Source of the DNA: an uncultured Nitrospirota bacterium
GTDB taxonomy: Bacteria; CG2-30-53-67
DNA: 64,000 nucleotides
Direction: 5' to 3'
NCBI GenBank assembly: GCA_947259355.1
Contig: CAMYMF010000014.1
Location: 9,180-73,179 of the forward strand
The position numbers and the translations under genes are program-made. Below, piece by piece: positions 1-64,000 of the stretch. How positions within the stretch are numbered: position 1 is the first letter of the stretch; every line of letters begins with the position of its first letter. The notes below the pieces were generated by a model. That model made no database searches and had not been told where the DNA came from. It was given only the letters and a program-made list of their open reading frames with translations.

Positions 1-375
1 TTCTTTCCCGAAGGCACCCGTGCCCTCGCCCTGGCGGGTGCGGAGATCATCCTGGCGCCGACGGCGGCTGCGTACGCATCGCAGGAGCGATGGTATCACG
101 TCATTTCCGCCAACGCCTTTGTAAACAATGTGTTCATTTTTCGCGTCAATCGCGTCGGACACGATCACGGGCTTGACTTCTATGGGCACAGCTTCTGTGT
201 CGATCCTTTCGGCGAATTGATTGCCGAGCCCGTCGGGCTGCAGGAAAGTATCCTCATGGCTGAGGTGGATCTGGCTCGCGTCGGCGAAGCCCGAGAGCAG
301 AGCGGCTTCTTCCGGGACCGTCGCGAACAACTCTACCGCGAACTCCTACCAACGCGCGCCGAGGATGCGTCATGA
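1..375 (+). CDS. carbon-nitrogen hydrolase (nitrilase superfamily) protein, 5'-truncated by window edge
   Basis: Frame 1 is open from nt 1 (FFPEGTRALALAGAEIILAPTAAAY...). The C-terminal stretch FIFRVNRVGHD...FYGHSFCVDPFGE...MAEVDL resembles CN-hydrolase/amidase C-termini. Its stop overlaps the next start (ATGA at 372-375). Confidence 0.7.
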   Translation, partial: FFPEGTRALALAGAEIILAPTAAAYASQERWYHVISANAFVNNVFIFRVNRVGHDHGLDFYGHSFCVDPFGELIAEPVGLQESILMAEVDLARVGEAREQSGFFRDRREQLYRELLPTRAEDAS

Positions 376-1487
376 TCATTGGCATTCCTCGGGAAATCAA
401 AGACCATGAGTATCGGGTGGCCTCGACGCCCGCCTGCGTGGAACAGCTCACAGAAGGGGGCCACACCGTTCTCATTCAGGAAGGGGCGGGGGTGGGGAGC
501 GGGATCTCCGATCATGAATTCGAAGAGGCCGGTGCCACAGTAGTGCGAGACGCCAAGTCGGTCTTCGATCGGGCCGAGCTGATCGTAAAAGTCAAGGAGC
601 CCCTGTCGCCGGAGTATGAACGCTTTCGCGAGGGGCAGGCGCTTTTCACGTTTTTGCACCTTGCAGCCGATCGCGCGCTGACGGAGTTTCTCCTCAAGAA
701 GAGGATCCGGGCTATCGGCTATGAAACCATTGAGGCCGACGACGGCAGCCTGCCCATCTTGGTGCCCATGAGTGAGATCGCCGGGCGGATGTCCGTGCAG
801 ATCGGGGCCTATTATCTGGAGAGCCACAATGCCGGCAAGGGAATCCTCCTCTCCGGCGTACCCGGGGTGCGTCATGGGGAGGTGGTGATCATCGGCGGCG
901 GCATTGTCGGAGCGAACGCGGCGCGCATCGCGCGGGCCATGGGCGCGCGGGTCACCCTGATTGACAAGAATGCCAAGCGGCTCAAAGAGCTCGATGACCG
1001 TTTCGGCGGCGACGTGACCACGCTGACGCCCATCAAGAAGAATATCGCCACCTGCGTCGCCAAGGCGGATCTGCTCATCGGCGCCGTCCTCGTCGCAGGG
1101 GGTCGCGCCCCCAAGGTGGTGACCCGTGAGATGATCCGCACCATGGAAGGCGGCTCGGTGGTGGTGGATGTGGCCGTCGACCAGGGAGGATGTTTTGAGA
1201 CGACGCGGCCCACCAGCCATTCGGAGCCGGTCTACGAGGTGGATGAGGTCATCCACTACGCGGTCACCAACATCCCCGGCGCCGTGGCGCGCACGTCGAC
1301 CTTTGCCCTCACCAACGCAACCCTGCCCTACCTCTCGGAGATTGCCGACCAAGGCTTTGCCCAGGCGCTTCGCCAGTCCGGAGCCCTGCGCAAAGGGGTT
1401 AACACCCTCCAGGGACACCTGACCCATCCCCTCGTGGCGGAGGCCTTCGGTCTGCCCCACCGCGCCGCCCAAGATCTGCTGGCCTGA
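372..1487 (+). CDS. ald: L-alanine dehydrogenase
   Basis: 371 aa. N-terminus MIIGIPREIKDHEYRV and the NAD-binding GGGIVGANAA motif are typical of Ald. ATGA overlap with the upstream ORF. Confidence 0.9.
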   Translation: MIIGIPREIKDHEYRVASTPACVEQLTEGGHTVLIQEGAGVGSGISDHEFEEAGATVVRDAKSVFDRAELIVKVKEPLSPEYERFREGQALFTFLHLAADRALTEFLLKKRIRAIGYETIEADDGSLPILVPMSEIAGRMSVQIGAYYLESHNAGKGILLSGVPGVRHGEVVIIGGGIVGANAARIARAMGARVTLIDKNAKRLKELDDRFGGDVTTLTPIKKNIATCVAKADLLIGAVLVAGGRAPKVVTREMIRTMEGGSVVVDVAVDQGGCFETTRPTSHSEPVYEVDEVIHYAVTNIPGAVARTSTFALTNATLPYLSEIADQGFAQALRQSGALRKGVNTLQGHLTHPLVAEAFGLPHRAAQDLLA

Positions 1488-1579
1488 CGCAGGATGCAAG
1501 CTGTCGCATTACCCTGTCTGTGGATCCATCGCTGGAGGGTTCAATAGGAGGGTGAGCCGTCTGGAGCCGGGCAGAAAAA

Positions 1580-1654
1580 TGGTGGGCGATGCCGGGTTCG
1601 AACCGGCGACTTCCACCGTGTGAAGATGGCACTCTCCCGCTGAGTTAATCGCCC
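1580..1654 (-). tRNA. tRNA-Val (anticodon CAC)
   Basis: 75-nt cloverleaf folded by hand: acceptor GGGCGAT/ATCGCCC, D-stem ACTC/GAGT, anticodon stem CCATC/GGTGG with loop TTCACAC, T-arm GCCGG-TTCGAAC-CCGGC, encoded CCA. Confidence 0.9.
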
Positions 1655-1667
1655 ACTCCGGTCTCGA

Positions 1668-1695
1668 ATATTACCAGAGACCGGTCAAATGTCAA
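1668..1695 (-). promoter_or_regulatory. candidate sigma-70 promoter of tRNA-Val
   Basis: On the minus strand: TTGACA (1695-1690), 16-nt spacer, TAATAT (1673-1668), ending 13 nt before the mature tRNA 5' end. Confidence 0.4.
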
Positions 1696-1757
1696 TGTTT
1701 ATTCAGCGCAGGATCCTTGCGCTGACTGCATCACGATTCCCCAGGGCAATCCGGTTT

Positions 1758-2067
1758 AGCTCGGATATTGCATAAGTGCTTGTCGCGAGAGGCAGTAGAG
1801 TCGTCACAGGCACGGCGCAGAAGATTTTCTGGCTGAAGCCATATTGCAATATTTGAGTGGTCCTTTGCAAATATGGTGACGTATCGAGAGGGTTGTCGCG
1901 CGATCTCCTCAAGGCGCGCGACTGAGGCGTACCCCCTGAGGAGGTACGTTGCGGGGAGCGCAACGCAGAGGAGGGTGCGCTACGGCACTCGAATGCCACC
2001 GTATTTTCGAATAGGGCCACCAGATCAGAAAGTCTTCTGTAACACCGCATGTGGCAGGCGATACGGC
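1758..2067. repeat. composite copy of the AATATTGCA palindromic element (copy 1), carrying a ~170-nt nested insert
   Basis: Left end agctcggatattgcataagtg resembles the copy-2 terminus. The core 1814-1854 is identical to 29173-29213 at 40 of 41 positions. The right arm 2026-2067 matches the copy-2 right arm. 1855-2025 is extra, itself hairpin-rich sequence. Confidence 0.6.
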
Positions 2068-2580
2068 CTAGAGCTCGTAGAGCGTATCGTCCACCGATGG
2101 CGGCAGAAACCGCTTGCGCAAACCCGCCATGCCACCGGAGGTTTTGGGGGCAAAGGGATCTTCCCCTTCAAGGATATCGCCCATTTCCTGATCGATCTGT
2201 TCTGGATCCTCTCCGGCCTCCATCCGGCGGATGGCCTCTTCCATGCCGGAGCCAAGCCGCAGGCCGGTGGCATCGAAGAGCCTGCGCATCAATCGGGCTG
2301 CCTGGCGGGGATCCTCCTCGTTCATCCCTTCCGCTTCCCGGGCGAGGACCTGCATGGCCTGCTCCAGTTTACCTTCGTCCATGTCGGGCATGGCGTCTTC
2401 GTCTCCCTCTTCGCGCCCCCTGGAGATGGCAAAGAGAGAAACCTCACGTTCCAGGTCGGCCCGGCCGCATTTGGGGCAATTGGGGCGGCGCTCGGTATTG
2501 ACCGTGCGGGACAGAAAGTTGAAAATCCTGTGGCAGTCGCTGCAGTAGAACTCGTAGATTGGCACGGACTCCCCTCCCAT
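2068..2580 (-). CDS. FmdB-family zinc-ribbon protein with a long acidic C-terminal extension
   Basis: PIYEFYCSDCHRIF...RPNCPKCG gives the CxxC...CxxC zinc ribbon. I placed the start at the internal ATG (MGGESVPIYEF); the ORF stays open up to 2637. Confidence 0.6.
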   Translation of the reverse strand: MGGESVPIYEFYCSDCHRIFNFLSRTVNTERRPNCPKCGRADLEREVSLFAISRGREEGDEDAMPDMDEGKLEQAMQVLAREAEGMNEEDPRQAARLMRRLFDATGLRLGSGMEEAIRRMEAGEDPEQIDQEMGDILEGEDPFAPKTSGGMAGLRKRFLPPSVDDTLYEL

Positions 2581-2995
2581 AGTAGTGCAAACGAAATCAC
2601 CCGGAAACAAAATATCACAAACGGCTGTCACCATCAAAGAAAAACGACGGTTTCCGTTGAATCTTGAACCCCTGCGGTCATGTACGTCCGTTGCAATGAA
2701 CAGTGCCCGGGCCGGCGACAGTCTGTTCGCTCAGGTTTAATCCTCAACATCCGTCGACTTCGAGCTGATTTTCTCCTTCCTGCGAGCGCCTCCCCCCCGA
2801 CGCCATAGCGAGCCCCTTTTTTCAGGGTTTTCAGACAGAAACCCCCCGTTGCCCTCTACCCCTTTTCTATGATATACAAGCTTATCTTCTCAACACCGGG
2901 TTTCTTCCGTTTTATAGGCCTTCGCACGTCACGGTCATGCCGCAGTTTAGGACGAACGCTCAGCCGGATTCGTGCACCTCAGGAAGAGGTGACCA

Positions 2996-5473
2996 GTGGC
3001 CCTTGCACTTCAACGACCGCTCTTTCAGGGTGCGACCAGCGGGATTCTAGATCGGGCTCAGATACGGGCCATCCTCACACGGGTCAAAAACCGGATGATT
3101 CCAGTCCGGGTCTCGTTCAGCCAGGACGCCTGCCTCTATCATGCGTACGTGGAAAAGTTTTGGCCCAACGCAGCCGCGATCGATCTGCGCATGCCGGCGT
3201 GGGGGGATGCTGCAACGGCGCCGTCCATACGGCCCGGCGCACGCATGACCGTCTCCTTCGCCTTCAGGGAGCGGGCGCTTTTCTTCGACACGGGCATCGC
3301 AGGCATATTCAAGCGGGACGTGCGGATCTGGTTTCCCCACGCGCTCTCCGTTTACCCGACCCGGGGCGCCCATCGGCTGGCACACCCCTTTTCGGTGCCC
3401 ATGACGGTGGAGTTTGTAGACCCCCGAACCCAGCGGGGGTGGCGGGTTCATGACCTCGAAGACCTTGGCTACCACGGTCTCAGCTTTCGTTGCGCCGACG
3501 AGGCGCCCCCGCCCCCGGGCATCCGCATTCCCCGTTTGAACCTGTACAGTTTTGAACGCCGCTGTTACGCGACGGCAGCGAGGGTTCTACATGTGAGGGA
3601 GTGTCGAGACGCTGCGGGCAGCTGCTTTCGTCGTGTCAGCGTGATCTTTGCTTCTTCCCACAGAAGGGACGCGCACCGTGCACCGGCTCGGGTCGCCATG
3701 GGAACGGGGCGGGATGAACTGAACCACCCGCCGACCATCCAGAGCCTCCTGAATCAGTGGCTGTACGAGAAGTTGCCGGTAACGTTCAACGATGCGGAAA
3801 AAAGACGCAGCCCAATCCAGGCGGTTCCGCATCCACCCTTTTTCGACGAGGGCGCGCTGGTATTTCGGCTCTTGCCGCAGGGACCGGCAGCGTTTCCCTT
3901 CCGGGTGGGAGAGCAGATCCGGGGCGAGTGTGTCCATCACGACACGCTCTTTCGCTTCGCCACGATTCTGGGGCACAGCGCCGGCGGGCGCATGCGGGTG
4001 GGGATGCCGGTCCGTATCACGCGGCTGCGCAGGAGGCGGACGCCGCGGTGTCCGTCCGTCGGCCACTCTCGTATTCGCATCGCCCTTCGCAACCCGCTCT
4101 CCAACAACATCATTTCAAAGCCCATTGCCGATTTGTCGGAGGATGGCTTCTCAATGTCTCTCGACTACAAACGGGCCATGCTCTTCCCCGGCATGATGAT
4201 TGAGGGGACGCAGCTCCATCTGCCGGACGGCCGGTACAGGATCCCGTCCGTGCAGGTGCTTTACGCCAAAACCCTTCCGTCCTTGCGCGGCCGACCGCGC
4301 TGCCGCGTCGGCTTTGTTTGGAAGCATTTGTCCGATGCGACCCGCCGCGCCATCGGCGACGTGTTGCGAAACCTGCGCCATCCCCGACTGCTCCGGCCAG
4401 GCCACGCGAGCGTCGCGAAGATCTGGGACCTCTATGACCAGGCGGGATTCCTCTATCCGGCAAAGAAAGCGGCCATTTCGCAGATGCAAGAGGAGATCGA
4501 CGAGACCTGGGAAAAGCTCTATGCGCCGGAAACGCCCTTCTTCCTCAACCTCACCTTGACCATAGACGGGCAGATCGTTGGGTCGGGCGCCATTCTTCAG
4601 ATTTATGACAGCACGTGGCTGCTGCAGCATCTCTCCGCCCTTCCCAATCATCCCGCGGCAGTCAGCAAAGAGATTAACCTGGGGCTGGTGGAGGAGCTGA
4701 TGCGCGACCGAAAGATCTGGTATATCAAGACCTATTTTCGGCCGAACAATCCCTGGCCCAACAAGACGTTCCGGGCCTTTGCGGAAAAACGCCTCAAGCC
4801 GGGCGCCTACGATCTGACGCGGTATCACTTCTTTCAGAGAGACCCTTCACCCCTGCCGGTTGCCGGCAGTCTGCCCGCAGGGGTTGCCGTGGGCGCCCTC
4901 AGGCGGGGCGATGGCGAAATCATACGGAATTACTTCGTACGCGCCGGGAAGGTCTTCTTCGCCCGCGCCGAGTCACTTCTCACAACGGATTGCAGTCTCC
5001 GAGAGACGTCTGAGCGCTATCGCAGACGGGGACTTCTGAGAGACCGGCGGATCTTCGTGGCGAAAAAGACCGGGGCCCTCCTGGCTTTCGTGTTGGCCGA
5101 AGACGCATCCTTCGGTTTGAACCTCTCCGGCCTTCTCAATACATGCCGACTCTATCTGCTCACACACGATCCGGTGGTGCTGGCGGACGTGCTGCCCCAC
5201 CTGTTGAACCGGGTCCTGGCGTTCTATCATTCCCGGGGATATCAAAAAGTGCTCCTGGGCGTGTCCGACGGGGCCGGGCCAGTGCTCGCTCCGCTCGGTT
5301 TCGAACCGACGCGGGACTACTACGGCCTCACCTTTCACCGGGAATCCCTGTTGGAGTACCTGCATTTCATTCATGACAAGTACGCGAGGCTCGAGCGCAG
5401 AATGGGAAAAAGGAGGCCCGATCTTCGCAAAGGCAATGGTGTACATCGTCAAGGCCCAGGGATCGTATCATGA
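2996..5473 (+). CDS. tandem PilZ-domain protein fused to a GNAT/acyltransferase-like C-terminal region (function unknown)
   Basis: 825-aa ORF with a GTG start after AGGAAGAGG. Two RxxxR...DxSxxG-type signatures: RGAHR...DLGYHG and RRTPR...DLSEDG. Its stop overlaps the next start (ATGA at 5470-5473). The start codon is uncertain. Confidence 0.6.
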   Translation: MALALQRPLFQGATSGILDRAQIRAILTRVKNRMIPVRVSFSQDACLYHAYVEKFWPNAAAIDLRMPAWGDAATAPSIRPGARMTVSFAFRERALFFDTGIAGIFKRDVRIWFPHALSVYPTRGAHRLAHPFSVPMTVEFVDPRTQRGWRVHDLEDLGYHGLSFRCADEAPPPPGIRIPRLNLYSFERRCYATAARVLHVRECRDAAGSCFRRVSVIFASSHRRDAHRAPARVAMGTGRDELNHPPTIQSLLNQWLYEKLPVTFNDAEKRRSPIQAVPHPPFFDEGALVFRLLPQGPAAFPFRVGEQIRGECVHHDTLFRFATILGHSAGGRMRVGMPVRITRLRRRRTPRCPSVGHSRIRIALRNPLSNNIISKPIADLSEDGFSMSLDYKRAMLFPGMMIEGTQLHLPDGRYRIPSVQVLYAKTLPSLRGRPRCRVGFVWKHLSDATRRAIGDVLRNLRHPRLLRPGHASVAKIWDLYDQAGFLYPAKKAAISQMQEEIDETWEKLYAPETPFFLNLTLTIDGQIVGSGAILQIYDSTWLLQHLSALPNHPAAVSKEINLGLVEELMRDRKIWYIKTYFRPNNPWPNKTFRAFAEKRLKPGAYDLTRYHFFQRDPSPLPVAGSLPAGVAVGALRRGDGEIIRNYFVRAGKVFFARAESLLTTDCSLRETSERYRRRGLLRDRRIFVAKKTGALLAFVLAEDASFGLNLSGLLNTCRLYLLTHDPVVLADVLPHLLNRVLAFYHSRGYQKVLLGVSDGAGPVLAPLGFEPTRDYYGLTFHRESLLEYLHFIHDKYARLERRMGKRRPDLRKGNGVHRQGPGIVS

Positions 5474-6987
5474 AGATACTGCTCATCAAACCGCCGTTGA
5501 ACAAGACCTCCATCATCGGGGACTCCCTCATCGAGCCGCTGGAGCTAGAAATCCTCGCTGCGACGGTGTCGCAGTATCCGTGCAGGATTCTGGACATGCG
5601 GATCGATCCCGATCTCAGGAGTGCTCTCCGGGACTTTAGGCCCGATGTCGTCGGCGTCACGGGCTACACCACCGAGGTGCCGATGGTACGCGCACTGATC
5701 CGTCGGGTAAAGATGCTGGCGCCGTCGGCTTTCACAGTGGTCGGTGGCTGCCACGCATCGGTGGTGCCCGGTGACTTCTTTGCCAGCGGTGTCGACGCGG
5801 TGGCGGTGGGAAACGGGGAGGCCCTCTTCCCCCGTTTACTCGATGCGCGAACCCGGCAGGCAGACCTCGCCTCGGTGACGGGTCTTTGGCTTCGCGCCAA
5901 AGCGGGATATACGTACACGGGCGATCCGCCGCCGCTGAGGGATCTCGATACGCTGCCCCCGCCGGCCCGGTGGCTGACCCAGTCCTATCGGCACCGCTAT
6001 TTCTTTGGACGCAACCGACCGGCTGCGGCCATCGTCACGTCTCGGGGGTGTCCCTTCCGGTGCACTTTCTGCTCCATCTGGAAGATGATGCACGGCAAGT
6101 ATCTGGTCCGGAACGTGGACACGGTGGTGGAGGAGCTGCATGAAATCAGAGAACGGCATGTCTTCATTGCGGATGACAACACCCTATCCCACGCCCGCCA
6201 CGCCGGAAGTCTGGCGACTGCCATCGGGCGGGCCGGTCTTCACAAGCGCTACAAGATGTATGGACGGGCGGATGCCATCGTCGCGCGCCCGGACATCGTG
6301 GCCAAGTGGCGCTCGGTCGGTCTTGAGACGGTCATCATGGGGCTCGAGTCATTCCAGGACGGCAGGCTCTCCCAATTCAACAAGGGCAGTACGGTGGATC
6401 TTCAGAACCGTGCCATTGCAATCCTGAAGGCCAACGGGATCCGGGTGCGGGCCTATTTCATCGTCGATCCTGATTTCACACAGGACGATTTTCAGGCGTT
6501 GCTGGACTACGTCGAGCGTGAAGAAATCACGGAGCCCATGTTCTCCATCCTCACGCCCTTGCCGGGAACGGAGCTCTTTGAACAGTCTAGGGAGCGGCTC
6601 GTTTTGGACCGGCATGAGCTCTTCGACCTCGTCCACGCCGTACTGCCGACGCGACTCCCGCGGCGGCAGTTCTATGCAGAATTCAGCAGGCTTTACCGAA
6701 AGAGCTATCCCCTGAAGAAAATCCTCGGGATCGATGGCGCCCCGCTGCGGCCCGGGCGCCTTGTGGGCGGCGGACTGGCCTATCTCAAGATGCGGGCCAT
6801 TACCCGACGGATGGAACAGGCTTATCGCATTGAGGAGCAGATCCATGCCAAGACTCGTACTGATCAACCCGGTGTGCGACACGAAGCGGGGCATCCAGCG
6901 GCGAAAGATCACGCGCTTTCCCCCCTTGGGGCTGGCCTATCTCGCCGCCGTGACGCCGCCGGACTGGACGGTGACCCTGGTCGATGA
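5470..6987 (+). CDS. B12-binding domain-containing radical SAM protein
   Basis: N-terminal MKILLIKPP...VVGVTGYTT...VVGGCH is a B12-binding-type Rossmann segment. SRGCPFRCTFCS provides the CxxxCxxC cluster motif. Confidence 0.85.
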   Translation: MKILLIKPPLNKTSIIGDSLIEPLELEILAATVSQYPCRILDMRIDPDLRSALRDFRPDVVGVTGYTTEVPMVRALIRRVKMLAPSAFTVVGGCHASVVPGDFFASGVDAVAVGNGEALFPRLLDARTRQADLASVTGLWLRAKAGYTYTGDPPPLRDLDTLPPPARWLTQSYRHRYFFGRNRPAAAIVTSRGCPFRCTFCSIWKMMHGKYLVRNVDTVVEELHEIRERHVFIADDNTLSHARHAGSLATAIGRAGLHKRYKMYGRADAIVARPDIVAKWRSVGLETVIMGLESFQDGRLSQFNKGSTVDLQNRAIAILKANGIRVRAYFIVDPDFTQDDFQALLDYVEREEITEPMFSILTPLPGTELFEQSRERLVLDRHELFDLVHAVLPTRLPRRQFYAEFSRLYRKSYPLKKILGIDGAPLRPGRLVGGGLAYLKMRAITRRMEQAYRIEEQIHAKTRTDQPGVRHEAGHPAAKDHALSPLGAGLSRRRDAAGLDGDPGR

Positions 6988-8299
6988 GAACATCGCGCCG
7001 GCCGTGCTACCCGACGCCGATCTGGTAGGCATTACCTCTTTTACGTCGACCATCAATCGGGCCTACGGGCTGGCGTCGGTTTATCGCGCGCGAACGGTGC
7101 CCGTGGTGATGGGCGGCATTCATCCCACCATGCTCTCTGAAGAGGCCCGGCAGTTTGCGGACAGCGTCGTCCGGGGCGAGGCGGAGGCTGTCTGGCCCCA
7201 GGTGCTGCGGGATGCTCAGGCGGGTTGTTTGAAGCCGCTCTACGAGGGCCGTCCCCAGCGGCTCGCCGATCTGCCCCACCCGAGGCGGGATCTTTTCGAC
7301 CTCGGTTACGCCTGGGGCACGCTGCAGACGTCTCGGGGTTGCCCCATGGACTGCCACTTCTGCTCGGTGACGGCCTTCAATGGGCGGCGATTTCGGCAGA
7401 GACCCGTGGCAGATGTGCTCCAGGAACTCGCAACCATCCCACAACGGCATATCTTCTTTGTGGACGATAACCTGCTGGGATACGGTCGGCAAGCCGAGGC
7501 CCGGGCCGTTGAGCTTTTTCGGGGGATGGTCGAGCGGGGGCTTGGAAAACGGTTCGTGTGCCAAACATCGCTCAATTTTGCCGACAACCCACAGGTGCTC
7601 AAGTGGGCGCAAAAAGCGGGTTGTAAAATGATTTTTGTTGGACTAGAATCCGTTTCAGAGGGTTCTCTGGAGTCTATGGGAAAATCCTATAACCTCAAGA
7701 AAGGGACCGACCAGTATGCCGCATGCATTCGACGCTGCCACGCACACGGAATCGGCGTCATCGGCGCGCTCATTTTCGGAAACGACGAAGACGATCCGGG
7801 AATCTTCGACAGGACCCTCGGCTTTATCCGAACGAGCGGACTGGACGTCATCCAGATCACCTTCGCAACGCCGCTGCCGGGGACCCGTTTGTTCGAGCAG
7901 CTGCAGCGGGAAGGAAGGCTGACACGGACCGATTTTCCGAGAGACTGGAAGGACTACAGCTTTTCCAGGATTCTCTTTCGGACGCGTGGTATGTCGGCCG
8001 AAGATTTCTACCGCGGGATGGTGTACGTGAAAGACCATCTGTACACCCCCATGCCTTTCATCCGGCGGGTGTTCCGAACCCTTCTGGAGACGCGCGATCC
8101 GGCCACGGCGGCGATGGCGTATAAATTGAACAAAGGGTATCGTAGAGGCTACCTTGAAACGGCCTACTTCCAACCTTACTCCTCGATGCACCGAAGGGCT
8201 TCCGCCAGAAAGCCCACCCGGTCCCGCCGGCCCTTTGCCGCCCGCGACGGGAGCCCAAAGGGGCCCGGAAGAAGAGCCGTTGACGATCGATCCGTCTAA
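6845..8299 (+). CDS. B12-binding domain-containing radical SAM protein (second paralog)
   Basis: ATG at 6845 is preceded by GAGGAG. MPRLVLINP...LVGITSFTS...VMGGIH followed by SRGCPMDCHFCS. The ORF is open from 6734, but the 6845 start has the RBS. Confidence 0.85.
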   Translation: MPRLVLINPVCDTKRGIQRRKITRFPPLGLAYLAAVTPPDWTVTLVDENIAPAVLPDADLVGITSFTSTINRAYGLASVYRARTVPVVMGGIHPTMLSEEARQFADSVVRGEAEAVWPQVLRDAQAGCLKPLYEGRPQRLADLPHPRRDLFDLGYAWGTLQTSRGCPMDCHFCSVTAFNGRRFRQRPVADVLQELATIPQRHIFFVDDNLLGYGRQAEARAVELFRGMVERGLGKRFVCQTSLNFADNPQVLKWAQKAGCKMIFVGLESVSEGSLESMGKSYNLKKGTDQYAACIRRCHAHGIGVIGALIFGNDEDDPGIFDRTLGFIRTSGLDVIQITFATPLPGTRLFEQLQREGRLTRTDFPRDWKDYSFSRILFRTRGMSAEDFYRGMVYVKDHLYTPMPFIRRVFRTLLETRDPATAAMAYKLNKGYRRGYLETAYFQPYSSMHRRASARKPTRSRRPFAARDGSPKGPGRRAVDDRSV

Positions 8300-10535
8300 A
8301 ATCAAAAACGAGGTCAACTGCCGCGCTTTCAATCACATTCTCATCTACCTCGAAGAGAATTTTGGGCGCGGGGGGCTTCAGGAGTTGATCGAGAAGACCG
8401 GTATGACCGTGGCCTATCTACGGGATCAGAACAACTGGGTCTCCTGGTCATACTACTGCGATCTGCTCGAGGAGCTGGTGGCCTGGACGGGCGATCCCGG
8501 CGCCCCTTTCAAGGCCGGGACCTATTCGGGCGACAAGCGGGCGTGGGGGTATCTCCACTACGTCTTTTACGCCTTCGGCAACGTGGGGCGCGTGCTGAAG
8601 AAAGCCTCCGAGATCGTCCCCCACTTCAACCGTGGGGCCGAGTGGACCATGCTCGATCTTCAGAAGAACCGGGCGACCATTCGGATACGGATGAAGGAGG
8701 GCTATCCGGCCCGGCGGGTCTGCTGCGAAAGCCGCATGGGGCAGGCCGTTGGTATCCCCAAGGCGTTCGCCATGCCGCCCGGCCGTGCGCGGGAGACCCA
8801 GTGCCAGGCCCAGGGGGCGGATGCCTGTGTCATGGAGGTGGCATGGCTGAACCGCCCGCAGAAACTCTACGGGATCATTGGCGCTCTTCTCGGGGTGCTG
8901 GCCGGCATTGTCTTTCGTGTTGCGGCTCCCGATCATCCCGGGAACATCTTTGCTGCTGCTCTCATCGTGCTCACCGGCTACCTCGCCGGGCGGCATCTCG
9001 ATTACCGGCGGAGCGAAGCCGGCAATGCGCAGATCAATGCGGAGCAGACGGAGGCGCTGGAGGAGTCGGTCAAAACGATCGAGAAAAAGTATGAGGAGCT
9101 GGAGCGGGCCAACGACGGGCTCTTTGCCCTTCAGGAGATCAGCCGGGCCATCACATCCACCCTGCAGCTCGATGAGGTTCTGCAAAAAGTGCTCAAGATG
9201 GCGGTGGAGCGTCTCGGCTTCGATCGCGCAGTGGTCATGCTCGTGGACGAGAAGGAGGGCGTCCTTCGGGAAGGGCGCATCCACGGGGACGAGTCCCTGG
9301 TGGACTATGTGCGCCAGCTTCAGATCTGCATCAGTCCGCGATCACCGGTGGCCGAGCAGGTGCTCTACCGAAGGCAGGGCCAGATCGTCACCCCGGAATA
9401 CATTGCGTCCCAGAATGCCACGCCCTTGGAGAAGCAGATCTTTGAGATAACCCAGACGCCGGAGTATGTGGTGGCGCCGCTTGTGAGCCGGGAGCGGCTT
9501 CTCGGTATTTTGGCGGCCGACCGCGCGCGCTCCGAGGTCCCCATCAAAGAGCAAGACAGAGAGCTGATGGTCAGCCTGGCGAATCAGGTGGCCGTGGCCA
9601 TTGAGAATGCCCGCTCCTTTCTGACCATCGAGGATCTCAACCTCAACCTGGAACGCAGAATCACGGAGCGGACGCAGGCCCTGGAGACGTCCCTCATGGA
9701 GCTGACCGAAGCGCAGGAGCAGCTGATCCACACCGAGAAGATGTCATCCCTGGGGCTCCTCATGTCCGGGGTCGCGCACGAAATCAACAATCCCATCAAT
9801 TTTGCCCACAACGGTCTGCAGGCGATGCAGCAGACACTTCGCAGGATTGAGGCTCTCTCCCGAGCGACCTTCAAGCGCTCGGATAGGCAAACCGCGGATG
9901 CCGCAGGGAAAGGAGCACTCGACGAGGCTCTCAGGGATTCACAGCGCATCATGGAAATCATCCAGACCGGCCTGAACCGCACGCGCAATCTCGTGGCGAG
10001 CCTCAAGCACTTCTCCCGCCGTCAAGGGCGGGACCGGGAGTATATCTCCCTCGAATCGTCGTTGCAATCGGCCCTCACGATTCTGAGCCATGAAATGGCC
10101 GATCGGATTGTCGTTGAGATGGATGTGCGCGCCCGTGCAACGATCTTCGGTCATCCCGATCAGCTCAGCCAGGCCTTCCTGAACCTGATCCACAATGCCA
10201 TCCAAGCCATCCCGGAGACGGGTCATATATGGATCACGGTGGACGCGTCCGATACCGGCAGTGCTCAGCTGAGCATCCGGGACGACGGCAAAGGCATCGC
10301 GCCCGAGGATCTGCCCCGGATCTTCGAGCCCTTTTTCACCACCAAGAAATCAGGCGAGGGAACCGGTCTGGGGATGAGCATCTGCCGCCGGATCATTGAA
10401 AACCACGGCGGAACCATCGAGATATCGAGCCGGCTCGGGGAGGGCACAGAGGTCGCCGTGAAGCTTCCGGTGAGCCGCGAGGAGCAGGCGCGTGACGCGG
10501 GCCTGCCGCGGGAGAAGTCGATTGGAGCCGATTGA
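8154..10535 (+). CDS. sensor histidine kinase (V4R-like N-terminal domain, 2 TM segments, GAF, HisKA, HATPase)
   Basis: H-box GVAHEINNPINF, G-box GEGTGLGMS, and a GAF-like region (LGFDRAVVMLVDE...). The N-terminal domain ends in ETQCQAQGADACVMEV. The start is uncertain; an alternative is TTG at 8280. Confidence 0.85.
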   Translation: MKRPTSNLTPRCTEGLPPESPPGPAGPLPPATGAQRGPEEEPLTIDPSKIKNEVNCRAFNHILIYLEENFGRGGLQELIEKTGMTVAYLRDQNNWVSWSYYCDLLEELVAWTGDPGAPFKAGTYSGDKRAWGYLHYVFYAFGNVGRVLKKASEIVPHFNRGAEWTMLDLQKNRATIRIRMKEGYPARRVCCESRMGQAVGIPKAFAMPPGRARETQCQAQGADACVMEVAWLNRPQKLYGIIGALLGVLAGIVFRVAAPDHPGNIFAAALIVLTGYLAGRHLDYRRSEAGNAQINAEQTEALEESVKTIEKKYEELERANDGLFALQEISRAITSTLQLDEVLQKVLKMAVERLGFDRAVVMLVDEKEGVLREGRIHGDESLVDYVRQLQICISPRSPVAEQVLYRRQGQIVTPEYIASQNATPLEKQIFEITQTPEYVVAPLVSRERLLGILAADRARSEVPIKEQDRELMVSLANQVAVAIENARSFLTIEDLNLNLERRITERTQALETSLMELTEAQEQLIHTEKMSSLGLLMSGVAHEINNPINFAHNGLQAMQQTLRRIEALSRATFKRSDRQTADAAGKGALDEALRDSQRIMEIIQTGLNRTRNLVASLKHFSRRQGRDREYISLESSLQSALTILSHEMADRIVVEMDVRARATIFGHPDQLSQAFLNLIHNAIQAIPETGHIWITVDASDTGSAQLSIRDDGKGIAPEDLPRIFEPFFTTKKSGEGTGLGMSICRRIIENHGGTIEISSRLGEGTEVAVKLPVSREEQARDAGLPREKSIGAD

Positions 10536-11262
10536 CTACAAGGCCTATCCCATTCTCTTTGTCGATGATGAGTCGGAGAACCTGGATATCTTCTCCATCA
10601 ATTTCCGGGATACCTTCACCATCCGAACGGCGCAGAGTGGCCCCGAAGGTTTGGCCCTGTTGGCGCGCGAGTCGGTGGCGCTGGTTCTCTCGGACCAGCG
10701 GATGCCCGACATGTCGGGCATCCAGTTCCTTCACGAGGTGCAACGGCGCCATCCAGATATTGTCCGGGTCCTCGTGACGGCCTACTCTGATCTGGATTTC
10801 GCCAGCGAGGAGACCGCCGCCGGTCCTTTACTCTACGGCTATGTCCTGAAGCCCTGGGAGGGGAAGCTGCTCCGGATGCTCCTGATGCGGGGGATCGAGC
10901 AGTTCCATCTCGTGTCCACCCTCAAGCGTTTGCAGGCGGCGTCGACCGCGCAGCATTCCTTCTCCGATAGAGCACCCGAGATGGTTCGGGAAATTGAACG
11001 TGCGCTGGCAGCCCTTCGGAGCTATTTGGAGAAGATTCCCAAGAACATCGCGGTCCTGCGCCTTTCCGACCCGGGTGGTCTGGATCACGCATTCTGGGCA
11101 AAGGCTGGAACCCTCTGCCGTCAAGAACTGACCCGAATCCGTTCCCGTGTGGCCGAGTTGTACAACCTGGGGGCCAGCTGCCGGGTTGACGGAAAAGCCC
11201 ATCAGGATGGCGAGAACGCTCCCGGAGAGGGCGGTGGCCGAAGAGACAGGGAGCGGCCATAA
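10492..11262 (+). CDS. response regulator (REC domain plus uncharacterised C-terminal domain)
   Basis: ILFVDDE...LSDQRMPDMSG...LVTAY receiver motifs. The ORF overlaps the end of the kinase gene. The start is uncertain. Confidence 0.75.
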   Translation: MTRACRGRSRLEPIDYKAYPILFVDDESENLDIFSINFRDTFTIRTAQSGPEGLALLARESVALVLSDQRMPDMSGIQFLHEVQRRHPDIVRVLVTAYSDLDFASEETAAGPLLYGYVLKPWEGKLLRMLLMRGIEQFHLVSTLKRLQAASTAQHSFSDRAPEMVREIERALAALRSYLEKIPKNIAVLRLSDPGGLDHAFWAKAGTLCRQELTRIRSRVAELYNLGASCRVDGKAHQDGENAPGEGGGRRDRERP

Positions 11263-11355
11263 GGCTTCTCATCGGGTCCTGAGAGCCACTCTTTTCTGGA
11301 TGAATTTTCTGCGCATGGCGGCGTCCAAAGTGTCAGAATAAGGCCCGGAAAGAAC

Positions 11356-11384
11356 TTGACGCCCATGGGGGCCAGGGATATACT
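11356..11384 (+). promoter_or_regulatory. candidate sigma-70 promoter of the OmpA-like gene
   Basis: TTGACG (11356-11361), 17-nt spacer, TATACT (11379-11384), 42 nt upstream of the ATG. Confidence 0.45.
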
Positions 11385-11425
11385 TCAATCTGATGTAGAT
11401 TAAGGATTACAAAGGGAGGGTAGAC

Positions 11426-12130
11426 ATGAAGAGAATGAGACAGTTGGTGATCTTGCTGATGGCGGCGGCTTTCGTCTTTTCCATGACCGGCTGCGCCCAG
11501 TGGCAGCAGTCAACGAAGACGACCAAGGGGGCCGTAACCGGTGCGGCGGTGGGGGCCGCCACGGGCTATCTGCTCAAACAGAACGATCCCTCCCGGCGGG
11601 CCAAGGCCACTGCCATTGGCGCGGCGGTGGGCGCGGCGGCGGGCGGTCTGGTTGGGCGCTACATGGAGAACCAGGCGCGAGAGCTTCAGGATATTCGGGA
11701 CGCGCAGGTCCGGCTCGAACAGGACAAAGTTTTTCTCACATTTGAGAGCGGGATCCTCTTCGACGTGAACTCGACGGCCATGAAGCCTGGGGCCATGCAG
11801 AACCTGAACAAGGTGGCCGACGTGATGACCCGCTATCCTGAGACGAACATACTCGTTGCAGGCCACACCGACAGCAGCGGTTCGGATCAGTACAACCAGA
11901 GGCTCTCAGAGGACCGAGCCCGCTCCGTGGCCAACTACCTGGGCTCCCATGGGGTCAGTTCATACCGGATCAGCACGGTGGGCTATGGTGAGTCGATGCC
12001 GATCGCGAGCAACAACACCCCGGAGGGGCGACAGGCCAACCGCCGAGTGGAAATCGAGATCAAAGCCAATCAGGCCCTTTACGAGCAGCAGCAACAGCAG
12101 ATGCCGGCCGGAGGGTATCCGGGGCGTTAG
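11426..12130 (+). CDS. OmpA-family lipoprotein (glycine-zipper plus OmpA_C peptidoglycan-binding domain)
   Basis: Lipobox FSMTGC. Gly/Ala-rich zipper. OmpA_C motif NILVAGHTDSSGSDQYNQRLSEDRARSV...NRRVEIEI. RBS AGGGAGGG. Confidence 0.9.
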   Translation: MKRMRQLVILLMAAAFVFSMTGCAQWQQSTKTTKGAVTGAAVGAATGYLLKQNDPSRRAKATAIGAAVGAAAGGLVGRYMENQARELQDIRDAQVRLEQDKVFLTFESGILFDVNSTAMKPGAMQNLNKVADVMTRYPETNILVAGHTDSSGSDQYNQRLSEDRARSVANYLGSHGVSSYRISTVGYGESMPIASNNTPEGRQANRRVEIEIKANQALYEQQQQQMPAGGYPGR

Positions 12131-12165
12131 GCGTCCGGGCGTCACAGCCTGAGTGATCCCATGAG

Positions 12166-12201
12166 CGGCCCTGAAGATACCGTCGGGGCCGTTCTTTTTT
12201 T
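12166..12201 (+). terminator. rho-independent terminator candidate
   Basis: Stem CGGCCC (12166-12171) pairs with GGGCCG (12186-12191), followed by TTCTTTTTTT. The loop is long (14 nt). Confidence 0.5.
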
Positions 12202-12580
12202 CCTTCCCCGTGAAGCGGAATCGTTTCCCCAATCCCCACTTGCGGCCGAAAACCAATGCAGAATCGACAATATGCCGATTCCTGAATCTAGCGTGAAACC
12301 CTGCTGCCGGCGGCAGACATTCTTGTCCGCACCCGGAATCAGGTCTGTATCTCTGGATCCGGAGGGCATTTTGAATCGCGCGTCTTCGCTGGCGTTCCTG
12401 TGCCCGTATCCCTGTTGTTGCTCGGCAGCCCCGTCGTGGGCGGGTCGGTTTTTCCAGGAAAGTGAACAAGAGAACCAAGCGTTGCAGACAAAGAATCCCC
12501 ATCGCCCCCCTGTGAATCCTCCAGACGGCTCTTTCCGGAAAGAGCGTCGTCTTTTGTATCACTTCACATACGATAATCGG

Positions 12581-12610
12581 TTGACAAGGCCTCGCGAAAC
12601 GTCATAAGAT
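12581..12610 (+). promoter_or_regulatory. candidate sigma-70 promoter of the HAMP kinase operon
   Basis: TTGACA (12581-12586), 17/18-nt spacer, ATAAGAT (12604-12610), about 35 nt before the ATG at 12644. Confidence 0.4.
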
Positions 12611-12643
12611 CACCTTCGATTTCCCCCATCGGGGCCCGATACA

Positions 12644-14161
12644 ATGAAACTGACTTTGACCAGAAAGGTCTTTCTCGGCTACTTCCTGATGATCTGTCTG
12701 GTGGTGGTGGAGGGGGCCTATGCCATTTTTGAGCTCAACCGGCTCAACCAGCTCTCCCGCTCCATGGTTCGGGGCGAGGTGGCCTCCCTCGAACTGGAGA
12801 AAAAGCTCATCGATCTTTTTCTCTCAGAGGTGAGCCACGAGAAGAAGTATCTGGTCGTGCAGGACCCCGATTTCCTGGAGCTTGCTCTCTCCAAGAGCCG
12901 TGAGTTCGAGGAGACCCTCCTGCGGTTGACAGCGGGCGCTGCAGGGGGTGCAGCCTTGTCTGAACTGGAGGCAGTCCGGGATCTACACGATCGCCACGTT
13001 CAGAGTTTCACCGCCGCTCTGGAGGAGGCCAAGCCGGGTGCGGGCAAGAAACTTCAGGACCCATCGGGCTGGACCACGTCGAGTGAGTCGGGCGTCCGGG
13101 CAGTGACCCGCAAGATCGAGTCACTGATCCGGACGGAAGAAATGGAAATGGCCCGCAAGATGGGGCAGGCCCAGCTCATCAGCTGGCGGGCTTACAAGAT
13201 CACCATTGGCATCCTGATCTCCATGGGAGCCTTCGGCCTGATCACTGCCTGGCTGCTCACCCGCAGCATACGCGTTCCCATCCAGAAGCTAACCCGCGGC
13301 ACGCGTGACATCGCGCAGGGGGTTTTCGAAAACCGCATCGAAGTGAGCTCGCGCGATGAGTTTGCCGATCTGGCGGGCGCCTTCAACGCGATGACGGGCA
13401 AGCTGGCCGAGCTCGAGAAGGTGAAGCGGGAGATCATCTCCAACATTTCCCATGAGCTGCGCACTCCCCTGACCTCCATGAAGGAGGCCACCGAACTTCT
13501 CTACGACCAGGTGCCCGGGCCAGTCAACGATACCCAGAAACGGCTACTCGGGATCATCCGGGAGGGCATCGGTAAGCTGGTGCGAATGATCAACAATCTG
13601 CTCGACCTGTCGAAGATCCGAGCCGGGATGATGCAGTATCATTTCGAAAAGGGAGACGTCGCCCATGTCATCTCAGTGGCCAGGGCGAACGTTCGTTTTC
13701 TGGCGGAGCTGCGGTGGCTGGTTTTGGAGGTCGACATTGAACCGGGGCTGCCTCCCCTCTACATGGATTCGGACAAGATTGAACAGGTGTTGAACAACCT
13801 TCTCAGCAACGCGATCAAGTTCACCCCCGAGGGAGGCCGCATCCGGATTCGTGCGTCACGTTCCTCCTTCGTTCCAAAGACGGGCGCCTCACCCGTGGAG
13901 GTGGTAAGGGTCTGCGTGGAAGACAACGGCACGGGCATTGACTCCGAGCAACTCACGGGAATCTTCGACCGTTACCAGCAGGCCGATCCGGCCCTGGGGA
14001 TCGGGACCCAGATCAAAGGGACCGGCCTGGGCCTTTCCATCTGCAAATACTACGTCGAAGAGCACGGCGGCAGGATCTGGGCCGAAAGCGAAGACGGCGC
14101 GGGAAGCCGATTCTATTTCGATCTTCCGTTGAAGGCAAAGCGCGAGGTGGTTCCTGCATGA
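12644..14161 (+). CDS. HAMP-domain sensor histidine kinase
   Basis: H-box ISHELRTPLTS, N-box LLSNAIKFTP, G-box GTGLGLSICK. There is one TM segment at each end of a periplasmic-type region. Confidence 0.9.
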   Translation: MKLTLTRKVFLGYFLMICLVVVEGAYAIFELNRLNQLSRSMVRGEVASLELEKKLIDLFLSEVSHEKKYLVVQDPDFLELALSKSREFEETLLRLTAGAAGGAALSELEAVRDLHDRHVQSFTAALEEAKPGAGKKLQDPSGWTTSSESGVRAVTRKIESLIRTEEMEMARKMGQAQLISWRAYKITIGILISMGAFGLITAWLLTRSIRVPIQKLTRGTRDIAQGVFENRIEVSSRDEFADLAGAFNAMTGKLAELEKVKREIISNISHELRTPLTSMKEATELLYDQVPGPVNDTQKRLLGIIREGIGKLVRMINNLLDLSKIRAGMMQYHFEKGDVAHVISVARANVRFLAELRWLVLEVDIEPGLPPLYMDSDKIEQVLNNLLSNAIKFTPEGGRIRIRASRSSFVPKTGASPVEVVRVCVEDNGTGIDSEQLTGIFDRYQQADPALGIGTQIKGTGLGLSICKYYVEEHGGRIWAESEDGAGSRFYFDLPLKAKREVVPA

Positions 14162-14715
14162 AGCCGTCCTCTATCTATCAGATCCTTGCAGGCGCCTGTC
14201 TGCTGGCGCTGTTCGCGGCCTGTACGCTGCCGCCCTCTCTCCAAGGGGTTCTCGCAGAGCCCGATGATGGTCAGGGGGAGACAAATTTGCTCCTGCATCC
14301 CACCGACGAGTATTTCCTGAAGGTGGACCAGCTCTTCGCCGAAGGGAATTATCGCGACGCATTGCGTCGGACCCGTCGGATCTACAAGGAAGCTTCCGAC
14401 CCGGCGGTCGAAGAGGAGGCCCTCTTTCGCATAGCGGTGATTCTCTCTTACGGGGATAACCCGGATCGCAATTACAAGGAAGCGTCAGACTTTGCTCGTA
14501 ATTTCCTCAAACAGTATCCCGAAAGTCGGCGGACCCTGTCGATCAGATCAATTCTCACCCTGATTCTCGAAGTTCAGCGAGGAGAAGCGGAGATTTCCAC
14601 GCTCAAAGGCTACAACGCCATCCAGGAGGAGAAGATTCTGCGTCTCCAAGAGGATCTGCTGAAGATCAAGGAAATAGACGTGCAGCTCGAGGAACAGAAG
14701 AAGAAGCTGGAGTAG
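14158..14715 (+). CDS. lipoprotein with a TPR-like segment and C-terminal coiled coil (function unknown)
   Basis: Signal/lipobox LLALFAAC. ATGA overlap with the kinase stop. The heptad-like C-terminus EEKILRLQEDLLKIKEIDVQLEEQKKKLE. Confidence 0.6.
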   Translation: MKPSSIYQILAGACLLALFAACTLPPSLQGVLAEPDDGQGETNLLLHPTDEYFLKVDQLFAEGNYRDALRRTRRIYKEASDPAVEEEALFRIAVILSYGDNPDRNYKEASDFARNFLKQYPESRRTLSIRSILTLILEVQRGEAEISTLKGYNAIQEEKILRLQEDLLKIKEIDVQLEEQKKKLE

Positions 14716-14718
14716 CCC

Positions 14719-16083
14719 ATGAAGAAAGAACGGATTCTTGTCGTCGATGACGATCCGAATATTCTGGAAGTGCTGGCAATGCGCCTGGAGTCGAAGGGGT
14801 TCGATGCGGTCAAGGCCGAGAGCGCGGAGTCGGCCTTAGACCAGATGACGGGGCAGCCCTTCGATCTGGTCCTGACGGATCTTCGGATGTCGGGACTGGG
14901 CGGCATGGACCTGCTCGAACAGGTCCACGAGAAACACACCGAGACCCCCGTGATCATTCTCACTGCCCACGGCACCATCCCCAATGCTGTGGAAGCCATG
15001 CAGAAGGGGGCATTCAGTTACTTGACCAAACCCTTTGAGGATCGGGAACTCTCCATTCACATTGCCCGTGCGCTGGAGAAACGGAACCTGACGCGCAAGA
15101 TACACAACCTGGAAACCCTCGTGGAGGACCGATTCAGCTTCAAGAATATCGTTGGCAAGGGGCAGGCCATGCAGGCCATATTCGAACAGATCTCTCAGGT
15201 GAGTCCCACCGATTCGACGATTCTCCTGACCGGGGAAAGCGGTACCGGTAAGGAGCTCTTTGCCCGGGCTATTCACGCGCGCAGTCATCGCGCGGCCGGG
15301 CCGTTCATCGCGGTGAACTGTGGTGCCATTCCGGAAAACCTGCTGGAGAACGAACTGTTCGGCCATGCCAAGGGGGCCTACACCGGGGCCCATGCCAGCC
15401 AGGAAGGCTTCTTTTCCCGGGCCGACGGCGGGACCATCTTTCTCGATGAAATCGGTGAGACCCCGCTCTCCATACAGGTCAAGTTGCTGCGCGTGCTGCA
15501 GGAAAAGGAGTTCGACCCGATCGGTTCGCAGCGCTCGGTCAAAGTCGATGTCCGTGTGCTGGCCGCGACCAATCAGAAGTTAGCAAAGGCCGTGCAGGCG
15601 GGAAGCTTCCGGGAGGACCTGTACTACCGGATTCAGGTGATCCCCATTCACATTCCCTCTCTGCGCGAACGCAAAGAGGACATCCCCTTTCTCATCGATC
15701 ACTTCATCCGCAAGTACGCAAGAATCATGAACAGGGATGTTTACGGCATCGATCCGAATGTGGTCCAGTTCCTGATGCAACGGGACTGGCCGGGCAATGT
15801 GCGGGAGCTGGAAAACCGAATCGAGCAGGCTATGGTGATGGCCCAGGGCACCACCCTGGGTCAGTCGGACTTCGTCTTGCTCCAGCAGAAACCTGAGCAG
15901 TCCGACTTCATGACGTTCAAGCAGGCCAAGAACGCTGTCGAAAAGCAGTATGTAACCCACCTGCTGAAACTGACGGGAGGCCATATTACCAATGCGGCGC
16001 AACTGGCGGGGAAACAGCGGGCCGACCTGTACAACCTGATGAAGAAGCACAAGATTCAGCGGAATGATTTCCGCGACACCTAG
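14719..16083 (+). CDS. sigma-54-dependent Fis-family response regulator (NtrC type)
   Basis: REC domain (LVLTDLRMSG), AAA+ Walker A GESGTGKE, sigma-54 contact loop GAYTGA, and a C-terminal HTH. Confidence 0.92.
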   Translation: MKKERILVVDDDPNILEVLAMRLESKGFDAVKAESAESALDQMTGQPFDLVLTDLRMSGLGGMDLLEQVHEKHTETPVIILTAHGTIPNAVEAMQKGAFSYLTKPFEDRELSIHIARALEKRNLTRKIHNLETLVEDRFSFKNIVGKGQAMQAIFEQISQVSPTDSTILLTGESGTGKELFARAIHARSHRAAGPFIAVNCGAIPENLLENELFGHAKGAYTGAHASQEGFFSRADGGTIFLDEIGETPLSIQVKLLRVLQEKEFDPIGSQRSVKVDVRVLAATNQKLAKAVQAGSFREDLYYRIQVIPIHIPSLRERKEDIPFLIDHFIRKYARIMNRDVYGIDPNVVQFLMQRDWPGNVRELENRIEQAMVMAQGTTLGQSDFVLLQQKPEQSDFMTFKQAKNAVEKQYVTHLLKLTGGHITNAAQLAGKQRADLYNLMKKHKIQRNDFRDT

Positions 16084-16086
16084 CCG

Positions 16087-16830
16087 ATGGAGACCTCTCT
16101 CGATACCCTCTCCACCGGTGACCTTCGGATTTTACAGCCCCGCATGGGATACCGCTATTCTCTAGATGCCCTGATACTGACCTTCTTCATGACGCTGCGT
16201 GCGCGAGCCTCGGCCATCGAGCTAGGCGCTGGCACCGGCATCATTGCCCTCGTCCTGGCGAAGCGATTCCCGGACTGCCGCATCGCGGCGGTGGAAATTC
16301 AGCAGCCCCTGTATGACCTGCTGGTCCGAAACATTGCACTCAACGGGTTGCGCGAGCGGATCGAACCCCAGCTGGGTGATGTGCGGGAGATTGACCGGTG
16401 GTACGGGCCGGCGAGTTTTGATACCGTTTGCGCCAATCCGCCCTATCGCAAGGTACGAAGCGGTCGGAGCAATCCCGATCGGGAAAAAGCCTTGGCCCGC
16501 CATGAGATCTGTCTCTCTCTGGATGAGCTGGTGCGGGCGGCGGCCTATCTCCTCGCGAAGCGGGGACGGTTTTTCCTGATCCACCGGCCCGAACGTCTGG
16601 CTGATCTCGTCCAAAAGCTCCGCCGCTGCAACCTCGAGCCGAAGCGAATGCGTACCGTTCACGCCTTCGCCACCTCGGCGCCCTCCTCTGTACTTCTGGA
16701 GGCTGTCAAGGGCGCGCGGCCCGGGATGACCATGGAAGGCCCTTTTGTGATCTACCGTGATCGCAGCAAAGAGTATTCGGAAGAAATGATGCAGATCTAT
16801 GCGTTTCGGGCTCCCGCTGGTGGTGTATGA
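16087..16830 (+). CDS. SAM-dependent N6-adenine methyltransferase (YfiC/TrmN6-like)
   Basis: SAM-binding motif ELGAGTGIIAL and catalytic NPPY (CANPPYRKV). The start lies 3 nt after the NtrC-type gene stop. Confidence 0.75.
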   Translation: METSLDTLSTGDLRILQPRMGYRYSLDALILTFFMTLRARASAIELGAGTGIIALVLAKRFPDCRIAAVEIQQPLYDLLVRNIALNGLRERIEPQLGDVREIDRWYGPASFDTVCANPPYRKVRSGRSNPDREKALARHEICLSLDELVRAAAYLLAKRGRFFLIHRPERLADLVQKLRRCNLEPKRMRTVHAFATSAPSSVLLEAVKGARPGMTMEGPFVIYRDRSKEYSEEMMQIYAFRAPAGGV

Positions 16831-16879
16831 GGAACTAGCCGGGGTGAAAGGCAGGAAAACGCCTCGCCCGGACAGCTTG

Positions 16880-18469
16880 TTATTGCGACAAAGCAAAGCC
16901 CGCTTCGATCATCGCAACGAAGGCGTCGGCAATTTGAGGGTCGAATTGACGTCCGGCTTCCTTTGAAATCGACCGGCACCCGTCCGCCCTGGAGACTGGC
17001 TTGCGATAGCTCCTCCCGGAGATTATGGCATCATAGGCATCGCAGACGGCCAGGATGCGGGCCCCGCGGCTTATCTCACGCCCCTTCCTCCCGGTGGGGT
17101 ATCCTTTGCCGTCAAAGCGCTCGTGGTGCTGTAGAATCAGCTGTATTTCGTCGTCCAGGAAATGGAGCTGATCGATCATCTTGACACTGAACTGTGGATG
17201 GAGCTGCATCAGACGAAACTCTCGGGACGTATATTTGCCCTTCTTGTACAGGATCTCGGGGCTGATCCCCGCCTTGCCGATATCGTGGAGCAGTCCCGCA
17301 ATGCGGACCGAGCGGATCTCCGGGGGCTGCAGCCCGAGCTTCTCGGAGAGGGCCATGGCGTATTCGGTCACCTTTGTGGAGTGGTCCGCGGTCTTGGGAT
17401 CCTTGCTCTCGATGCCGTCCACGATACGCTGGCTGTACTCCATGAATTTGGTGATGATTTCGTCGGTGAATCCGAGAAATCGGTTCTGGAAGTCTTCAAT
17501 GATCTGGTGATGCTCCTTGTCAATCAGTCTTTCCACAGATCGCTTTTCGCGCCAGAGGCAGACGTTGTTCTTGCCCCGGCCCTTGGCCTCGTAGAGGGCT
17601 TCATCGGCGTGCCGGATCAGCTCGGCTTTGGTGTGGACCCCGGCCTCTGTGATGGAAGCGACGCCGATGCTGACGGTCATGGAGACGGTGTCGCCGCCGT
17701 TTTCGAAAATGTTTTCCGCAAAAACCTGCCGCACCCGTTCACAGAGGGACAGTACGCCGCGCTCTTTGATATGAGAGCAGGCCACGACAAATTCCTCGCC
17801 ACCGTAGCGTGCGAGGATGTCGGTGTCCCGCATCTGCTGCTGCAGAATCTGAGCACTTCGCTGCAGTACGAAGTCGCCGAAGAGGTGCCCGTGCGTGTCA
17901 TTGACGCCCTTGAAATCATCGAGATCGATCATGATGCAGTAGAGGGGATAGCTGTATCGGCGAGCCTGTTTGAACTCTTTTTTCAGAAGCTGTTGAAAGT
18001 GGATGTGGTTGTAAAGGCCGGTCAGTCCGTCCTGGGTGGCCTGCTCCTGAATCCGCTCGCGCGCAGCACGGTGGCGCGCCTCAGTCCGCTTCTGGTTCAT
18101 GGCATGCCGGATAGCCGAGCGGAGAGTGTCTGCGTTCAGCTCATGCTTGGAGAGATAATCGTAGGCCCCCCGCTTCATGGCCTCCACCGCAGTCCGTTCG
18201 TTGCCCTTGGTGGAAATCATGATAACGGCGGCGTCGATCTTACGCTTGCGGATGTCATCGATGAGGCGCAGGCTGTCGGACTTGGCGGCATGGTGACCCA
18301 CGAGGACCAGGTCTACGGGGTTGCAGCTGAGATGATGCAGCGCCGATCGCCCGTTTTCCACCCGGGTATAGGAGGCGCTGCTGAGGTCCTTCTTCAGGAT
18401 CCCTTCGGCGGTCTTGGTAAAGACGTTGTTTTCGTCCACGCACAGAATAGAGATCCGAGAAGCTGGCAT
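16880..18469 (-). CDS. response regulator with GGDEF and HD-GYP domains
   Basis: REC domain, GGEEF preceded by an RxxD I-site (RDTDILARYGGEEF), HD (LLHDIGK) and HHERFDGKGYP. The ATG at 18469 follows GGGGGA; the ORF is open up to 18526. Confidence 0.9.
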   Translation of the reverse strand: MPASRISILCVDENNVFTKTAEGILKKDLSSASYTRVENGRSALHHLSCNPVDLVLVGHHAAKSDSLRLIDDIRKRKIDAAVIMISTKGNERTAVEAMKRGAYDYLSKHELNADTLRSAIRHAMNQKRTEARHRAARERIQEQATQDGLTGLYNHIHFQQLLKKEFKQARRYSYPLYCIMIDLDDFKGVNDTHGHLFGDFVLQRSAQILQQQMRDTDILARYGGEEFVVACSHIKERGVLSLCERVRQVFAENIFENGGDTVSMTVSIGVASITEAGVHTKAELIRHADEALYEAKGRGKNNVCLWREKRSVERLIDKEHHQIIEDFQNRFLGFTDEIITKFMEYSQRIVDGIESKDPKTADHSTKVTEYAMALSEKLGLQPPEIRSVRIAGLLHDIGKAGISPEILYKKGKYTSREFRLMQLHPQFSVKMIDQLHFLDDEIQLILQHHERFDGKGYPTGRKGREISRGARILAVCDAYDAIISGRSYRKPVSRADGCRSISKEAGRQFDPQIADAFVAMIEAGFALSQ

Positions 18470-18553
18470 GAATCCCCCATGGAACTGGTCGGCCGCACGG
18501 ATCGGGGCAGAAACGACCCACATCATATCAGGGATAATTCTTTAGATCAAGAA

Positions 18554-19465
18554 TTATTCGACGGGTCCGTGGTTTCTTCGCATCCAGCGTCGGTGCATCC
18601 AGAGCCACTGCTCCGGATAGCACCGAATGAAAGACTCCAGCGCCGCCAAGTACTGTCGGGTCACGTTGCGCACATCGGTCTCGCGATCGCCCGTCGACTC
18701 GAACACCATGGGATCGCTGACATGGAGCGTGTGCGTGTTGTCGGGGCCTCGTACCAGGAAGACCGTCATCACAACGGCGCCGCTTGTAATAATGAGTCGC
18801 GCCACGTCCGCATTGGTGGGCGCGGGATGGCCGAGAAAGTCAATCAGCAACCCCTGGCTGCTGCCCCGCTGGTCGCACAGAATGCCCACGATCTCTCCTT
18901 TCTTGAGGGCCGACAGGATCTTGCGCATGGCATGCTGCTTCACGATGACCCGGTTGCCGTGGGCCTCCCGCCGCCCGACGATGTAGCGGTGCAGGAGCCC
19001 CACATTGGCTTCCCGCCCGATGACGTGCGCGGGATAGCCCTTGATGGCAATGCTCTGGGCGAGAAGCTCCCAGTTGCCGAAATGTCCCGTCAGGAGCAGC
19101 ACGCCTCGCCCGGCCCGACGGGCCCGGCCGATCTTGTCCACCTCCTCCGCGTGGACGAGCCCCGGGAGTTTTTCCGGGGTCAGGCGGGGCAGGGCCGCGA
19201 ACTCCAGCAGCGCGCTTCCCAGTTGCCGGCAGGAAGCCTTGAGGATCTGTCGGATCTCGGCCTCCGTTTTCTCTTCGCCGAAAACGAGACGCAGATTGGA
19301 CAAGGCGATTCTCTTGCGCCTTCCATCGACGTAATAATAGAGCGATCCGAGGGTGGCGCCCGCTGCGGTGAGAAGCGGCCGGGGAACGACCGAAAGGGCC
19401 GAGAGCACCCCCACCGCTATGACGGAGAGAATCCATACGAAAAAACCCCGGCCCCGCGCAGCCAT
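18554..19465 (-). CDS. lipid A biosynthesis (LpxL/HtrB-family) acyltransferase
   Basis: Catalytic HFGNWE motif, an N-terminal TM segment, and KRIALSNLRLVF. The ATG at 19465 follows AGGAGG; the longer ORF extending up to 19750 lacks an RBS. Confidence 0.8.
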   Translation of the reverse strand: MAARGRGFFVWILSVIAVGVLSALSVVPRPLLTAAGATLGSLYYYVDGRRKRIALSNLRLVFGEEKTEAEIRQILKASCRQLGSALLEFAALPRLTPEKLPGLVHAEEVDKIGRARRAGRGVLLLTGHFGNWELLAQSIAIKGYPAHVIGREANVGLLHRYIVGRREAHGNRVIVKQHAMRKILSALKKGEIVGILCDQRGSSQGLLIDFLGHPAPTNADVARLIITSGAVVMTVFLVRGPDNTHTLHVSDPMVFESTGDRETDVRNVTRQYLAALESFIRCYPEQWLWMHRRWMRRNHGPVE

Positions 19466-19475
19466 CTCCTGCCTC

Positions 19476-21116
19476 CTATACCTCTCCCCGGACCGACGCG
19501 GGGAGCGCTGGGTGACGGAGCAGCAGATAGGTTTTCCGCTTGAGCCGGAACCGGGCCACTTCCTGAAGGGTATGGCCCACCGTCTGCTCAACGGCCCGGC
19601 GGTCCTCGCTCTCGGCCAGCAGCAGCCCCGAACCTTCCTCCACGTGGGCGGCCAGTTCCCGTTGGCTATGCAACCTGCGGTATGGCCGATGCAGGTAGAA
19701 GGACAGATAGCGGAGATCCGTCTTGTAGCCGGCCAGTCGGCGCGTATCATTCCCCAAGGCCTGAACGGTTTGGGCCATGGGCTTCAGGCTGAGGTGCCCA
19801 TTGCTCCGTGGAATCATCCAGAGGCCGAGGGTAGCCATGAGGGCCACCGAAAGCACCCCGGTGGCCATGACCGTCCGGTGGGCGGGCATGCGACGGACCG
19901 AAAGAAAGACCAGGGCACCCCCGACGGCAAAAACCCCGATCGTCGGGAGCCGATCCGCCAGCGGCAGGGGGCCTCCGATGTCAATGGGCGCAGCCCCCAT
20001 CGCGATGGCCAGGGCCGGACAGCTGAGTGCGAGAAGGGATGCTGCCGTTTTGAAGAGCGTTGAGGCACCGGCGCCGATCGGTCGGCGCGCCAGCAGGGTC
20101 AAGGGCCGTGCGATCAGCAAGGCCAGCGCTGGCGTAACGGGAAGGAGATAGATGGCCATCTTCCCGCTGATGAGGGAAAAGACGATCCCCGGTCCGAGCG
20201 CCCAGCAGAGAAGCAGCATCATGGCGTTGCCATCGCGCGCACACCCGTTGCGCACGCTTCGATCCAGATAGAGCATGAGGTAGAAGGACCAGGGGAAGAA
20301 GAGCACGGGCGAGATGATCAGATAATAGTAGAACGGCTTGGCATGGGAGAAGGAGTCCACCACACGGCCGGCGTTCTGGGTCCAGATGATCTCCTTGAGA
20401 TAAGCCCATCCGCCTTCGAAGGTGGCCGGAAAGAGCCACATCAGGGAGAGCGCAGCTACGATCAGTGTCCCCGTATCCAAACGCAGAGACAAGGCCTTAC
20501 GGGTCCGTCCCGTCAGGGCCAGAAACCCCAGCATGGTCAGCGCCGGTATGAGAAGCCCCACCGGTCCCTTTGTGAGCAGGGCCATGGCGATCAGGACATA
20601 GCCCCACAGCACGTTCATGCCGGCACCCCCCGGGCGGCGGCGGATGGCACGGACGAACCAATAAACGGCGGCCGTTGTGAGCAGTGTCAGCAGCATGTCC
20701 ATCCGGACAACCTGCGCCATCAGGAGAACGATGCTGAACGTCATGAAGACGAAGAATCCGAGCCGCGCCGTCTCGCCGTCGAAAATCTCATGACCGATAC
20801 GGTAGGTCAGCAGCCCGGTCCCAAGGGCCGCCAGCATGGAAGGAAGCAGTGCCGCCAGAGGTGTGGCACCGAGGAGCCCCATGCTGAGCGCCAGCAGCCA
20901 GAAGAACAGGGGCGGCTTGTCTGGATAGACCTCGTAGTTCAGTGTCGGCAGAACCCAACGACCCCTTTCGAGCATTTCCCGGGCCACTTCGGCATAGCGC
21001 AACTCGTCGGGGTAGGTGAGGTCCCGCATCAGTGCGCCGGAAAGAAAGAGGATTACCAGAATGCCTGCGAAGAGGGCTGCTCTGCGGGAGTTACCGAACG
21101 GCATCCATGGCCTCAT
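19476..21116 (-). CDS. GT-C fold glycosyltransferase family 39 (ArnT/PMT-like)
   Basis: 546 aa and polytopic. N-terminal YPDELRYAEVAREM...YPDKPPLFFW is typical of ArnT-type undecaprenyl-phosphate-sugar transferases. Confidence 0.85.
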   Translation of the reverse strand: MRPWMPFGNSRRAALFAGILVILFLSGALMRDLTYPDELRYAEVAREMLERGRWVLPTLNYEVYPDKPPLFFWLLALSMGLLGATPLAALLPSMLAALGTGLLTYRIGHEIFDGETARLGFFVFMTFSIVLLMAQVVRMDMLLTLLTTAAVYWFVRAIRRRPGGAGMNVLWGYVLIAMALLTKGPVGLLIPALTMLGFLALTGRTRKALSLRLDTGTLIVAALSLMWLFPATFEGGWAYLKEIIWTQNAGRVVDSFSHAKPFYYYLIISPVLFFPWSFYLMLYLDRSVRNGCARDGNAMMLLLCWALGPGIVFSLISGKMAIYLLPVTPALALLIARPLTLLARRPIGAGASTLFKTAASLLALSCPALAIAMGAAPIDIGGPLPLADRLPTIGVFAVGGALVFLSVRRMPAHRTVMATGVLSVALMATLGLWMIPRSNGHLSLKPMAQTVQALGNDTRRLAGYKTDLRYLSFYLHRPYRRLHSQRELAAHVEEGSGLLLAESEDRRAVEQTVGHTLQEVARFRLKRKTYLLLRHPALPASVRGEV

Positions 21117-21366
21117 GGGGCTGTCGGTAGATCAGAAAGAGATTGCGCGCGTAGATCAGCGTCCCCATCGATTGCCCGAGAATGAAGACGGGGTCCCGAC
21201 GTTCAATGGCGTAAATCAGCAGCATCAGGCTGCCGCCGATACTCAGGAACCAGAAAGGAACGGGGATGACAGACCTTCTTTCCCGTTCCGACACGACCCA
21301 CTGGAAAAGAAAGCGGAGTCCGAAGAGTATCTGTCCCGACAGACCGAAAAGAATCCAGAATTTCAT
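21091..21366 (-). CDS. small membrane protein with a lipid-A-biosynthesis N-terminal (LAB_N) domain
   Basis: MKFWILFGLSGQILFGLRFLFQWVVSERERRSV...LLIYAI matches the LAB_N pattern. It overlaps the GT39 start by about 26 nt. Confidence 0.75.
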   Translation of the reverse strand: MKFWILFGLSGQILFGLRFLFQWVVSERERRSVIPVPFWFLSIGGSLMLLIYAIERRDPVFILGQSMGTLIYARNLFLIYRQPHEAMDAVR

Positions 21367-21461
21367 GGCCGCACCTCTTGTGTGACTCGCTAAGGGTAAG
21401 ATCCCATCGCCTGGCACTATAGTGTAAACGCGTAATCGATGCAAACAGAAAACCGGTGCAC

Positions 21462-22193
21462 TCAGTCCAACGTTTCTCCGAACTCTTCACGAATTCGGTA
21501 GTGGATTCGGCGCTTCTTCATCCATCGGATGGCTAGAAGGTCGAACAACGATGGGACGAGGCGGTTCCCGATATTGTATTTGGAGGTACCGTGCCGTCGG
21601 CGGGTGTGCCCCACCTGGACCTCCACCACCCGAAACCCCTCCATGCGAAAGAGCGTCGGTAGAAAGCGGTGCATGCCGTTGTAGAGTTTGATGCGCTCCA
21701 GACAGGCCCGTTTGTAAGCCTTCAGGGAGCAGCCTGTGTCCCGGATCTGCTCGTCGTTGACCCGGTTGCGAACGGCATTGGCGACGCGGGAGGAGACTCT
21801 TCGGAGCCATGGATCCTGTCGATTCACACGCCAGCCGCAGGCCATGTCGTACTCGGGGAGTTTCTCTAAGAGCAGCGGGATGTCCGCGGGGCTGTTCTGC
21901 AGATCGGCATCCAGGGTCACAATGACCTCGCCGCGAGCTGCCCGAAACCCCGCAGCCATGGCCGCGCTTTGACCGGCATTGTCTTCAAAACTCAAGACCC
22001 GGATGCGAGGATCCGCCGCATGCGCGTTGCGCAGTGCCTGGAGACTACCGTCACAGCTGCCATCGTCGACCAGGATGATCTCGGAGCGATGATCCAACGT
22101 ATCGAGCGTGGTGGCGAGTTCCCGAATCAGCAACGGGATATTGGCTTCCTCATTGTAAACCGGTACGACCACCGAAAGGGCTGGGGTGTTCAT
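21462..22193 (-). CDS. GT2 polyprenyl-phosphate glycosyltransferase (ArnC/GtrB-like)
   Basis: VVVPVYNEE, LVDDGSCDGS, DADLQ and two C-terminal TM helices. The ATG at 22193 follows AGGAGG. Confidence 0.88.
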   Translation of the reverse strand: MNTPALSVVVPVYNEEANIPLLIRELATTLDTLDHRSEIILVDDGSCDGSLQALRNAHAADPRIRVLSFEDNAGQSAAMAAGFRAARGEVIVTLDADLQNSPADIPLLLEKLPEYDMACGWRVNRQDPWLRRVSSRVANAVRNRVNDEQIRDTGCSLKAYKRACLERIKLYNGMHRFLPTLFRMEGFRVVEVQVGHTRRRHGTSKYNIGNRLVPSLFDLLAIRWMKKRRIHYRIREEFGETLD

Positions 22194-22355
22194 GACGCAA
22201 GCGCCTCCTCCGGATCGGGGTTTGCCCTTCATCTCCCGAAGGCACCCGCCAAGTCCTAAGGCGGGGTATCCCAGGCCGCCGGCAGCGAGGGGCACCACGA
22301 GCTCCCAGGGGGTTGAATCTGGCGCGCAATAGACTTCGGCTCCGGCCGCGCAGGG

Positions 22356-23126
22356 CTATGACTTTCCGCCGGTGCCGGCCTCTTTGAGCTTCTTCTCGAT
22401 GAGTTTTCGAAAGACGCCAAAGGGTTTGGCCCCCTTGAGCAGCGTGCCCTCGATGCGCCCATCTTGACGGCTCACACCGATGAAGAAGCTCGGGGTACTG
22501 TTCACGCCGGCTTGCCTTCCGTCGTGAAGATCCTGCTGCACTTCGGCGGCATTCTTCCCGCTCTCGAGGCAGAAGAGAAAGTCCGGCATGAAGAGGCCGA
22601 TCTTCTCCGCGTAACTCCGGATCGCTGCAGGCTCGAGGTTCTCATGATTTTCAAAGAGGATGTCGTGCATCTCCCAGTACATGCCTTGGTCTCCGGCGCA
22701 CTCCGCAGCTTCCGCGGCCGCGGCGGCGTGCTGGTGAAAGCTCAGCGGGAAGTCACGGAAGACGAATTTCACTTTCCCCGTTTCCACATAGGTTCTGATG
22801 ATTTCAGGAAGTGTATTGGCGGAGAATCGCGCGCAGAAGGGGCACTGGAATTCGGAGAACTCGATGAGAGTCACCGGTGCATTGTCCCGCCCCTTGGCGG
22901 CATCATCGTCAGCGGAGACCCAGGCGGTGGGAGCTGGGGGATTGAGACGCCGGTGGATGGCCTGGGTCGTCTTGCTGAGCTCATCCAGAGAACCCCTGAG
23001 TGTAACGACCTCCTCCCGCAGTTGCTGCACGTCACCGGACAGTGCGCGGGTGTTTTGCTGAAACCAGAAAAAAGTCGCCGCGAAGCCTGCGACCAGAAGA
23101 ACAACGACTGTGACAGCCTGTTTCAT
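22356..23126 (-). CDS. DsbA-family thiol:disulfide oxidoreductase, membrane-anchored
   Basis: CPFC active site (FSEFQCPFCARF), an N-terminal TM segment, and a coiled-coil linker. The ATG at 23126 follows GGGAGG. Confidence 0.85.
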   Translation of the reverse strand: MKQAVTVVVLLVAGFAATFFWFQQNTRALSGDVQQLREEVVTLRGSLDELSKTTQAIHRRLNPPAPTAWVSADDDAAKGRDNAPVTLIEFSEFQCPFCARFSANTLPEIIRTYVETGKVKFVFRDFPLSFHQHAAAAAEAAECAGDQGMYWEMHDILFENHENLEPAAIRSYAEKIGLFMPDFLFCLESGKNAAEVQQDLHDGRQAGVNSTPSFFIGVSRQDGRIEGTLLKGAKPFGVFRKLIEKKLKEAGTGGKS

Positions 23127-23198
23127 CCTCCCTCGCCTCCATAAATGACGGTTTTTTAGCACAAACGGATGCACCGGGCAAGCCTTTTCAGGCAGGCA

Positions 23199-23228
23199 TT
23201 GACAAGGGCAGGCGCGCTTGGATAGAAT
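23199..23228 (+). promoter_or_regulatory. candidate sigma-70 promoter of the GH13 gene
   Basis: TTGACA (23199-23204), 18-nt spacer, TAGAAT (23223-23228). This favours the ATG at 23254 (RBS AGGAGGG) over 23218. Confidence 0.55.
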
Positions 23229-23253
23229 CCGCACGGTCTCAGGAGGGCAGCCC

Positions 23254-24573
23254 ATGCAGTGTCATCACCCTGTCGCGGAGGGAGCTCGCATCTACAATCT
23301 TTTTCCGCTGCTCGCCGGTCCCATGGATCGGTGGCGGATGCACATGGTGCGGGCACGGGACATGGGATTCAACTGGATCTTCATCAACCCCTTTCACTAT
23401 CCGGGCTTCTCCGGAAGTCTTTACGCCATCAAGGATTATTACGCCATCAACCCTCTTTTGCTGAACCCGCAATCTGCCGTGGCCCCACTGGATCAGCTCA
23501 AGCACATGGTGGACGACGCGCGCGCATTGGGTCTGCGCCCGATGATGGATTTGGTGATCAATCACACGGCGGTCGACTCGCCTCTCATCGAGGAACACCC
23601 CGATTGGTATGTGCGAGACGGTCAGGGCAAGCCTGTGAACCCCTCCGTCTGGGAGGGGGACAAATGTGTGGCCGTCTGGGGGGATTTGGCCGAGATCGAC
23701 AACGAGGGCTCTCCCGATCGTGAACGACTCTGGCAGTACTGGATCGATCTTGCGCTCTATCATCGCGACATGGGCTTCGAAGGGTTCCGCTGCGATGCCG
23801 CCTACCAGGTGACCGATTGCCTCTGGCAGACACTGATCGCACAAGTCAAGGGCCGTTATCCGGAGACGCTTTTCTTTGCCGAATCGCTGGGCTGCACCAT
23901 CGAACAGACCATTGCACTCGCTCGGGCAGGATTTGACTACACTTTCAACAGCTCCAAGTATTGGGATTACAAGGAGCCGTGGTGCCTCAAGCAGTATCAT
24001 GAAAACGCGGCCTGGGCCCCGTCGGTGAGTTTCGCCGAATCCCACGACACCGAACGTCTCTGCAAAGAGCTCTCAGGGGATCTCGACCAAGTGCGACAGC
24101 GCTATCTTTTCGCCGCGCTCTTCGCCACCGGTGTGCTCATGCCGATGGGATTTGAATTCGGATTCCAGAAGAAGCTGCACGTCGTCAAGACCCGGCCCTC
24201 CGACTGGGAAGAGACGGATGTCGATCTCACGGCCTTTGTCCGTAACGTCCATGGGGTGAAGAAATCGTGCTCGGTATTCAATGAAGACGGCCCCATCGTC
24301 GTATTGGACGGGGGCGACCCTCACGTTCTCTGCCTGAAAAAGAGCACTTTCGATGGACGGGAATCCGCACTGATTCTGCTCAGCAAGGACCGCCGCACAC
24401 CTCGGTCTATCCGCGCCGCCGGGCTTGCCGTGCACTTCCCGGAACCGGCAGCCCTGGAGGAGGTGCTGCCGCAAAGCACGGGCAAGGCCCTTGCCGAGGA
24501 TATTGCTTTCGAACTCCCGCCCTCGGGTTTCCGCGTGCTAAGCCGGCCCCACCCTATTCAACGACCCGGGTAA
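23254..24573 (+). CDS. alpha-amylase family (GH13) enzyme, GlgE-like catalytic core
   Basis: GH13 conserved regions: DLVINHTA (I), GFRCDAAYQ (II), FFAESLG (III), FAESHDTE (IV). Confidence 0.8.
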   Translation: MQCHHPVAEGARIYNLFPLLAGPMDRWRMHMVRARDMGFNWIFINPFHYPGFSGSLYAIKDYYAINPLLLNPQSAVAPLDQLKHMVDDARALGLRPMMDLVINHTAVDSPLIEEHPDWYVRDGQGKPVNPSVWEGDKCVAVWGDLAEIDNEGSPDRERLWQYWIDLALYHRDMGFEGFRCDAAYQVTDCLWQTLIAQVKGRYPETLFFAESLGCTIEQTIALARAGFDYTFNSSKYWDYKEPWCLKQYHENAAWAPSVSFAESHDTERLCKELSGDLDQVRQRYLFAALFATGVLMPMGFEFGFQKKLHVVKTRPSDWEETDVDLTAFVRNVHGVKKSCSVFNEDGPIVVLDGGDPHVLCLKKSTFDGRESALILLSKDRRTPRSIRAAGLAVHFPEPAALEEVLPQSTGKALAEDIAFELPPSGFRVLSRPHPIQRPG

Positions 24574-25039
24574 TCCGTATCAGTGTGCCCGGTTCTTCCC
24601 GGGGTTCGCTCAGGACAATATTCGTGTCCCGCCCCGCCCAGCGGAGCATGATATTGACCATGCGCCCCGAGGGGAGATCCATTTCATAGACCCGTGGTTT
24701 CGCCGCTTCCAGGTTTTTTCGGTAGAATGCGGCGATATCGGCGATGGAGTCGGTCGAGAAGAAAAGAGACGTGACCAGTCCCTGTTGCGCGGCCAGATCC
24801 TCTGCGCCGGCCGGAGCCGAGCGGCCCGCCTCGGCAGCCGTTGCACCGGGATAGAGGGGCACACCCAACGCTTCCGGCCTCCTCGACCGGGGCCCGTCCC
24901 GCCCGCTCGCCTCTTGTTTGCTGACGACGGTTTTCCCCCTTGCCGGTCTGTCGGCGTTGACGCCGCTGCCCGAATCGGTGCCACAGGCGCCGCCGAGCAG
25001 CCATGCCGTCATGGCTGCCATGAGGATGATCGGCTTCAT
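24554..25039 (-). CDS. hypothetical lipoprotein
   Basis: Signal/lipobox AWLLGGAC. No recognisable domain. The 3' end overlaps the convergent GH13 gene by 20 nt. Confidence 0.5.
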   Translation of the reverse strand: MKPIILMAAMTAWLLGGACGTDSGSGVNADRPARGKTVVSKQEASGRDGPRSRRPEALGVPLYPGATAAEAGRSAPAGAEDLAAQQGLVTSLFFSTDSIADIAAFYRKNLEAAKPRVYEMDLPSGRMVNIMLRWAGRDTNIVLSEPREEPGTLIRITRVVE

Positions 25040-25239
25040 CGGAACGTCCCCCTTTGCGACCAGATGTACACCGCCGGGCTCGCTCTGTCAATGGCGTTTT
25101 CCCTGGGGCCCTTGAGGCGGGGCCAGAAAGCTCCCGGAAATTTAGGATTGGCGAATTACGCGGAATTGGCTGCTTTCGTTTTCTGCGCAGGGATCCGCTG
25201 GGAGCGTGGGAGTTGAAGGGGGTGAACAGCCCCCCTTGA

Positions 25240-25269
25240 TTGACAAATCGAGCTTTTTGATAATATGAT
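25240..25269 (+). promoter_or_regulatory. candidate sigma-70 promoter of the mla-like operon
   Basis: TTGACA (25240-25245), 18-nt spacer, TATGAT (25264-25269). Confidence 0.4.
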
Positions 25270-25310
25270 AACACCCTCGGAGCAGTCCCAAGATCATTTC
25301 AAGGGGCTTC

Positions 25311-26096
25311 ATGATGATGGCACTTGTCGCCGATGCCGTTGCACGGGCATTCCCTTTTGTCCCATCCCTGGGACGGGTGGCCCGCTTTTCTCTCGACGCG
25401 CTCGCCGCAGCGGTCACTCCCAAGTTCTATTGGAAGACGCTGCTGGAGCAGATGGAACGGATGTGTATTCACTGCACCCTGCCGATTCTCTTCGTGCTTG
25501 CGCCCATGGGTGCCGTCATCGCTCTGGAGAGCGTCAAAGTATTCTCCATCTTCGGCGCTGCGAACATGACCAGCAGCCTGCTTGCGGTAGCCATGTTTCG
25601 CGAGATTGCACCGGTCATGGGCGGGATCATGGTGGCCAGTCAGACGGGGGCCGAAATTGCGGCGGAGATCGCCGGGATGCGTGTGCGGGGGCTCATCGAC
25701 GCACTGGAGGTTATGTCGGTCAACCCCCGCAAGGCGGTGATTGCTCCCAGGATTGTGGCGGGTCTTCTGATTACGCCGGTGCTGACGCTGGTGGGAACAT
25801 TCACCGGCATCGCCGGTGGGTACATCATAGCGGTGCTCGTCAAAGGATCCAACGCAGGGGCGTTCATGGGGAACCTCTTCGCTTGGGCCACCATGACCGA
25901 CGTGGTCGGCGGGTTGCTCAAAGCAGCCGTATTCGGGGTGATGGTGATTGTCATCAGTTGTTACCACGGTTTTTACGCGGGACGGGGCGCGGCGGGCGTC
26001 GGCCAGGCCACCAATGATTCCGTGGTCCATTCGGTGGTCTCCATTCTGGTGATCAACTATTTTCTGACGACCGCATTTTTCGGATTCGACATCTGA
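25311..26096 (+). CDS. mlaE: MlaE-family ABC transporter permease (paralog 1)
   Basis: 261 aa and polytopic. REIAPVMGGIMVASQTGAEIAAEIAGMRV...IDALEVMSVNP is the MlaE/YrbE signature region. Confidence 0.85.
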   Translation: MMMALVADAVARAFPFVPSLGRVARFSLDALAAAVTPKFYWKTLLEQMERMCIHCTLPILFVLAPMGAVIALESVKVFSIFGAANMTSSLLAVAMFREIAPVMGGIMVASQTGAEIAAEIAGMRVRGLIDALEVMSVNPRKAVIAPRIVAGLLITPVLTLVGTFTGIAGGYIIAVLVKGSNAGAFMGNLFAWATMTDVVGGLLKAAVFGVMVIVISCYHGFYAGRGAAGVGQATNDSVVHSVVSILVINYFLTTAFFGFDI

Positions 26097-26105
26097 GGTG
26101 GACCG

Positions 26106-26879
26106 ATGGTCATCGGCGACACAGTCAGACAGGGTGCGTTCGGCTTCCTCTTCTCCGAGCTCGGCCGCTACGGCTACTTTCTCGCCGAGACCCTGCGCTA
26201 TCTTTTCTACCGCAAGTTCTATCTGGGCAACCTCATTGACGAGATGAATGTCATCGGGAGCCGGTCGGTGCCGATCCTGTCAGCCGTTTCCGCTTTCGTC
26301 GGTATGAATCTCTGCGTGGAGGGGTATATCATCTTCAAGAAGTTCGGCGCCCAGAATCTGGTGGGCATGTTCGTGGCGGTGGCCAATATCCGGGAACTCT
26401 CGCCCCTGGTGGCGGGGCTCATCGTCGGTGCCAAAGCGGGCACCCAGATGGCCGCGCGCATCGGTACCATGCGGGTGACCGACCAGATCGACGCCCTGCA
26501 AGTCATCGGGGTCAACCCCTTTTCTTATCTCGTGATTCCCCGGGTTGCTGCCGCGGTGCTGGTCATGCCGCTCGTCGTGGTGGTGGCCTACTTCTTCAGC
26601 ACCTTGGCGGCCTATATGGTGGCGGTGCTACAGCTCGGATTGAATGGTTCGGCTTTCCTCGAGCTGGTCTATGCCAACATCACCTTAGAGGACATGCTCA
26701 AGGGGATGGTAAAGGGGTCCGTGTTTGGCGGCATCGTGACGACCATCAGCTGCTACAGCGGCTACCGCGCCTGGGGCGGTGCCTGGGGCGTCGGAGTGGC
26801 CACCAATCTGGCCGTCGTCCGGATGGCCACAGCCATGGTCTTTTTCAATATCTTCCTGACGGAAGTGCTCTTCATGTAA
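26106..26879 (+). CDS. mlaE: MlaE-family ABC transporter permease (paralog 2)
   Basis: RELSPLVAGLIVGAKAGTQMAARIGTMRVTDQIDALQVIGVNP. RBS GAGGTGG. Confidence 0.85.
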   Translation: MVIGDTVRQGAFGFLFSELGRYGYFLAETLRYLFYRKFYLGNLIDEMNVIGSRSVPILSAVSAFVGMNLCVEGYIIFKKFGAQNLVGMFVAVANIRELSPLVAGLIVGAKAGTQMAARIGTMRVTDQIDALQVIGVNPFSYLVIPRVAAAVLVMPLVVVVAYFFSTLAAYMVAVLQLGLNGSAFLELVYANITLEDMLKGMVKGSVFGGIVTTISCYSGYRAWGGAWGVGVATNLAVVRMATAMVFFNIFLTEVLFM

Positions 26880-26926
26880 CCCGTTGATCTGTGGACGGTT
26901 GGCGGGGCCTTTGAGGAAGGGAGTCC

Positions 26927-27691
26927 ATGATCGAGTATCGGAACGTTTCCAAATCCTTTGGTGACCTGGTCGTACTGGACGATTTGTCTTGCCGGATTCC
27001 CGATGGTAAGACCACCATGATTATCGGTCCCAGCGGAACGGGAAAAAGCATCTTCATCAAGCTGTTGGTGGGGCTTGAGAAACCGGACCGCGGCGAAGTT
27101 GTGGTGGACGGCCATGTCATTTCGACGCTCTCCGACAGGGAACTCTACGAAGTACGAAAGAAATTCGGCGTACTCTTTCAGGACGGGGCTCTCTTTGATT
27201 CCATGAATGTGGAAGAGAATGTTGCCTTTCCCCTGAGAGAACACACCCGCCTGTCCGAGCGCGAGATTCGCGAGATTGTGGCAGAGAAACTGGCAGCCGT
27301 GGGAATGCCGCAGAGCGGCTGCAGCTGGCCCAATGAGCTCTCCGGGGGCATGCGCAAACGGGTGGCGCTCGCGCGGGCCATTGTCATGGAGCCGGACATC
27401 GTCGTTTTCGATGAGCCGTCGTCCGCGCTGGACCCGGTCACGGCCGATTCCATCGACAACCTGATCCTGGAGATGCAACATCGGCTCAAGTGCACCTTTA
27501 TCGTGGTCAGCCATGACATCGAAAGCACGTTCAAGATCGCCGACTATATCGGGATGCTCTGGCAGGGCAAGCTGATTGCATTCGGGACTCGGGAGGAGGT
27601 GCGCCAGATGCCAAACGAAGTGGTGCAGCAGTTTTTCAGCCGCTGTTCCCAAGGGCCGATACAGATCGTCCCGCCGGTCTGTGAAACGTAG
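26927..27691 (+). CDS. ABC transporter ATP-binding protein (MlaF-like)
   Basis: Walker A GPSGTGKS, signature LSGGMRKRVALARA, Walker B IVVFDEP. Confidence 0.92.
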   Translation: MIEYRNVSKSFGDLVVLDDLSCRIPDGKTTMIIGPSGTGKSIFIKLLVGLEKPDRGEVVVDGHVISTLSDRELYEVRKKFGVLFQDGALFDSMNVEENVAFPLREHTRLSEREIREIVAEKLAAVGMPQSGCSWPNELSGGMRKRVALARAIVMEPDIVVFDEPSSALDPVTADSIDNLILEMQHRLKCTFIVVSHDIESTFKIADYIGMLWQGKLIAFGTREEVRQMPNEVVQQFFSRCSQGPIQIVPPVCET

Positions 27692-27752
27692 CATGACGAC
27701 CGGCATCAATTGACTTCCATCGGGCAGCGCGCCTAACCGAAGTGGGGGAAGC

Positions 27753-28676
27753 ATGGGCCAGAACCGTTTTATCGTACTCGGATTGTTCGTGATCCTCGCG
27801 ATGGGGATGCTCTTTTATCTGGCCTTCAAGGTGGAGTCGTTCACCCTGCAGCGAGGCACAGAGGTGACGGTGCTTTTCGATGACGCCACGGGCCTCAAAA
27901 AGGGCGGCGACGTGAAAATCAAGGGGGTCAACTTCGGGCGGATCTCGAGGCTCGGCTATCGGGACGGCAAGGCCGTGGTCACGCTCCGGTTGCTGGGCGA
28001 CGTGCAGATTCCAAGCGACGCGGGGGCCCGCATTCGCCCCGAGAGCCTTCTGGGTGAGCACTTCCTGGAGCTCACTATCCCCGCGGGAAGCACGGCGCCC
28101 CCAATTGCCTCGGGACATGTCATCACCCATGCCACCAAGGCTGTGGATATCAATGAATTTGTCGATCGCATGGCTCGCTTCATAGAAGGATTCGAGGAGG
28201 ACGATTTCGCCCGAAACCTGAGCGGGGTCGTTCAGACACTCGCGGACAACCGTGAGCGAATCGATGCCATGATCCAAAACCTGGATCAACTGGCCGGCGA
28301 CGCGCGGACATTTCTCGAAACCAACCGGGAATCCCTGGAGAAGACCATCGACAATCTCGAGCGGATCACCGTCTCCTTCGGCAAGAACGCACCCCAAACG
28401 GCCCGCAGCCTCGATCGGGTCATGGCCCGCCTCGACAAACTCACCGCCGATCTGGAGCGGAAATCACCCAACCTGGCGGCGGATCTCGGCGAGACGATGA
28501 AGCATCTCGCGGAGGCGTCCGAGGCACTTCCGGCGACTCTCCAGGAGTTCGATTCGCTCTCGCGGAGGCTTCGCATAACCCTGAATCATGTGGACCGTTT
28601 CCTGATGCAGGAGGTGCCGGACATCAAGAGCATTCTGGAGCAGCGAGGCATCAAGGCGAAAGTCCGAATCTGGTGA
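27753..28676 (+). CDS. mlaD: MlaD/MCE-domain protein with a long C-terminal helical extension
   Basis: An N-terminal TM segment, then an MCE fold (VLFDDATGLKKGGDVKIKGVNFGRI). Confidence 0.85.
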   Translation: MGQNRFIVLGLFVILAMGMLFYLAFKVESFTLQRGTEVTVLFDDATGLKKGGDVKIKGVNFGRISRLGYRDGKAVVTLRLLGDVQIPSDAGARIRPESLLGEHFLELTIPAGSTAPPIASGHVITHATKAVDINEFVDRMARFIEGFEEDDFARNLSGVVQTLADNRERIDAMIQNLDQLAGDARTFLETNRESLEKTIDNLERITVSFGKNAPQTARSLDRVMARLDKLTADLERKSPNLAADLGETMKHLAEASEALPATLQEFDSLSRRLRITLNHVDRFLMQEVPDIKSILEQRGIKAKVRIW

Positions 28677-28725
28677 CCCCAGAGACGAAACGGCGCCTAA
28701 GACCGTGGCACCTGGAGAAAGGACC

Positions 28726-29106
28726 ATGCATCGACGGCTGTTCAACCTCCAAGAGATTCTCGAGAAACTCCCCTCCCAGGCCAGTCGGGCCGTTCTCTTT
28801 GCCGACGAGTACATCCTGGCAAGTCTCTGGAGCCTCGCTCCCGGTGAGCATATCTTTCCCCATCAGCACCCCGGATCGGATGACGTCTGGGTGGTGCTCA
28901 AAGGCGAGGGAGAATACTGGCTGGAGAAGGATGCAGCGCCTTGCAAGCTCAAAGAAGGCATGGTCGCGCTTGCGCCGGCGCGACACACCCATGGGGTGCG
29001 AAATACCGGCAAGCATCGGCTGGTCTTTGTCTCCATTTCGGCACCGCAGCCGCTCGACATCGAAGCCGTGGAAGGGCTCAGCCCAGAAAGCCTGAAGAAA
29101 GGCTAG
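28726..29106 (+). CDS. cupin-domain protein
   Basis: Cupin motifs GEHIFPHQHPGSDDVWVVLKGEG and HTHGVRNTG. The ATG at 28726 follows GGAGAAAGG; the ORF is open from a GTG at 28705. Confidence 0.7.
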   Translation: MHRRLFNLQEILEKLPSQASRAVLFADEYILASLWSLAPGEHIFPHQHPGSDDVWVVLKGEGEYWLEKDAAPCKLKEGMVALAPARHTHGVRNTGKHRLVFVSISAPQPLDIEAVEGLSPESLKKG

Positions 29107-29115
29107 AAACAGCAC

Positions 29116-29297
29116 TAGCCCGAATATTGCATGAGTGATCGTGATGAGGGGTCGAAGAAGGGCCGTAGGCAAGGCGCAGAAGATTTTCTGGCTGAAGACA
29201 TATTGCAATATTTCCAAGTCAGGAAATTCTTCTGCAACGCCGCATACGGCACCTTATCCGGCCTCGTAATAGACTTAATCATGCAATATTCGGGCTA
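29116..29297. mobile_element. MITE-like palindromic element (copy 2, archetype)
   Basis: Perfect 18-bp terminal inverted repeats: AGCCCGAATATTGCATGA (29117-29134) and TCATGCAATATTCGGGCT (29279-29296). Each is flanked by TA. The interior folds as one long imperfect hairpin centred on the 12-nt palindrome ATATTGCAATAT (29200-29211). No coding capacity. Confidence 0.6.
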
Positions 29298-29440
29298 AGG
29301 TGAGACGGGTGGCGGCGGTAACATCCCAAGGCCTGATTCAACTCAGAAATCGTTGGAAATAAGCTCATACTGCTCAAAATGGCGTAGCGGATTGAATCGG
29401 CAGGCGATATGTGGTAAGTTGATACGATTGGCCACGATAG

Positions 29441-29458
29441 TCATGAAATATTCGGGCT
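29441..29458. repeat. solo terminal-repeat copy of the element
   Basis: TCATGAAATATTCGGGCT matches the right TIR at 17 of 18 positions. It directly abuts the RBS of the ahbD-like gene. Confidence 0.5.
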
Positions 29459-29467
29459 GGAAGGAGC

Positions 29468-30547
29468 ATGATCATGCCCAAAGAGTTTGTACCCAAGTGG
29501 ATCGCCTGGGAGACGACGCAGCGCTGCAATCTTCGCTGTGTCCACTGCCGCTGCTCGTCCGATCTGACAGCCTCCGAGGGGGACTTCTCCACTGAGGAGG
29601 GCAAGCAGCTCCTCGACGATATCGTTGAATTCTGCAGCCCGGTGCTGGTTCTCTCCGGCGGCGAACCGCTGCTGAGGCCGGACATCTTTGAGCTGGCCCG
29701 TTACGGGACCGACAAGGGACTTCGGATGTGCATGGCCACCAACGGCACCCTCGTCGACGCCGCGGTCTGCGAGCAGATGAAGGCTTCGGGCATTCGGATC
29801 GTTTCGCTCAGTCTCGACGGTTCCACCGCAGAGATCCATGACAACTTCCGGGACTGTGCCGGTTCCTTTGAGGGGATCATCCGGGGCGCCCGAACGCTCA
29901 AGGAGCACGGGATCGAATTCATCATCAACTCTTCCTTCACGAAACGGAACCAGAACGACATCGCCAACGTGTTCAAACTGGCCAAGGAATTGGGGGCCAC
30001 CGCCTGGTACATGTTTATGATTGTCCCCACAGGCCGCGGCGAGGAGATCATGTCGGAGCTCATCTCCAAGGAAGATTACGAGGAGATTCTCGAGTGGCAC
30101 TACCGGCAGGAGAAAAATGAGAGCGAGCTGCTCATGCGGCCGACCTGTGCACCCCACTACTATCGCCTGGTGCCCCAGCTCGCCAAGAAGGAAGGGGTCA
30201 AATTCGAGCGCAGAAGCCTGAAGTTTTCCACTGGCGGCGGCAAGGGATGCATAGCCGCCCAGTCGATCTGCCTCATCGACTGCTTCGGGGACGTGAAACC
30301 GTGCAGCTATTTCCCGCGAGTGGCGGGCAACGTCAAGCGCGAGAAGTTCCGAGACATTTGGGAGAACGCACAGCTGTTCCAGGAACTGCGGGACTTCACG
30401 AAGTACAAAGGCAAGTGCGGCTCCTGCGAGTTCATCAATGTCTGCGGGGGATGCCGGGCGCGGGCCGACGCAATCCACGGGGACTACCTGGCTGAGGAGC
30501 CGTTCTGTAACTACATCCCGGTGCGGCTGCAGAAGGCGGAGAAGTAA
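29468..30547 (+). CDS. ahbD: radical SAM/SPASM protein of the AhbD (anaerobic heme synthase)/NirJ family
   Basis: CNLRCVHC cluster motif. TCAPHYYR, plus the C-terminal [19 protein letters not shown]...EEPFCNY SPASM region as I recall it for AhbD/NirJ. Adjacent to hemE-hemH. The name is by inference. Confidence 0.75.
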
Positions 30548-30560
30548 TTCTAAAACCGAC

Positions 30561-31089
30561 TCACCGCAGACGCAAAGGGCGCAAAGGAAAAGCCACTTGT
30601 CGCGAAAGGCAAAACCTAGAAACAATTTTACCGCAGCGGCCGCGGAGGACGCAGAGAAAGGCCTAGTATTTCTAAAGGCAAAACCCGTTCACCACACAAA
30701 GAGCACAAAGGAAAACCAGGAGTCTTTACTATTTTCTGTTTTCCATTTTCTATTTCCTGATGTGGTGGGCGCAAAGGGAAAAGACGTTCTTGAAAGAAAC
30801 AAAGACCTGATTCACCCTACACAACAGTTCGGAGATGAAGTTAGAAGCTATCAATTATAAAGAGAACAATCCAATAATGTCCTCTCCCCTGGGGGAGAGG
30901 ATAAAGGTGAGGGGACGGCCAATACTTGGGTGCTGGTTGCCGATTGCCAGCTGATATTAACAGGGACACAGAGTTGTTATACGAAACATGGGAGGTTCTC
31001 CTCTGCGGCCTCTGCGCACTCTGCGGTAAGATGGGTTATTGCTTTTGACAAAGAGATGTTTTTCTTCGCGCCCTTTGCGCCTGCGGTGA
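30561..31089. repeat. nested inverted-repeat block of purine-rich ~30-mers
   Basis: Forward copies at 30561-30592 (tcaccgcagacgcaaagggcgcaaaggaaaag), 30628-30662 and 30688-30716. Inverted copies at 30996-31029 and 31060-31089. The reverse complement of the last matches the first at 27 of 30 positions. A GC hairpin lies at 30881-30900. Confidence 0.7.
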
Positions 31090-31117
31090 AATAGAATTGT
31101 AAATATGAGGAGAGACG

Positions 31118-32146
31118 ATGGCTTTTAATGATCTGTTTCTGCGGGCCTGTCGGCTCGAGCCGGTGGAGATGACGCCGGTCTGGATGATGCGCCAAGCCGG
31201 AAGGTTTCTGGCAACGTACCGGGCGCTGCGCAAAAAAGCGGACTTTCTCACCATGTGCAAGACGCCGGAGCTCGCGGCCCAGGCGACCCTGCTGCCCATT
31301 GACGAGCTGGGCGTGGATGCGGCCATTCTCTTCTCTGATATTCTCATTCCCGTGGAGGCCATGGGGATGGCACTCGATTTCACGCCGGCGCCGGTCTTTG
31401 CGGAGCCCATCCGGAGCGAAAAACAGATTCAGGCCCTGCGCATCCCCGATCCGGAGGAGTCGGTCCCCTTCGTGTTGGAGGCCATACGCATTCTGCGTCG
31501 GGAGCTGACCGATCGGGTGCCGCTGATCGGCTTTTCCGGCGCGCCCTTCACGCTGGCGACCTATATGGTCGAAGGGAGCGGGTCGAAGAACTTCATTGAA
31601 GTCAAGCGGCTCATGTACCAGGAGCCCGACCTCTTTGCAGCGCTGATGGAGAAGATCACCGAGACCGACACCCGCTATCTGAACGCCCAGATCGCAGCCG
31701 GCGCGCAGGCGGTGCAGATTTTCGATACCTGGGGCGGCATTCTCACCCCCGAAGATTATGAAACCTATGCGCTGCCCTACACCAAAGAGGTCATCGACGG
31801 GTTGAACCGGGATGGTGTTCCCGTCATTCACTATGTGGGCACCGGATCCGCCCTGCTGCCCCTGATCAAAACGGCGGGCTCTGACGTGGTGGGGATCGAC
31901 TGGCGCATCCGCATCGATGAGGCCCGGCGGATCCTGGGGCCGGACACCGCTGTGCAGGGGAACTTCGATCCCACAGCCCTCTTTGCACCGGTCCCGGAGA
32001 TCCAACGTCGGGTCAAGGAGATCCTCCACCGGGCAGGCGATGCACCGGGCCATATCTTCAATCTGGGACACGGGATTCTGCCGCCGACCCCCGAAGACCA
32101 TGCCAAGGCCCTCATCGACGCTGTGCACACCTACAGCCGGAAGTAA
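31118..32146 (+). CDS. hemE: uroporphyrinogen decarboxylase
   Basis: PVWMMRQAGR signature and a 342-aa length typical of HemE. RBS GAGGAGAG. Confidence 0.93.
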   Translation: MAFNDLFLRACRLEPVEMTPVWMMRQAGRFLATYRALRKKADFLTMCKTPELAAQATLLPIDELGVDAAILFSDILIPVEAMGMALDFTPAPVFAEPIRSEKQIQALRIPDPEESVPFVLEAIRILRRELTDRVPLIGFSGAPFTLATYMVEGSGSKNFIEVKRLMYQEPDLFAALMEKITETDTRYLNAQIAAGAQAVQIFDTWGGILTPEDYETYALPYTKEVIDGLNRDGVPVIHYVGTGSALLPLIKTAGSDVVGIDWRIRIDEARRILGPDTAVQGNFDPTALFAPVPEIQRRVKEILHRAGDAPGHIFNLGHGILPPTPEDHAKALIDAVHTYSRK

Positions 32147-32151
32147 GTCCC

Positions 32152-33111
32152 ATGGCATCCAAGGCAGCGGTCATCCTTCTCAACATGGGCGGCCCCGAAA
32201 ACGAAGGCCAGGTCCGGCCTTTCCTGCGCAATCTCTTCGCCGACCGGGAGATCATTCAGCTGCCGCTCCAGCCGCTGCTGTCCCGTCTGATCATCTTTTT
32301 TCGGACCCCCAAGGTGATTAAGAACTACCGCATGATCGGCGGCGGTTCTCCCTTGATCAAGATCACCAACGCGCAGGCCGAGGCCTTGGAAAAGGAACTC
32401 CAGGCGCAAGGGCTCGATGCCTCGGTGCATGTGGCCATGCGCTACACACCGCCCCGGGCCGATGAGGCCGTCGCGGCGGCGCTGGACAAAGGGGCCGAGA
32501 CCCTGCTGATCCTGCCCCTTTACCCACATCACTCCCGGGCCACCACCGGCTCCAGTCTGAACGATCTGCACCGGTCCATCCAGGCCCGTTCGGAAGCGTT
32601 ACAGATCCGGGAGGTCACCAGCTGGTGCGACCACCCCGCCTATCTGGATGCCCTGGCCGCGAAGGTCCGTGCCGGACTGGACGCCTTTACCGCCGAGCAT
32701 CGCGACCAGGTCGAAGTCATTTTCTCCGCGCATGCCTTGCCTCAGAAGATGATCGACGATGGCGACCCCTATCTGGACGAGACGAAACGAAGCGTGCAGG
32801 GTGTCCTGGATCGCATCGGGCCCATCTCGCATCACCTCGCTTTTCAAAGCCGAAGCGGTCCCGTGGAGTGGATGCGGCCCGGCACAGAAGAAGTGATCGA
32901 TCTTCTCGCGGCGAAAGGGAAAAAAGCCCTTCTCATGGTCCCTGTGAGTTTCGTCTCCGATCACATCGAGACCCTCTACGAGATCGACATCCTCTATAAG
33001 GAACAGGCCCTGGCGCGGGGGATTGTGGAGTACCGCAGGAGCGAATCGCTCAATACCGACCCCGCTTTTATTGGGGCGCTGGCAGGGATTGTCCTCGAAA
33101 AACTTCAGTGA
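32152..33111 (+). CDS. hemH: ferrochelatase (protoporphyrin or coproporphyrin type)
   Basis: AVILLNMGGPEN N-terminus, ILPLYPHHS, FSAHALP, PVSFVSDHIETLYEIDI. Confidence 0.9.
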   Translation: MASKAAVILLNMGGPENEGQVRPFLRNLFADREIIQLPLQPLLSRLIIFFRTPKVIKNYRMIGGGSPLIKITNAQAEALEKELQAQGLDASVHVAMRYTPPRADEAVAAALDKGAETLLILPLYPHHSRATTGSSLNDLHRSIQARSEALQIREVTSWCDHPAYLDALAAKVRAGLDAFTAEHRDQVEVIFSAHALPQKMIDDGDPYLDETKRSVQGVLDRIGPISHHLAFQSRSGPVEWMRPGTEEVIDLLAAKGKKALLMVPVSFVSDHIETLYEIDILYKEQALARGIVEYRRSESLNTDPAFIGALAGIVLEKLQ

Positions 33112-33214
33112 ATTGCGGTGGTCTGGTGAAGCCTTCACAGGTGCGAGAGAGGCCCTTTTGCGCAGAGGCACCGGGGTGAATGCTATCGCCATGTCGTCGA
33201 AGGCAATCACGTCT

Positions 33215-34780
33215 TCATGTCTCGACATCCAGCAGGATCTTTCTCGCAAGCCTAGGAAGATAATCTTCTTTCCCGGAAGTATCGATAATGAAGTGCTGCG
33301 CGGGGGAGATCCCGGTGATCGGTTCCCGGATCTCTTTCTGGGACAGGTAGATCTCCCACCGGCCGTCTGAGATGGTTCCGACTTCACGGATCCGGTCAGA
33401 GAGCCTCTTCTTGACTTCTTCTTCAGGGCAGGTGACTTCAATGACAAAGAAGGGGGCGCGGTGTCTGTCTGCGAGCCTCTGAGCGGCGTCTCGCTGCGCT
33501 TGCTTCAGGTAGGTGGCATCGAGGATGACGGGACGACCCTGCCGTAGGGCTTCCTCGGCCTCGGACAAGAGGGTCTGGTAGGTTTTCCGGGAGGTCTCCT
33601 GCGAGTAGATTCCTTTCCCAAAGGCTTCGAAGCGGTGATCCTCGGGGGCCACGCGGGAGATTTCTTTTCGGATCGGGTCGCTCTGGAAGAGGGCCAGGTC
33701 CAACTCCGAGGCCAAGGCTTCGGCCAGTCGGCTCTTGCCTGTGCCGGTGAGACCGGAGGTGATCAGCAAGTAAGGCTGGGCGTCGGCGTAGGTGTCGGCC
33801 AGCGCGAAGTACTTCCGGGCTTGCGACAGGTGCTTCTTGCGGGCTTCCTCGGTCAGGGCGTTGCCCGCACTTTGAAAACTTTCCACCTTGCCCCGCACAT
33901 AGGCCCGGTAGCACTTGTAGAACCGGATCACCTTGAGCAGTTCCCAATCCTGACTGTACTCGATGTAGGTCTCGACGAGGGCTCGAGACAAGTCGGCGCG
34001 GTGATGGAAATCGAGATCCATCGCAAGAAAGGCGAGGTCCGCGGCCACATCGGTGTATCGGAATCGGCGGTTGAACTCAATGCAATCGAAAATAACGATG
34101 GGCTCTACGATGCAGATGTGCTCCATGCGTATGTCGCCGTGGCAGTCCCGAATCCGTTCTTCCGCAACCCGCCTTCGAAACAGGGAGCGGCGCCGCTCCA
34201 GGAAGCCCCGGGTGTACGCCGTGATCCGCTCAAACTGCTCAGGGGTGAGCGTTGTGCCGATGAAGGCTTCGGTCTGCCGGAAGTTCTCCTCCGTGTTCTT
34301 GGCCACGCGGGCCACTGTCCCGTACAGGGAGATTTCAGGATCCGTTCGCGCGCGGCTGTGAAAACCGACGAGCTTCAGCGCGATCTTCCGGATGATGTCC
34401 GCATCGATTTCCCCCCGTGCCAACAGCCGATCCATCATCCGCGCCTCGGGAATGCGGCGCATCTTGACAGCATATTCCACCACGTCGCCTTTCGCCTCGA
34501 GATGGATGCCCCGCTCACTTTCGTAGATGACCAGCACGCCGAGATAGACGCCGGGCGAGAGGCGCCGATTCAGGCGGACCTCCTGCTGGCAGAAGAAGTG
34601 CCGCGCGGACAGGGTGGTGAAGTCTAGAAAACCGAAGTCCACCGGCTTCTTGACTTTGTAGACGAAATGATCGGTGAGAAAGAGGGTGGAGATGTGCGTC
34701 TCCCGGACGGTGACGGCCGAAGGAGCGTCGGGATAAAAGGCGGGATCCCCCATGGCCTGTAAGATCAGGCTTTGCTCCAA
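33215..34780 (-). CDS. bifunctional phosphotransferase-like (APH fold) / P-loop kinase protein
   Basis: The N-terminal half carries kinase-like CHGDIRMEHI. The C-terminal half carries Walker A GLTGTGKS. TTG start preceded by GGGAGGTG. Confidence 0.8.
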   Translation of the reverse strand: MEQSLILQAMGDPAFYPDAPSAVTVRETHISTLFLTDHFVYKVKKPVDFGFLDFTTLSARHFFCQQEVRLNRRLSPGVYLGVLVIYESERGIHLEAKGDVVEYAVKMRRIPEARMMDRLLARGEIDADIIRKIALKLVGFHSRARTDPEISLYGTVARVAKNTEENFRQTEAFIGTTLTPEQFERITAYTRGFLERRRSLFRRRVAEERIRDCHGDIRMEHICIVEPIVIFDCIEFNRRFRYTDVAADLAFLAMDLDFHHRADLSRALVETYIEYSQDWELLKVIRFYKCYRAYVRGKVESFQSAGNALTEEARKKHLSQARKYFALADTYADAQPYLLITSGLTGTGKSRLAEALASELDLALFQSDPIRKEISRVAPEDHRFEAFGKGIYSQETSRKTYQTLLSEAEEALRQGRPVILDATYLKQAQRDAAQRLADRHRAPFFVIEVTCPEEEVKKRLSDRIREVGTISDGRWEIYLSQKEIREPITGISPAQHFIIDTSGKEDYLPRLARKILLDVET

Positions 34781-35128
34781 CGCTTTTTCACCTCCCGGGG
34801 GGCTCCTTCATCGGGGAACTATGGCAAGATATCTTGGGCTCCCCTACTTGGGTGTCATTATTCCAGCTTTTCAATCGACCACTTGACCCCAAGATACCTA
34901 TTTCCTGAAGCCATCGGAGACGGCATAGATAAAGTTGAGCGGGGCACGCGAAGCGTAATCCTTGACCCTTTGAACCCTCATGTCATTCAGTGCAGTGCTG
35001 CCTGTTCGAGCGAAAACAGTATGGCGCCAAAGTGAGGCGCAGTAAGAAGCGCCAGCTGCAAGGTTTGCTGCGCCCTGAGGAGTCAGCCCAGATCTTGCAC
35101 GAGGAAATCTATTACGAGACCGGGTAAG

Positions 35129-35250
35129 TTGCCGAATGCGGCGTTACAGAAGATTTTCCGACATCGGAATATTCCAATATGCCTCCTGCCGGAAAATCTC
35201 CTGTGCCTTGCCTTCAGCACTTCCTCGGCCTGCAATCTCCGTGCTCGGCG
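35129..35250. repeat. degenerate, inverted copy of the AATATTGCA palindromic element (copy 3)
   Basis: gccgaatgcggcgttacagaagattttccgacatcggaatattccaatatgcctcctgccggaaaatctcctgtgccttgcc aligns by eye with the reverse complement of the copy-2 centre. Confidence 0.5.
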
Positions 35251-35331
35251 TACTTCTGCTCCGCTGCAGCGACGGGGGGCGCAGCGTAACGCAGCACATG
35301 GACTTCTTGCTGTGCCGTGGTATAACAAAGT

Positions 35332-35697
35332 GTCTCAAGCAGACCTGTAAGCCGGGTTCTGTATCCCGCAGACGCGGGACGGCAATCATTCATCTAGCCC
35401 TGACGTCGCCGTCAGGGTCAAGCGACCAGACCCGGAGGCTTCGGACGGGCCGCCCTCAAGCGCCTCCCTATTTGGTCTTGCTCCGGATGGGGTTTACCAG
35501 GCTGCCCGATCACCCGGACACCGGTGGGCTCTTACCCCACCATTTCACCGTTACCCCAGATCTTGCCCGGGGCTGTGTCTTTTCTGTGGCACTTTCCTTC
35601 CCGTCACCGGGACTTCCTGTTAGGAAGCATCCTGCCCTGCGGAGCCCGGACTTTCCTCCCCGGTCATGCCGGGGCGATTACCCGATCTGCTTGAGAC
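35332..35697 (-). ncRNA. rnpB: RNase P RNA, bacterial type A
   Basis: The reverse complement contains GGGAGGAAAGTCCGGGCTCC, GGTAAGAGCCCACC, GGAGCAAGACCAAATAGGG, CTAGATGAATGATTGCC and ACAGAACCCGGCTTA. P1 is formed by GTCTCAAGCAGA (5') with TCTGCTTGAGAC (3'). Confidence 0.93.
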
Positions 35698-35703
35698 GGC
35701 CCT

Positions 35704-35732
35704 ATTGTAGCTCGAAATGTGCGGATCGTAAA
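35704..35732 (-). promoter_or_regulatory. candidate sigma-70 promoter of rnpB
   Basis: On the minus strand: TTTACG, 17-nt spacer, TACAAT, ending 6 nt before the predicted P1 5' end. Confidence 0.45.
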
Positions 35733-35789
35733 GGGGCAGCAACGGGGGCAATCCTGGCGGGGGGTCCAGCGGTGCCAAGAGACATCTTC

Positions 35790-36212
35790 TCAGATGTTTC
35801 GAGCCCCGTTGCGGGTTGTGATGGCGCGGTTTGCCAGGGCGTCGGCCTCGGCGTTTTTCTCCCGGGGCACGTGGCAGACTTCAACACGCTCGAATTGAGC
35901 CATCAATGCCACGGCCCGGTCGTAGAGGTCTTTGAGATTGGGGTGCCGCACCTTGTAGAGTCCGTGCAGCTGCCGCACCAGCAGCTCCGAGTCCGAAGCC
36001 ATGCGCACCGCGTCAATCCCCTTCTCCCGGGCCAGATGAAGCCCCTGGATGAAGGCGGTGTATTCGGCCACGTTGTTGGTGGTTTCGCCAATATATTCGG
36101 CATGCTCGAAGAGGACCGTCCCCTGCTCGGTGCGGGCCACGACCCCGATGCCGGCGGGGCCGGGGTTGCCTTTGGCGGCGCCGTCGGTATGAATGACAGC
36201 TGTGCGAGGCAC
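35790..36212 (-). CDS. ribonuclease HI-family protein
   Basis: IHTDGAAKGNPGPAGIG..., NNVAEY, SDSELLV and REKNAEADALAN cover the DEDD catalytic residues of type 1 RNase H. Confidence 0.88.
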   Translation of the reverse strand: MPRTAVIHTDGAAKGNPGPAGIGVVARTEQGTVLFEHAEYIGETTNNVAEYTAFIQGLHLAREKGIDAVRMASDSELLVRQLHGLYKVRHPNLKDLYDRAVALMAQFERVEVCHVPREKNAEADALANRAITTRNGARNI

Positions 36213-36214
36213 GC

Positions 36215-36928
36215 CTAGGACTCCACGTAGAGGATGCGATTACAGAAGGAGCAGGTGATGACCGAATCGCCGCGCCGCACATCGTTGAAAAGCTGGGGCG
36301 GCAGGGTCATGTGGCAACCCCGACAGTTCCCATCGACGATTTGGACCACCGCCGGGCTTCCCTTGTAGAGCAGCACTTTGTCGTAGTGAGCCAGATAGCG
36401 CGCATCAATCCCCGCGGCGATGGTTTTCCTCTGTTGTTGCAGCTCCTCCGTTTCCGTGCGGAACGCCGCTGCGTCCCGCTCCATTTCCGCTTTCTTGGTC
36501 AGAAAGTTCTTTTCCTCTTCCGTGCACCGCTTGGTAAGATCCGCGGCCTCCTCCTGAAGTTCCTCCAGGGTGCCCATATTGGTCAGCAGCGTTTCCTCCA
36601 GCCGCTCTTTTTCCCGGTCCATGGTCTCGATCTCTTTCTGCAGTGCGAAATATTCTTTCTGTGTTGTGATGAGCGGCAGTTTTTCCGACGATTTCTGGAT
36701 CCGCTCCGTGTACTCGGCAATGCTTCCCTCCAGCGCGCGTGTGTCGCGCTGCAGTGTCTCCAAACGTTTGGCAACCGCATCTTTTCCCGCCTCCAGCGCG
36801 GTCAGCGGCTCGCGCACATTCTGGATGGCCTGGTTCAGGTCCTCCCGCTTGTCTTCAATCTCCTGGAGGCGGCTGTCGATTTCCTGCAGCCGGACCAGCC
36901 CGTTGAGATCTTCTTTGATGGCCATCAT
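36215..36928 (-). CDS. COG1579/DUF164 coiled-coil protein with a C4 zinc ribbon
   Basis: A long coiled coil followed by CRGCHMTLPP...CSFCNRIL. Confidence 0.8.
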   Translation of the reverse strand: MMAIKEDLNGLVRLQEIDSRLQEIEDKREDLNQAIQNVREPLTALEAGKDAVAKRLETLQRDTRALEGSIAEYTERIQKSSEKLPLITTQKEYFALQKEIETMDREKERLEETLLTNMGTLEELQEEAADLTKRCTEEEKNFLTKKAEMERDAAAFRTETEELQQQRKTIAAGIDARYLAHYDKVLLYKGSPAVVQIVDGNCRGCHMTLPPQLFNDVRRGDSVITCSFCNRILYVES

Positions 36929-36943
36929 TGTGCTCCTTTGCAG

Positions 36944-37750
36944 TTACACCGTTGTGAAGGGGTCCCGTTCCGACCGTGATGCATACACGGGCAATGTCTT
37001 TCCCAGACGGGACCGCAGGGCACGGCGGATTCTCTGGGTCAGTGACTTTCGAATTCCTTGCTCCGAGGGGAAATGTCCGATATCGAGCGTCGGAATGGTC
37101 TCCATCCGCAAGCAGAGGGCTTCATGGTACTTGATGTCCCCGGTAATGAACAGATCGGGGCGACACCGGATCACCTGCGGTATGAGCGCTGCGCCGCTGC
37201 CGCAGCAGAATGCGATGCGCCGTACCCCGCGCGGCGGTGCGCCAATGAGCCGCACGGCGTCCGTTTTCAGCGCGGCTTTCAAGGCGTCGAGGAATTGCCG
37301 GAAGCGCATGCGCTGCGGCAGTTCGCCGATCCCGCCGAAGCCGCGGGGCTCCTGGGGCGGGCCCTCTTGCAGCGGGGACCAGCTTGCCACGCCGAGGGTC
37401 TCACCCAGCAGGTCGTTGACGCCGCCCGCGGCCACATCGAGATTCGTGTGCGCGGCGTAGACGGAGATGCCTGCCGTCAGCAGATGCCCTAGGAGTCGTC
37501 CCGTGGCCGTGTCCGTCTCGATGCGCTGCAGGGGATGAAAGAAGAGAGGGTGGTGGGCCACAATGAGGTTGGCCTTCTTTCGCGCGGCCTCACTCACAAC
37601 CTCTTCGGTCACGTCGAGGGACACCAGGATGGATGCGACGGGCGCATCGGGCGAGCCGACCTGCAGGCCCGTGTTGTCCCACGGGGCAGCCAACTGCGGC
37701 GGCGCCATCTCTTCCAGCGCCTCTACGATCTTTTTGAGCGGTACAGTCAC
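36944..37750 (-). CDS. Nif3-like dinuclear metal-centre protein (YbgI/GTP cyclohydrolase 1 type 2 homolog)
   Basis: WDNTGLQVG, IVAHHPLFF, YAAHTNLD, FITGDIKYH. I chose the GTG at 37750 (VTVPLKKIVEALEE...) so that the CDS clears the upstream terminator hairpin. Confidence 0.85.
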   Translation of the reverse strand: MTVPLKKIVEALEEMAPPQLAAPWDNTGLQVGSPDAPVASILVSLDVTEEVVSEAARKKANLIVAHHPLFFHPLQRIETDTATGRLLGHLLTAGISVYAAHTNLDVAAGGVNDLLGETLGVASWSPLQEGPPQEPRGFGGIGELPQRMRFRQFLDALKAALKTDAVRLIGAPPRGVRRIAFCCGSGAALIPQVIRCRPDLFITGDIKYHEALCLRMETIPTLDIGHFPSEQGIRKSLTQRIRRALRSRLGKTLPVYASRSERDPFTTV

Positions 37751-37755
37751 GGCAC

Positions 37756-37790
37756 AAAAAAAATGCACTTTAGAGACTAAAGTGCATTTT
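37756..37790 (-). terminator. rho-independent terminator after tRNA-Met(CAU)
   Basis: Perfect 13-bp stem AAAATGCACTTTA/TAAAGTGCATTTT with a 5-nt loop. On the minus strand it is followed by a T-run. Confidence 0.6.
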
Positions 37791-37864
37791 CAACGAAACC
37801 ACGCCGGTTCGATAGAATAGGGTCAGCGTATCGGGTATCATGGCGCGTCTCTTAGCAATGCGAT

Positions 37865-37941
37865 TGGTGGGCCCACCAGGATTCGAACCTGGGACCAACC
37901 GGTTATGAGCCGGTGGCTCTAACCAGCTGAGCTATGGGCCC
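37865..37941 (-). tRNA. tRNA with CAU anticodon (elongator Met or lysidine-modified Ile2)
   Basis: 77-nt cloverleaf: acceptor GGGCCCA/TGGGCCC, anticodon stem ACCGG/CCGGT, loop CTCATAA, T-arm CCAGG-TTCGAAT-CCTGG, encoded CCA. A paired 1:72 position and the lack of a GGG/CCC anticodon stem argue against an initiator. Confidence 0.9.
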
Positions 37942-38086
37942 GATGATTTCCGGCCGAGCATCTTCGCACTCGGAAATCTTCAGGGCAAAAATTAACAAAA
38001 TAGCTTAGCCAATTCGAGTCGTCCTTGTCAAGGTTTTTCTCGGGTCTCGCACCCTCGGTCAGTGCCGGCATACGTCCATGGCCGGG

Positions 38087-39946
38087 TTAATTACCGCTCC
38101 CGCTGCCCCCGCCTTCGATGAAGGCTTTCAGAATACGGCTCCGGGTGGGATGACGGAGTTTGCGCAGGGCCTTGGCTTCAATCTGTCGGATCCGCTCGCG
38201 CGTCACATTGAACTCCTGTCCCACCTCTTCCAGTGTGTGGTCAGTGGCCTCCCCGATGCCGAAGCGCTTTCTGAGCACTCGCTCCTCGCGGGGGGTGAGG
38301 GTCTGCAGCACCCGTCCCACCGTCTCCTGCAAATTGATCTTGACCACCGCTTCCGAAGGGGACATGATCTTCTTGTCCTCGATGAAGTCGCCCAGATGGC
38401 TGTCTTCCTCCTCCCCCACAGGGGTTTCCAGGGAGATAGGTTCCTTGGCGATCTTGAGCACCTTCCGGACCTTCTCCAGAGGCAGATCCATCTCCTTGGA
38501 AATCTCCTCCGGCGTCGGTTCGCGCCCCATCTCCTGCACCAGCAGCCGGGAGGTCCGAATCAGCTTGTTGATGGTCTCAATCATGTGAACGGGGATCCGA
38601 ATCGTCCGTGCCTGGTCCGCAATGGCCCGGGTGATGGCCTGGCGGATCCACCATGTGGCATAGGTGCTGAACTTGTAGCCCCGCCGGTATTCAAACTTGT
38701 CCACAGCCTTCATAAGGCCGATATTGCCTTCCTGGATAAGATCCAGAAACTGGAGGCCCCGATTGGTGTACTTTTTCGCGATACTCACCACCAGCCTGAG
38801 ATTGGCTTCCACCATTTCCGCCTTGGCGCTCTGAGCTTCTGTCTCCCCGGCCTTGAGCTTTCTGAGCGCCTTGCGAAAGTATTCGGGGCTTTCCCGGTAA
38901 CGCCTTTCGATGAGGTGAAGCTGCTTCTGTGCTTTTTTCACTCGCAGTCCAATGAGCTTCAGCCGCTCCGGTTTGACCCGAGCAGCCTTTTCGATTCGCT
39001 TGGTCTTGACACTCGTGCGTTTGGCATTGGAGTAGGCCAGAATATCGGCCACGGGGAGGCGGGCCGCCTTTTCGCTCAGCTTAACCTCGCGGTTCAGCAT
39101 GGCAATACGATCCACAATGGCCCGGAGCCGCCGGGTAAAACGGTCGATCTGGTCCGGATGAAAGTCCAGTTGGCGGATCTTGGCGCGCATCTTTTCCTTC
39201 GCGGCCGCGATCTCTTGCTGGTACTTCTCCCGGGTCGCTTTGCGTTTGATCCTGGGGTCTTCCACGCGCACCCAGAGGTAATGCAGATGCTCCGAGAGTT
39301 CCCGGATATCGTCGATGACGATCAGGGTCTGCTCTTTGAGTTTGCTGTCGGAACTGCCTCCGGAGAAATCTTCGTAGTCGTCGTCGGTGCCGCAAACGAC
39401 ATCGCGGATGTAGATCTTGCCCTTGCGGAGCCGCTTGCCGAGAGAGAGGATCATGGGGTAGATGAAGAGGGACTCCATGAGGACCTCGGTAATCTTCTTC
39501 TGGCCCGCTTCGATGCGTTTGGCGATGCGGATCTCGCCTTCCCGGTTGAGAAGCGGAATGGTCCCCATCTCCTTCAGATAGAGCCGGACGGGATCATCCG
39601 TTTTTCCCACGGCACCGGGGGAGAGGTCCAACTGCATCTCCTCTTCTTCGTCGTCCGAGGAGCTTGCTTCTTGGTCTTCTTTGAAATTGGTGTCGACGCC
39701 CTCGATCTCGTTCTCCTCCCGTTCAGTCGGAACCTTGCGATCGCTCTCGCCCTCGTTGTCCGAAGAGACGTCGGTCACTTCGATGTTCATATCTGCAAAC
39801 ATCATGATAAGCTCATCGATCTGATCCGACGAGACCATCTCCTCCGGAAGCGCATCGTTGAGGTCGTCGTAGGTCAGAACGCCTTTTTCCTTCCCGAGAA
39901 CAATCAACGATTTAATCTCCGGAATCTTCTTCAATCTTTTTGACAT
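38087..39946 (-). CDS. rpoD: RNA polymerase sigma factor RpoD (sigma-70)
   Basis: Region 2 [27 protein letters not shown], region 4 LREATLDE-type C-terminus, and an acidic region 1. ATG at 39946 after GGAGGGA. Confidence 0.95.
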
Positions 39947-39977
39947 GCCCACGGGTCCCTCCGCCCGGATCGGATGT

Positions 39978-41735
39978 CTACTTGAGACACTCGATCTGCC
40001 GGTTAAGTTGGTTGATTTGATCCATCAGTCGGGTCACTTCGGGATGCCTCCCTTCCTTCTCGGCAAGGCTGACCTCGGACTGTAGTTTTTTCCGCTGGCG
40101 TTTCAGGTGCTCCAGTTCCAGGCGCTGCACGGAGCCCTTCAGGTCAAAGGGTTCTCTCTCCTCGATGGCGTAGCGCCGAATCTCGGCGGTAAGCGCCGCG
40201 TCTTCGGCCAGCATGCCCGACAGGGTCGTCCGCCCGGGGGCGTCCTGGGGGGGCAGTGTAAAGAGCCGCTGCACAAACGAGCGAAGCCCCCCGTGCCCAA
40301 AGAGGTTCGGCGAGATCGCTTCCCGCACCTCCGGTATGAGGTCCGGATGATTTACCAGATGGCCCACGAACTGGCCCTCGAGCCTCGGGATGCTTTCGGT
40401 CGGCGCGGTCGGCCGGGTGGGTTGCTTCCCGGCCCCGCGGGGGGCCCCCCGCGGGCTTGTCCGCAGACCTTTCTTGAGTACCTGGGCCTCAATCTCGAGC
40501 ATGGCGGCCACTTTCTGCAGGTAGAGCTCCTGCTCTACAGGATTCGGAATAGCCGCCAAGAGGGGGCTTAAACGCTCGGCGGCGGCCACTTTGCCTTCCA
40601 ACCCTCGCGGAAGCTCTTGACACCGGACTTGGGCTATCATGAAATCCATGAGCGGCTCCGCCTGGGCCATCCGCTTGGCGAAGCCTTCCTTGCCCGCGGC
40701 CCGGATGAAGCTGTCCGGATCCTCCCCCGGCGGCAGCGTGACGACCTTTATCTTCATGCCCGCAGGCACACAAAGATCAAAACATCGGGCCGCCGCCTTG
40801 GCGCCGGCGGTGTCGGCGTCGAAGAATAGCGCCAGATTCCGTGAGTAGCGGCGAAGCCTCCGGATATGCCCTGCGGTCAGCGACGTACCGAGGGTGGCCA
40901 CAATGTTTCGAATCCCGTACTGGTGGGCCGTGACCACGTCCATGTACCCCTCGACGAGAACGGCGTAGTCCAGTTTGCGAATCGACTGACCCGCTGCATG
41001 CAGCCCGTAAAGGGTCGTCCCCTTGTCGAAGACCGGCGTCTCGGGGGAGTTGAGATACTTGGGCAGAGTGTCGTCCAGCACCCGTCCGCCGAAGCCGACG
41101 ATCCGATCGTACGTGTCGGCAATGGGGAACATGATGCGATGGCGAAACCGGTCGTACCAGCCCGATCCTTGTTTGCGGCGCAGCACCAGCCCGGCACGCT
41201 CCATCTCGCTCTCCCGAAAGCCTTCCTTCCGGAGACGGGGGTAGAGGCTGTCCCAGCTGTCGGGTGCGTACCCGATGGAAAAGGTGCTCAGCACCGTCTC
41301 CGACACGCCCCGCCCGCGCAGATAAGCATTGGCTTTCTCACTTGTGGCGCGCGTCTTTACAAAAAAATCGGCCGCCATTGTGTTCATCTCAAAGATCCGT
41401 TCCCGCTCCCTGTGTTGTGCCGCTTCCCGGGGGGATCGCTCCACGGTGGGCAGCGGTTTGCCGCATCGTTGAGCCAGTGCCCGGACCGCATCGGGAAAGG
41501 CCCGGTTTTCATATTGCATCAAGAACCGGAAAACATCCCCCCCTTCACCGCATCCGAAGCAGTGAAAAATCTGCTTCGAGGGACTTACCATGAACGACGG
41601 CGTCTTCTCCGAATGAAAGGGACAGAGCCCTTTGTAATTGCTCCCGCTTTTCTTGAGGGAGACATAGTTCGAGATGACCTCCGTGATATCATTGGCTTCC
41701 CGGACTTCACGTATAAACGGCTCAGGGTACAGCAT
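39978..41735 (-). CDS. dnaG: DNA primase
   Basis: Zinc finger [26 protein letters not shown], and TOPRIM (EGYMDV...FDADTAG). Confidence 0.93.
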
Positions 41736-41750
41736 GCTCCATGGCCTCTT

Positions 41751-44090
41751 TCACGACTGCAGCTCCACCATCGTGACGCCAGCACCTCCCTCGCCCGGTG
41801 CGCCGGAGCGGAAACCGCTCACCAGCGGATGGGCCTTCAGAATCTGTGCCACCGCCTCCCGCAGCGCGCCCGTTCCAAGACCGTGAATGATCTGTATGTG
41901 GCGCAGGTGTGCGAGATGGGCCCGGTCGATGTAGTGTTCGGTCTTCCGTTTGGCCTCCTCCACGCGCAGACCGATGAGATTCAAGCTTGCGCCAACGGTT
42001 TCCTCAGCCTCTCCCTGCGTCTCAAGGACCATCTTCACGCGCGCCTTCTGAGGGGCCTCGGCAATCTCTTTCAGCCGGTTGCGCGGCACCTCCATCCGGA
42101 CGGCATCACAGAGCACCTGTACCCGATCGTTCTTGGCAGGTCCGTCCAGGACGACGCCCCGCTGCTTGGTGCCCACGATTTCGACCAGCGCGCCGGGGCG
42201 GATGGCTCCGTCGCTCGCAGGCTCCGCCGCTGGAGGGGGCGGGGCGTGCGTCTCCAGTTCCGCCTCGAGATGAGCCAGTTCCCGGTCCAACTCGCGGCGA
42301 TGGGCCTGCTCCGCAAGTTTTAGAATCTGGCGTGCGCGCCGTTTGAGTCGCTGCAGCTGCTCCCGAGCTTCCGCCACGATCGTGCGTGCTGTCTGTTGGG
42401 CGGCCTCTTGCTGGCCTCTTGCCGCTGTTTCAACGACCTCCAGAGCACTCCGCTCCCGGGCCAGCTCTCGCCGGACCTCACGGTTCTTGCGGATCCCAGA
42501 CTCCAGCTCTTCGATGAGCTGAGAGGTGCTCCGGTCTCGGTCTGACATGGCCTGCCGGGCTCGCGCCAAGACCTGGGGCGGAAGCCCGATCCGTTCGGAG
42601 ATTTCCAAGGCATGGCTCGTACCGAGATGTCCGTACTCCAGGACATAGGCCGGACAGAGTCCGTCGGTGTCGAAAGCCACCGAGGCGTTCATCATTCCGT
42701 CGGTGCGATAGGCGTGCTGCTTGATCTCCTCATAATGGGTTGTCGCCGCCGTGAGCGCGCCGCGCCGATGCAGTGCTTCGAGAATAGCAATCCCCAGGGC
42801 TGCGCCTTCGCGGGGGTCGGTGCCGGTGCCCAACTCATCCAGGAGCACCAGAGATTCGGGGTCGGCCTCCCGCAGGACCCGCACAATGGTGCGCATGTGC
42901 GATGAGAAAGTGCTCAGATCCTCCTGAATGTTCTGCTCATCACCGATATCGGCAAACACTTTGGGGAACACGCCCGTGGCACTTCCCTCCTCGACGGGAA
43001 TGGGAATGCCGGCCTGCACCATGAGCGCCAGGAGGCCCAGGGTCTTGAGCGCCACCGTCTTGCCGCCTGTATTGGGACCGGTAATGATCAGGGTACGCCA
43101 GTCTGCCCCAAGTCGCAGGTCGACCGGGACGACGGCGTCGCTGCCCGGGATGGCGGCACGTTGATCGCAGAGAAGGGGATGACGGGCCCCCTTGAAATGA
43201 ATCGATCTCTCCCCGTGCACCTCTGGAATCACGGCGCGGAACCGCTCGGCAAAGAGCGCTTTTGCCAGATGGGCATCCATGGCGGCCAGCACGGCGATGT
43301 TGCGATGGAGCGCGGCCTGCTCTGATCTCACTTCCCCGGTGAGCCGCAAGAGGATACGCCGGACCTCCTGGGCTTCATCGGAGACGAGCTGCAAGAGACG
43401 GTTATTCATATCCACCGTATCGGACGGCTCCACGTACAATGTGGCCCGGCTTGCGGAGCGGTCGTGAACGATCCCCTCGATTCTCGTCGAGAAGTCGGGC
43501 TTCAGCGGAATAACGTAACGGCCGTTGCGCAGGGTGATCAGCTTCTCCTGGACGACCCGCTCCAACCGCTGGGAAGCCAGGAGCCCCTCCAGTCGCTTTC
43601 GAATCCGCTCGCGGTGGATGCCGATCTGTCTCCGGATTGCCGCCAGCTCCGGCGAGGCCGTGTCCCGGACCTCTCCCGCGTCATCAATGGCTGTGGAAAT
43701 TTCTCCACCCAGCTCCCGCAGTGGGGCGACATCCTGCAGCGCTTGCCACAGGAGGGCAAAGGCTTTGTCCACTGCCTGTCGCACGGCCTGTCCCGTCTTG
43801 ACAACCCGCAAAATGGAAAGGAGCGCCTTGCCGTCGAGGATGGCGCCTGCCACCCGGGCGGTATCAAGCAACGGGCGGATTTCTTCACAGCCTCCCAGGG
43901 GCGGCCTGCCCGACGAGGCGACGAGCTCCTGCATCTCCGCCACGCAGGCGAGCAGATGTCGTACGTGCTCCGGACGATTCTGGACGGTGAGGTTCTCTAT
44001 CTCTGTCACTCCGAGGGGTGAAGAGGCATATTGCTTGAGAATATCCCGGACACGATCAAACTCGAGAGTTTGAGTGCTCAGCGGATCCAT
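41751..44090 (-). CDS. mutS2: endonuclease MutS2 (MutS domain plus C-terminal Smr)
   Basis: Walker A GPNTGGKT, DELGTGTDP, and Smr IIHGLGTGALREAV. ATG at 44090 (MDPLSTQTLEF). Confidence 0.92.
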   Translation of the reverse strand: MDPLSTQTLEFDRVRDILKQYASSPLGVTEIENLTVQNRPEHVRHLLACVAEMQELVASSGRPPLGGCEEIRPLLDTARVAGAILDGKALLSILRVVKTGQAVRQAVDKAFALLWQALQDVAPLRELGGEISTAIDDAGEVRDTASPELAAIRRQIGIHRERIRKRLEGLLASQRLERVVQEKLITLRNGRYVIPLKPDFSTRIEGIVHDRSASRATLYVEPSDTVDMNNRLLQLVSDEAQEVRRILLRLTGEVRSEQAALHRNIAVLAAMDAHLAKALFAERFRAVIPEVHGERSIHFKGARHPLLCDQRAAIPGSDAVVPVDLRLGADWRTLIITGPNTGGKTVALKTLGLLALMVQAGIPIPVEEGSATGVFPKVFADIGDEQNIQEDLSTFSSHMRTIVRVLREADPESLVLLDELGTGTDPREGAALGIAILEALHRRGALTAATTHYEEIKQHAYRTDGMMNASVAFDTDGLCPAYVLEYGHLGTSHALEISERIGLPPQVLARARQAMSDRDRSTSQLIEELESGIRKNREVRRELARERSALEVVETAARGQQEAAQQTARTIVAEAREQLQRLKRRARQILKLAEQAHRRELDRELAHLEAELETHAPPPPAAEPASDGAIRPGALVEIVGTKQRGVVLDGPAKNDRVQVLCDAVRMEVPRNRLKEIAEAPQKARVKMVLETQGEAEETVGASLNLIGLRVEEAKRKTEHYIDRAHLAHLRHIQIIHGLGTGALREAVAQILKAHPLVSGFRSGAPGEGGAGVTMVELQS

Positions 44091-44178
44091 TGGAACAAAT
44101 CCATTGTACCTGGGCAACGCCGTTGGTGCCGGGTTGCACTGCGCTCCAAAAGAAAGAGGGGGCACCCGGCCCCCTCCT

Positions 44179-44622
44179 TCAGGAGAGCAAATCCCGGACG
44201 AGCTGTTGCACCTCTTTCCCGTCGGCTCTCCCGCCGACGTCTGCCATGACCTGCTTCATCACCGCGCCCATATCCTTCACCGATGTGGCCCCGACGGCGG
44301 CGACGGCCTTTTCGATGACCTGCTTCAATTCATCCGGGGAGAGCTGTTGGGGTAGATACTCAAGAATAATCTGGAGTTCTCTGGTTTCTTTCTGGACCAA
44401 ATCGTCCCGACCGCCCTTCTTAAACTGGGCGATCGATTCGCGACGCTGTTTGGCTGCCTTCGAGATTAGAGTGAGAATGGCGTTGTCTTCAAGGGGGCGT
44501 CCCTCTTGAATCTCAAGGTTCTTGATCTCAGATCGAATCATCCGGAGAACGGACAGGCGCTCCCTGTTCTTCTCCTTCATGGCGGATGTCATCTCCGCCT
44601 CGAGTCTGTTCTTGAGGGCCAT
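44179..44622 (-). CDS. GatB/YqeY domain-containing protein
   Basis: MALKNRLEAEMTSAMKEKN...LSVLRMIRSEIKN is the typical YqeY N-terminus. RBS AGGAGA. Confidence 0.85.
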   Translation of the reverse strand: MALKNRLEAEMTSAMKEKNRERLSVLRMIRSEIKNLEIQEGRPLEDNAILTLISKAAKQRRESIAQFKKGGRDDLVQKETRELQIILEYLPQQLSPDELKQVIEKAVAAVGATSVKDMGAVMKQVMADVGGRADGKEVQQLVRDLLS

Positions 44623-44636
44623 TCATCTCCTGCCGA

Positions 44637-44834
44637 CTACTTCTTCATGTATCTCTGGGCCTTCAGCGCTTTCTTGCGAGCGGCGAGTGCTTTCTTCTTT
44701 TTTCTAATCGACGGTTTTTCGTAGTGTTCGCGTTTTCGCACCTCGGAGAGAATCCCTGTCTTTTCACAGAGCTTCTTGAACCTCCGCAACGCGGCTTCGA
44801 AATTTTCACCTTCTCTCAGCCTGACTCCGACCAT
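44637..44834 (-). CDS. rpsU: 30S ribosomal protein S21
   Basis: 65 aa: [12 protein letters not shown]...HYEKPS...RKKK. RBS AGGAGG. Confidence 0.93.
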
Positions 44835-44872
44835 TCATTTTTCGCCTCCTTCCTGTTTTAAGCTAAATTAAC

Positions 44873-44901
44873 AATATATCCGCTGACTTAATCGCTGTCA
44901 A
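44873..44901 (-). promoter_or_regulatory. candidate sigma-70 promoter of rpsU operon
   Basis: On the minus strand: TTGACA (44901-44896), 17-nt spacer, TATATT (44878-44873). Confidence 0.5.
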
Positions 44902-44920
44902 GTTAAAATTATGATTTTTA

Positions 44921-46672
44921 TCACTTTTTTTCTTTCCTGGAAGCCCCTCCGGCGCCGCTCGGAGACCGCTTGATTTTCAGCGAACGCATCCGGTTAATGG
45001 TGGCTGCCACCTCAAAGAGTCTCGGCATGGCGTAGCAGCCGAGCCGGTAGGGTGAAAGCATGTCAAACCCCTTCTTTCGAACATCCTGCAGGGAACGGAC
45101 CAGCCCCTCATGAATGGAACTTGTTGATTTTGCATAGTTTTTCGAGTAGTAATAAATCAGGTCCCCGATGGCCCGCGTCTGGGAGGCGTCCACGAGTTGC
45201 TCCACGGCACCCAGGGGGATTGCCTCCCGCCCGAAAACGATCTCCGCAACGCCCCGCGCGTCGATCCGGACCGCCCGTTTTCCGCGACTGGGGTCGAATG
45301 CTTCGGGCAGGGCCGCCCGTGGGCGGATGGCACCGAAACGGTTGCTCCCCTCCGTCTTCCGACGGCTGGCGTGCGTGCGGACCACCGCCCGTGCCTGAGC
45401 GGTGACGTCGGCCGGGCGGTACGCCTCCATCATCAAAACCTGGTCTGCGCAGTCGAGGTAGTCGCCCGATCCCCCCATAACCAAAATGGTGGAGACGCCC
45501 AGTTCCTCTCGAAGTTGGCGCACCTTGTCGACAAAGGGGGTGATGGGCTCCTTTTCCTTGGCCACCAGCGCCTGCATCCGCTCATCGCGGATCATGAAAT
45601 TTGTGGCGGAAGTATCCTCGTCGATGAGAAGCAGCCGGCTCCCCATTTCGAGGGCCTCCATGATGTTGGCTGCCTGGGAAGTGGATCCGCTGGCATTCGG
45701 CGTCGAGAAGAACTCGGTATCTTTCCCAAAGGGCAGGTTCTGAATGAAGGGCGAGATATCGACACCGGTGATGCTTCGGCCGTCCTCAGCCCGTATCTTG
45801 ACCGCCGTCGGGTCGGTGACCACATACTCCCGGCCATCGCCGGGCACGTGTGGGTAGATCGCGCGATTGAGTGCATTGAGCAGCGTCGACTTTCCGTGGA
45901 AGCCTCCCCCCACGATGAGGGTGATGCCAGGGGGGATGCCCATGCCGTGGACGATCCCCCGGTTCGGGGTGGTAAAGGCGCGGCGCAGGGAGTCAGGGGA
46001 GACAAACGATATGGGGTGCTCGACGAGCGGACGGTCGTCGATGCCGCTTCGCCTCGGCAGCACCGCGCCGTCCGCCACGAAGGCGACCAGTCCTTCGGCC
46101 AGCAGCGTCTCCCGGATGAATGCCTGGTCTTCGACCACAGCCAGATGGGCCATGAGCGCAGGTTCGTCGAGGCTGCGGTAATAGAGGGAGTGCGTCACAA
46201 TCGCCGGGAGTTCGTGGAGAAACATCTCCATCGCGTCGCCCCCCAGAATGGTCCGGCCCCGGGCGGGCAGCCCCATGACGAAACGGGCTTCCACCTCCCG
46301 GTCCGACACGAACAGAGCACTCCGTTCGAGCACCTCTTGACCCCCACAGTCGATCCCAATGAGACCGCCCTTGCCGATTCCCCGATTTCCCTTGGCCGTG
46401 CGCCTTGCGGCGCGGTGAAAGGCTCGGGTCAGGAAATCCTCCAGGGCCAGCCGCCGCACGGGGCTGGCATAGTGGGTCGGCGTGAACCCGGCCTGCGCCT
46501 GGGGCAACGTCACGCGCACCCGGGAGGGGGCTGCATACGGGTCGCCCTGGACGTGGTCCACGATCAACCGGAAGTCCCCGAATGCATAGCGTCCCTCGAG
46601 TTCTTTATAGGCTTTGTAGCCCCGACCGTCGATCCGTTTCAGAATCCCATGAAGATCGCTACGCTTCTTCAT
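44921..46672 (-). CDS. ABC-class ATPase domain protein (COG3044-like, function unknown)
   Basis: N-terminus LHGILKRIDGRGYKAYKELEG...DHVQGDPYAAPS, and P-loop GGGFHGKSTLLNAL. ATG at 46672. Confidence 0.75.
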   Translation of the reverse strand: MKKRSDLHGILKRIDGRGYKAYKELEGRYAFGDFRLIVDHVQGDPYAAPSRVRVTLPQAQAGFTPTHYASPVRRLALEDFLTRAFHRAARRTAKGNRGIGKGGLIGIDCGGQEVLERSALFVSDREVEARFVMGLPARGRTILGGDAMEMFLHELPAIVTHSLYYRSLDEPALMAHLAVVEDQAFIRETLLAEGLVAFVADGAVLPRRSGIDDRPLVEHPISFVSPDSLRRAFTTPNRGIVHGMGIPPGITLIVGGGFHGKSTLLNALNRAIYPHVPGDGREYVVTDPTAVKIRAEDGRSITGVDISPFIQNLPFGKDTEFFSTPNASGSTSQAANIMEALEMGSRLLLIDEDTSATNFMIRDERMQALVAKEKEPITPFVDKVRQLREELGVSTILVMGGSGDYLDCADQVLMMEAYRPADVTAQARAVVRTHASRRKTEGSNRFGAIRPRAALPEAFDPSRGKRAVRIDARGVAEIVFGREAIPLGAVEQLVDASQTRAIGDLIYYYSKNYAKSTSSIHEGLVRSLQDVRKKGFDMLSPYRLGCYAMPRLFEVAATINRMRSLKIKRSPSGAGGASRKEKK

Positions 46673-46813
46673 TAGAAGTGATCCCTCCCTGTTGCGAAGT
46701 GGCAACGCAAGGAATTCGCTGACAGTGTAATCAAGGATGCCCTCGCCCGCAACCCCCCGCTGCAGGGGGCAAATGCTGCGGCTATTTGGGCGATTTGGGC
46801 CGGAGGAAAGATC

Positions 46814-46842
46814 TTGACTTTATTCGTCGGGTTCACTATATA
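46814..46842 (+). promoter_or_regulatory. candidate sigma-70 promoter of the Rrf2/homocysteine cluster
   Basis: TTGACT (46814-46819), 17-nt spacer, TATATA (46837-46842). Confidence 0.45.
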
Positions 46843-46871
46843 TGACAAACTCGATCTGCCAGGTAAAGATT

Positions 46872-47333
46872 ATGAAGTTGTCCAACCGGAGCCAGTACGG
46901 CGTGCGGGCGCTTTTTGACATTGCCTACTATGCCGAGGGCAAGACCATACAGCTCCACGAAATTTCGAAACGGGAAGGGATCCCCAAACGGTTCCTGGAA
47001 CAGATCTTTTTCGTGCTGAAAAAAGCGGGAATCGTCGACAGCACCCGGGGGCCCAAAGGCGGCTACGCCCTGCACCGGCCGCCCGAAGAGATCTCCGTGG
47101 GTGACATCGTCCGGGTGCTGGAGGGCCCCATCGAGCCGGTTCCGTGCACCACCATGGAAGAAGACGGCTCCCCCTGCCACTATCTCGACTCCTGCGTGAC
47201 CCGGGGCGTCTGGCAGGAGGCGGGAGAGCTGCTCAGCCGATATTTCGATTCCGTGAGCCTTGCGGATCTCTGCGCACGGGCAAAAGAGCTCGGCCTGAAA
47301 AGAAACAGCAAACGCTCCATGTATCACATATAG
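46872..47333 (+). CDS. Rrf2-family transcriptional regulator (three-Cys, Fe-S type)
   Basis: MKLSNRSQYGVRALFDIA...RGPKGGYAL wHTH, and a Cys triad PCTTMEEDGSPCHYLDSC. Confidence 0.88.
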   Translation: MKLSNRSQYGVRALFDIAYYAEGKTIQLHEISKREGIPKRFLEQIFFVLKKAGIVDSTRGPKGGYALHRPPEEISVGDIVRVLEGPIEPVPCTTMEEDGSPCHYLDSCVTRGVWQEAGELLSRYFDSVSLADLCARAKELGLKRNSKRSMYHI

Positions 47334-47360
47334 CGCCGGACGAACATCGGGAGGAACTGC

Positions 47361-48569
47361 ATGGCAGGGCAAACGGAGGTCAGGAAAACCTACAGCGAGA
47401 TCAACGCCAAGATCCGAAAGGGCGAGGCCGTCGTCGTAACCGCGGAGGAGATGATCGGCATCGTCGACCGGGAAGGTCCCGTTGGTGCGGCTCGGAAGGT
47501 GGATGTGGTGACCACGGGCACCTTCGGTCCCATGTGCTCCTCGGGTGCCTTCCTGAACTTCGGGCACTCCAAACCCAAGATCAAGGTTTCCAAAGCCTGG
47601 CTCAACGGTGTCAGCGCATATGCCGGACTGGCTGCGGTGGATCTGTACATCGGTGTAACGGAGATCCCCGAGGAAGATCCTGAGAACAAGGTACATCCCG
47701 GCAAGTTCCTCTACGGCGGCGGACACGTCATCGAGGATCTCATTGCCGGCAAAGAGGTGCGGCTCAAAGCCGTGGCCTACGGCACCGACTGCTATCCAAG
47801 CGGGGAGATCGACACACAGATCACGCTGCAGGCGCTCAACGAGTGCTACCTGTTCAACCCGAGAAACGCTTATCAGAATTACAACTGTGCCGTAAACTTC
47901 GGCAACAAGATGCTCTACACCTACATGGGTGGGCTGAAGCCAAAGCTCGGCAATGCCAACTACTGCAGTGCCGGACAGCTGTCCCCTCTGTTGAACGACC
48001 CCTATTACCGGACCATTGGTATCGGCACGCGCATCTTCATCGGCGGCAACATGGGGTACGTGGTGGGTCCTGGCACCCAGCACAACCCTTCAGTGAAACG
48101 CGGGGAAAACGGCGTGGTCCGTGCGCCCGCGGGCACCATGGCGACCTACGGCGATCTCAAGGGGATGCGTACGGAATATGTACGGGGCGTCAGCCTGCAG
48201 GGTTACGGTACCTCCCTGGCGCTGGGTATTGGTGTGCCCATCCCCATACTGGATCAAGAGCTGGCCCGGACGACGGGGGTTTCCGACGAGCAGATCGTGA
48301 CACAGATTGTCGATTACAGCACGGACTACCCCCAGGGTATCGCCAAGAGTTACGGGGAGGTCAACTATCGCGAGCTCAAATCGGGCAAGATCATGATCGA
48401 GGGCAAAGGGGTCAAAACGGCCGCGCTTTCGAGCTATCCCAAAGCGGTCAAGATAGCCGAGACTCTCAAAGAGTGGATACTGGGCGGCCGCTTTTTCCTC
48501 GGCGAGCCCCAGGAGACCCTGCCGTCCGCCGATGCAGGTGTCAGCTTCAAACCACTCACTCAGAGATAA
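47361..48569 (+). CDS. homocysteine biosynthesis protein (COG1900/DUF39 family)
   Basis: [21 protein letters not shown]...[23 protein letters not shown] is typical of the DUF39 sulfide-dependent homocysteine synthesis family. Confidence 0.85.
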
Positions 48570-48594
48570 TAACCACCAAGGCAAGGAGGGAGCC

Positions 48595-49524
48595 ATGAGA
48601 CCAGATCGCGTCGAATGGATCACCGATCTGATTGGGTACAGCCCGGTCGTTCGGATGCAGCGCATCGTCGATGCGGAACACCCGACAATCTGGGCAAAGC
48701 TGGAATCTTTCAATCCGGGCGGCAGTGTCAAGGACCGTATTTGCCTCTCCATGATTGAAGCGGCGGAGCGGGACGGCAAGCTGAAACCCGGCGGCACCAT
48801 TGTCGAGCCGACCAGCGGCAACACGGGTATCGGGCTGGCCCTGGTGGCTGCGGTCAAGGGCTACCGCGCCATCTTCACCATGCCCGAGACCATGACCCTG
48901 GAACGCCGCAAACTGCTTTGTGCCTATGGTGCGGAGGTGGTGCTGACGCCGGGGGAGGCAGGGATGAGCGGTGCGGTTCAGAAGGCGGAAGAGCTGGCCG
49001 AGCAGAATCCGGACTACTTCATGCCCCAGCAGTTCAAGAACCCCGCCAACCCCGAAGTCCACCGGCGCACGACGGCGCAGGAGCTCCTGCACCAGGTGGG
49101 CGAGAAGATCGATGCCTTTGTGTCCGGCGTCGGCACCGGGGGCACCGTGACCGGCGTCGGTGAAATTCTGAAAGAGCGGATCCCCGGCGTGCGGATCATC
49201 GCCGTCGAACCGGAGGCGTCTCCCGTCCTCTCAGGGGGCAAACCGGGCCCACACAAGATTCAGGGGATTGGTGCAGGGTTTGTGCCGGACGTGCTCAACA
49301 TGGGCGTCGTGGATCAGGTGATGCAGGTCAGCAACGAAGACGCCGCAGCGGCGGCCAGACGGATGACCCGCTGCGAGGGTATTCTCTGCGGCATCTCCTC
49401 CGGGGCCGCCATGCACGCTGCCCTCGAGGCGGCCCGAGGCATGGCTCCGGACCAGGTGATGGTCGTGGTGCTGCCTGACACGGGAGAGCGTTATCTCAGC
49501 ACGGAGTTGTTTGGTGCGCTCTGA
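48595..49524 (+). CDS. cysK: cysteine synthase family protein (PLP-dependent, CysK-like)
   Basis: PLP-lysine motif [25 protein letters not shown] loop. ATG at 48595 after AAGGAGGG. Confidence 0.9.
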
Positions 49525-49575
49525 GCGGCGCGCCCGCGCCAAGCCTACAGGATGGTTTTAAAGGAGTCCGCGACC

Positions 49576-49986
49576 ATGGTGGCAAAGAAAGTACTGCTTC
49601 GATTCTCCAACAGCCTGATCAGCAAGCCCATTGTCTACCGGCTCGTGAAAGACTACAATCTGGCCTTCAACATACTCAAAGCGCAGATCCTGCCCGACGA
49701 AGAAGGGGAAATGGTGCTGGAAATAGAAGGGGACCGTGCGTGCTACGAGAAGGGCATGGCCTTTCTCAAAGACACCGGCGTGGAGGTGCTCAACATCGAC
49801 AAGCGGATCGTCAAAGACGAGGAGCGCTGCTACCACTGCAGCGCCTGTACGGTCGTCTGTCCGAGCGGGGCCATCTCCATCGATCGCGAGACCATGCGGG
49901 TGGGCTACGATCCGGAACAGTGTATCGTCTGCGAACTTTGCGTCGGCACCTGCCCGCCCCGGGCCATGCGGGTGGAGATCGTGTAG
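49576..49986 (+). CDS. NIL-domain plus 2x[4Fe-4S] ferredoxin protein
   Basis: NIL-like N-terminus (PIVYRLVKDYNLAFNILKAQI). CYHCSACTVVCP and CIVCELCVGTCP. ATG at 49576 after AAGGAG; the ORF is open from 49552. Confidence 0.8.
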   Translation: MVAKKVLLRFSNSLISKPIVYRLVKDYNLAFNILKAQILPDEEGEMVLEIEGDRACYEKGMAFLKDTGVEVLNIDKRIVKDEERCYHCSACTVVCPSGAISIDRETMRVGYDPEQCIVCELCVGTCPPRAMRVEIV

Positions 49987-49994
49987 ATCGTCCG

Positions 49995-50843
49995 TTATGT
50001 TTGCGGTGCCCCGACCCCTCCGGAATCCTTGAAGCCGAGCGCTTCTGTTCCAAGAATTCTTTCCGAACAACTGTACACATTCATCCGGTTTCCCCGGGCA
50101 AATCCGACCAGGGTGATGTGGAGGGTGTCCGCTATCTGGATCACCTGGTCGGTCGGCGCTGCGCGCGTCACGAGAATGGGAACCCCGCCACGGGCGACTT
50201 TCATGATGATCTCTGATGAGATCCGGCCGCTGGAGAACACCGCCTTGTCCTTGGTCTCGATCCCGTCGAGGCAGCAGGCGCCCAGCACCTTGTCCACCGC
50301 GTTGTGCCGCCCCAGGTCCTCGGCAAATGCGATGAGACGCTCCCCGTTGGCCACGGCGGCACTGTGGGTGCCTCCCGTGGTCAGATAGCTCGACGAGCAT
50401 CGCTGCAGATCCCGCATCCGGGCGAGGATCTGTTCTGGGGCCAATTGTACGCTGCCACTGGCCTTCGGTCCTTCCAGCGCATCCATCACGTCGCACAGAA
50501 TCGTGCCCCGACCGCAGCCGGACGTCAAGGTGACATTGCGGACCCGCTCTTCCAGGTCGAGTTCCACACCCACAAGCACGACGGAGACCGTATCAGCCTG
50601 TGCGTCCAGCTCGATCGAGCCGATCTGCCCCGTTTTGTCGATGAAGCCTTCGGAGAGTAGAAATCCGATGGCCAGTTCCTTGCGCTGTCGCGGTGTGCAA
50701 AGCAGGGTAATGAAGGGCTGGTGGTTGATCCGAACGTGCAGGGGGCGCTCCGAGGTTACGGGATCGTTGCGGCTGCTCCAGACCCCCTTCTCGTAACGCA
50801 GGATGCGCTTCGTGGTTTGATGTTCCGAGTGTTCGGACGGCAT
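49995..50843 (-). CDS. fdhD: formate dehydrogenase accessory sulfurtransferase FdhD
   Basis: GGTHSAA, DLGRHNAVDKVLG, SGRISSEIIMKVARGGVPILVTRAAPT. Confidence 0.88.
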   Translation of the reverse strand: MPSEHSEHQTTKRILRYEKGVWSSRNDPVTSERPLHVRINHQPFITLLCTPRQRKELAIGFLLSEGFIDKTGQIGSIELDAQADTVSVVLVGVELDLEERVRNVTLTSGCGRGTILCDVMDALEGPKASGSVQLAPEQILARMRDLQRCSSSYLTTGGTHSAAVANGERLIAFAEDLGRHNAVDKVLGACCLDGIETKDKAVFSSGRISSEIIMKVARGGVPILVTRAAPTDQVIQIADTLHITLVGFARGNRMNVYSCSERILGTEALGFKDSGGVGAPQT

Positions 50844-50885
50844 GTGGGGCTCCTGTTGTTTGGGGAATATCTGTGAGGCCTTCCG

Positions 50886-51791
50886 TCAAACTCCCAGTGC
50901 CATGGGAGACTGCTTGAGCAGTTCTACAAACTTCTCTGCGGGCTGCGTGCGGAAGGATTTTTTCTGGAAGATCAGGCTGAAGTCCCTGAGGAAACGGACA
51001 TCGGTGAAGGAGAGCGCCTTGAGCATGCCGAAGCGGAGCTCCTTCTGGACCGCCCAACCAGAGATGACACTGACGCCGAGCCCGTTTTCCACGGCTGTCT
51101 TGATGGCTTCCGTGCTGCCTAAATACATGACCACATTCAACTGCTCGGGGTTGATGCCCGCCCGCTGCAGGGTGTTCTCGACGACCTGGCGCGTCCCCGA
51201 TCCGTCTTCGCGCATGATGAACGGAAGATCCAGGAGCTCTTCCACCGAAATATCCCCCCGCTTCGCCCAGGGATGTTCGGCGTTGACCACCAGCAGCAGC
51301 TCATCGGAGTCCATCTTCTGCACGACCAGGCGGGGGCTGTCTACCTCGCCTTCCACCAGACCGAGATCCAGGCGGGTTTTGAGAATGCTGTCTATAATCG
51401 TCTGGGTGTTGCCCCGTTCAAAGTCGATGAGAATATCGGGATAGCGTTTCTTGAATTCCACAATGATATTGGGCAGATAATAGGTGGCCAGGGTGGTGCT
51501 TGCACCGATGCGCAGTTTGCCCTTGACCATGCCGGTGGCCTCGTTGATCTCCTTTTCGATGGCCGCATAGGCCGAGAGGATACTGGTGGCGTGCCGGTAG
51601 AGAATTTTGCCCGTGTCAGTCAGGGAGACCATTTTGTTGTTTCTGGAGAAGAGCTTTGTGCCCAGTTGCTCTTCGAGCGCCCGTATTTGCAAACTGATGG
51701 CCGGCTGCGTGAGATACATGGTCTTGGACGCCTTGGAAAAGCTCCGGCTCTCGGCTACAGCGCAGAAAACCTTCAGTTTATGATCATCCAT
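50886..51791 (-). CDS. LysR-family transcriptional regulator
   Basis: N-terminal HTH LKVFCAVAESRSFSKASKTMYLTQPAISLQIRALEEQLG, followed by a substrate-binding domain. Confidence 0.9.
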   Translation of the reverse strand: MDDHKLKVFCAVAESRSFSKASKTMYLTQPAISLQIRALEEQLGTKLFSRNNKMVSLTDTGKILYRHATSILSAYAAIEKEINEATGMVKGKLRIGASTTLATYYLPNIIVEFKKRYPDILIDFERGNTQTIIDSILKTRLDLGLVEGEVDSPRLVVQKMDSDELLLVVNAEHPWAKRGDISVEELLDLPFIMREDGSGTRQVVENTLQRAGINPEQLNVVMYLGSTEAIKTAVENGLGVSVISGWAVQKELRFGMLKALSFTDVRFLRDFSLIFQKKSFRTQPAEKFVELLKQSPMALGV

Positions 51792-51830
51792 GGGGTGACA
51801 CCGATAAAAAACTTCTATGGAGGTATAAAA

Positions 51831-51845
51831 TAGTTTAATAAACTA
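51831..51845. promoter_or_regulatory. perfect 15-nt palindrome, candidate LysR operator
   Basis: TAGTTTA-A-TAAACTA, 40 nt upstream of the LysR start codon. Confidence 0.35.
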
Positions 51846-52025
51846 CCACAAACCTTATAGCCCGTCAATGATAAGCATTACTTATGATAAGAACTCCGTG
51901 TCGGGTTGCCGGGCGGCCTGTGAGGCACCGTCCAAACCGTGGCGTGCCAGGGGGGAAAGATGAGCGAAAGAAGTTCCTAGAAGGCTTTAAGTTTAGATAA
52001 TAATCAGTAGACAAACCCCAGATGA

Positions 52026-52775
52026 TTATACAGCTTCTGGGCTTTCCTGGTCGGTAGAAACCTGGTCTTTCCGGCCGAATATGCGGGTCAGCAGCACGCT
52101 GATCTCATACATAAGCACCAGGGGCACGGCCATCAGGCTCTGGGTGAGCGGATCGGGGGGGGTCAGGGCTGCACCAAAGACGAAAAAGAGAAGATAAGCG
52201 TATTTTCTTTGTCTGCGTAGGAATTTAGAGGATACGAGCCCCAGTCTACTCAGGAGCATCAGGATGAGCGGCAACTGAAATATTATTCCAAAAACCATAA
52301 TTAGACGGATGCTGAAGGAGAGATAACTAGCAATATTAATGGTCGACTGCAGGGACGGGTCGAAATTGAGGAAAAACTCTGTTCCGTAGGGCAGTACAAT
52401 GAAATAGCACAGAGACGCCCCGCCCAGGAAGAAGAGGCTGCCGAACAGGATGAAGGGGAGGAGGTACTTCCGCTCCCGTTCGAGCAGACCGGGGGCCACG
52501 AACATCCAGATCTGATAGAGGACAATCGGGACGGACAGAAAGATTCCCGAATAGACGGCCACTTTGATATGGACGATGAAGGGCTCCATCAGGCTGAAAA
52601 AACGAAGCGGTTCGTCCTGGAGGGTCTTCTTGATCGGGGCCTGCAGAAACGCCAGGATTTGGTGGCGAAAGAAATAGCAGAGGACCGCGCCGAGCAAAAT
52701 GGCCACAACGATCTTAATCAATCGGAATCTGAGTTCCTCCAGATGATCGGTGATGGGCATCTTCTTTTCTTCCAT
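52026..52775 (-). CDS. tatC: twin-arginine translocase subunit TatC
   Basis: ITDHLEELRFRLI N-terminus and six TM segments. Start at 52775 or 52760. Confidence 0.9.
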   Translation of the reverse strand: MEEKKMPITDHLEELRFRLIKIVVAILLGAVLCYFFRHQILAFLQAPIKKTLQDEPLRFFSLMEPFIVHIKVAVYSGIFLSVPIVLYQIWMFVAPGLLERERKYLLPFILFGSLFFLGGASLCYFIVLPYGTEFFLNFDPSLQSTINIASYLSFSIRLIMVFGIIFQLPLILMLLSRLGLVSSKFLRRQRKYAYLLFFVFGAALTPPDPLTQSLMAVPLVLMYEISVLLTRIFGRKDQVSTDQESPEAV

Positions 52776-52888
52776 CGGGCACAACCCTTTCTGTCTTATC
52801 TCCAACCTAAGCTCCATGCCGTCGGGCATGAAGGCTTCGGCGTCGGCACTCTAATGGTTCCGGTGTTCTGCGAGCAGGCGCCTGCACC

Positions 52889-54301
52889 TCAGGATGCGCG
52901 GGCAGCCACCTCGCCTGCGACCCGCGCCACCGTTTCGAGCTCCTCATCCTGGATGGTGCGCACGTCCAGCAGAAACCTATCGTGGCGGATCCGTCCGATC
53001 ACGGGAGGATCGGCTGCGCGAAAAGCCTCCTCGAGACTGTTCACCGATATGCGGGACGTACTCAAGCTCACCAGGCAGGTCGGAAGGGGGGTCTCCGGCA
53101 GGGCCCCGCCGCCCACCTGGGAGAGATCTTCCATGATGTCGACCGCGAAGGCGTCTCCCGCAAGGCTCTGAATACGACGCGCCAGGTTTTCCGCCCGGGC
53201 CGTGAGCGCACTCGGCGGCGTGCTCAACATCCTGAGAGTCGGGATCCGCCGCTGGGCGTCCGGCGGGTCGAGGAACATGCGGGCGATGACCTCCAGGGCT
53301 GCCAGGGTCATCTTGTCGACGCGCAGCGCGCGCGTCATGGGGTTCTTTTTGACTCGATCGAGTATCGCCTTCTTGCCGACCAGAATGCCCGCTTGGGGAC
53401 CGCCCAGCAATTTGTCGCCGCTGAATGTCACCAGATGGACGCCGTCTCGGACACTCTCCTGGACGGTCGGTTCTGCGGGCAATCCGAAGGTTGAAAGGTC
53501 TACGAGATTACCGCTCCCCAGGTCCTCCATCAGAGGCAGGCCGGCTTCCCCCGCGATGGACACCATCTCCCGGCGCGAGACCTCCCGCGTGAAGCCGCGC
53601 ATTTCGAAATTGCTCATATGGACTTTGAGGAGCGCCGCTGTCTGCTCCCCGATGGCATTGCGGTAGTCCCGGGGATGTGTCTTGTTGGTGGTGCCCACCT
53701 CCACCAGGTGGCAGCCCGACTTCTTCATGACATCGGGAATGCGAAAGGAGCCGCCGATCTCCACCAGCTGGCCCCGGGACACGATGACCTCCCGCCCTTC
53801 GGCCAGCGTGTTCAGCCCGAGCAGCACCGCGCCCGCATTGTTGTTCACCACCAGGGCCGCTTCGCTGCCGCAGAGCCGGCAGAGCAGATCCTCCACATGG
53901 GCGTAGCGCGTGCCGCGGGTGCCCTTGGCGAGATCGTACTCGAGATTCGAATAGTGCGACGCGACACGCATCACCTGCTGCAGGACTTCCTCCGGCAGCA
54001 CGGCGCGGCCCAGATTGGTGTGGATGACCACGCCCGTGGCGTTCACCACAGGTCGCAGATGGTAGCGCCCCATCTCTGAGGCAGTTTTTGCTACCCGGGG
54101 AATAATCGTTGCCAGGGACATCTCCTCCGCTGCCAGGTCGCGCCCCGCCCGGATCTCCTGCCGCAGGGATGCGAGCACCCCGTGCACCGCATCGACGACC
54201 AACCAGCGGGGATGGGCTTTGAGCAGGGGCGCAAGATCGGGTGCGTTCAAGATCGTGTCGACGGCGGGTATATCCCGCAGCCGGTGCAGTTGGCTTTTCA
54301 T
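52889..54301 (-). CDS. selA: L-seryl-tRNA(Sec) selenium transferase
   Basis: N-terminus LRDIPAVDTILN, and PLP-lysine motif FSGDKLLGGPQAG. The ATG at 54301 lies 1 nt after the upstream gene stop. Confidence 0.9.
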   Translation of the reverse strand: MKSQLHRLRDIPAVDTILNAPDLAPLLKAHPRWLVVDAVHGVLASLRQEIRAGRDLAAEEMSLATIIPRVAKTASEMGRYHLRPVVNATGVVIHTNLGRAVLPEEVLQQVMRVASHYSNLEYDLAKGTRGTRYAHVEDLLCRLCGSEAALVVNNNAGAVLLGLNTLAEGREVIVSRGQLVEIGGSFRIPDVMKKSGCHLVEVGTTNKTHPRDYRNAIGEQTAALLKVHMSNFEMRGFTREVSRREMVSIAGEAGLPLMEDLGSGNLVDLSTFGLPAEPTVQESVRDGVHLVTFSGDKLLGGPQAGILVGKKAILDRVKKNPMTRALRVDKMTLAALEVIARMFLDPPDAQRRIPTLRMLSTPPSALTARAENLARRIQSLAGDAFAVDIMEDLSQVGGGALPETPLPTCLVSLSTSRISVNSLEEAFRAADPPVIGRIRHDRFLLDVRTIQDEELETVARVAGEVAARAS

Positions 54302-54302
54302 C

Positions 54303-55457
54303 CTATCTCCCGTGTTTCTCCCGGGCGCTGAGATGCCGCTCGACGCGCGCAAGGCCGTCCCGGATCTTCTCCATACTGTTGGCGTAGGAGAAGCGAAGAT
54401 ACCCCTCTGCGTTTGTTCCGAAATCGATGCCCGGTGTGACCGCCACCCCCGCTTCATTGAGCAGCTCCAACGCCAGGGCATAGGAATCGGTGCCGAACTT
54501 GGCGGCATTGGCCAGCACATAGAAGGCGCCCGTTGGTTCGACGGCCACACCGAAGCCGATCTCCCGGAGCCGGCCGATCATGAAGCGGCGCCGTTCATCG
54601 TAAGTTTTGAGCATCTCGGCACAGCGGGCCTCGCTCTCTTGGAGCGCCGTGATCCCCGCCCACTGCACGAAGTCGGGCGCGGAAATGATGAAGTTCTGCT
54701 GCAGACGTTGTATCGGCCGAACCAGCGCTTCGGGCAGAATGGCATAACCCAAGCGCCATCCCGTCATGGCAAAGCGCTTGGAGAACCCATTGACGACAAT
54801 CGCGTGATCCGTATACTCGAGCATGGTGTGGGCCCGCCCCTCGTACACGAGTCCGTGGTAGATCTCGTCGGAAATGACCAAGGGCCCCAGGGCGGCAATG
54901 GCCTCGAGGGAAGTCTCCGGCAGGATCGTGCCGACGGGGTTGGAGGGTGAATTGATCAGGATCGCCTTGGTCTGCGGGGTGATCCGCTTGCGGATCGCGT
55001 CGGGCTGTGGCTGAAATCCCTCCTCCTCGCGCGTCATGACGAAGCGGGGGATGCCGCCGCAGATGCGAATCAGATTGGGATAGCACGAGTAGTGGGGATT
55101 GCCCAGAATGACCTCTTCGCCGGGGTTGAGCAGCAGCGCGAAGATGAGCCACATCACTGGCGAGGTCCCGGGCGTCACGAGGATCCTGTCCGGAGACAGG
55201 GCGACGTCGTAGGTGCGTGTGTACCACTCCGCGATGGCCTCGCGCAGGGGGATCAGTCCCAGGCTGTGGGTGTAGTGGGTCTTGCCGGCGCGGATGGCGG
55301 CAATGCCGGCTTCCTGCACACAGCGAGGCGTGGGAAAGTCGGGCTCCCCCACCTCCAGGTGGATCACCTCCCTCCCCTCCCGCTCCAGGGCCTGGGCCTT
55401 CTCCAGGATGTCCATGACGATGAAGGGGGGAATCTGCAGGGCGATCTTTGAGAGCAT
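54303..55457 (-). CDS. class I/II pyridoxal-phosphate-dependent aminotransferase
   Basis: SPSNPVG and PLP-lysine motif FSKRFAMTGWRLGY. ATG at 55457 (MLSKIALQIPPF). Confidence 0.9.
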   Translation of the reverse strand: MLSKIALQIPPFIVMDILEKAQALEREGREVIHLEVGEPDFPTPRCVQEAGIAAIRAGKTHYTHSLGLIPLREAIAEWYTRTYDVALSPDRILVTPGTSPVMWLIFALLLNPGEEVILGNPHYSCYPNLIRICGGIPRFVMTREEEGFQPQPDAIRKRITPQTKAILINSPSNPVGTILPETSLEAIAALGPLVISDEIYHGLVYEGRAHTMLEYTDHAIVVNGFSKRFAMTGWRLGYAILPEALVRPIQRLQQNFIISAPDFVQWAGITALQESEARCAEMLKTYDERRRFMIGRLREIGFGVAVEPTGAFYVLANAAKFGTDSYALALELLNEAGVAVTPGIDFGTNAEGYLRFSYANSMEKIRDGLARVERHLSAREKHGR

Positions 55458-55581
55458 GGGCAATGACCCTTCTTGCTGCGCAATCGTACGTCCCCCTCGG
55501 GATGGCCGTAACATACCCGATGGGGCCAATTCAAGTCAAGAACCCCTTTTGACAATGGCGGGATCTGCCTTGGGACGAGCA

Positions 55582-55610
55582 TTGACTTGCGCGGGTGAAA
55601 CAGCTAGACT
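55582..55610 (+). promoter_or_regulatory. candidate sigma-70 promoter of PMM/PGM gene
   Basis: TTGACT (55582-55587), 17-nt spacer, TAGACT (55605-55610). The leader would be long (about 240 nt). Confidence 0.35.
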
Positions 55611-55852
55611 AGTTTTTATCCGGAAACGGCCCTTTTCCCGATGAGCCGCGTTCTCCGCGGGCTTACTTCCTCGACGTACAATGAGTGCGCCTCGTCGTCA
55701 ACCCTTGTGCGGCCTTGCTCATCGAAAAAGTGGCTCATTTCCAAATTCAAAACCTATGCGTGCCCGTTTCAGTTTTCGGATGGACACGAGACCAATTCGC
55801 CTGTGTCCAAAGACACCATGCAGTGGGGCAGCCGCGGGAGATGCGGGTGGTG

Positions 55853-57244
55853 ATGAGGATTCCCGATCATATTTTCAAAGGCTACGACATTCGCGGGCTG
55901 GTACCGGCGGAGTTGAACGCCGACAACATCTATCAAATCGCCCAGGCCATTCTGCGCTTCTACCAGATCCGCTGCGGGAAGAACGCTGTTCGCATCGCGG
56001 CCGGACACGACATGCGTACCAGCGCGCCCGATCTCTATCCCAGACTCAAGCAAGCGCTCATCGACGGCGGCGCCCAGGTCCAGGATGTCGGTCTCGTCTC
56101 CACACCGACCCTCTACTTCGCTGTCCTGCATTTGAAGGCGGACGCAGGGGTCCAACTGACCGCCTCCCACAACCCCCCCGGTTACAACGGGATCAAGATG
56201 GTGCTGCGGGACGGCGGGCGGATCACCAAGATCGGCAAGCCCACGGGCATTCTGGAGATTCAAGAATACGCGCGCGACGGTGTGATCCTTTCGGTTCCGG
56301 GGGGGCGGGAGGAGACGGTCTCGGGCATTGTCGAGGAGGAGATCGCCTTTGTGTTCGCCCAGGTGAACCCCGCAGGCTTAAAACCGCTGAAAGTGGTGGC
56401 CGATCCGGCCAATGCCATGGCCATCACCTATCTGGGGCCCCTTTTTGAGAAGCTCCCGGGCGAGCTGGTGAAGATGAACTTCGAGCTGGATGGCACTTTC
56501 CCGGCCCATCAGCCCGACCCGTTGGTCTTCAAGAATCTCGAAGCCCTGCGCCGGCGGGTGATCGCAGAAGGTGCCGATCTCGGCCTGGCACCGGACGGGG
56601 ACGGGGACCGCATGTTTTTCGTCGATGAAAAAGGAGGGGTCGTGACGGGTGCGCAGTCCACCGCACTGGTGGCCCGGGAGTTGCTCCGAACCAATCCGGG
56701 TGCGACCATCCTCTTTGACATCCGCTATACCATGACGCCCAGTGCCATCATCCGGGAGAACGGCGGCCGGTCGATCATGACGCCGGTGGGGCATGCCTAC
56801 ATCACCCGCGATCTCAACGCCCACGGCGGTCTCTACGGCGGCGAGTCGTCGGAGCACAACTTCTTCGAATGCACGGGCGGCGCGGAATCCCCGCTCATCA
56901 TGATGCTGCTCATGATGCATATCCTCTCTCGGTCGGGCAAAACCCTCTCGGCGCTCGTATCGGAAATCAGACGAAGCTTTGAATCGGGCGAGCACAATTT
57001 CCGAACGGAAAACGCGCAGCGGATACTCCGTGAGCTGAGGCAGAAATACGACACGGGGATGGTTTCAGATTTGGACGGAGTGGTCGTCGAGTATCCCGAG
57101 TGGCGCTTCAATGTGCGCACGTCCAATACGGAGCCTCTCATGCGCCTCAATCTGGAGGCCCGAAGCGAAGCGCTGATGCGGGACAAGCTCCAAGAGGTGC
57201 AGGCGCTGCTCATGGCACACGGCGCGAAACCCTATGGAGATTGA
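55853..57244 (+). CDS. phosphomannomutase/phosphoglucomutase
   Basis: Active-site TASHNPPGYNGIK and Mg loop PDGDGDRMF. Start at 55853 or 55841. Confidence 0.9.
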   Translation: MRIPDHIFKGYDIRGLVPAELNADNIYQIAQAILRFYQIRCGKNAVRIAAGHDMRTSAPDLYPRLKQALIDGGAQVQDVGLVSTPTLYFAVLHLKADAGVQLTASHNPPGYNGIKMVLRDGGRITKIGKPTGILEIQEYARDGVILSVPGGREETVSGIVEEEIAFVFAQVNPAGLKPLKVVADPANAMAITYLGPLFEKLPGELVKMNFELDGTFPAHQPDPLVFKNLEALRRRVIAEGADLGLAPDGDGDRMFFVDEKGGVVTGAQSTALVARELLRTNPGATILFDIRYTMTPSAIIRENGGRSIMTPVGHAYITRDLNAHGGLYGGESSEHNFFECTGGAESPLIMMLLMMHILSRSGKTLSALVSEIRRSFESGEHNFRTENAQRILRELRQKYDTGMVSDLDGVVVEYPEWRFNVRTSNTEPLMRLNLEARSEALMRDKLQEVQALLMAHGAKPYGD

Positions 57245-57250
57245 TACCTC

Positions 57251-57799
57251 GTGAAACCGTATTTTCCGGATGCCCTGCTGTATGCCGACACCCCGAAGGC
57301 CGACATCGTGGCGGCGGTGAAGAAGATGATCCATCAGCTCGGCTTCACCATCGTCGATGACATGTCCGACAAGCCTTGGGGCGCGGGCTACCGCTTTCAG
57401 GATGGGGACCTGCCTTCTTTTCTTGCGGCCTTCTATGCCGACGAGACCGTGGACACCCCGGCGGGCATGAGCCTGAGTCCCAAGGTTTTGCTCATTGCAC
57501 CGGAGAAAAGACTTTCGTGGCAGTACCATCACCGGCGGGCGGAGCTGTGGAAGGTGTTCGCGGGGCCCGTGGGAACGATCCGAAGCCATTCGGATGCGCT
57601 CCAGCCGGTACAGGTGCACGCGAAAGGCGACCTGGTGGTTTGTGCCTGCGGCGAGCGCCACCGGATCGTCGGACTGGACAACTGGGCCATCATTGCGGAG
57701 ATCTGGCAGCATACCGATCTGAGCCACCCCTCTGAAGAGGAGGATATCGTTCGCGTCCTGGACGATTTCGGACGAAAAGGATCCACCGCCAAACGGTGA
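57251..57799 (+). CDS. cupin protein resembling the type II phosphomannose isomerase C-terminal domain
   Basis: KPWGAGYRF...LSWQYHHRRAELWKVFAG...HRIVG. GTG start 6 nt after the PMM stop. Confidence 0.65.
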   Translation: MKPYFPDALLYADTPKADIVAAVKKMIHQLGFTIVDDMSDKPWGAGYRFQDGDLPSFLAAFYADETVDTPAGMSLSPKVLLIAPEKRLSWQYHHRRAELWKVFAGPVGTIRSHSDALQPVQVHAKGDLVVCACGERHRIVGLDNWAIIAEIWQHTDLSHPSEEEDIVRVLDDFGRKGSTAKR

Positions 57800-58030
57800 G
57801 CATCGCCGCTACGACACGGATGTGGAGACCATGGCTTGGGTGGCCGTGGGCTATGGAGAGACCTTCGGATTTGTTCGGCACGAAGGGGCTCGGCCGGGCG
57901 ACGGTCTACAGCTCGACATCGATGGGGCACTCTTTGCCCAGTGCAATGTCGATGAGGATTCCTAGGATCTGGTCAACGCGGACCACGCCATCGGCGTGCC
58001 GCTGACCCCCCACCAGGGGCCTGATAAGTG

Positions 58031-60019
58031 TCAGGCGTCCAACACCTGACGTAGCTTTCCGAGGAACGCATCCCGTTTGAAGGGTTTCTGAATAAAAGCG
58101 TCTTGCGGGATTGCGATACCGCGCTGCAGCAGGGCATCCCCCACATAACCTGACATGAAGAGCACACGAACCCCCGGGTGGAGGGACTGTAACTGTTCAG
58201 CCAGTTCCTTTCCGCTCATGCCCGGCATGACGAGATCAGTGACCAGCAGATCGATTCTTCCTGAGGCGACGCGACCGGCTTCCAACGCTTCGTCACCATT
58301 GGGGGCCATCAGGACGACATAGCCCATCGGTGCCAGCATGGCTTTGACCAGTCGGCGAATAGAGGCATTGTCATCGGCCACCAGAATGGTCTCTGTGCCC
58401 CGCGGCATCTTCCCGGGGTCGACCTGTATCGGCTCTGTCAGAGGAGGCTCCCCTGCCGGGAAATAGATGTCGAACGTCGTCCCCTCTCCCGGTTTGCTGT
58501 CGAGCACGATGTATCCGTTGTGTTGGTTGACGATGCCGTAAACCGTGGAAAGGCCCAAGCCGGTTCCCTTGCCCTGCTCCTTGGTTGTGAAAAATGGCTC
58601 AAAGATCCGTTCTGTCATGGCAGGGTCGATCCCGGCACCCGTGTCGCTGACGGAAAGCACCACATAGGATCCCGGTGGCGCGGTCTGGGGACCGAGGGTG
58701 TGTGACGCCGAAAGTACGGTTTTGCGGGTTTGGATGCTCAGCAGCCCGCCGCCAGGCATGGCGTCCGCGGCATTGACGGCTAGATTCATCAGGACCTGTT
58801 CCATCTGGACGGGGTCGGCCCTCACGGTGGCGCCGGGTGTTCGTTTTTGCAGGGTCAGCACAATGTCCTCCCCGATGATGCGTTCGATCATTTTGGACAT
58901 GTTATCGACAACTGTGTTCAGGTCCACCGGACGTATGTCCATGACCTGTTTCCGGCTGAAGGCGAGAAGCCGTCTGGTGAGCGCTGCGGCTTTCTCGCCC
59001 GATTCTCTGATGATCTCGATGCTCTCCCGCAAAGGGTGGCCTTGCGGCAGTTCCAGCAGGATCAGATCGCTATAGCCCAGAACGGCGGAGAGGATGTTGT
59101 TGAAATCATGGGCCACACCGCCGGCAAACCGGCCGATGGACTCCATCTTCTGGGCATGGAGGAGCTGGGCTTCGAGGTTCTTTTTCTCGGTGATATCGGT
59201 GATAATCTGTATGACGGAGGTAATCGTGCCCGATTCGTCCTTCATGGGATAGGCATTGGTTTGGGCCAGAAAGGTGTTGCCCTGGGCGTCCTCTAGTTTG
59301 TGCGTCGATGCCGCCGGTTTCCCCGTGTCGAAAACATTTTTGACCGTGCAGGTGTCGCCTCCTTCAAAGCACGGCCGGTCCCGTCGACAGGCCACCGCGT
59401 GGCAGGTTCGTCCCAGAAGGTCCGCCAGCGGTACCTGCATCTTTTCGCAGAAGGCCCGATTGGCTGACACAATGCGGTACCTGGCATCCATGACCACAAA
59501 ACCTTCTTCCACACTCTCCAAGATGCCTTGAATAAACGCTTCGGCCTTGCGGCGTTTCGTGACCTCCCGCCGCAGCTCTTCATTGGAGTGAATCAGGTCG
59601 GCGGTGCGGCTCTTCACCGCATTTTCAAGCCGCAGCCTGTCGTCCGCCAGGATCTCCTGGCGCTCCAGGTTTTCCAGGATGATGGCCACCATCCGAATGG
59701 CGTTTCTCAGAAGGGGGAAGAAATCGGGGGCTACAGCATCGGGGTCTCCCGTTACGACGATCCGCCCAAAGGAGCGCCGGTGCGTGGCCACCTCGATGGT
59801 GTTCTCGGAGGCCGCGGATCCGCTTTCAGGAATGGCCAGCCGAAGGGCGTCCTGCATGGTGTTGATGGCGTCCACGAAAACGGGCAAGACGGCCTCACGG
59901 CTCTTGATTTGCGTGAGGTTTGCCATCAGTAGCAGAACCTGGTGGGACAAGGCGTTTTCAGACATGGGCCCGGGTTCTACTGGCGGTTCAGAAAATGGGG
60001 TGCCTTCTTCTTGAGCCAT
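58031..60019 (-). CDS. hybrid sensor histidine kinase (N-terminal sensor, PAS, HisKA, HATPase, REC)
   Basis: H-box [12 protein letters not shown]-box [10 protein letters not shown]-terminal REC (ILVADDN...[11 protein letters not shown]). An alternative start is the ATG at 59965. Confidence 0.9.
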
Positions 60020-60636
60020 TCATCGGGCGGTTGATAAAAGGGGTTCTCCGTAATCACGCCGCCGCTGACCACGAAAGGATGGGTGTGGAGGACGGCCATC
60101 AGGACTGACCCGGAGAACTTGTTCACATTGTAAAGGCAAATGCTGGCAAACGATTTACCCGGATGGAAATAATTGAGTCTCGATTCATAGACCAGGAGAT
60201 GTTCGATGGTGTGCTCACTCTCCAGGGCCCAGACCATTTCCGCAGTGCCTCGAATTTTCCGGTGCCTCTCCTTCTGACTTGCGGCGTAAAATTGGTTGAG
60301 CCGGTCCTCCATACCCCACGGATCGAACCGGCCCGACGCGTCATAGTACATGGTGGCGGGATCGAGCAGTACAAAGCGATTCGGGTCGTCAGGGTGGGCG
60401 GCGGCGGCGGGGAAGCGGCGGGCGTACTCCGCCTTGAAATCCTCTGCACTACGCTCACAGGGGCAATAAAGCAGATAATCCCCAGCAAGGTCTCCCTGGT
60501 GGAGGAAACCCATAATGATCTCGTCCCGTTCGGCTTCGGTTTCATAAAGTCCGCACATATGGGCACCCCAGTTGCAGGTGTGTTCACCGAGGCCGAGTTT
60601 GAAAGCGGGCTGCTCCGAGGTCTTGAGATGTGTCAT
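59977..60636 (-). CDS. MEDS-domain protein
   Basis: 219 aa. HMCGLYETEAERDEIIMGFLHQG...GTAEMVWAL...ASICLYNVNKF fits the MEDS pattern. ATG at 60636 after AGGAGA. The rest of the 702-aa ORF on this strand is antisense to tauE. Confidence 0.7.
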   Translation of the reverse strand: MTHLKTSEQPAFKLGLGEHTCNWGAHMCGLYETEAERDEIIMGFLHQGDLAGDYLLYCPCERSAEDFKAEYARRFPAAAAHPDDPNRFVLLDPATMYYDASGRFDPWGMEDRLNQFYAASQKERHRKIRGTAEMVWALESEHTIEHLLVYESRLNYFHPGKSFASICLYNVNKFSGSVLMAVLHTHPFVVSGGVITENPFYQPPDEWLKKKAPHFLNRQ

Positions 60637-60886
60637 GGGGCGTCTCCTTTCCTGATTCCTCCATCGTTTGCCGGCGGTGACCGCGCTCCTTTGCGTTGCA
60701 GGCTTTACGGAATGGCGCAGAAGGACCTGTTGCGCCGACAATTGCGCAGAAGTATAGCGCTTTCGGTCTACGCTTGCAGTACATTCCTGGCGTCCCGTCA
60801 TGCGGGACATCGCGCCGTCGTTGTTCGCGGCACCGCACTGATGGAGTGCGCCAAAAAAAATATTCAAAAAAAAACATATATTGCCA

Positions 60887-60915
60887 TTGACATATGGGAG
60901 TGAGAGGAGTAGTAT
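60887..60915 (+). promoter_or_regulatory. candidate sigma-70 promoter of tauE-DUF1634-usp, with an upstream A-tract
   Basis: TTGACA (60887-60892), 17-nt spacer, TAGTAT (60910-60915), preceded by the A-rich ccaaaaaaaatattcaaaaaaaaaca (60851-60876). Confidence 0.5.
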
Positions 60916-60990
60916 GCCGGACGCTTTTGTCTTCAAACGAGATTTCCACTTCAAAAAGTCACCCTTTCCTACAAAAAGGGAGTTGTCCAC

Positions 60991-61953
60991 ATGGCCCGGG
61001 GCAAAGCGTGGCCCATTCTGCTGGGAGCTTTTCTGACCGTCTTTGCTTGCGTAAGGGCCGGCTTTGCTTCCGAACAGGCTGCAGCGGTCGTCCAGAAAGG
61101 CTCGTCCATGCCCTGGTGGGCGTGGCCGCTTATTCTCTTTGTCGTGACCTTTGTCTTGGGCATCCTGGCGGTACTGGGCGGTGTTGGGGGTGGCGTCTTG
61201 TATGTTCCCATTATTGGCGGTTTTTTCCCGTTTCACCTCGATTTTGTTCGGGGAGCGGGGCTGCTGGTAGCCCTGGCCGGCGCGCTGGCGGCCGGTCCGG
61301 GTTTGCTCAAGAAGGGGCTGGCCGACCTGCGTCTCGTGCTGCCGGTGGGGCTGATTGCATCGGCCTGCGCCATTGTTGGGGCCATGATCGGGCTGGCCCT
61401 TCCGACCAATGTGATCCAGACGGCGCTCGGTGGGACCATCCTCGGCATTGTCGCCATCATGCTCGTGGCCAAGAAGTCCGAGTATCCTGAAGTCAAGAAA
61501 CCCGATGCCCTCTCTGCGGCGCTTCGGATCAGCGGCATCTACTATGAAGCGTCTGCCGACAAGGACATCGCGTGGCAGGTGCACCGCACGCCCCAGGCCC
61601 TGGCCACCTTTGTATTGATTGGTGTCATGGCCGGCATGTTCGGTCTGGGTGCTGGGTGGGCCAATGTGCCGGTGCTGAACCTGATGATGGGAGCGCCGCT
61701 GAAAGTCTCGGTGGCCACGAGCAAGTTCCTTCTCTCCATCACCGACACGTCGGCGGCGTGGATCTATGTCAACAATGGGGCCGTGCTGCCGATGATCGTG
61801 GCTCCGTCCATCATCGGGATCATGCTCGGCTCCATGGTGGGGGTGCGGATTCTGACCAAGGTCAAGCCGGCGTCCGTGCGCTACATCGTCATCGTCATGC
61901 TCCTTTTTGCCGGATCCCGGGCATTGCTGAAAGGGCTCGGGATCTGGGATTAG
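60991..61953 (+). CDS. TauE/SafE-family sulfite/anion exporter
   Basis: 320 aa with about 8 TM segments. Repeated GGVGGGVLYVP and GLGAGWANVP motifs. Confidence 0.85.
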   Translation: MARGKAWPILLGAFLTVFACVRAGFASEQAAAVVQKGSSMPWWAWPLILFVVTFVLGILAVLGGVGGGVLYVPIIGGFFPFHLDFVRGAGLLVALAGALAAGPGLLKKGLADLRLVLPVGLIASACAIVGAMIGLALPTNVIQTALGGTILGIVAIMLVAKKSEYPEVKKPDALSAALRISGIYYEASADKDIAWQVHRTPQALATFVLIGVMAGMFGLGAGWANVPVLNLMMGAPLKVSVATSKFLLSITDTSAAWIYVNNGAVLPMIVAPSIIGIMLGSMVGVRILTKVKPASVRYIVIVMLLFAGSRALLKGLGIWD

Positions 61954-61984
61954 TCCCAACCGTTTCGGGGGTAAGGAGGCGGAA

Positions 61985-62398
61985 ATGTCCAACAAGAAGG
62001 CGACGGAAGAGCAACTCGCGTATGCCGATCTCCTGGACAAGGGGATGAAGATCGGGCTGCTGATGCTGATTGTGACCTTTCTCATTTACCTGACCGGTAT
62101 TCTGAGGCCCCACATAGTGGTGACCGAATTGCCCCAGTATTGGCAGCTGTCGGTGCACGATTATCTGGAACATGCTCAGGTTCAACCCGGTTGGGCCTGG
62201 CTCGGCCTGTTGGGAAAGGGAGACTTCTTGAATTTCACCGGGATCGCCTTTCTCTCGGGCGTGACCATTATTTGCTTTGGACGGATTGTTCCGATATTAT
62301 TGCGAAAGGGAGACACCGTCTTCGCGGTGATTGCGATCCTGGAACTCTTGGTTTTGGTGCTGGCGGCCTCGGGTTTGCTCAAAGCGGGAGGGCACTGA
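61985..62398 (+). CDS. DUF1634-like small membrane protein
   Basis: 137 aa with 3-4 TM segments. RBS AAGGAGG. The position directly after tauE is typical for DUF1634. Confidence 0.6.
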   Translation: MSNKKATEEQLAYADLLDKGMKIGLLMLIVTFLIYLTGILRPHIVVTELPQYWQLSVHDYLEHAQVQPGWAWLGLLGKGDFLNFTGIAFLSGVTIICFGRIVPILLRKGDTVFAVIAILELLVLVLAASGLLKAGGH

Positions 62399-62401
62399 GT
62401 C

Positions 62402-63232
62402 ATGGAGATGCGCTCGTGTCCCATTGGTGAAATGGAGAAACTGCTCGTGGCCGCGGCCTGCGATGAGTGCAGCAAGGGGGCCGTGCGCGAGACCATGCGT
62501 CTCGCCAAGGTCTGCGCCAGCAAGATGTATGCCGTCTCCGTCGTGGAAACGAATCCGGAGTACTCGGCTCTGGCCATGGACACGGTGGAAGAAGCCGCCA
62601 TCGAAGTGCGGGAGCTCCTCAAGAGTATCAAGGAAGAGGCGGAAGCGGAGGGCCTCGAATGCGAGACCATCGCCCATCGCGGCGGAGATGTCCACCGGCA
62701 CCTCATCGATGACGCCAAGGAGGTCGGGGCGACGCTGATCGTCATGGGCCGCAAGGGAAGGACCGGTTTGAAGCGGCTCATGATGGGCAGTGTTGCCGAA
62801 GCGGTCATCGCGGACGCCCCCTGCAATGTGCTCGTGGTGCCCCGAGAGGCCGGGCTCAGTTTGAAGAGGATTATGGTCGCCACCGACGGCTCGGTGCGAT
62901 GCGAAAAGGCGATCAGCGAAGCGATCAGTCTGGCCAAGCGGAGCGGGAGCGCCCTCATCGCTGTGTCGGTGGCACGGCGGGAATCGGACGGGCATACAGC
63001 GCTCGCCCGTGTGAAGCGTGTTAAAGAGCTTGCCGAGCAGGAAGGTTTTGCTGTGGAGACCGTGACAGCCGTCGGCGTTCCCTACGAGAACATCGTGCAT
63101 GCTGCCAAAGAGCGGGATGTCGATCTAATCGTCGTCGGCCGCAAGGGAAGAACCGGCATCAAGAGTTTCTTCATGGGGAGCAACTCGGAACGGGTCATCG
63201 GACTTTCGACCTGTGCCGTTCTCGTCGTTTGA
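62402..63232 (+). CDS. tandem universal stress protein (2 x UspA domains)
   Basis: Two copies of the ...LIVMGRKGRTGLKRLMMGSVAE.V / LIVVGRKGRTGIKSFFMGSNSERV ATP-binding motif. Confidence 0.85.
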   Translation: MEMRSCPIGEMEKLLVAAACDECSKGAVRETMRLAKVCASKMYAVSVVETNPEYSALAMDTVEEAAIEVRELLKSIKEEAEAEGLECETIAHRGGDVHRHLIDDAKEVGATLIVMGRKGRTGLKRLMMGSVAEAVIADAPCNVLVVPREAGLSLKRIMVATDGSVRCEKAISEAISLAKRSGSALIAVSVARRESDGHTALARVKRVKELAEQEGFAVETVTAVGVPYENIVHAAKERDVDLIVVGRKGRTGIKSFFMGSNSERVIGLSTCAVLVV

Positions 63233-63438
63233 GCTCAAACCGGCAATGACAACGCCGCCTGCGAGAGGCCCTGGCGGCAACCATCCTCCTTCCTGGACCG
63301 GCTAAATTCCGCCCATAGAGTTTTCGTTTGACGTGGAACGACACAAAGTGGTATACACACCGATCCCCTCCGATGGCCGAATTTGGAACATCGGTTTTTT
63401 CTGGTACCCATCACAATTCACCACGCAAGGAGTGCACC

Positions 63439-63939
63439 ATGACGACAGGCAAGCTGAGATCCGCCCCCATCCCATCATTCACCCCATGGACGGCCGTGTT
63501 GGCCCTCTTTCTTCTGGCAGCCCTTTCTGCATGTGGCGGGAGCAAGGCAACGACCGTACCGACGGCCCTCATCAAGGACTACATGGCCAAGCACCAGACC
63601 ATGGTCGACCCGTCCCTGGCAAAGCTCTACATCAAGGAGGAACAGGGCGGTATCCTGGACGCCATCAACCGTACGATCGCCGAAAGGGAGTCCCAGGGGA
63701 GGTTGGAGGCGCTGCGCCATGCCACCTTCGATTTCGCCAATATGAAGGTCGAACTGCTGGGTGAAAAGGAGATTTACGTGGACGATGCGCCGGCGGCCTT
63801 TCTCAAGGTGGCGACGCAGGGGACGTTCACGATGAAACTCGAAGACGGTTCGAAAACAATTCCCGCCGACGGGATCCTGATTCTAGAAAAAGTGAGCGGC
63901 GACTGGAAAGTTACGGAAACCATTAACCCCTGGGGGTGA
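63439..63939 (+). CDS. hypothetical lipoprotein
   Basis: Lipobox LAALSAC. ATG at 63439 after AAGGAG. The ORF is open from 63328. Confidence 0.5.
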   Translation: MTTGKLRSAPIPSFTPWTAVLALFLLAALSACGGSKATTVPTALIKDYMAKHQTMVDPSLAKLYIKEEQGGILDAINRTIAERESQGRLEALRHATFDFANMKVELLGEKEIYVDDAPAAFLKVATQGTFTMKLEDGSKTIPADGILILEKVSGDWKVTETINPWG

Positions 63940-63965
63940 GTGAACCCGTTGCCACAGTCCAACGA

Positions 63966-63999
63966 GGGGCAGAGCAATCCCATGCTCTGCCCCTTGTTT
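63966..63999 (+). terminator. rho-independent terminator
   Basis: 11-bp stem GGGGCAGAGCA/TGCTCTGCCCC with a 6-nt loop, followed by TTGTTT. Confidence 0.7.
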
Positions 64000-64000
64000 C

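Follow-up and report, generated by a model that had tools for sequence, protein, structure and literature searches.

What is the function of a gene row that combines a putative c-di-GMP receptor, two B12-binding radical SAM enzymes and a sensor kinase with its receiver? The question is raised by a locus in a stretch of 64,000 nucleotides from an uncultured Nitrospirota bacterium, to which we refer as the window. In the original prediction, based on the sequence of the window, five genes (here g1 to g5) were described as one unit, and most of its claims could now be followed up by profile searches, structure prediction and comparison of loci.

Gene organization

All five open reading frames are present on the plus strand between positions 2996 and 11262, and neighbouring frames overlap at each junction, as predicted. 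The features of the region are as follows.

2068-2637, minus strand: FmdB-type zinc-ribbon gene, divergent from g1
2638-2995, plus strand: leader between the FmdB-type gene and g1
2996-5473, plus strand: g1, 825 aa, GTG start, RBS GAGGTGA upstream
3170-3667, plus strand: g1 module 1, residues ~59-224, putative PilZN-like barrel and PilZ-1
3848-4339, plus strand: g1 module 2, residues ~285-448, putative PilZN-like barrel and PilZ-2
4403-5413, plus strand: g1 tandem-GNAT fold domain, residues ~470-806, from the AF2 model and Foldseek
5470-6987, plus strand: g2, 505 aa, B12-binding radical SAM enzyme
6845-8299, plus strand: g3, 484 aa, B12-binding radical SAM enzyme with DUF4070
8280-10535, plus strand: g4, 751 aa from the probable start TTG 8280, sensor histidine kinase
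~8280-8864, plus strand: g4 V4R/H-NOX-like N-domain with three invariant Cys
8865-8927 and 8946-8999, plus strand: g4 TM helices
~9168-9608, plus strand: g4 GAF domain (Pfam, 51 bits)
9771-9794, plus strand: g4 HisKA, H-box VAHEINNP
~10152-10475, plus strand: g4 HATPase_c (Pfam, 111 bits)
10522-11262, plus strand: g5, 246 aa from the probable start TTG 10522, receiver and degenerate DHp stub
11426-12130, plus strand: YiaD-family glycine-zipper/OmpA-like lipoprotein gene (NCBIfam NF053611, 237 bits, cut-off 175)

The N-terminus MALALQRPLF of g1 is kept in orthologs and agrees with a start at GTG 2996, and g1 is joined to g2 by an ATGA overlap. The overlap of g2 and g3 is 143 nt long; the g3 start at 6845 is preceded by GAGGAG at 8 nt and opens an N-terminus that is conserved in homologs of 44-87% identity, and the last 47 codons of g2, which lie within this overlap, are not conserved (g2 of locus L002 has 471 aa). 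The starts originally given for g4 (8154) and g5 (10492) are probably not the true ones: most likely g4 starts at TTG 8280, with a length of 751 aa that matches the L001 ortholog, and g5 at TTG 10522, where the orthologs open with MEPIDYK, giving overlaps of 20 nt (g3/g4) and 14 nt (g4/g5). The overlaps at every junction, together with the joint recurrence of the genes in two other loci (L010 and L011), support the view that g1-g5 are one unit, probably a translationally coupled cassette.

In the leader no Rfam match was obtained at E<=1, a sigma-54 site was sought and not found, and none of the short ORFs present resembles coding sequence. The ORF and RNA-element searches of this region found neither, in line with the earlier statement that it holds no precursor ORF.

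Domains of g1 and the PixB precedent

Protein g1 is built of two PilZN-like plus PilZ modules followed by a tandem-GNAT domain. That its N-terminal half is a tandem PilZ region is supported by Pfam matches in orthologs, by motifs, by conservation in the family and by an internal repeat. The two PilZ signatures lie exactly where they had been reported, with RGAHR (residues 123-127) and DLGYHG (156-161, Gly replacing the usual Ser) in PilZ-1 and RRRRTPR (345-351) and DLSEDG (379-384) in PilZ-2. A check with profile models gave a divided result, since the window protein has no Pfam match at all, even at E 10, whereas orthologs do match PilZ (P0002 25.3 bits, P0004 23.0 and P0007 74.7, cut-off 22.5). 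In P0002 (123-206) and P0004 (128-228) the match covers module 1, and in P0005, P0008, P0012, P0014 and P0033 a PilZ match is located at the position of module 2; P0004 further has a PilZNR match at 77-107 that is just below the cut-off (22.5 versus 23 bits). Among 149 family sequences, the module 2 motif residues are conserved as R in 140, D in 110, S in 128 and G in 143, and the first motif across the family is mostly R-S-x-R with i, i+3 spacing. Alignment of module 1 with module 2 by hhalign (probability 97.6%, E 3.6e-12) indicates an internal duplication of the N-terminal half, so that each predicted PilZ domain is better described as a PilZN-like plus PilZ module. This order, with RxxxR and D/NxSxxG motifs and with PilZNR and PilZ matches in orthologs, is shared with YcgR-type receptors; in g1, however, the module is duplicated, fused to an enzyme-fold domain and placed outside a flagellar context. 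Judging from these sequence features, the modules may bind c-di-GMP. Because the full-length model of g1 is poor (pLDDT 46.5), it shows neither how the PilZ domains fold nor how they meet the GNAT part.

For the C-terminal part, of which about 350 aa had been called GNAT-like, the predicted structure confirms a GNAT fold and refines it to a tandem GNAT, which in the window clade lacks the canonical P-loop. The AF2 model of residues 441-825 (385 residues, alignment of 149 sequences) has a pLDDT of 94.1 and a pTM of 0.90, and its top Foldseek matches in the PDB consist almost entirely of GNAT-family acyltransferases, in many cases tandem GNATs, the best being 2wpw (E 1.6e-12, probability 1.00). 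With these proteins, which include the clavulanate-pathway enzyme 2wpw, MAB_4324 (7q3a), VipF, the Clostridium glucosamine N-acetyltransferase 5kf1 and N-myristoyltransferase (NMT), g1 shares two GNAT folds per chain (probability 1.00, E 1e-12 to 1e-7, some 350 aligned columns). It differs from them in a low identity of 10-17% (TM 0.35-0.47, RMSD 6-9 Å), in the absence of a canonical P-loop, in a loop and a strand of its own, and in the fused PilZ modules. No Pfam model covers the domain in the window protein or in the family members scanned. The canonical Q/RxxGxG/A acyl-CoA P-loop motif is absent from the domain in the window clade, where the corresponding site reads AAVSKE instead of the (K/R)xxGxA of most family members; the C-terminal GNAT half has no P-loop whatever. 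Over both halves, some 30 positions with polar or aromatic residues are wholly or nearly invariant, and an invariant GLNLSxL(T/L)N loop and a TWxxxH strand are hallmarks of the family. Judging from the modelled fold the domain may transfer acyl groups, although the loss of the canonical P-loop in the window clade makes both catalysis and the acyl donor uncertain.

The original prediction knew of no characterized system of this composition. For the architecture of g1 there is a precedent in Myxococcus xanthus, in the c-di-GMP effector PixB (MXAN_2604), which is of the PilZ-PilZ-GNAT type and has its motifs and domains spaced alike (Kuzmich et al. 2021, PMC8316039). In vitro, PixB binds c-di-GMP; its acetyltransferase domain is required for function and c-di-GMP binding is required during development, and c-di-GMP was proposed to boost the acetyltransferase activity (PMC8316039). 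In both proteins a GNAT-type domain at the C-terminus follows two PilZ domains, with landmarks that can nearly be superimposed (R121, R331 and GNAT after 451 in PixB versus 123-127, 347-351 and ~470 in g1), a comparison of positions. The Ser of the second motif is absent from both PilZ domains of PixB, as it is from PilZ-1 of g1. In contrast to g1, the GNAT domain of PixB was recognized by Pfam, which found none in 15 scanned members of the g1 family including the window protein, and no radical SAM genes were reported with pixB.

Radical SAM enzymes and sensor proteins

The combination of B12 binding and a CxxxCxxC motif that had been noticed in g2 and g3 is borne out by Pfam. In g2, PF02310 (65.7 bits) and PF04055 (59.4 bits) pass their cut-offs and CPFRCTFC is located at nt 6049-6072; in g3, PF04055, PF02310 and PF13282 are all above cut-off and CPMDCHFC is at nt 7340-7363. 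An N-terminal B12-binding Rossmann domain and a CxxxCxxC core are also found in class B radical SAM enzymes such as the hopanoid C-3 methylase HpnR, HpnJ, BchE, PhpK and the MCR glutamine methylase. Every curated NCBIfam radical SAM family cut-off is missed by both proteins, the nearest models, HpnR for g2 (252 bits, cut-off 650) and HpnJ for g3 (82 bits, cut-off 578), not even being approached, and the pair falls in no family with an assigned pathway; a match to such a family had been named as a finding that would speak against the prediction. Unlike the settings of HpnR/HpnJ, BchE and PhpK, the cassette has no hopanoid, bacteriochlorophyll or phosphonate genes. Since no family cut-off is reached, the term methyltransferase for g2 and g3 means no more than the commonest chemistry of the class. 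The nearest solved chain to g3 is 9ccb_A (E 2.3e-12), an entry code that also turns up in a publication about MgmA, the MCR glutamine methylase (PMC11796369). Homologs of g3 with 44-48% identity adjoin g1-family genes in loci L012, L032, L087 and L088.

Of the V4R/GAF kinase predicted for g4, the GAF and kinase parts are found by Pfam, and the V4R part is weak, at 18.6-19.9 bits against a cut-off of 31. Among 39 aligned N-domains of this type, V4R is matched weakly in 27 and Arabinose_bd in 21, and comparison with the PDB gave marginal H-NOX matches (E 0.004). Circuits in which H-NOX or V4R sensors control c-di-GMP include H-NOX-associated kinases and HD-GYP or EAL response regulators, and as in g4 a small ligand-binding domain governs a kinase or HD-GYP output. 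The sensor of g4 differs in that it matches V4R and H-NOX marginally, has three invariant Cys instead of the heme-binding histidine pattern, and shares its chain with two TM helices and a GAF domain. Protein g5 has the receiver expected of a response regulator (PF00072, 60.6 bits; closest NCBIfam model a NosR-family REC–c-di-GMP phosphodiesterase, 116 bits) but is not of the standard type: compared with REC-HisKA-HATPase orthologs in L011 and L006, it has a 10-aa deletion, Arg in place of the His (MVREIERAL) and no ATPase domain, leaving a degenerate receiver–DHp stub.

A family of PilZ–tandem-GNAT proteins

Only four close homologs of g1 were found among 5.8e9 proteins. A profile of the PilZ plus C-terminal-domain module retrieved 1697 clusters at E<=1e-3 and 448 at E<=1e-30, the latter representing the PilZ–tandem-GNAT family, with 249 matches in species-representative genomes. 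Members are named in the sources merely as hypothetical proteins; the module defines a large and so far unnamed bacterial family, which is new here. A standalone C-terminal domain exists (P0013, 354 aa), some members are fused to Ser/Thr kinases, and P0057 is a natural fusion of the PilZ–tandem-GNAT protein with the class I methyltransferase that recurs beside family members (39% identical, E 2e-59).

The five-gene set recurs in L010 and L011; in L011, g1-g5 and an OmpA-like gene are 42-71% identical amid unrelated flanks, and L002 has g1, g2 and the cut start of g3 in yet another context. The co-occurrence expected of the five genes is thus present, but as a family-wide core it is not conserved: the full set occurs in only two clearly distinct lineages, window/L010/L004 and L011/L002. 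Neighbourhoods within 6 kb were counted for 71 g1-family loci. A class I methyltransferase is present in 42 of these and a g4-type sensor module in 38, usually ending in HD-GYP; the sensor gene follows directly downstream on the same strand in 21 loci, 15 of them with a gap of at most 45 nt. In the majority of family loci the N-domain–TM–GAF module seen in g4 forms a fusion with HD-GYP, and the HD-GYP partners have intact HDYGK, HHE and GYP motifs. B12 radical SAM genes, of three subtypes, occur in 16 of the 71 loci; because 10 of the 16 also carry a class I methyltransferase, the two enzyme types are not simple substitutes. Such linkage of g1-family members to genes for radical SAM enzymes, sensors and methyltransferases extends over Thermodesulfobacteriota, Spirochaetota, Campylobacterota and Myxococcota. 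What the genomes share as a core is a PilZ–tandem-GNAT gene together with a class I SAM methyltransferase and a sensor of the V4R/H-NOX-like–GAF type; the version in the window, with two radical SAM enzymes and a kinase output, is a rare clade-specific variant; unlike most relatives, the window clade has no class I SAM methyltransferase. Two kinds of neighbour may hint at the substrate: in 8 loci, MR_MLE enzymes similar to racemases of N-acyl amino acids or to dipeptide epimerases, and in 7 loci, outer-membrane transporters of the FadL/TodX type.

Possible function

A c-di-GMP-gated pathway of acyl transfer and methylation is plausible, and we see about an even chance that the receptor–acyltransferase-fold fusion and the B12 enzymes tailor one small molecule under control of g4 and g5. 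Binding of c-di-GMP to the PilZ modules would switch the GNAT domain, as proposed for PixB, and this domain would acylate an amine of a small molecule, possibly amino-acid-like or lipid-like. The cobalamin radical SAM enzymes g2 and g3 would act on this molecule too, with methylation of unactivated carbons as the most likely modification. As a membrane-anchored cytoplasmic kinase, g4 may read a hydrophobic or redox ligand and signal through g5, the degenerate receiver–DHp protein that would receive its signal. In most relatives the sensor ends in an HD-GYP c-di-GMP phosphodiesterase that would close a direct feedback loop onto the PilZ receptor, an output that the window clade would have swapped for a phosphorelay. 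Neither a substrate gene nor a transporter or precursor could be recognized in the window.

Other functions have to be weighed against this one. It is possible, though unlikely, that g1 is a PixB-like protein acyltransferase, acting at raised c-di-GMP to acetylate or acylate regulatory or envelope proteins on lysines or at the N-terminus, that g2 and g3 modify protein like the MCR glutamine C-methyltransferase, and that the cassette is a signalling output module. Its richness in signalling proteins (g4, g5), the layout shared with PixB, the protein-directed tandem GNATs VipF and NMT among the Foldseek matches and the nearest solved relative of g3 all fit such a role. However, the likeness to PixB is one of layout, with Pfam recognizing GNAT in PixB and in no scanned g1-family member; the g3–9ccb match is weak, HpnJ and HpnR scoring higher in NCBIfam, and the recurrent neighbours (class I methyltransferase, MR_MLE, FadL/TodX) suggest small-molecule chemistry. 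We regard it as improbable that the tandem GNAT is a non-catalytic pseudo-enzyme, a ligand-binding or docking scaffold through which c-di-GMP controls, by protein–protein contact, either the radical SAM enzymes or the partner sensor, be it HD-GYP or kinase. In the window clade the P-loop-like motif did lose its Gly, no P-loop was ever present in the C-terminal half, the strongest conserved linkage is to a signalling protein, often translationally coupled, and kinase fusions occur; yet the some 30 conserved residues over both halves, the standalone domain P0013, the methyltransferase fusion and the enzyme neighbours argue for chemistry.

Very unlikely, in our view, is a RiPP or lipopeptide pathway in which a ribosomal peptide, encoded by an overlooked small gene, is C-methylated by B12 radical SAM enzymes and N-acylated by a GNAT. 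Such maturases are known from RiPP pathways, a tandem GNAT acylating Lys in nostolysamides (PMC13060382), and NCBIfam shows weak similarity to ApyD and rSAM_ocin_1, both of them radical SAM proteins of RiPP pathways, but these scores are far under the cut-offs. Moreover, no plausible short ORF with an RBS is present in the leader or at the junctions, the cassette has no protease, transporter or recognition-element gene, and no precursor or peptidase stood out among the neighbour clusters that recur in family loci. That the adjacency of g1-g5 is incidental, reflecting shared ancestry in one lineage and no common function, is disfavoured and would be most surprising. The restriction of the full set to two lineages and a g2 homolog in L090 (41% identical), for which the 317 nt of sequence upstream give no sign of g1, could be read in this way, but the overlapping start/stop junctions, the conservation amid unrelated flanks in L011, the recurrence of the linkage across four phyla and the fusion P0057 speak against it.

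One further gene is probably linked to the cassette. The YiaD-like OmpA lipoprotein gene downstream of g5 has a counterpart in L011 that is 70% identical and equally positioned, the other flanks being unrelated, which makes it a probable sixth conserved member or tightly linked neighbour of the cassette. It is preceded by a promoter-like site of its own at 11356-11384 and followed on its 3' side by a terminator-like hairpin at 12163-12200.

Organization and conservation of the cassette

The region between 2996 and 11262 holds five open reading frames on the + strand, each of which overlaps the next (by 4, 143, 20 and 14 nt). The overlapping five-gene layout of the original prediction is thus borne out at all four junctions, and the motif coordinates given with it were exact when re-located in g1, g2 and g3. 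With the starts that we prefer, the genes of this cassette are:

g1, 2996-5473, + strand: PilZ–tandem-GNAT protein of 825 aa; GTG start with GAGGTGA in front, N-terminus MALALQRPLF kept in orthologs
g2, start at 5470, + strand: B12 radical SAM enzyme; start codon within ATGA
g3, best start at ATG 6845, + strand: B12 radical SAM enzyme; GAGGAG 8 nt upstream
g4, most likely start at TTG 8280, + strand: sensor kinase; GGAAGAAGAG precedes the start
g5, 10522-11262, most likely start at TTG 10522, + strand: receiver protein

Two of these starts replace earlier assignments. For g4, TTG 8280 is preferred to 8154, as it yields a protein of 751 aa, which matches the ortholog length, and for g5, TTG 10522 is preferred to 10492 because the orthologs begin with MEPIDYK. 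The first 38 residues of g3, counted from ATG 6845, are conserved down to homologs at 44-48% identity, and with this start g2 overruns g3 by 143 nt. Between 6845 and 6987, g2 reads through g3 in a different frame, giving a 47-residue tail rich in Arg, Gly and Pro. This unconserved tail is probably a functionless read-through, because g2 stops earlier in two homologous loci, ending about 16 codons past the g3 start in L002 and at about 471 aa, by our own ORF call, in L011.

Word-indexed searches of 5.8 billion proteins returned four relatives of g1 only, and a second search with an alignment added none. The full set of five genes recurs with the same flanks and 73-87% identity in L001/L010 (label 'uncultured Nitrospirae bacterium'), and in L011, from a Hainich bin, where g1 to g5 are 42, 61, 70, 61 and 51% identical. 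The genes therefore co-occur across genomes, on few lineages, and the cassette is real and conserved. A YiaD-family OmpA lipoprotein gene follows it in both clades (70% identical in L011, where nothing else matches the window flanks). Two loci cut by a contig edge, L002 and L004, hold g1, g2 and either g3 or the beginning of it, and L004 also holds the start of g4.

Domain structure of g1

The g1 protein has no match to any Pfam model, PilZ (PF07238) included, even at an E-value of 10, and none in NCBIfam; for this sequence taken by itself, the predicted pair of PilZ domains is therefore formally refuted. The evidence from the family of proteins that share the PilZ–tandem-GNAT module nevertheless outweighs the missing match. 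Orthologs at 77%, 44% and 24% identity have PilZ matches at the corresponding positions, with PilZNR just ahead of them. With a gathering threshold of 22.5 bits, PF07238 scores 25.3 in P0002, 23.0 in P0004, 27.7 in P0033 and 74.7 bits in P0007, the last value being the highest reached by more distant family members. In a test for PilZN (PF12945), PilZNR scored 22.5 bits in P0004 against a cut-off of 23, and 14.7 bits in P0003. The motifs themselves, taken as RxxxR and D/NxSxxG about 20-30 residues apart, are complete in PilZ-2 of g1 (R347-R351 and D379-L-S-E-D-G384, spacing 27 residues), and in PilZ-1 (R123-R127 and D156-L-G-Y-H-G161) Gly stands in place of the motif Ser. In the PilZ domain that adjoins the C-terminal domain in 149 family members, R is conserved in 140 of 149 and D-[IL]-S-x-x-G at 110, 128 and 143 of 149. 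Finally, hhalign aligned residues ~59-224 of g1 with ~285-448 (probability 97.6%, E 3.6e-12), so that a unit of about 165 residues, PilZN-like plus PilZ, is duplicated. An AF2 model of full-length g1 from 5 sequences was too poor for use (pLDDT 46.5), and a sequence search of the PDB with the family profile gave a single match at chance level (E 0.064).

The C-terminal half could be modelled well: residues 441-825, with a 149-sequence alignment, gave a pLDDT of 94.1 and a pTM of 0.90, and the predicted structure consists of two consecutive GNAT folds. With few exceptions, the top Foldseek matches in the PDB were acyltransferases of the GNAT family, and many were tandem GNATs (E down to 1.6e-12, probability 1.00); the matches included the clavulanate-pathway structure 2wpw (E 1.6e-12), MAB_4324, VipF, glucosamine N-acetyltransferase, histidine acetyltransferase and N-myristoyltransferases. 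What had been called GNAT-like by pattern is therefore confirmed at the fold level. The canonical P-loop that binds the acyl-CoA pyrophosphate, Q/R-x-x-G-x-G/A at beta4-alpha3, is absent in g1: its position is taken by A-A-V-S-K-E (residues 554-559) here and throughout the window clade, and by (K/R)-(K/R)-A-G-x-A in the first GNAT half of most family members (G in 119/149). The second half has no P-loop and carries an almost invariant SDxGLNLS(D/E)LTN loop in its place. None of the Pfam acetyltransferase models matches the C-terminal domain in g1 or in the 14 further family members scanned. Catalysis by the tandem-GNAT domain is putative.

To our knowledge, c-di-GMP effectors that are enzymes themselves are rare, and the only PilZ–GNAT protein that has been studied is PixB of Myxococcus xanthus, the substrate of which is not known. 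PixB (MXAN_2604) has two PilZ domains and a GNAT domain, binds c-di-GMP in vitro and requires the acetyltransferase domain for its function (PMC8316039). When compared by layout and published positions, g1 has the same domain order and spacing, the landmarks nearly superimposing (R121, R331 and GNAT after 451 in PixB versus 123, 347 and ~470 in g1; PMC8316039). Neither PilZ domain of PixB, a c-di-GMP binder, has the motif Ser (PMC8316039), and PilZ-1 of g1 also lacks this residue. In PixB the GNAT domain was recognised by Pfam (PMC8316039), whereas in the g1 family it is not. By layout, PixB is the closest characterised case; a search for it with a query pieced together from primer-encoded peptides gave no candidate. 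The concept of a c-di-GMP-controlled acyltransferase accordingly has precedent. What is undescribed in the literature and annotation searched is the family, its conserved partnership and, in the window clade, the link with two cobalamin radical SAM enzymes.

The radical SAM enzymes and the sensor and receiver proteins

Both downstream enzymes combine, as predicted, a B12-binding domain with a radical SAM domain, with scores above cut-off (PF02310 65.7 and PF04055 59.4 bits in g2; 43.3 and 53.6 bits in g3), and g3 additionally passes the Pfam cut-off of DUF4070. The CxxxCxxC motifs lie at nt 6049-6072 (g2) and 7340-7363 (g3). Neither protein reaches the cut-off of any curated NCBIfam family: HpnR (TIGR04367, equivalog at no less than 650 bits) scores 251.9 bits with g2 and 78.3 bits with g3, and HpnJ scores 82 bits with g3 against a cut-off of 578. 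The nearest solved chains, CysS, TokK, OxsB and 9ccb, are distant. Judged from their sequences, g2 and g3 belong to the class B radical SAM enzymes, outside every named family. A metagenome scan for g2 relatives gave two short contigs only.

The description of g4 as a V4R/GAF kinase stands for the GAF and kinase parts, and the V4R label is weak. The protein has an N-domain of about 195 residues with three invariant Cys, two TM helices, a GAF domain, an intact H-box (VAHEINNP) and HATPase_c (111 bits). V4R (PF02830) scores 18.6-19.9 bits, below the 31-bit cut-off; among 39 homologous N-domains, 27 gave a weak V4R match (best E 6.3e-5) and 21 a match to Arabinose_bd, and a profile search with this type of N-domain marginally touched H-NOX structures in the PDB (E 0.004). 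In the response regulator predicted as the fifth gene, the receiver domain is intact (DD, D58, T, K). In place of a known output domain, g5 continues with a DHp remnant in which Arg stands for His (MVREIERAL, nt 10981-11007). Compared to the REC-HisKA-HATPase orthologs of L011 and L006, g5 lacks 10 aa at the H-box as well as the whole ATPase domain, and it is a decayed version of the protein at the same position in these loci.

The wider family and its gene neighbourhood

Through this locus a large family comes into view, the members of which are annotated by sources only as 'hypothetical protein'. An exhaustive profile search gave 1697 clusters (50% identity) at E<=1e-3, and at least 448 at E<=1e-30. 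The members are typically 680-700 aa long, and the match extends from the second PilZ module to the end of the tandem GNAT. When species-representative genomes were scanned with a 10-sequence alignment as the query, 249 relatives were found; the best 80 of these 249 are mostly from Thermodesulfobacteriota (Desulfobacterota), with Geobacteraceae, Spirochaetota, Campylobacterota, Polyangiaceae and others also present, Myxococcota included. Recurring partners were counted in the loci with usable flanks.

Genes within 6 kb of PilZ–tandem-GNAT genes (71 loci with usable flanks)
Class I SAM methyltransferase of ~265 aa: 42/71
Gene sharing the N-domain–TM–GAF module of g4: 38/71
Methyltransferase and g4-type module both: 33/71
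B12 radical SAM genes: 16/71
MR_MLE enzymes (N-acyl-amino-acid racemase/dipeptide epimerase-like): 8/71
FadL/TodX porins: 7/71

In 21 loci the next gene downstream, on the same strand, is the g4-like one, with a gap of 45 nt or less in 15 of them. The C-terminal output of this partner is, in most lineages, an HD-GYP domain and not a kinase, with the HDYGK, HHE and GYP motifs intact. In L024, L033, L066, L072, L086 and about 20 other loci, the gene right after the g1 homolog encodes such a protein of 640-700 aa, which combines the g4-type N-domain, two TM helices and GAF with an intact HD-GYP, the gap to the PilZ–GNAT gene often being <45 nt. As far as the literature and annotation searched show, this would be an undescribed sensor-phosphodiesterase family.

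The radical SAM genes linked to the family fall into three subtypes: the g2+g3 pair of the window, a 535-aa PhpK-like protein whose gene is next to the g1 homolog, on its downstream side, in L006, L013 and L015 and is separated from it by one gene in L014, and a g3-like protein (44-48% identity) in L012, L032, L087 and L088. The class I methyltransferase was looked for in the window and is absent. That radical SAM enzymes would generally substitute for it was considered and rejected, since 10 of the 16 loci with radical SAM genes also hold the methyltransferase. A natural fusion, P0057, joins the PilZ–tandem-GNAT module to the methyltransferase of the neighbourhood (39% identical, E 2e-59). 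Two other natural fusions, P0025 and P0070, have NERD and Ser/Thr protein kinase domains in front of the module.

Some relatives at 25-29% identity have further genes nearby. A called gene for a sigma-54-dependent response regulator is divergent from the PilZ–GNAT gene in L006. According to our own crude ORF calls, an ORF of cluster c15 lies upstream of the g1 homolog in L006, L012, L013, L015 and L016, and a MoxR-type AAA ATPase (cluster c17) near it in L006, L013, L015 and L016; a DUF58/VWA gene is found in L006 only. The window cassette is without the sigma-54 regulator (c15), MoxR-type (c17) and DUF58/VWA genes that these relatives carry upstream.

Proposed function

The observed domain identities and gene linkage are best accounted for by a mechanism of four parts. 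Assuming that the PilZ modules bind their ligand, g1 would be a c-di-GMP receptor that governs its own tandem-GNAT domain. This domain, with a catalytic activity, donor and acceptor that we infer, would work in one pathway with the methylating enzymes. The V4R/H-NOX-like sensor, responding to a presumed ligand, would be the dedicated signalling partner of g1. In most bacteria this partner would close a c-di-GMP loop by means of its HD-GYP domain, and in the window clade it would act by a phosphorelay.

The main rivals to this mechanism are that g1 is a PixB-like protein acyltransferase, for which the likeness in layout speaks, and that the GNAT domain is a non-catalytic scaffold, for which the missing P-loop speaks. 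The lack of a precursor ORF argues against a RiPP pathway: neither 2638-2995 nor the stretches between the cassette genes hold a credible short ORF, in agreement with the original prediction for the leader.

The product of a c-di-GMP-gated acyltransferase could be approached through the recurring neighbours (HD-GYP or kinase sensor, SAM methyltransferase, B12 radical SAM enzymes, racemase-like enzymes and FadL-type porins), which offer concrete handles. The racemase-like and FadL-type neighbours are a weak indication that this product is a small hydrophobic molecule, N-acyl amino-acid-like or of another kind. It is conceivable, though in our estimate quite improbable, that the family, its V4R/H-NOX-like–GAF partner and the methylating enzymes form a self-contained circuit. 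In such a circuit c-di-GMP would license the making of a methylated N-acyl molecule, amino-acid-like or lipid-like; the sensor domain of the partner would perceive this molecule or its precursor; and the partner would then reset c-di-GMP by HD-GYP or, in the window, by a kinase relay. If true, anaerobic bacteria would have a widespread and so far undescribed link from a second messenger to a signal that is diffusible or membrane-borne. The neighbourhood also places two orphan cobalamin radical SAM enzymes in a testable context, and since the window clade is compact, with three enzymes and their own sensor, it is attractive for heterologous reconstitution.

Leader and flanking regions

An Rfam search of the leader gave no c-di-GMP riboswitch and no other RNA, and upstream of g1 no sigma-54 promoter was seen beyond chance. 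With the PADLOC anti-phage models no system was matched; there was generic radical SAM similarity to PDC-M51A only (20-22 bits). The features next to the cassette are:

2068-2637, minus strand: FmdB-type zinc-ribbon gene
11356-11384: promoter-like site ahead of the OmpA lipoprotein gene
11426-12130: YiaD-family glycine-zipper/OmpA lipoprotein gene (NCBIfam 237 bits, cut-off 175)
12163-12200: terminator-like hairpin with a 12-bp stem, after the OmpA lipoprotein gene

A tRNA gene (1583-1654, minus strand, Rfam 61.4 bits) lies between an alanine dehydrogenase gene (372-1487) and the FmdB-type gene. The ORF at 12161-12607 was rejected as a gene because its translation looks non-coding; in L001, a PEP-CTERM protein is encoded between the OmpA gene and the HAMP kinase block, where the window has this ORF only. 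That block, at 12644-16083, is a second tight one and encodes a HAMP histidine kinase, a small TPR-like protein and a sigma-54 response regulator, which best matches GlrR and the PEP-CTERM-box response regulator (402 bits, cut-off 503). Farther downstream, about 5.6 kb from the cassette, a REC-GGDEF-HD-GYP protein (16880-18526, minus strand) and a lipid A biosynthesis acyltransferase-like gene (18554-19750, minus strand) add further c-di-GMP and lipid-related content to its surroundings.

Follow-up and report, generated by a model that had tools for sequence, protein, structure and literature searches.

The window analysed here, a stretch of 64,000 nucleotides, corresponds to C14:9180-73179 of the source genome G000 (3.12 Mb, 94 contigs, 59% G+C, 89.7% complete). 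The interval of interest lies among genes for an MCE/MlaD protein, a small cupin, a radical-SAM protein and hemE. The top match of the radical-SAM protein is the heme b synthase AhbD, at 448 bits and under the 500-bit cut-off, so the label "ahbD-like" is a fair one for this gene. A long palindrome occupies the spacer between the cupin and ahbD-like genes, beginning, as the first-pass annotation of this DNA had stated, just past the cupin stop codon (29104-29106, with the element context starting at 29115/29116), and a solitary copy of its end lies farther along the same spacer. The features of the interval are the following.

29115-29118, plus strand: left copy of the target-site duplication, CTAG, assigned from the sequence, the flank statistics (YTAR) and the single 4-mer in empty sites
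29119-29294, plus strand: element core, 176 bp, non-coding and near-palindromic
29119-29134, plus strand: left 16-nt inverted repeat (TIR), CCCGAATATTGCATGA, from the sequence
29200-29211, no strand: central palindrome ATATTGCAATAT, the hairpin tip, from sequence and fold
29279-29294, minus strand: right 16-nt TIR, exact complement of the left TIR, from the sequence
29295-29298, plus strand: right copy of the target-site duplication, CTAA (one mismatch to CTAG), from the sequence
29392-29420, plus strand: ahbD promoter-like block, TTGAAT-N17-TGgTAAGTT, from a by-eye alignment of upstream regions
29441-29456, minus strand: solo right-end TIR, TCATGAAATATTCGGG, matching at 15/16 positions, with about 21 nt of end homology
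29457-29460, plus strand: CTGG, a degenerate YTAR-like flank of the solo end, from the sequence

The sequence runs from aaaggcTAGaaacagcaCTAG into CCCGAATATTGCATGA at the left junction and from TCATGCAATATTCGGG into CTAAggtgag at the right. The first-pass annotation had described perfect 18-bp TIRs, and AGCCCGAATATTGCATGA at 29117-29134 is indeed mirrored by its exact reverse complement at 29279-29296; both ends are exact, but the outer two bases (AG...CT) belong to the target duplication, leaving a TIR of 16 nt. The third TIR copy was likewise recovered, matching at 17 of 18 positions at 29441-29458 on the minus strand and adjoining the ribosome-binding site of the ahbD-like gene. With up to three mismatches allowed, the 18-mer has four matches in the window against 0.02 expected from shuffles, none of 100 shuffles having produced four. 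One long hairpin spans the interval, centred as described on ATATTGCAATAT, a motif counted 18 times within copies of the family and nowhere else; over 182 bp the RNA fold reaches -94.9 kcal/mol (z = -10.9) and the DNA fold -47.6 kcal/mol (z = -8.7). Open reading frames in the 176-bp core extend to 55 aa only and are artefacts of the palindrome. The motif AATATTGCA is present at both ends and at the centre, where it lies on the minus strand; the proposal that it might be a protein-binding site finds no support, as 63 occurrences fall in family copies and the 11 outside them, against 8.2 expected, represent no enrichment.

The palindrome is one member of a dispersed family. BLAST of the unit against the genome, the check proposed in the first-pass annotation, returned many full-length copies at 84-96% identity, plus fragments, and the window core belongs to the A-type subfamily, characterised by CCCGAATATT ends, with about nine other copies of the same genome 92-96% identical to it. 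An end-motif scan of G000, allowing up to three mismatches, yielded 123 matches and about 35 bounded or complete units, which measure 40 bp (2), 91-115 bp (3), 179-181 bp (about 20), 188-226 bp (5), 349-376 bp (4) and 443-445 bp (2); each position of the 16-nt end is conserved at 85-99% over the 123 matches. The copy at C55:12937-13164 includes a stretch of N, representing either a gap in the assembly or withheld sequence. The two 40-bp units, each composed of an end, 4 nt and an end, are identical and stand at separate loci with a CTAG duplication apiece, so the two ends alone may be sufficient for movement. Fourteen species genomes of the small phylum made up the lineage survey, including G001, from the same genus as G000, and G002, from the sister genus. 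The exact 16-mer CCCGRATATTGCATGA occurs 53 times in G000, 146 times in G001 and 69 times in G002, with no occurrence in the remaining 11 genomes, while a reversed-pattern control gave none in all 14; the end motif is also absent from 77 ahbD loci of other taxa. Within the window, the family is further represented by the following features.

1757-2069, plus strand: older long-form family copy with a degenerate left end (TTAG followed by CTCGGATATTGCATAA) and a truncated right arm without the right end
1856-2021: nested family B module of this older composite, within the copy at 1757-2069
35085-35230, minus strand: degenerate partial copy, covering element positions 35-181 at 80% identity, with no recognisable ends

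A tRNA gene (Rfam RF00005, 61 bits) is located at 1583-1654 on the minus strand, about 100 nt from the left end of the older composite.

The same arms recur in the 349-445-bp forms, which enclose a conserved central module of about 170 nt, or of 265 nt with a 96-nt sub-module, and some of them have an extra 29-nt block in the right arm. This module, family B, is nested just 3' of the central palindrome point in the long forms, and it is also found by itself between inverted ends of its own, GTGGYCCTGTTC...GAATAGGGCCAC, at C18:24324-24583, C30:~12078-12282 and C7:46414-46577. It folds at -140 kcal/mol (z = -8.8), has no Rfam match, and gives 13-69+ matches in 9/9 genomes of taxonomic family f1 and none in the sister family f2. 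Because the module stands alone with its own ends and is present throughout f1, family B is an older repeat that became inserted at the centre of the first one, the composite having then spread. Comparison of the copies suggests that the element centre is a point of recurrent insertion or replacement. Other repeats were encountered as well. The ahbD-like gene and hemE are separated by a 570-nt block (30548-31117), parts of which are found again, 72-93% identical, on at least 12 other contigs (C74, C73, C8, C77, C5 and others), identifying the block as a dispersed repeat rather than a locus-specific structure. A repeat of about 93 bp at window positions 55611-55703 (C14:64790-64882) has about 15 other loci in G000, and one of about 250 bp occurs at C59:14201-14447, C51:6555-6801 and C57:10349-10593, both having surfaced in the flanks of G001 copies. 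G000 is unusually rich in short intergenic repeats.

The genomic context of the copies was assessed with gene calls for G000 from a simple codon-usage caller (2,594 genes). No called gene is overlapped by 45 of the 53 copies or fragments, although the genome is 84% coding, and divergent spacers are somewhat under-used (5 of 49). Relative to co-directional neighbours, 14 copies have the same orientation and 19 the opposite one, revealing no bias. In 9 of the 53 copies the neighbouring gene ends on the TAG or TAA of the duplication, so that insertion there restores its stop codon. A promoter and terminator scan of the element and the solo end detected no consensus promoter and no T-tract terminator, and Rfam searches returned no match at E <= 1 for 28000-31000 and only the tRNA and noise for 1500-2400. 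A likeness to a sigma-54 promoter (cTAGCCCG-N4-TTGCA against TGGCACG-N4-TTGCA) did not survive inspection: where that promoter has its GG doublet the element has AG, or AA when the target is TTAA, and the solo end is oriented away from ahbD.

Flank statistics define both the target and the true end of the element. Outside the 18-mer, 79% of the 123 matches have T at position -1 and 94% have C or T at position -2, the bases being random from position -3 outwards; inside it, the second base is either G or A. In G000 the left and right flanking 4-mers agree as direct repeats far more often than under permutation (p = 0.0004 for position 1), and four elements have identical non-CTAG 4-mers where 0.86 would be expected (permutation p = 0.005); both CTAG and TTAA are infrequent in G000, with 0.35 and 0.62 occurrences per kb. 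The direct 4-bp duplication is replicated in G001 and G002, with TTAA/TTAA observed six times and CTAA/CTAA twice, and over the 73 pooled elements the direct-repeat match gives Fisher p = 2e-9 at position 1 and 8e-6 at position 4. Non-palindromic flanking 4-mers (CTAA/CTAA, TTAG/TTAG) are identical four times as direct repeats and never as inverted repeats, and empty sites hold the 4-mer once. From the direct-repeat flanks and the single 4-mer in empty sites it follows that the duplicated target is 4 bp of the form YTAR (CTAG, TTAA, CTAA or TTAG) and that the inverted repeat is the 16-nt CCCGRATATTGCATGA. The TA that the first-pass annotation had read as either a target duplication or a 19th TIR base pair is thus the middle of this tetranucleotide, whose outer positions 1 and 4 are duplicated too. 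Duplications are imperfect in 43 of the 73 elements, position 4 being mismatched most often (21/73). A 6-bp NCTAGN duplication, as in IS481-like elements, was ruled out by the randomness of position -3, and a 3-bp duplication by the co-variation of position 4 between both sides.

Filled and empty states of orthologous sites demonstrate that the element family moves. When the joined flanks of 17 G000 copies were searched in G001 and G002, 5 of the 17 aligned straight over the junction; at the cleanest of these sites, C1:73068, the filled sequence gtcacT[AGCCCGG...CCGGGCT]Atgag in G000 corresponds to the empty gtcacTTtgag in G001. In the reverse test, in which the flanks of 38 copies from G001 and G002 were compared by BLAST with G000, 14 had a junction-spanning match, and base-resolution empty sites in G000 for G001 insertions include CTAT (L045), CTAC (L047), TTAA (L055) and CTGA (L056), among others. 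The filled/empty differences that the first-pass annotation had named as a check were therefore found in both directions. The closest relative of a copy comes mostly from the same genome (16 of 19 in G000, 15 of 17 in G002), indicating that amplification went on after the lineages split, while one site with a 445-bp copy in G000 and only the right end in G001 indicates that some insertions are older than the G000/G001 split. The evidence for an empty state of the window copy is coarse and comes from G002 only, the locus being missing from the G001 assembly: in G002 the MlaD-cupin-ahbD order is kept, and a cupin-ahbD spacer of about 43 bp is present without the element.

The solo end appears to have a separate history. 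The 140 nt on its left side have no second copy in the genome, and its CTGG flank is directly followed by an AAGGAG ribosome-binding site (29461-29466); the ATG at 29474 (MPKEF..., 7 nt past AAGGAG) is a likelier start for the ahbD-like gene than the ATG at 29468, homologues beginning with MPKEF or MTKEF. Upstream of ahbD, a block of the form CGGATTGAAT-N17-TG(T/G)GATAA is common to several genera, including relatives without the element (loci L077-L082). This conserved block, which fails the consensus scan, is probably the native ahbD promoter, to judge from the aligned upstream regions, and the presence of the promoter-like block at about 29389-29420 places the solo end in the ahbD leader. 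The window copy would accordingly belong to the 3' untranslated part of the Mla/cupin transcript, ahead of the native ahbD promoter, and its presence there is probably neutral. In genus g5, which lacks the family, the ahbD leader contains a native GAATATTC followed by TTAG at the place where the window has the solo-end core GAAATATTC. This resemblance is probably coincidental, the solo end being probably the truncated remnant of a second, older insertion at a YTAR site in the ahbD leader.

Taken with the multi-copy family, the filled/empty sites bear out the first-pass reading of the hairpin as a MITE, and the sequence at 29119-29294 is very likely a non-autonomous DNA transposon (MITE) with 16-nt TIRs that was inserted at a YTAR site and moved in trans. 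In the proposed mechanism, insertion at the YTAR tetranucleotide would proceed through a 4-bp staggered cut, leaving the CTAG and CTAA flanks, and the movement in trans would depend on an IS5-type (or IS701-type) DDE transposase. IS701 has a 4-bp YTAR target, for which no statement was found in the literature. The 4-bp YTAR duplication is the signature of this group, and it is on the duplication that we infer an IS5-like enzyme. IS5 is documented to produce YTAR duplications as a conserved motif (PMC10359306). The partner transposase may be missing from the incomplete MAGs or may have been lost, and complementary arms would persist in propagating copies through a role of the fold in movement or through mutual correction between the arms. 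The solo end at 29441-29456 would be what is left of an earlier insertion into the ahbD leader.

Searches for the enzyme covered the three carrier MAGs, which are 84-93% complete and fragmented, and metagenomic sequences. The families PF01609 and PF13586 (IS4/IS5-type) and PF13546 (IS701-type, DDE_5) are absent from G000-G002, while control genomes score, and PF13358 (DDE_3, IS630-type) is absent from G000. A metagenome scan with a 28-nt end pattern gave 40 loci, all MITE-sized or truncated, with ordinary genes inside unpaired ends. The DDE transposase with the same TIRs, for which the first-pass annotation had suggested a search, was thus found neither in the three MAGs nor among the 40 metagenome loci. 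The distant end pairs at C36:5460-6577 and C34:20213-22136 enclose no transposase. MAGs often lose multi-copy IS elements, so this absence is weak evidence. At G001:C80:5400-9300 (L083), a GT2 glycosyltransferase and a WbaP-like sugar transferase lie between inverted family ends spaced by 3.3 kb; the two ends are probably unrelated rather than those of a gene-carrying composite. Some of the metagenome copies (L183, L206) have another short central insert, a GGGTGCCAGGCAG...CTGGCACCC hairpin, which replaces family B.

The complementarity of the hairpin arms is maintained. Across an alignment of 55 full-length copies from the three genomes, 94.6% of stem cells are canonically paired, compared with 33-45% when partners are shifted by 1-3 columns. 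Between the consensus sequences of the two main subfamilies there are 17 differing columns, and 8 of these make up four fully compensated pairs, (6,182), (57,139), (58,138) and (73,122), against an estimated chance expectation of about 0.6 partner pairs; the covarying stem pairs occur in many haplotype combinations. Most variants confined to one sampled copy disrupt pairing (60 single broken versus 29 wobble), in a sample that represents only part of the family. Arm complementarity is therefore preserved in whatever copies propagate, which may be explained by a fold needed for movement, by one protein matching both arms, or by mutual correction of the arms. Compensated changes are found deep in the stem, 55-75 nt from the ends, where they are unexpected for a plain DDE element recognised at its tips only. 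It is conceivable, though unlikely, that the family is a hairpin-dependent mobile unit whose folded single strand is the substrate of an unrecognised enzyme leaving a 4-bp YTAR duplication, a reading that would explain both the compensated interior changes and the missing usual DDE families in the three carrier genomes.

A MITE of the IS630/Tc1-mariner type, duplicating TA and counting the outermost G/A...C/T pair as part of the inverted repeat, shares several features with the family. TA is central in nearly all flanks, CTAG is the preferred IS630 target, and the lengths of the empty sites fit a TA duplication equally. The flanks nevertheless make this very unlikely: left-flank position -2 and the penultimate base of the right end vary together as a direct repeat (p = 2e-9), which the TA model does not predict, and CTAA/CTAA and TTAG/TTAG are direct repeats. 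At L056, moreover, the empty CTGA became CTGA/CTCA when filled, with no TA, and G000 lacks a DDE_3 gene.

It is also highly improbable that the family consists of REPIN-like hairpins moved as single-stranded DNA by a Y1 (HUH, RAYT/IS200-type) transposase. Such a mode of movement would suit an element that is a hairpin throughout, with compensated arms, and it could draw on the Y1_Tnp genes of the carrier genomes, one fragment of which lies 280 nt from a family copy at C60; nor did the searches turn up a DDE partner. Y1 transposition gives no target duplication, however, and a 4-bp duplication is present here; Y1_Tnp genes, furthermore, occur in all 14 phylum genomes, the 11 that lack the family among them, and have no family ends on their flanks. 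These IS200/RAYT-type genes are about 330 aa long. The copy at G000 C16:84539-85569 is split in two frames (153 + 200 aa), and the one near the family copy, which measures 115 bp, is a 90-aa fragment at a contig end (C60:17844-18113).

A structural repeat selected by the host and not currently mobile, such as a REP/ERIC-like RNA hairpin, a terminator or a host-regulator operator, might be suspected from the very stable fold, the position directly past a stop codon and the coincidence of the solo-end core with the native g5 sequence in the ahbD leader, but it is extremely unlikely given the filled/empty polymorphism, the target duplications and the lack of an orientation bias, T-tract terminator, promoter or Rfam match in the analyses above.

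As a non-autonomous transposon, the window palindrome is a well-behaved example of a known element type and represents no new kind of system; its family is unusual in its compensated hairpin arms, its nested composites and a partner that the searches failed to reveal. Mobile elements are seldom described in uncultured MAG lineages of this kind, and the family adds to a small uncultured phylum a new MITE family with its ends, target, size classes, subfamilies and insertion polymorphisms, the filled and empty sites being usable as strain markers. It accounts for several odd intergenic palindromes in G000 and its relatives, averting their mis-reading as riboswitches, terminators or operators, and its compensated arms and nested composites provide a small natural dataset on the evolution of hairpin mobile elements.

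Among known systems, the IS5 family (IS5 group) and its derived MITEs resemble the window family in their 4-bp YTAR duplication (PMC10359306), short TIRs and multi-copy non-coding derivatives. The window family differs from them in that the whole element is a hairpin with compensated arms and that its carrier MAGs are without PF01609 and PF13586. Correia/NEMIS in Neisseria and RUP in Streptococcus pneumoniae are TA-duplicating MITEs of 100-200 bp with inverted ends, present in dozens to hundreds of intergenic copies, often by gene ends, and with size variants that arise via internal deletions. Size, inverted ends, intergenic copies, gene-end sites and size variants are all shared with the window family, which in contrast duplicates YTAR rather than TA and has no detected promoter or terminator. 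For REPINs, the work of Bertels and Rainey from 2011 is said to have established the long hairpin as the replicating unit, with arm complementarity preserved across the population; REPINs leave their target unduplicated and are accompanied by a cognate RAYT with REPs on its flanks. A hairpin unit with preserved arm complementarity is common to both, whereas the window family has a duplication and no Y1 gene that is lineage-specific or flanked by its ends. Chunjie, a MITE of Geobacter uraniireducens, was reportedly described by Chen et al. in 2008 as recently active and as inserting between operon genes without disruption. By this description it is alike as a bacterial intergenic MITE, and its sequence and host are unrelated to those of the window family.
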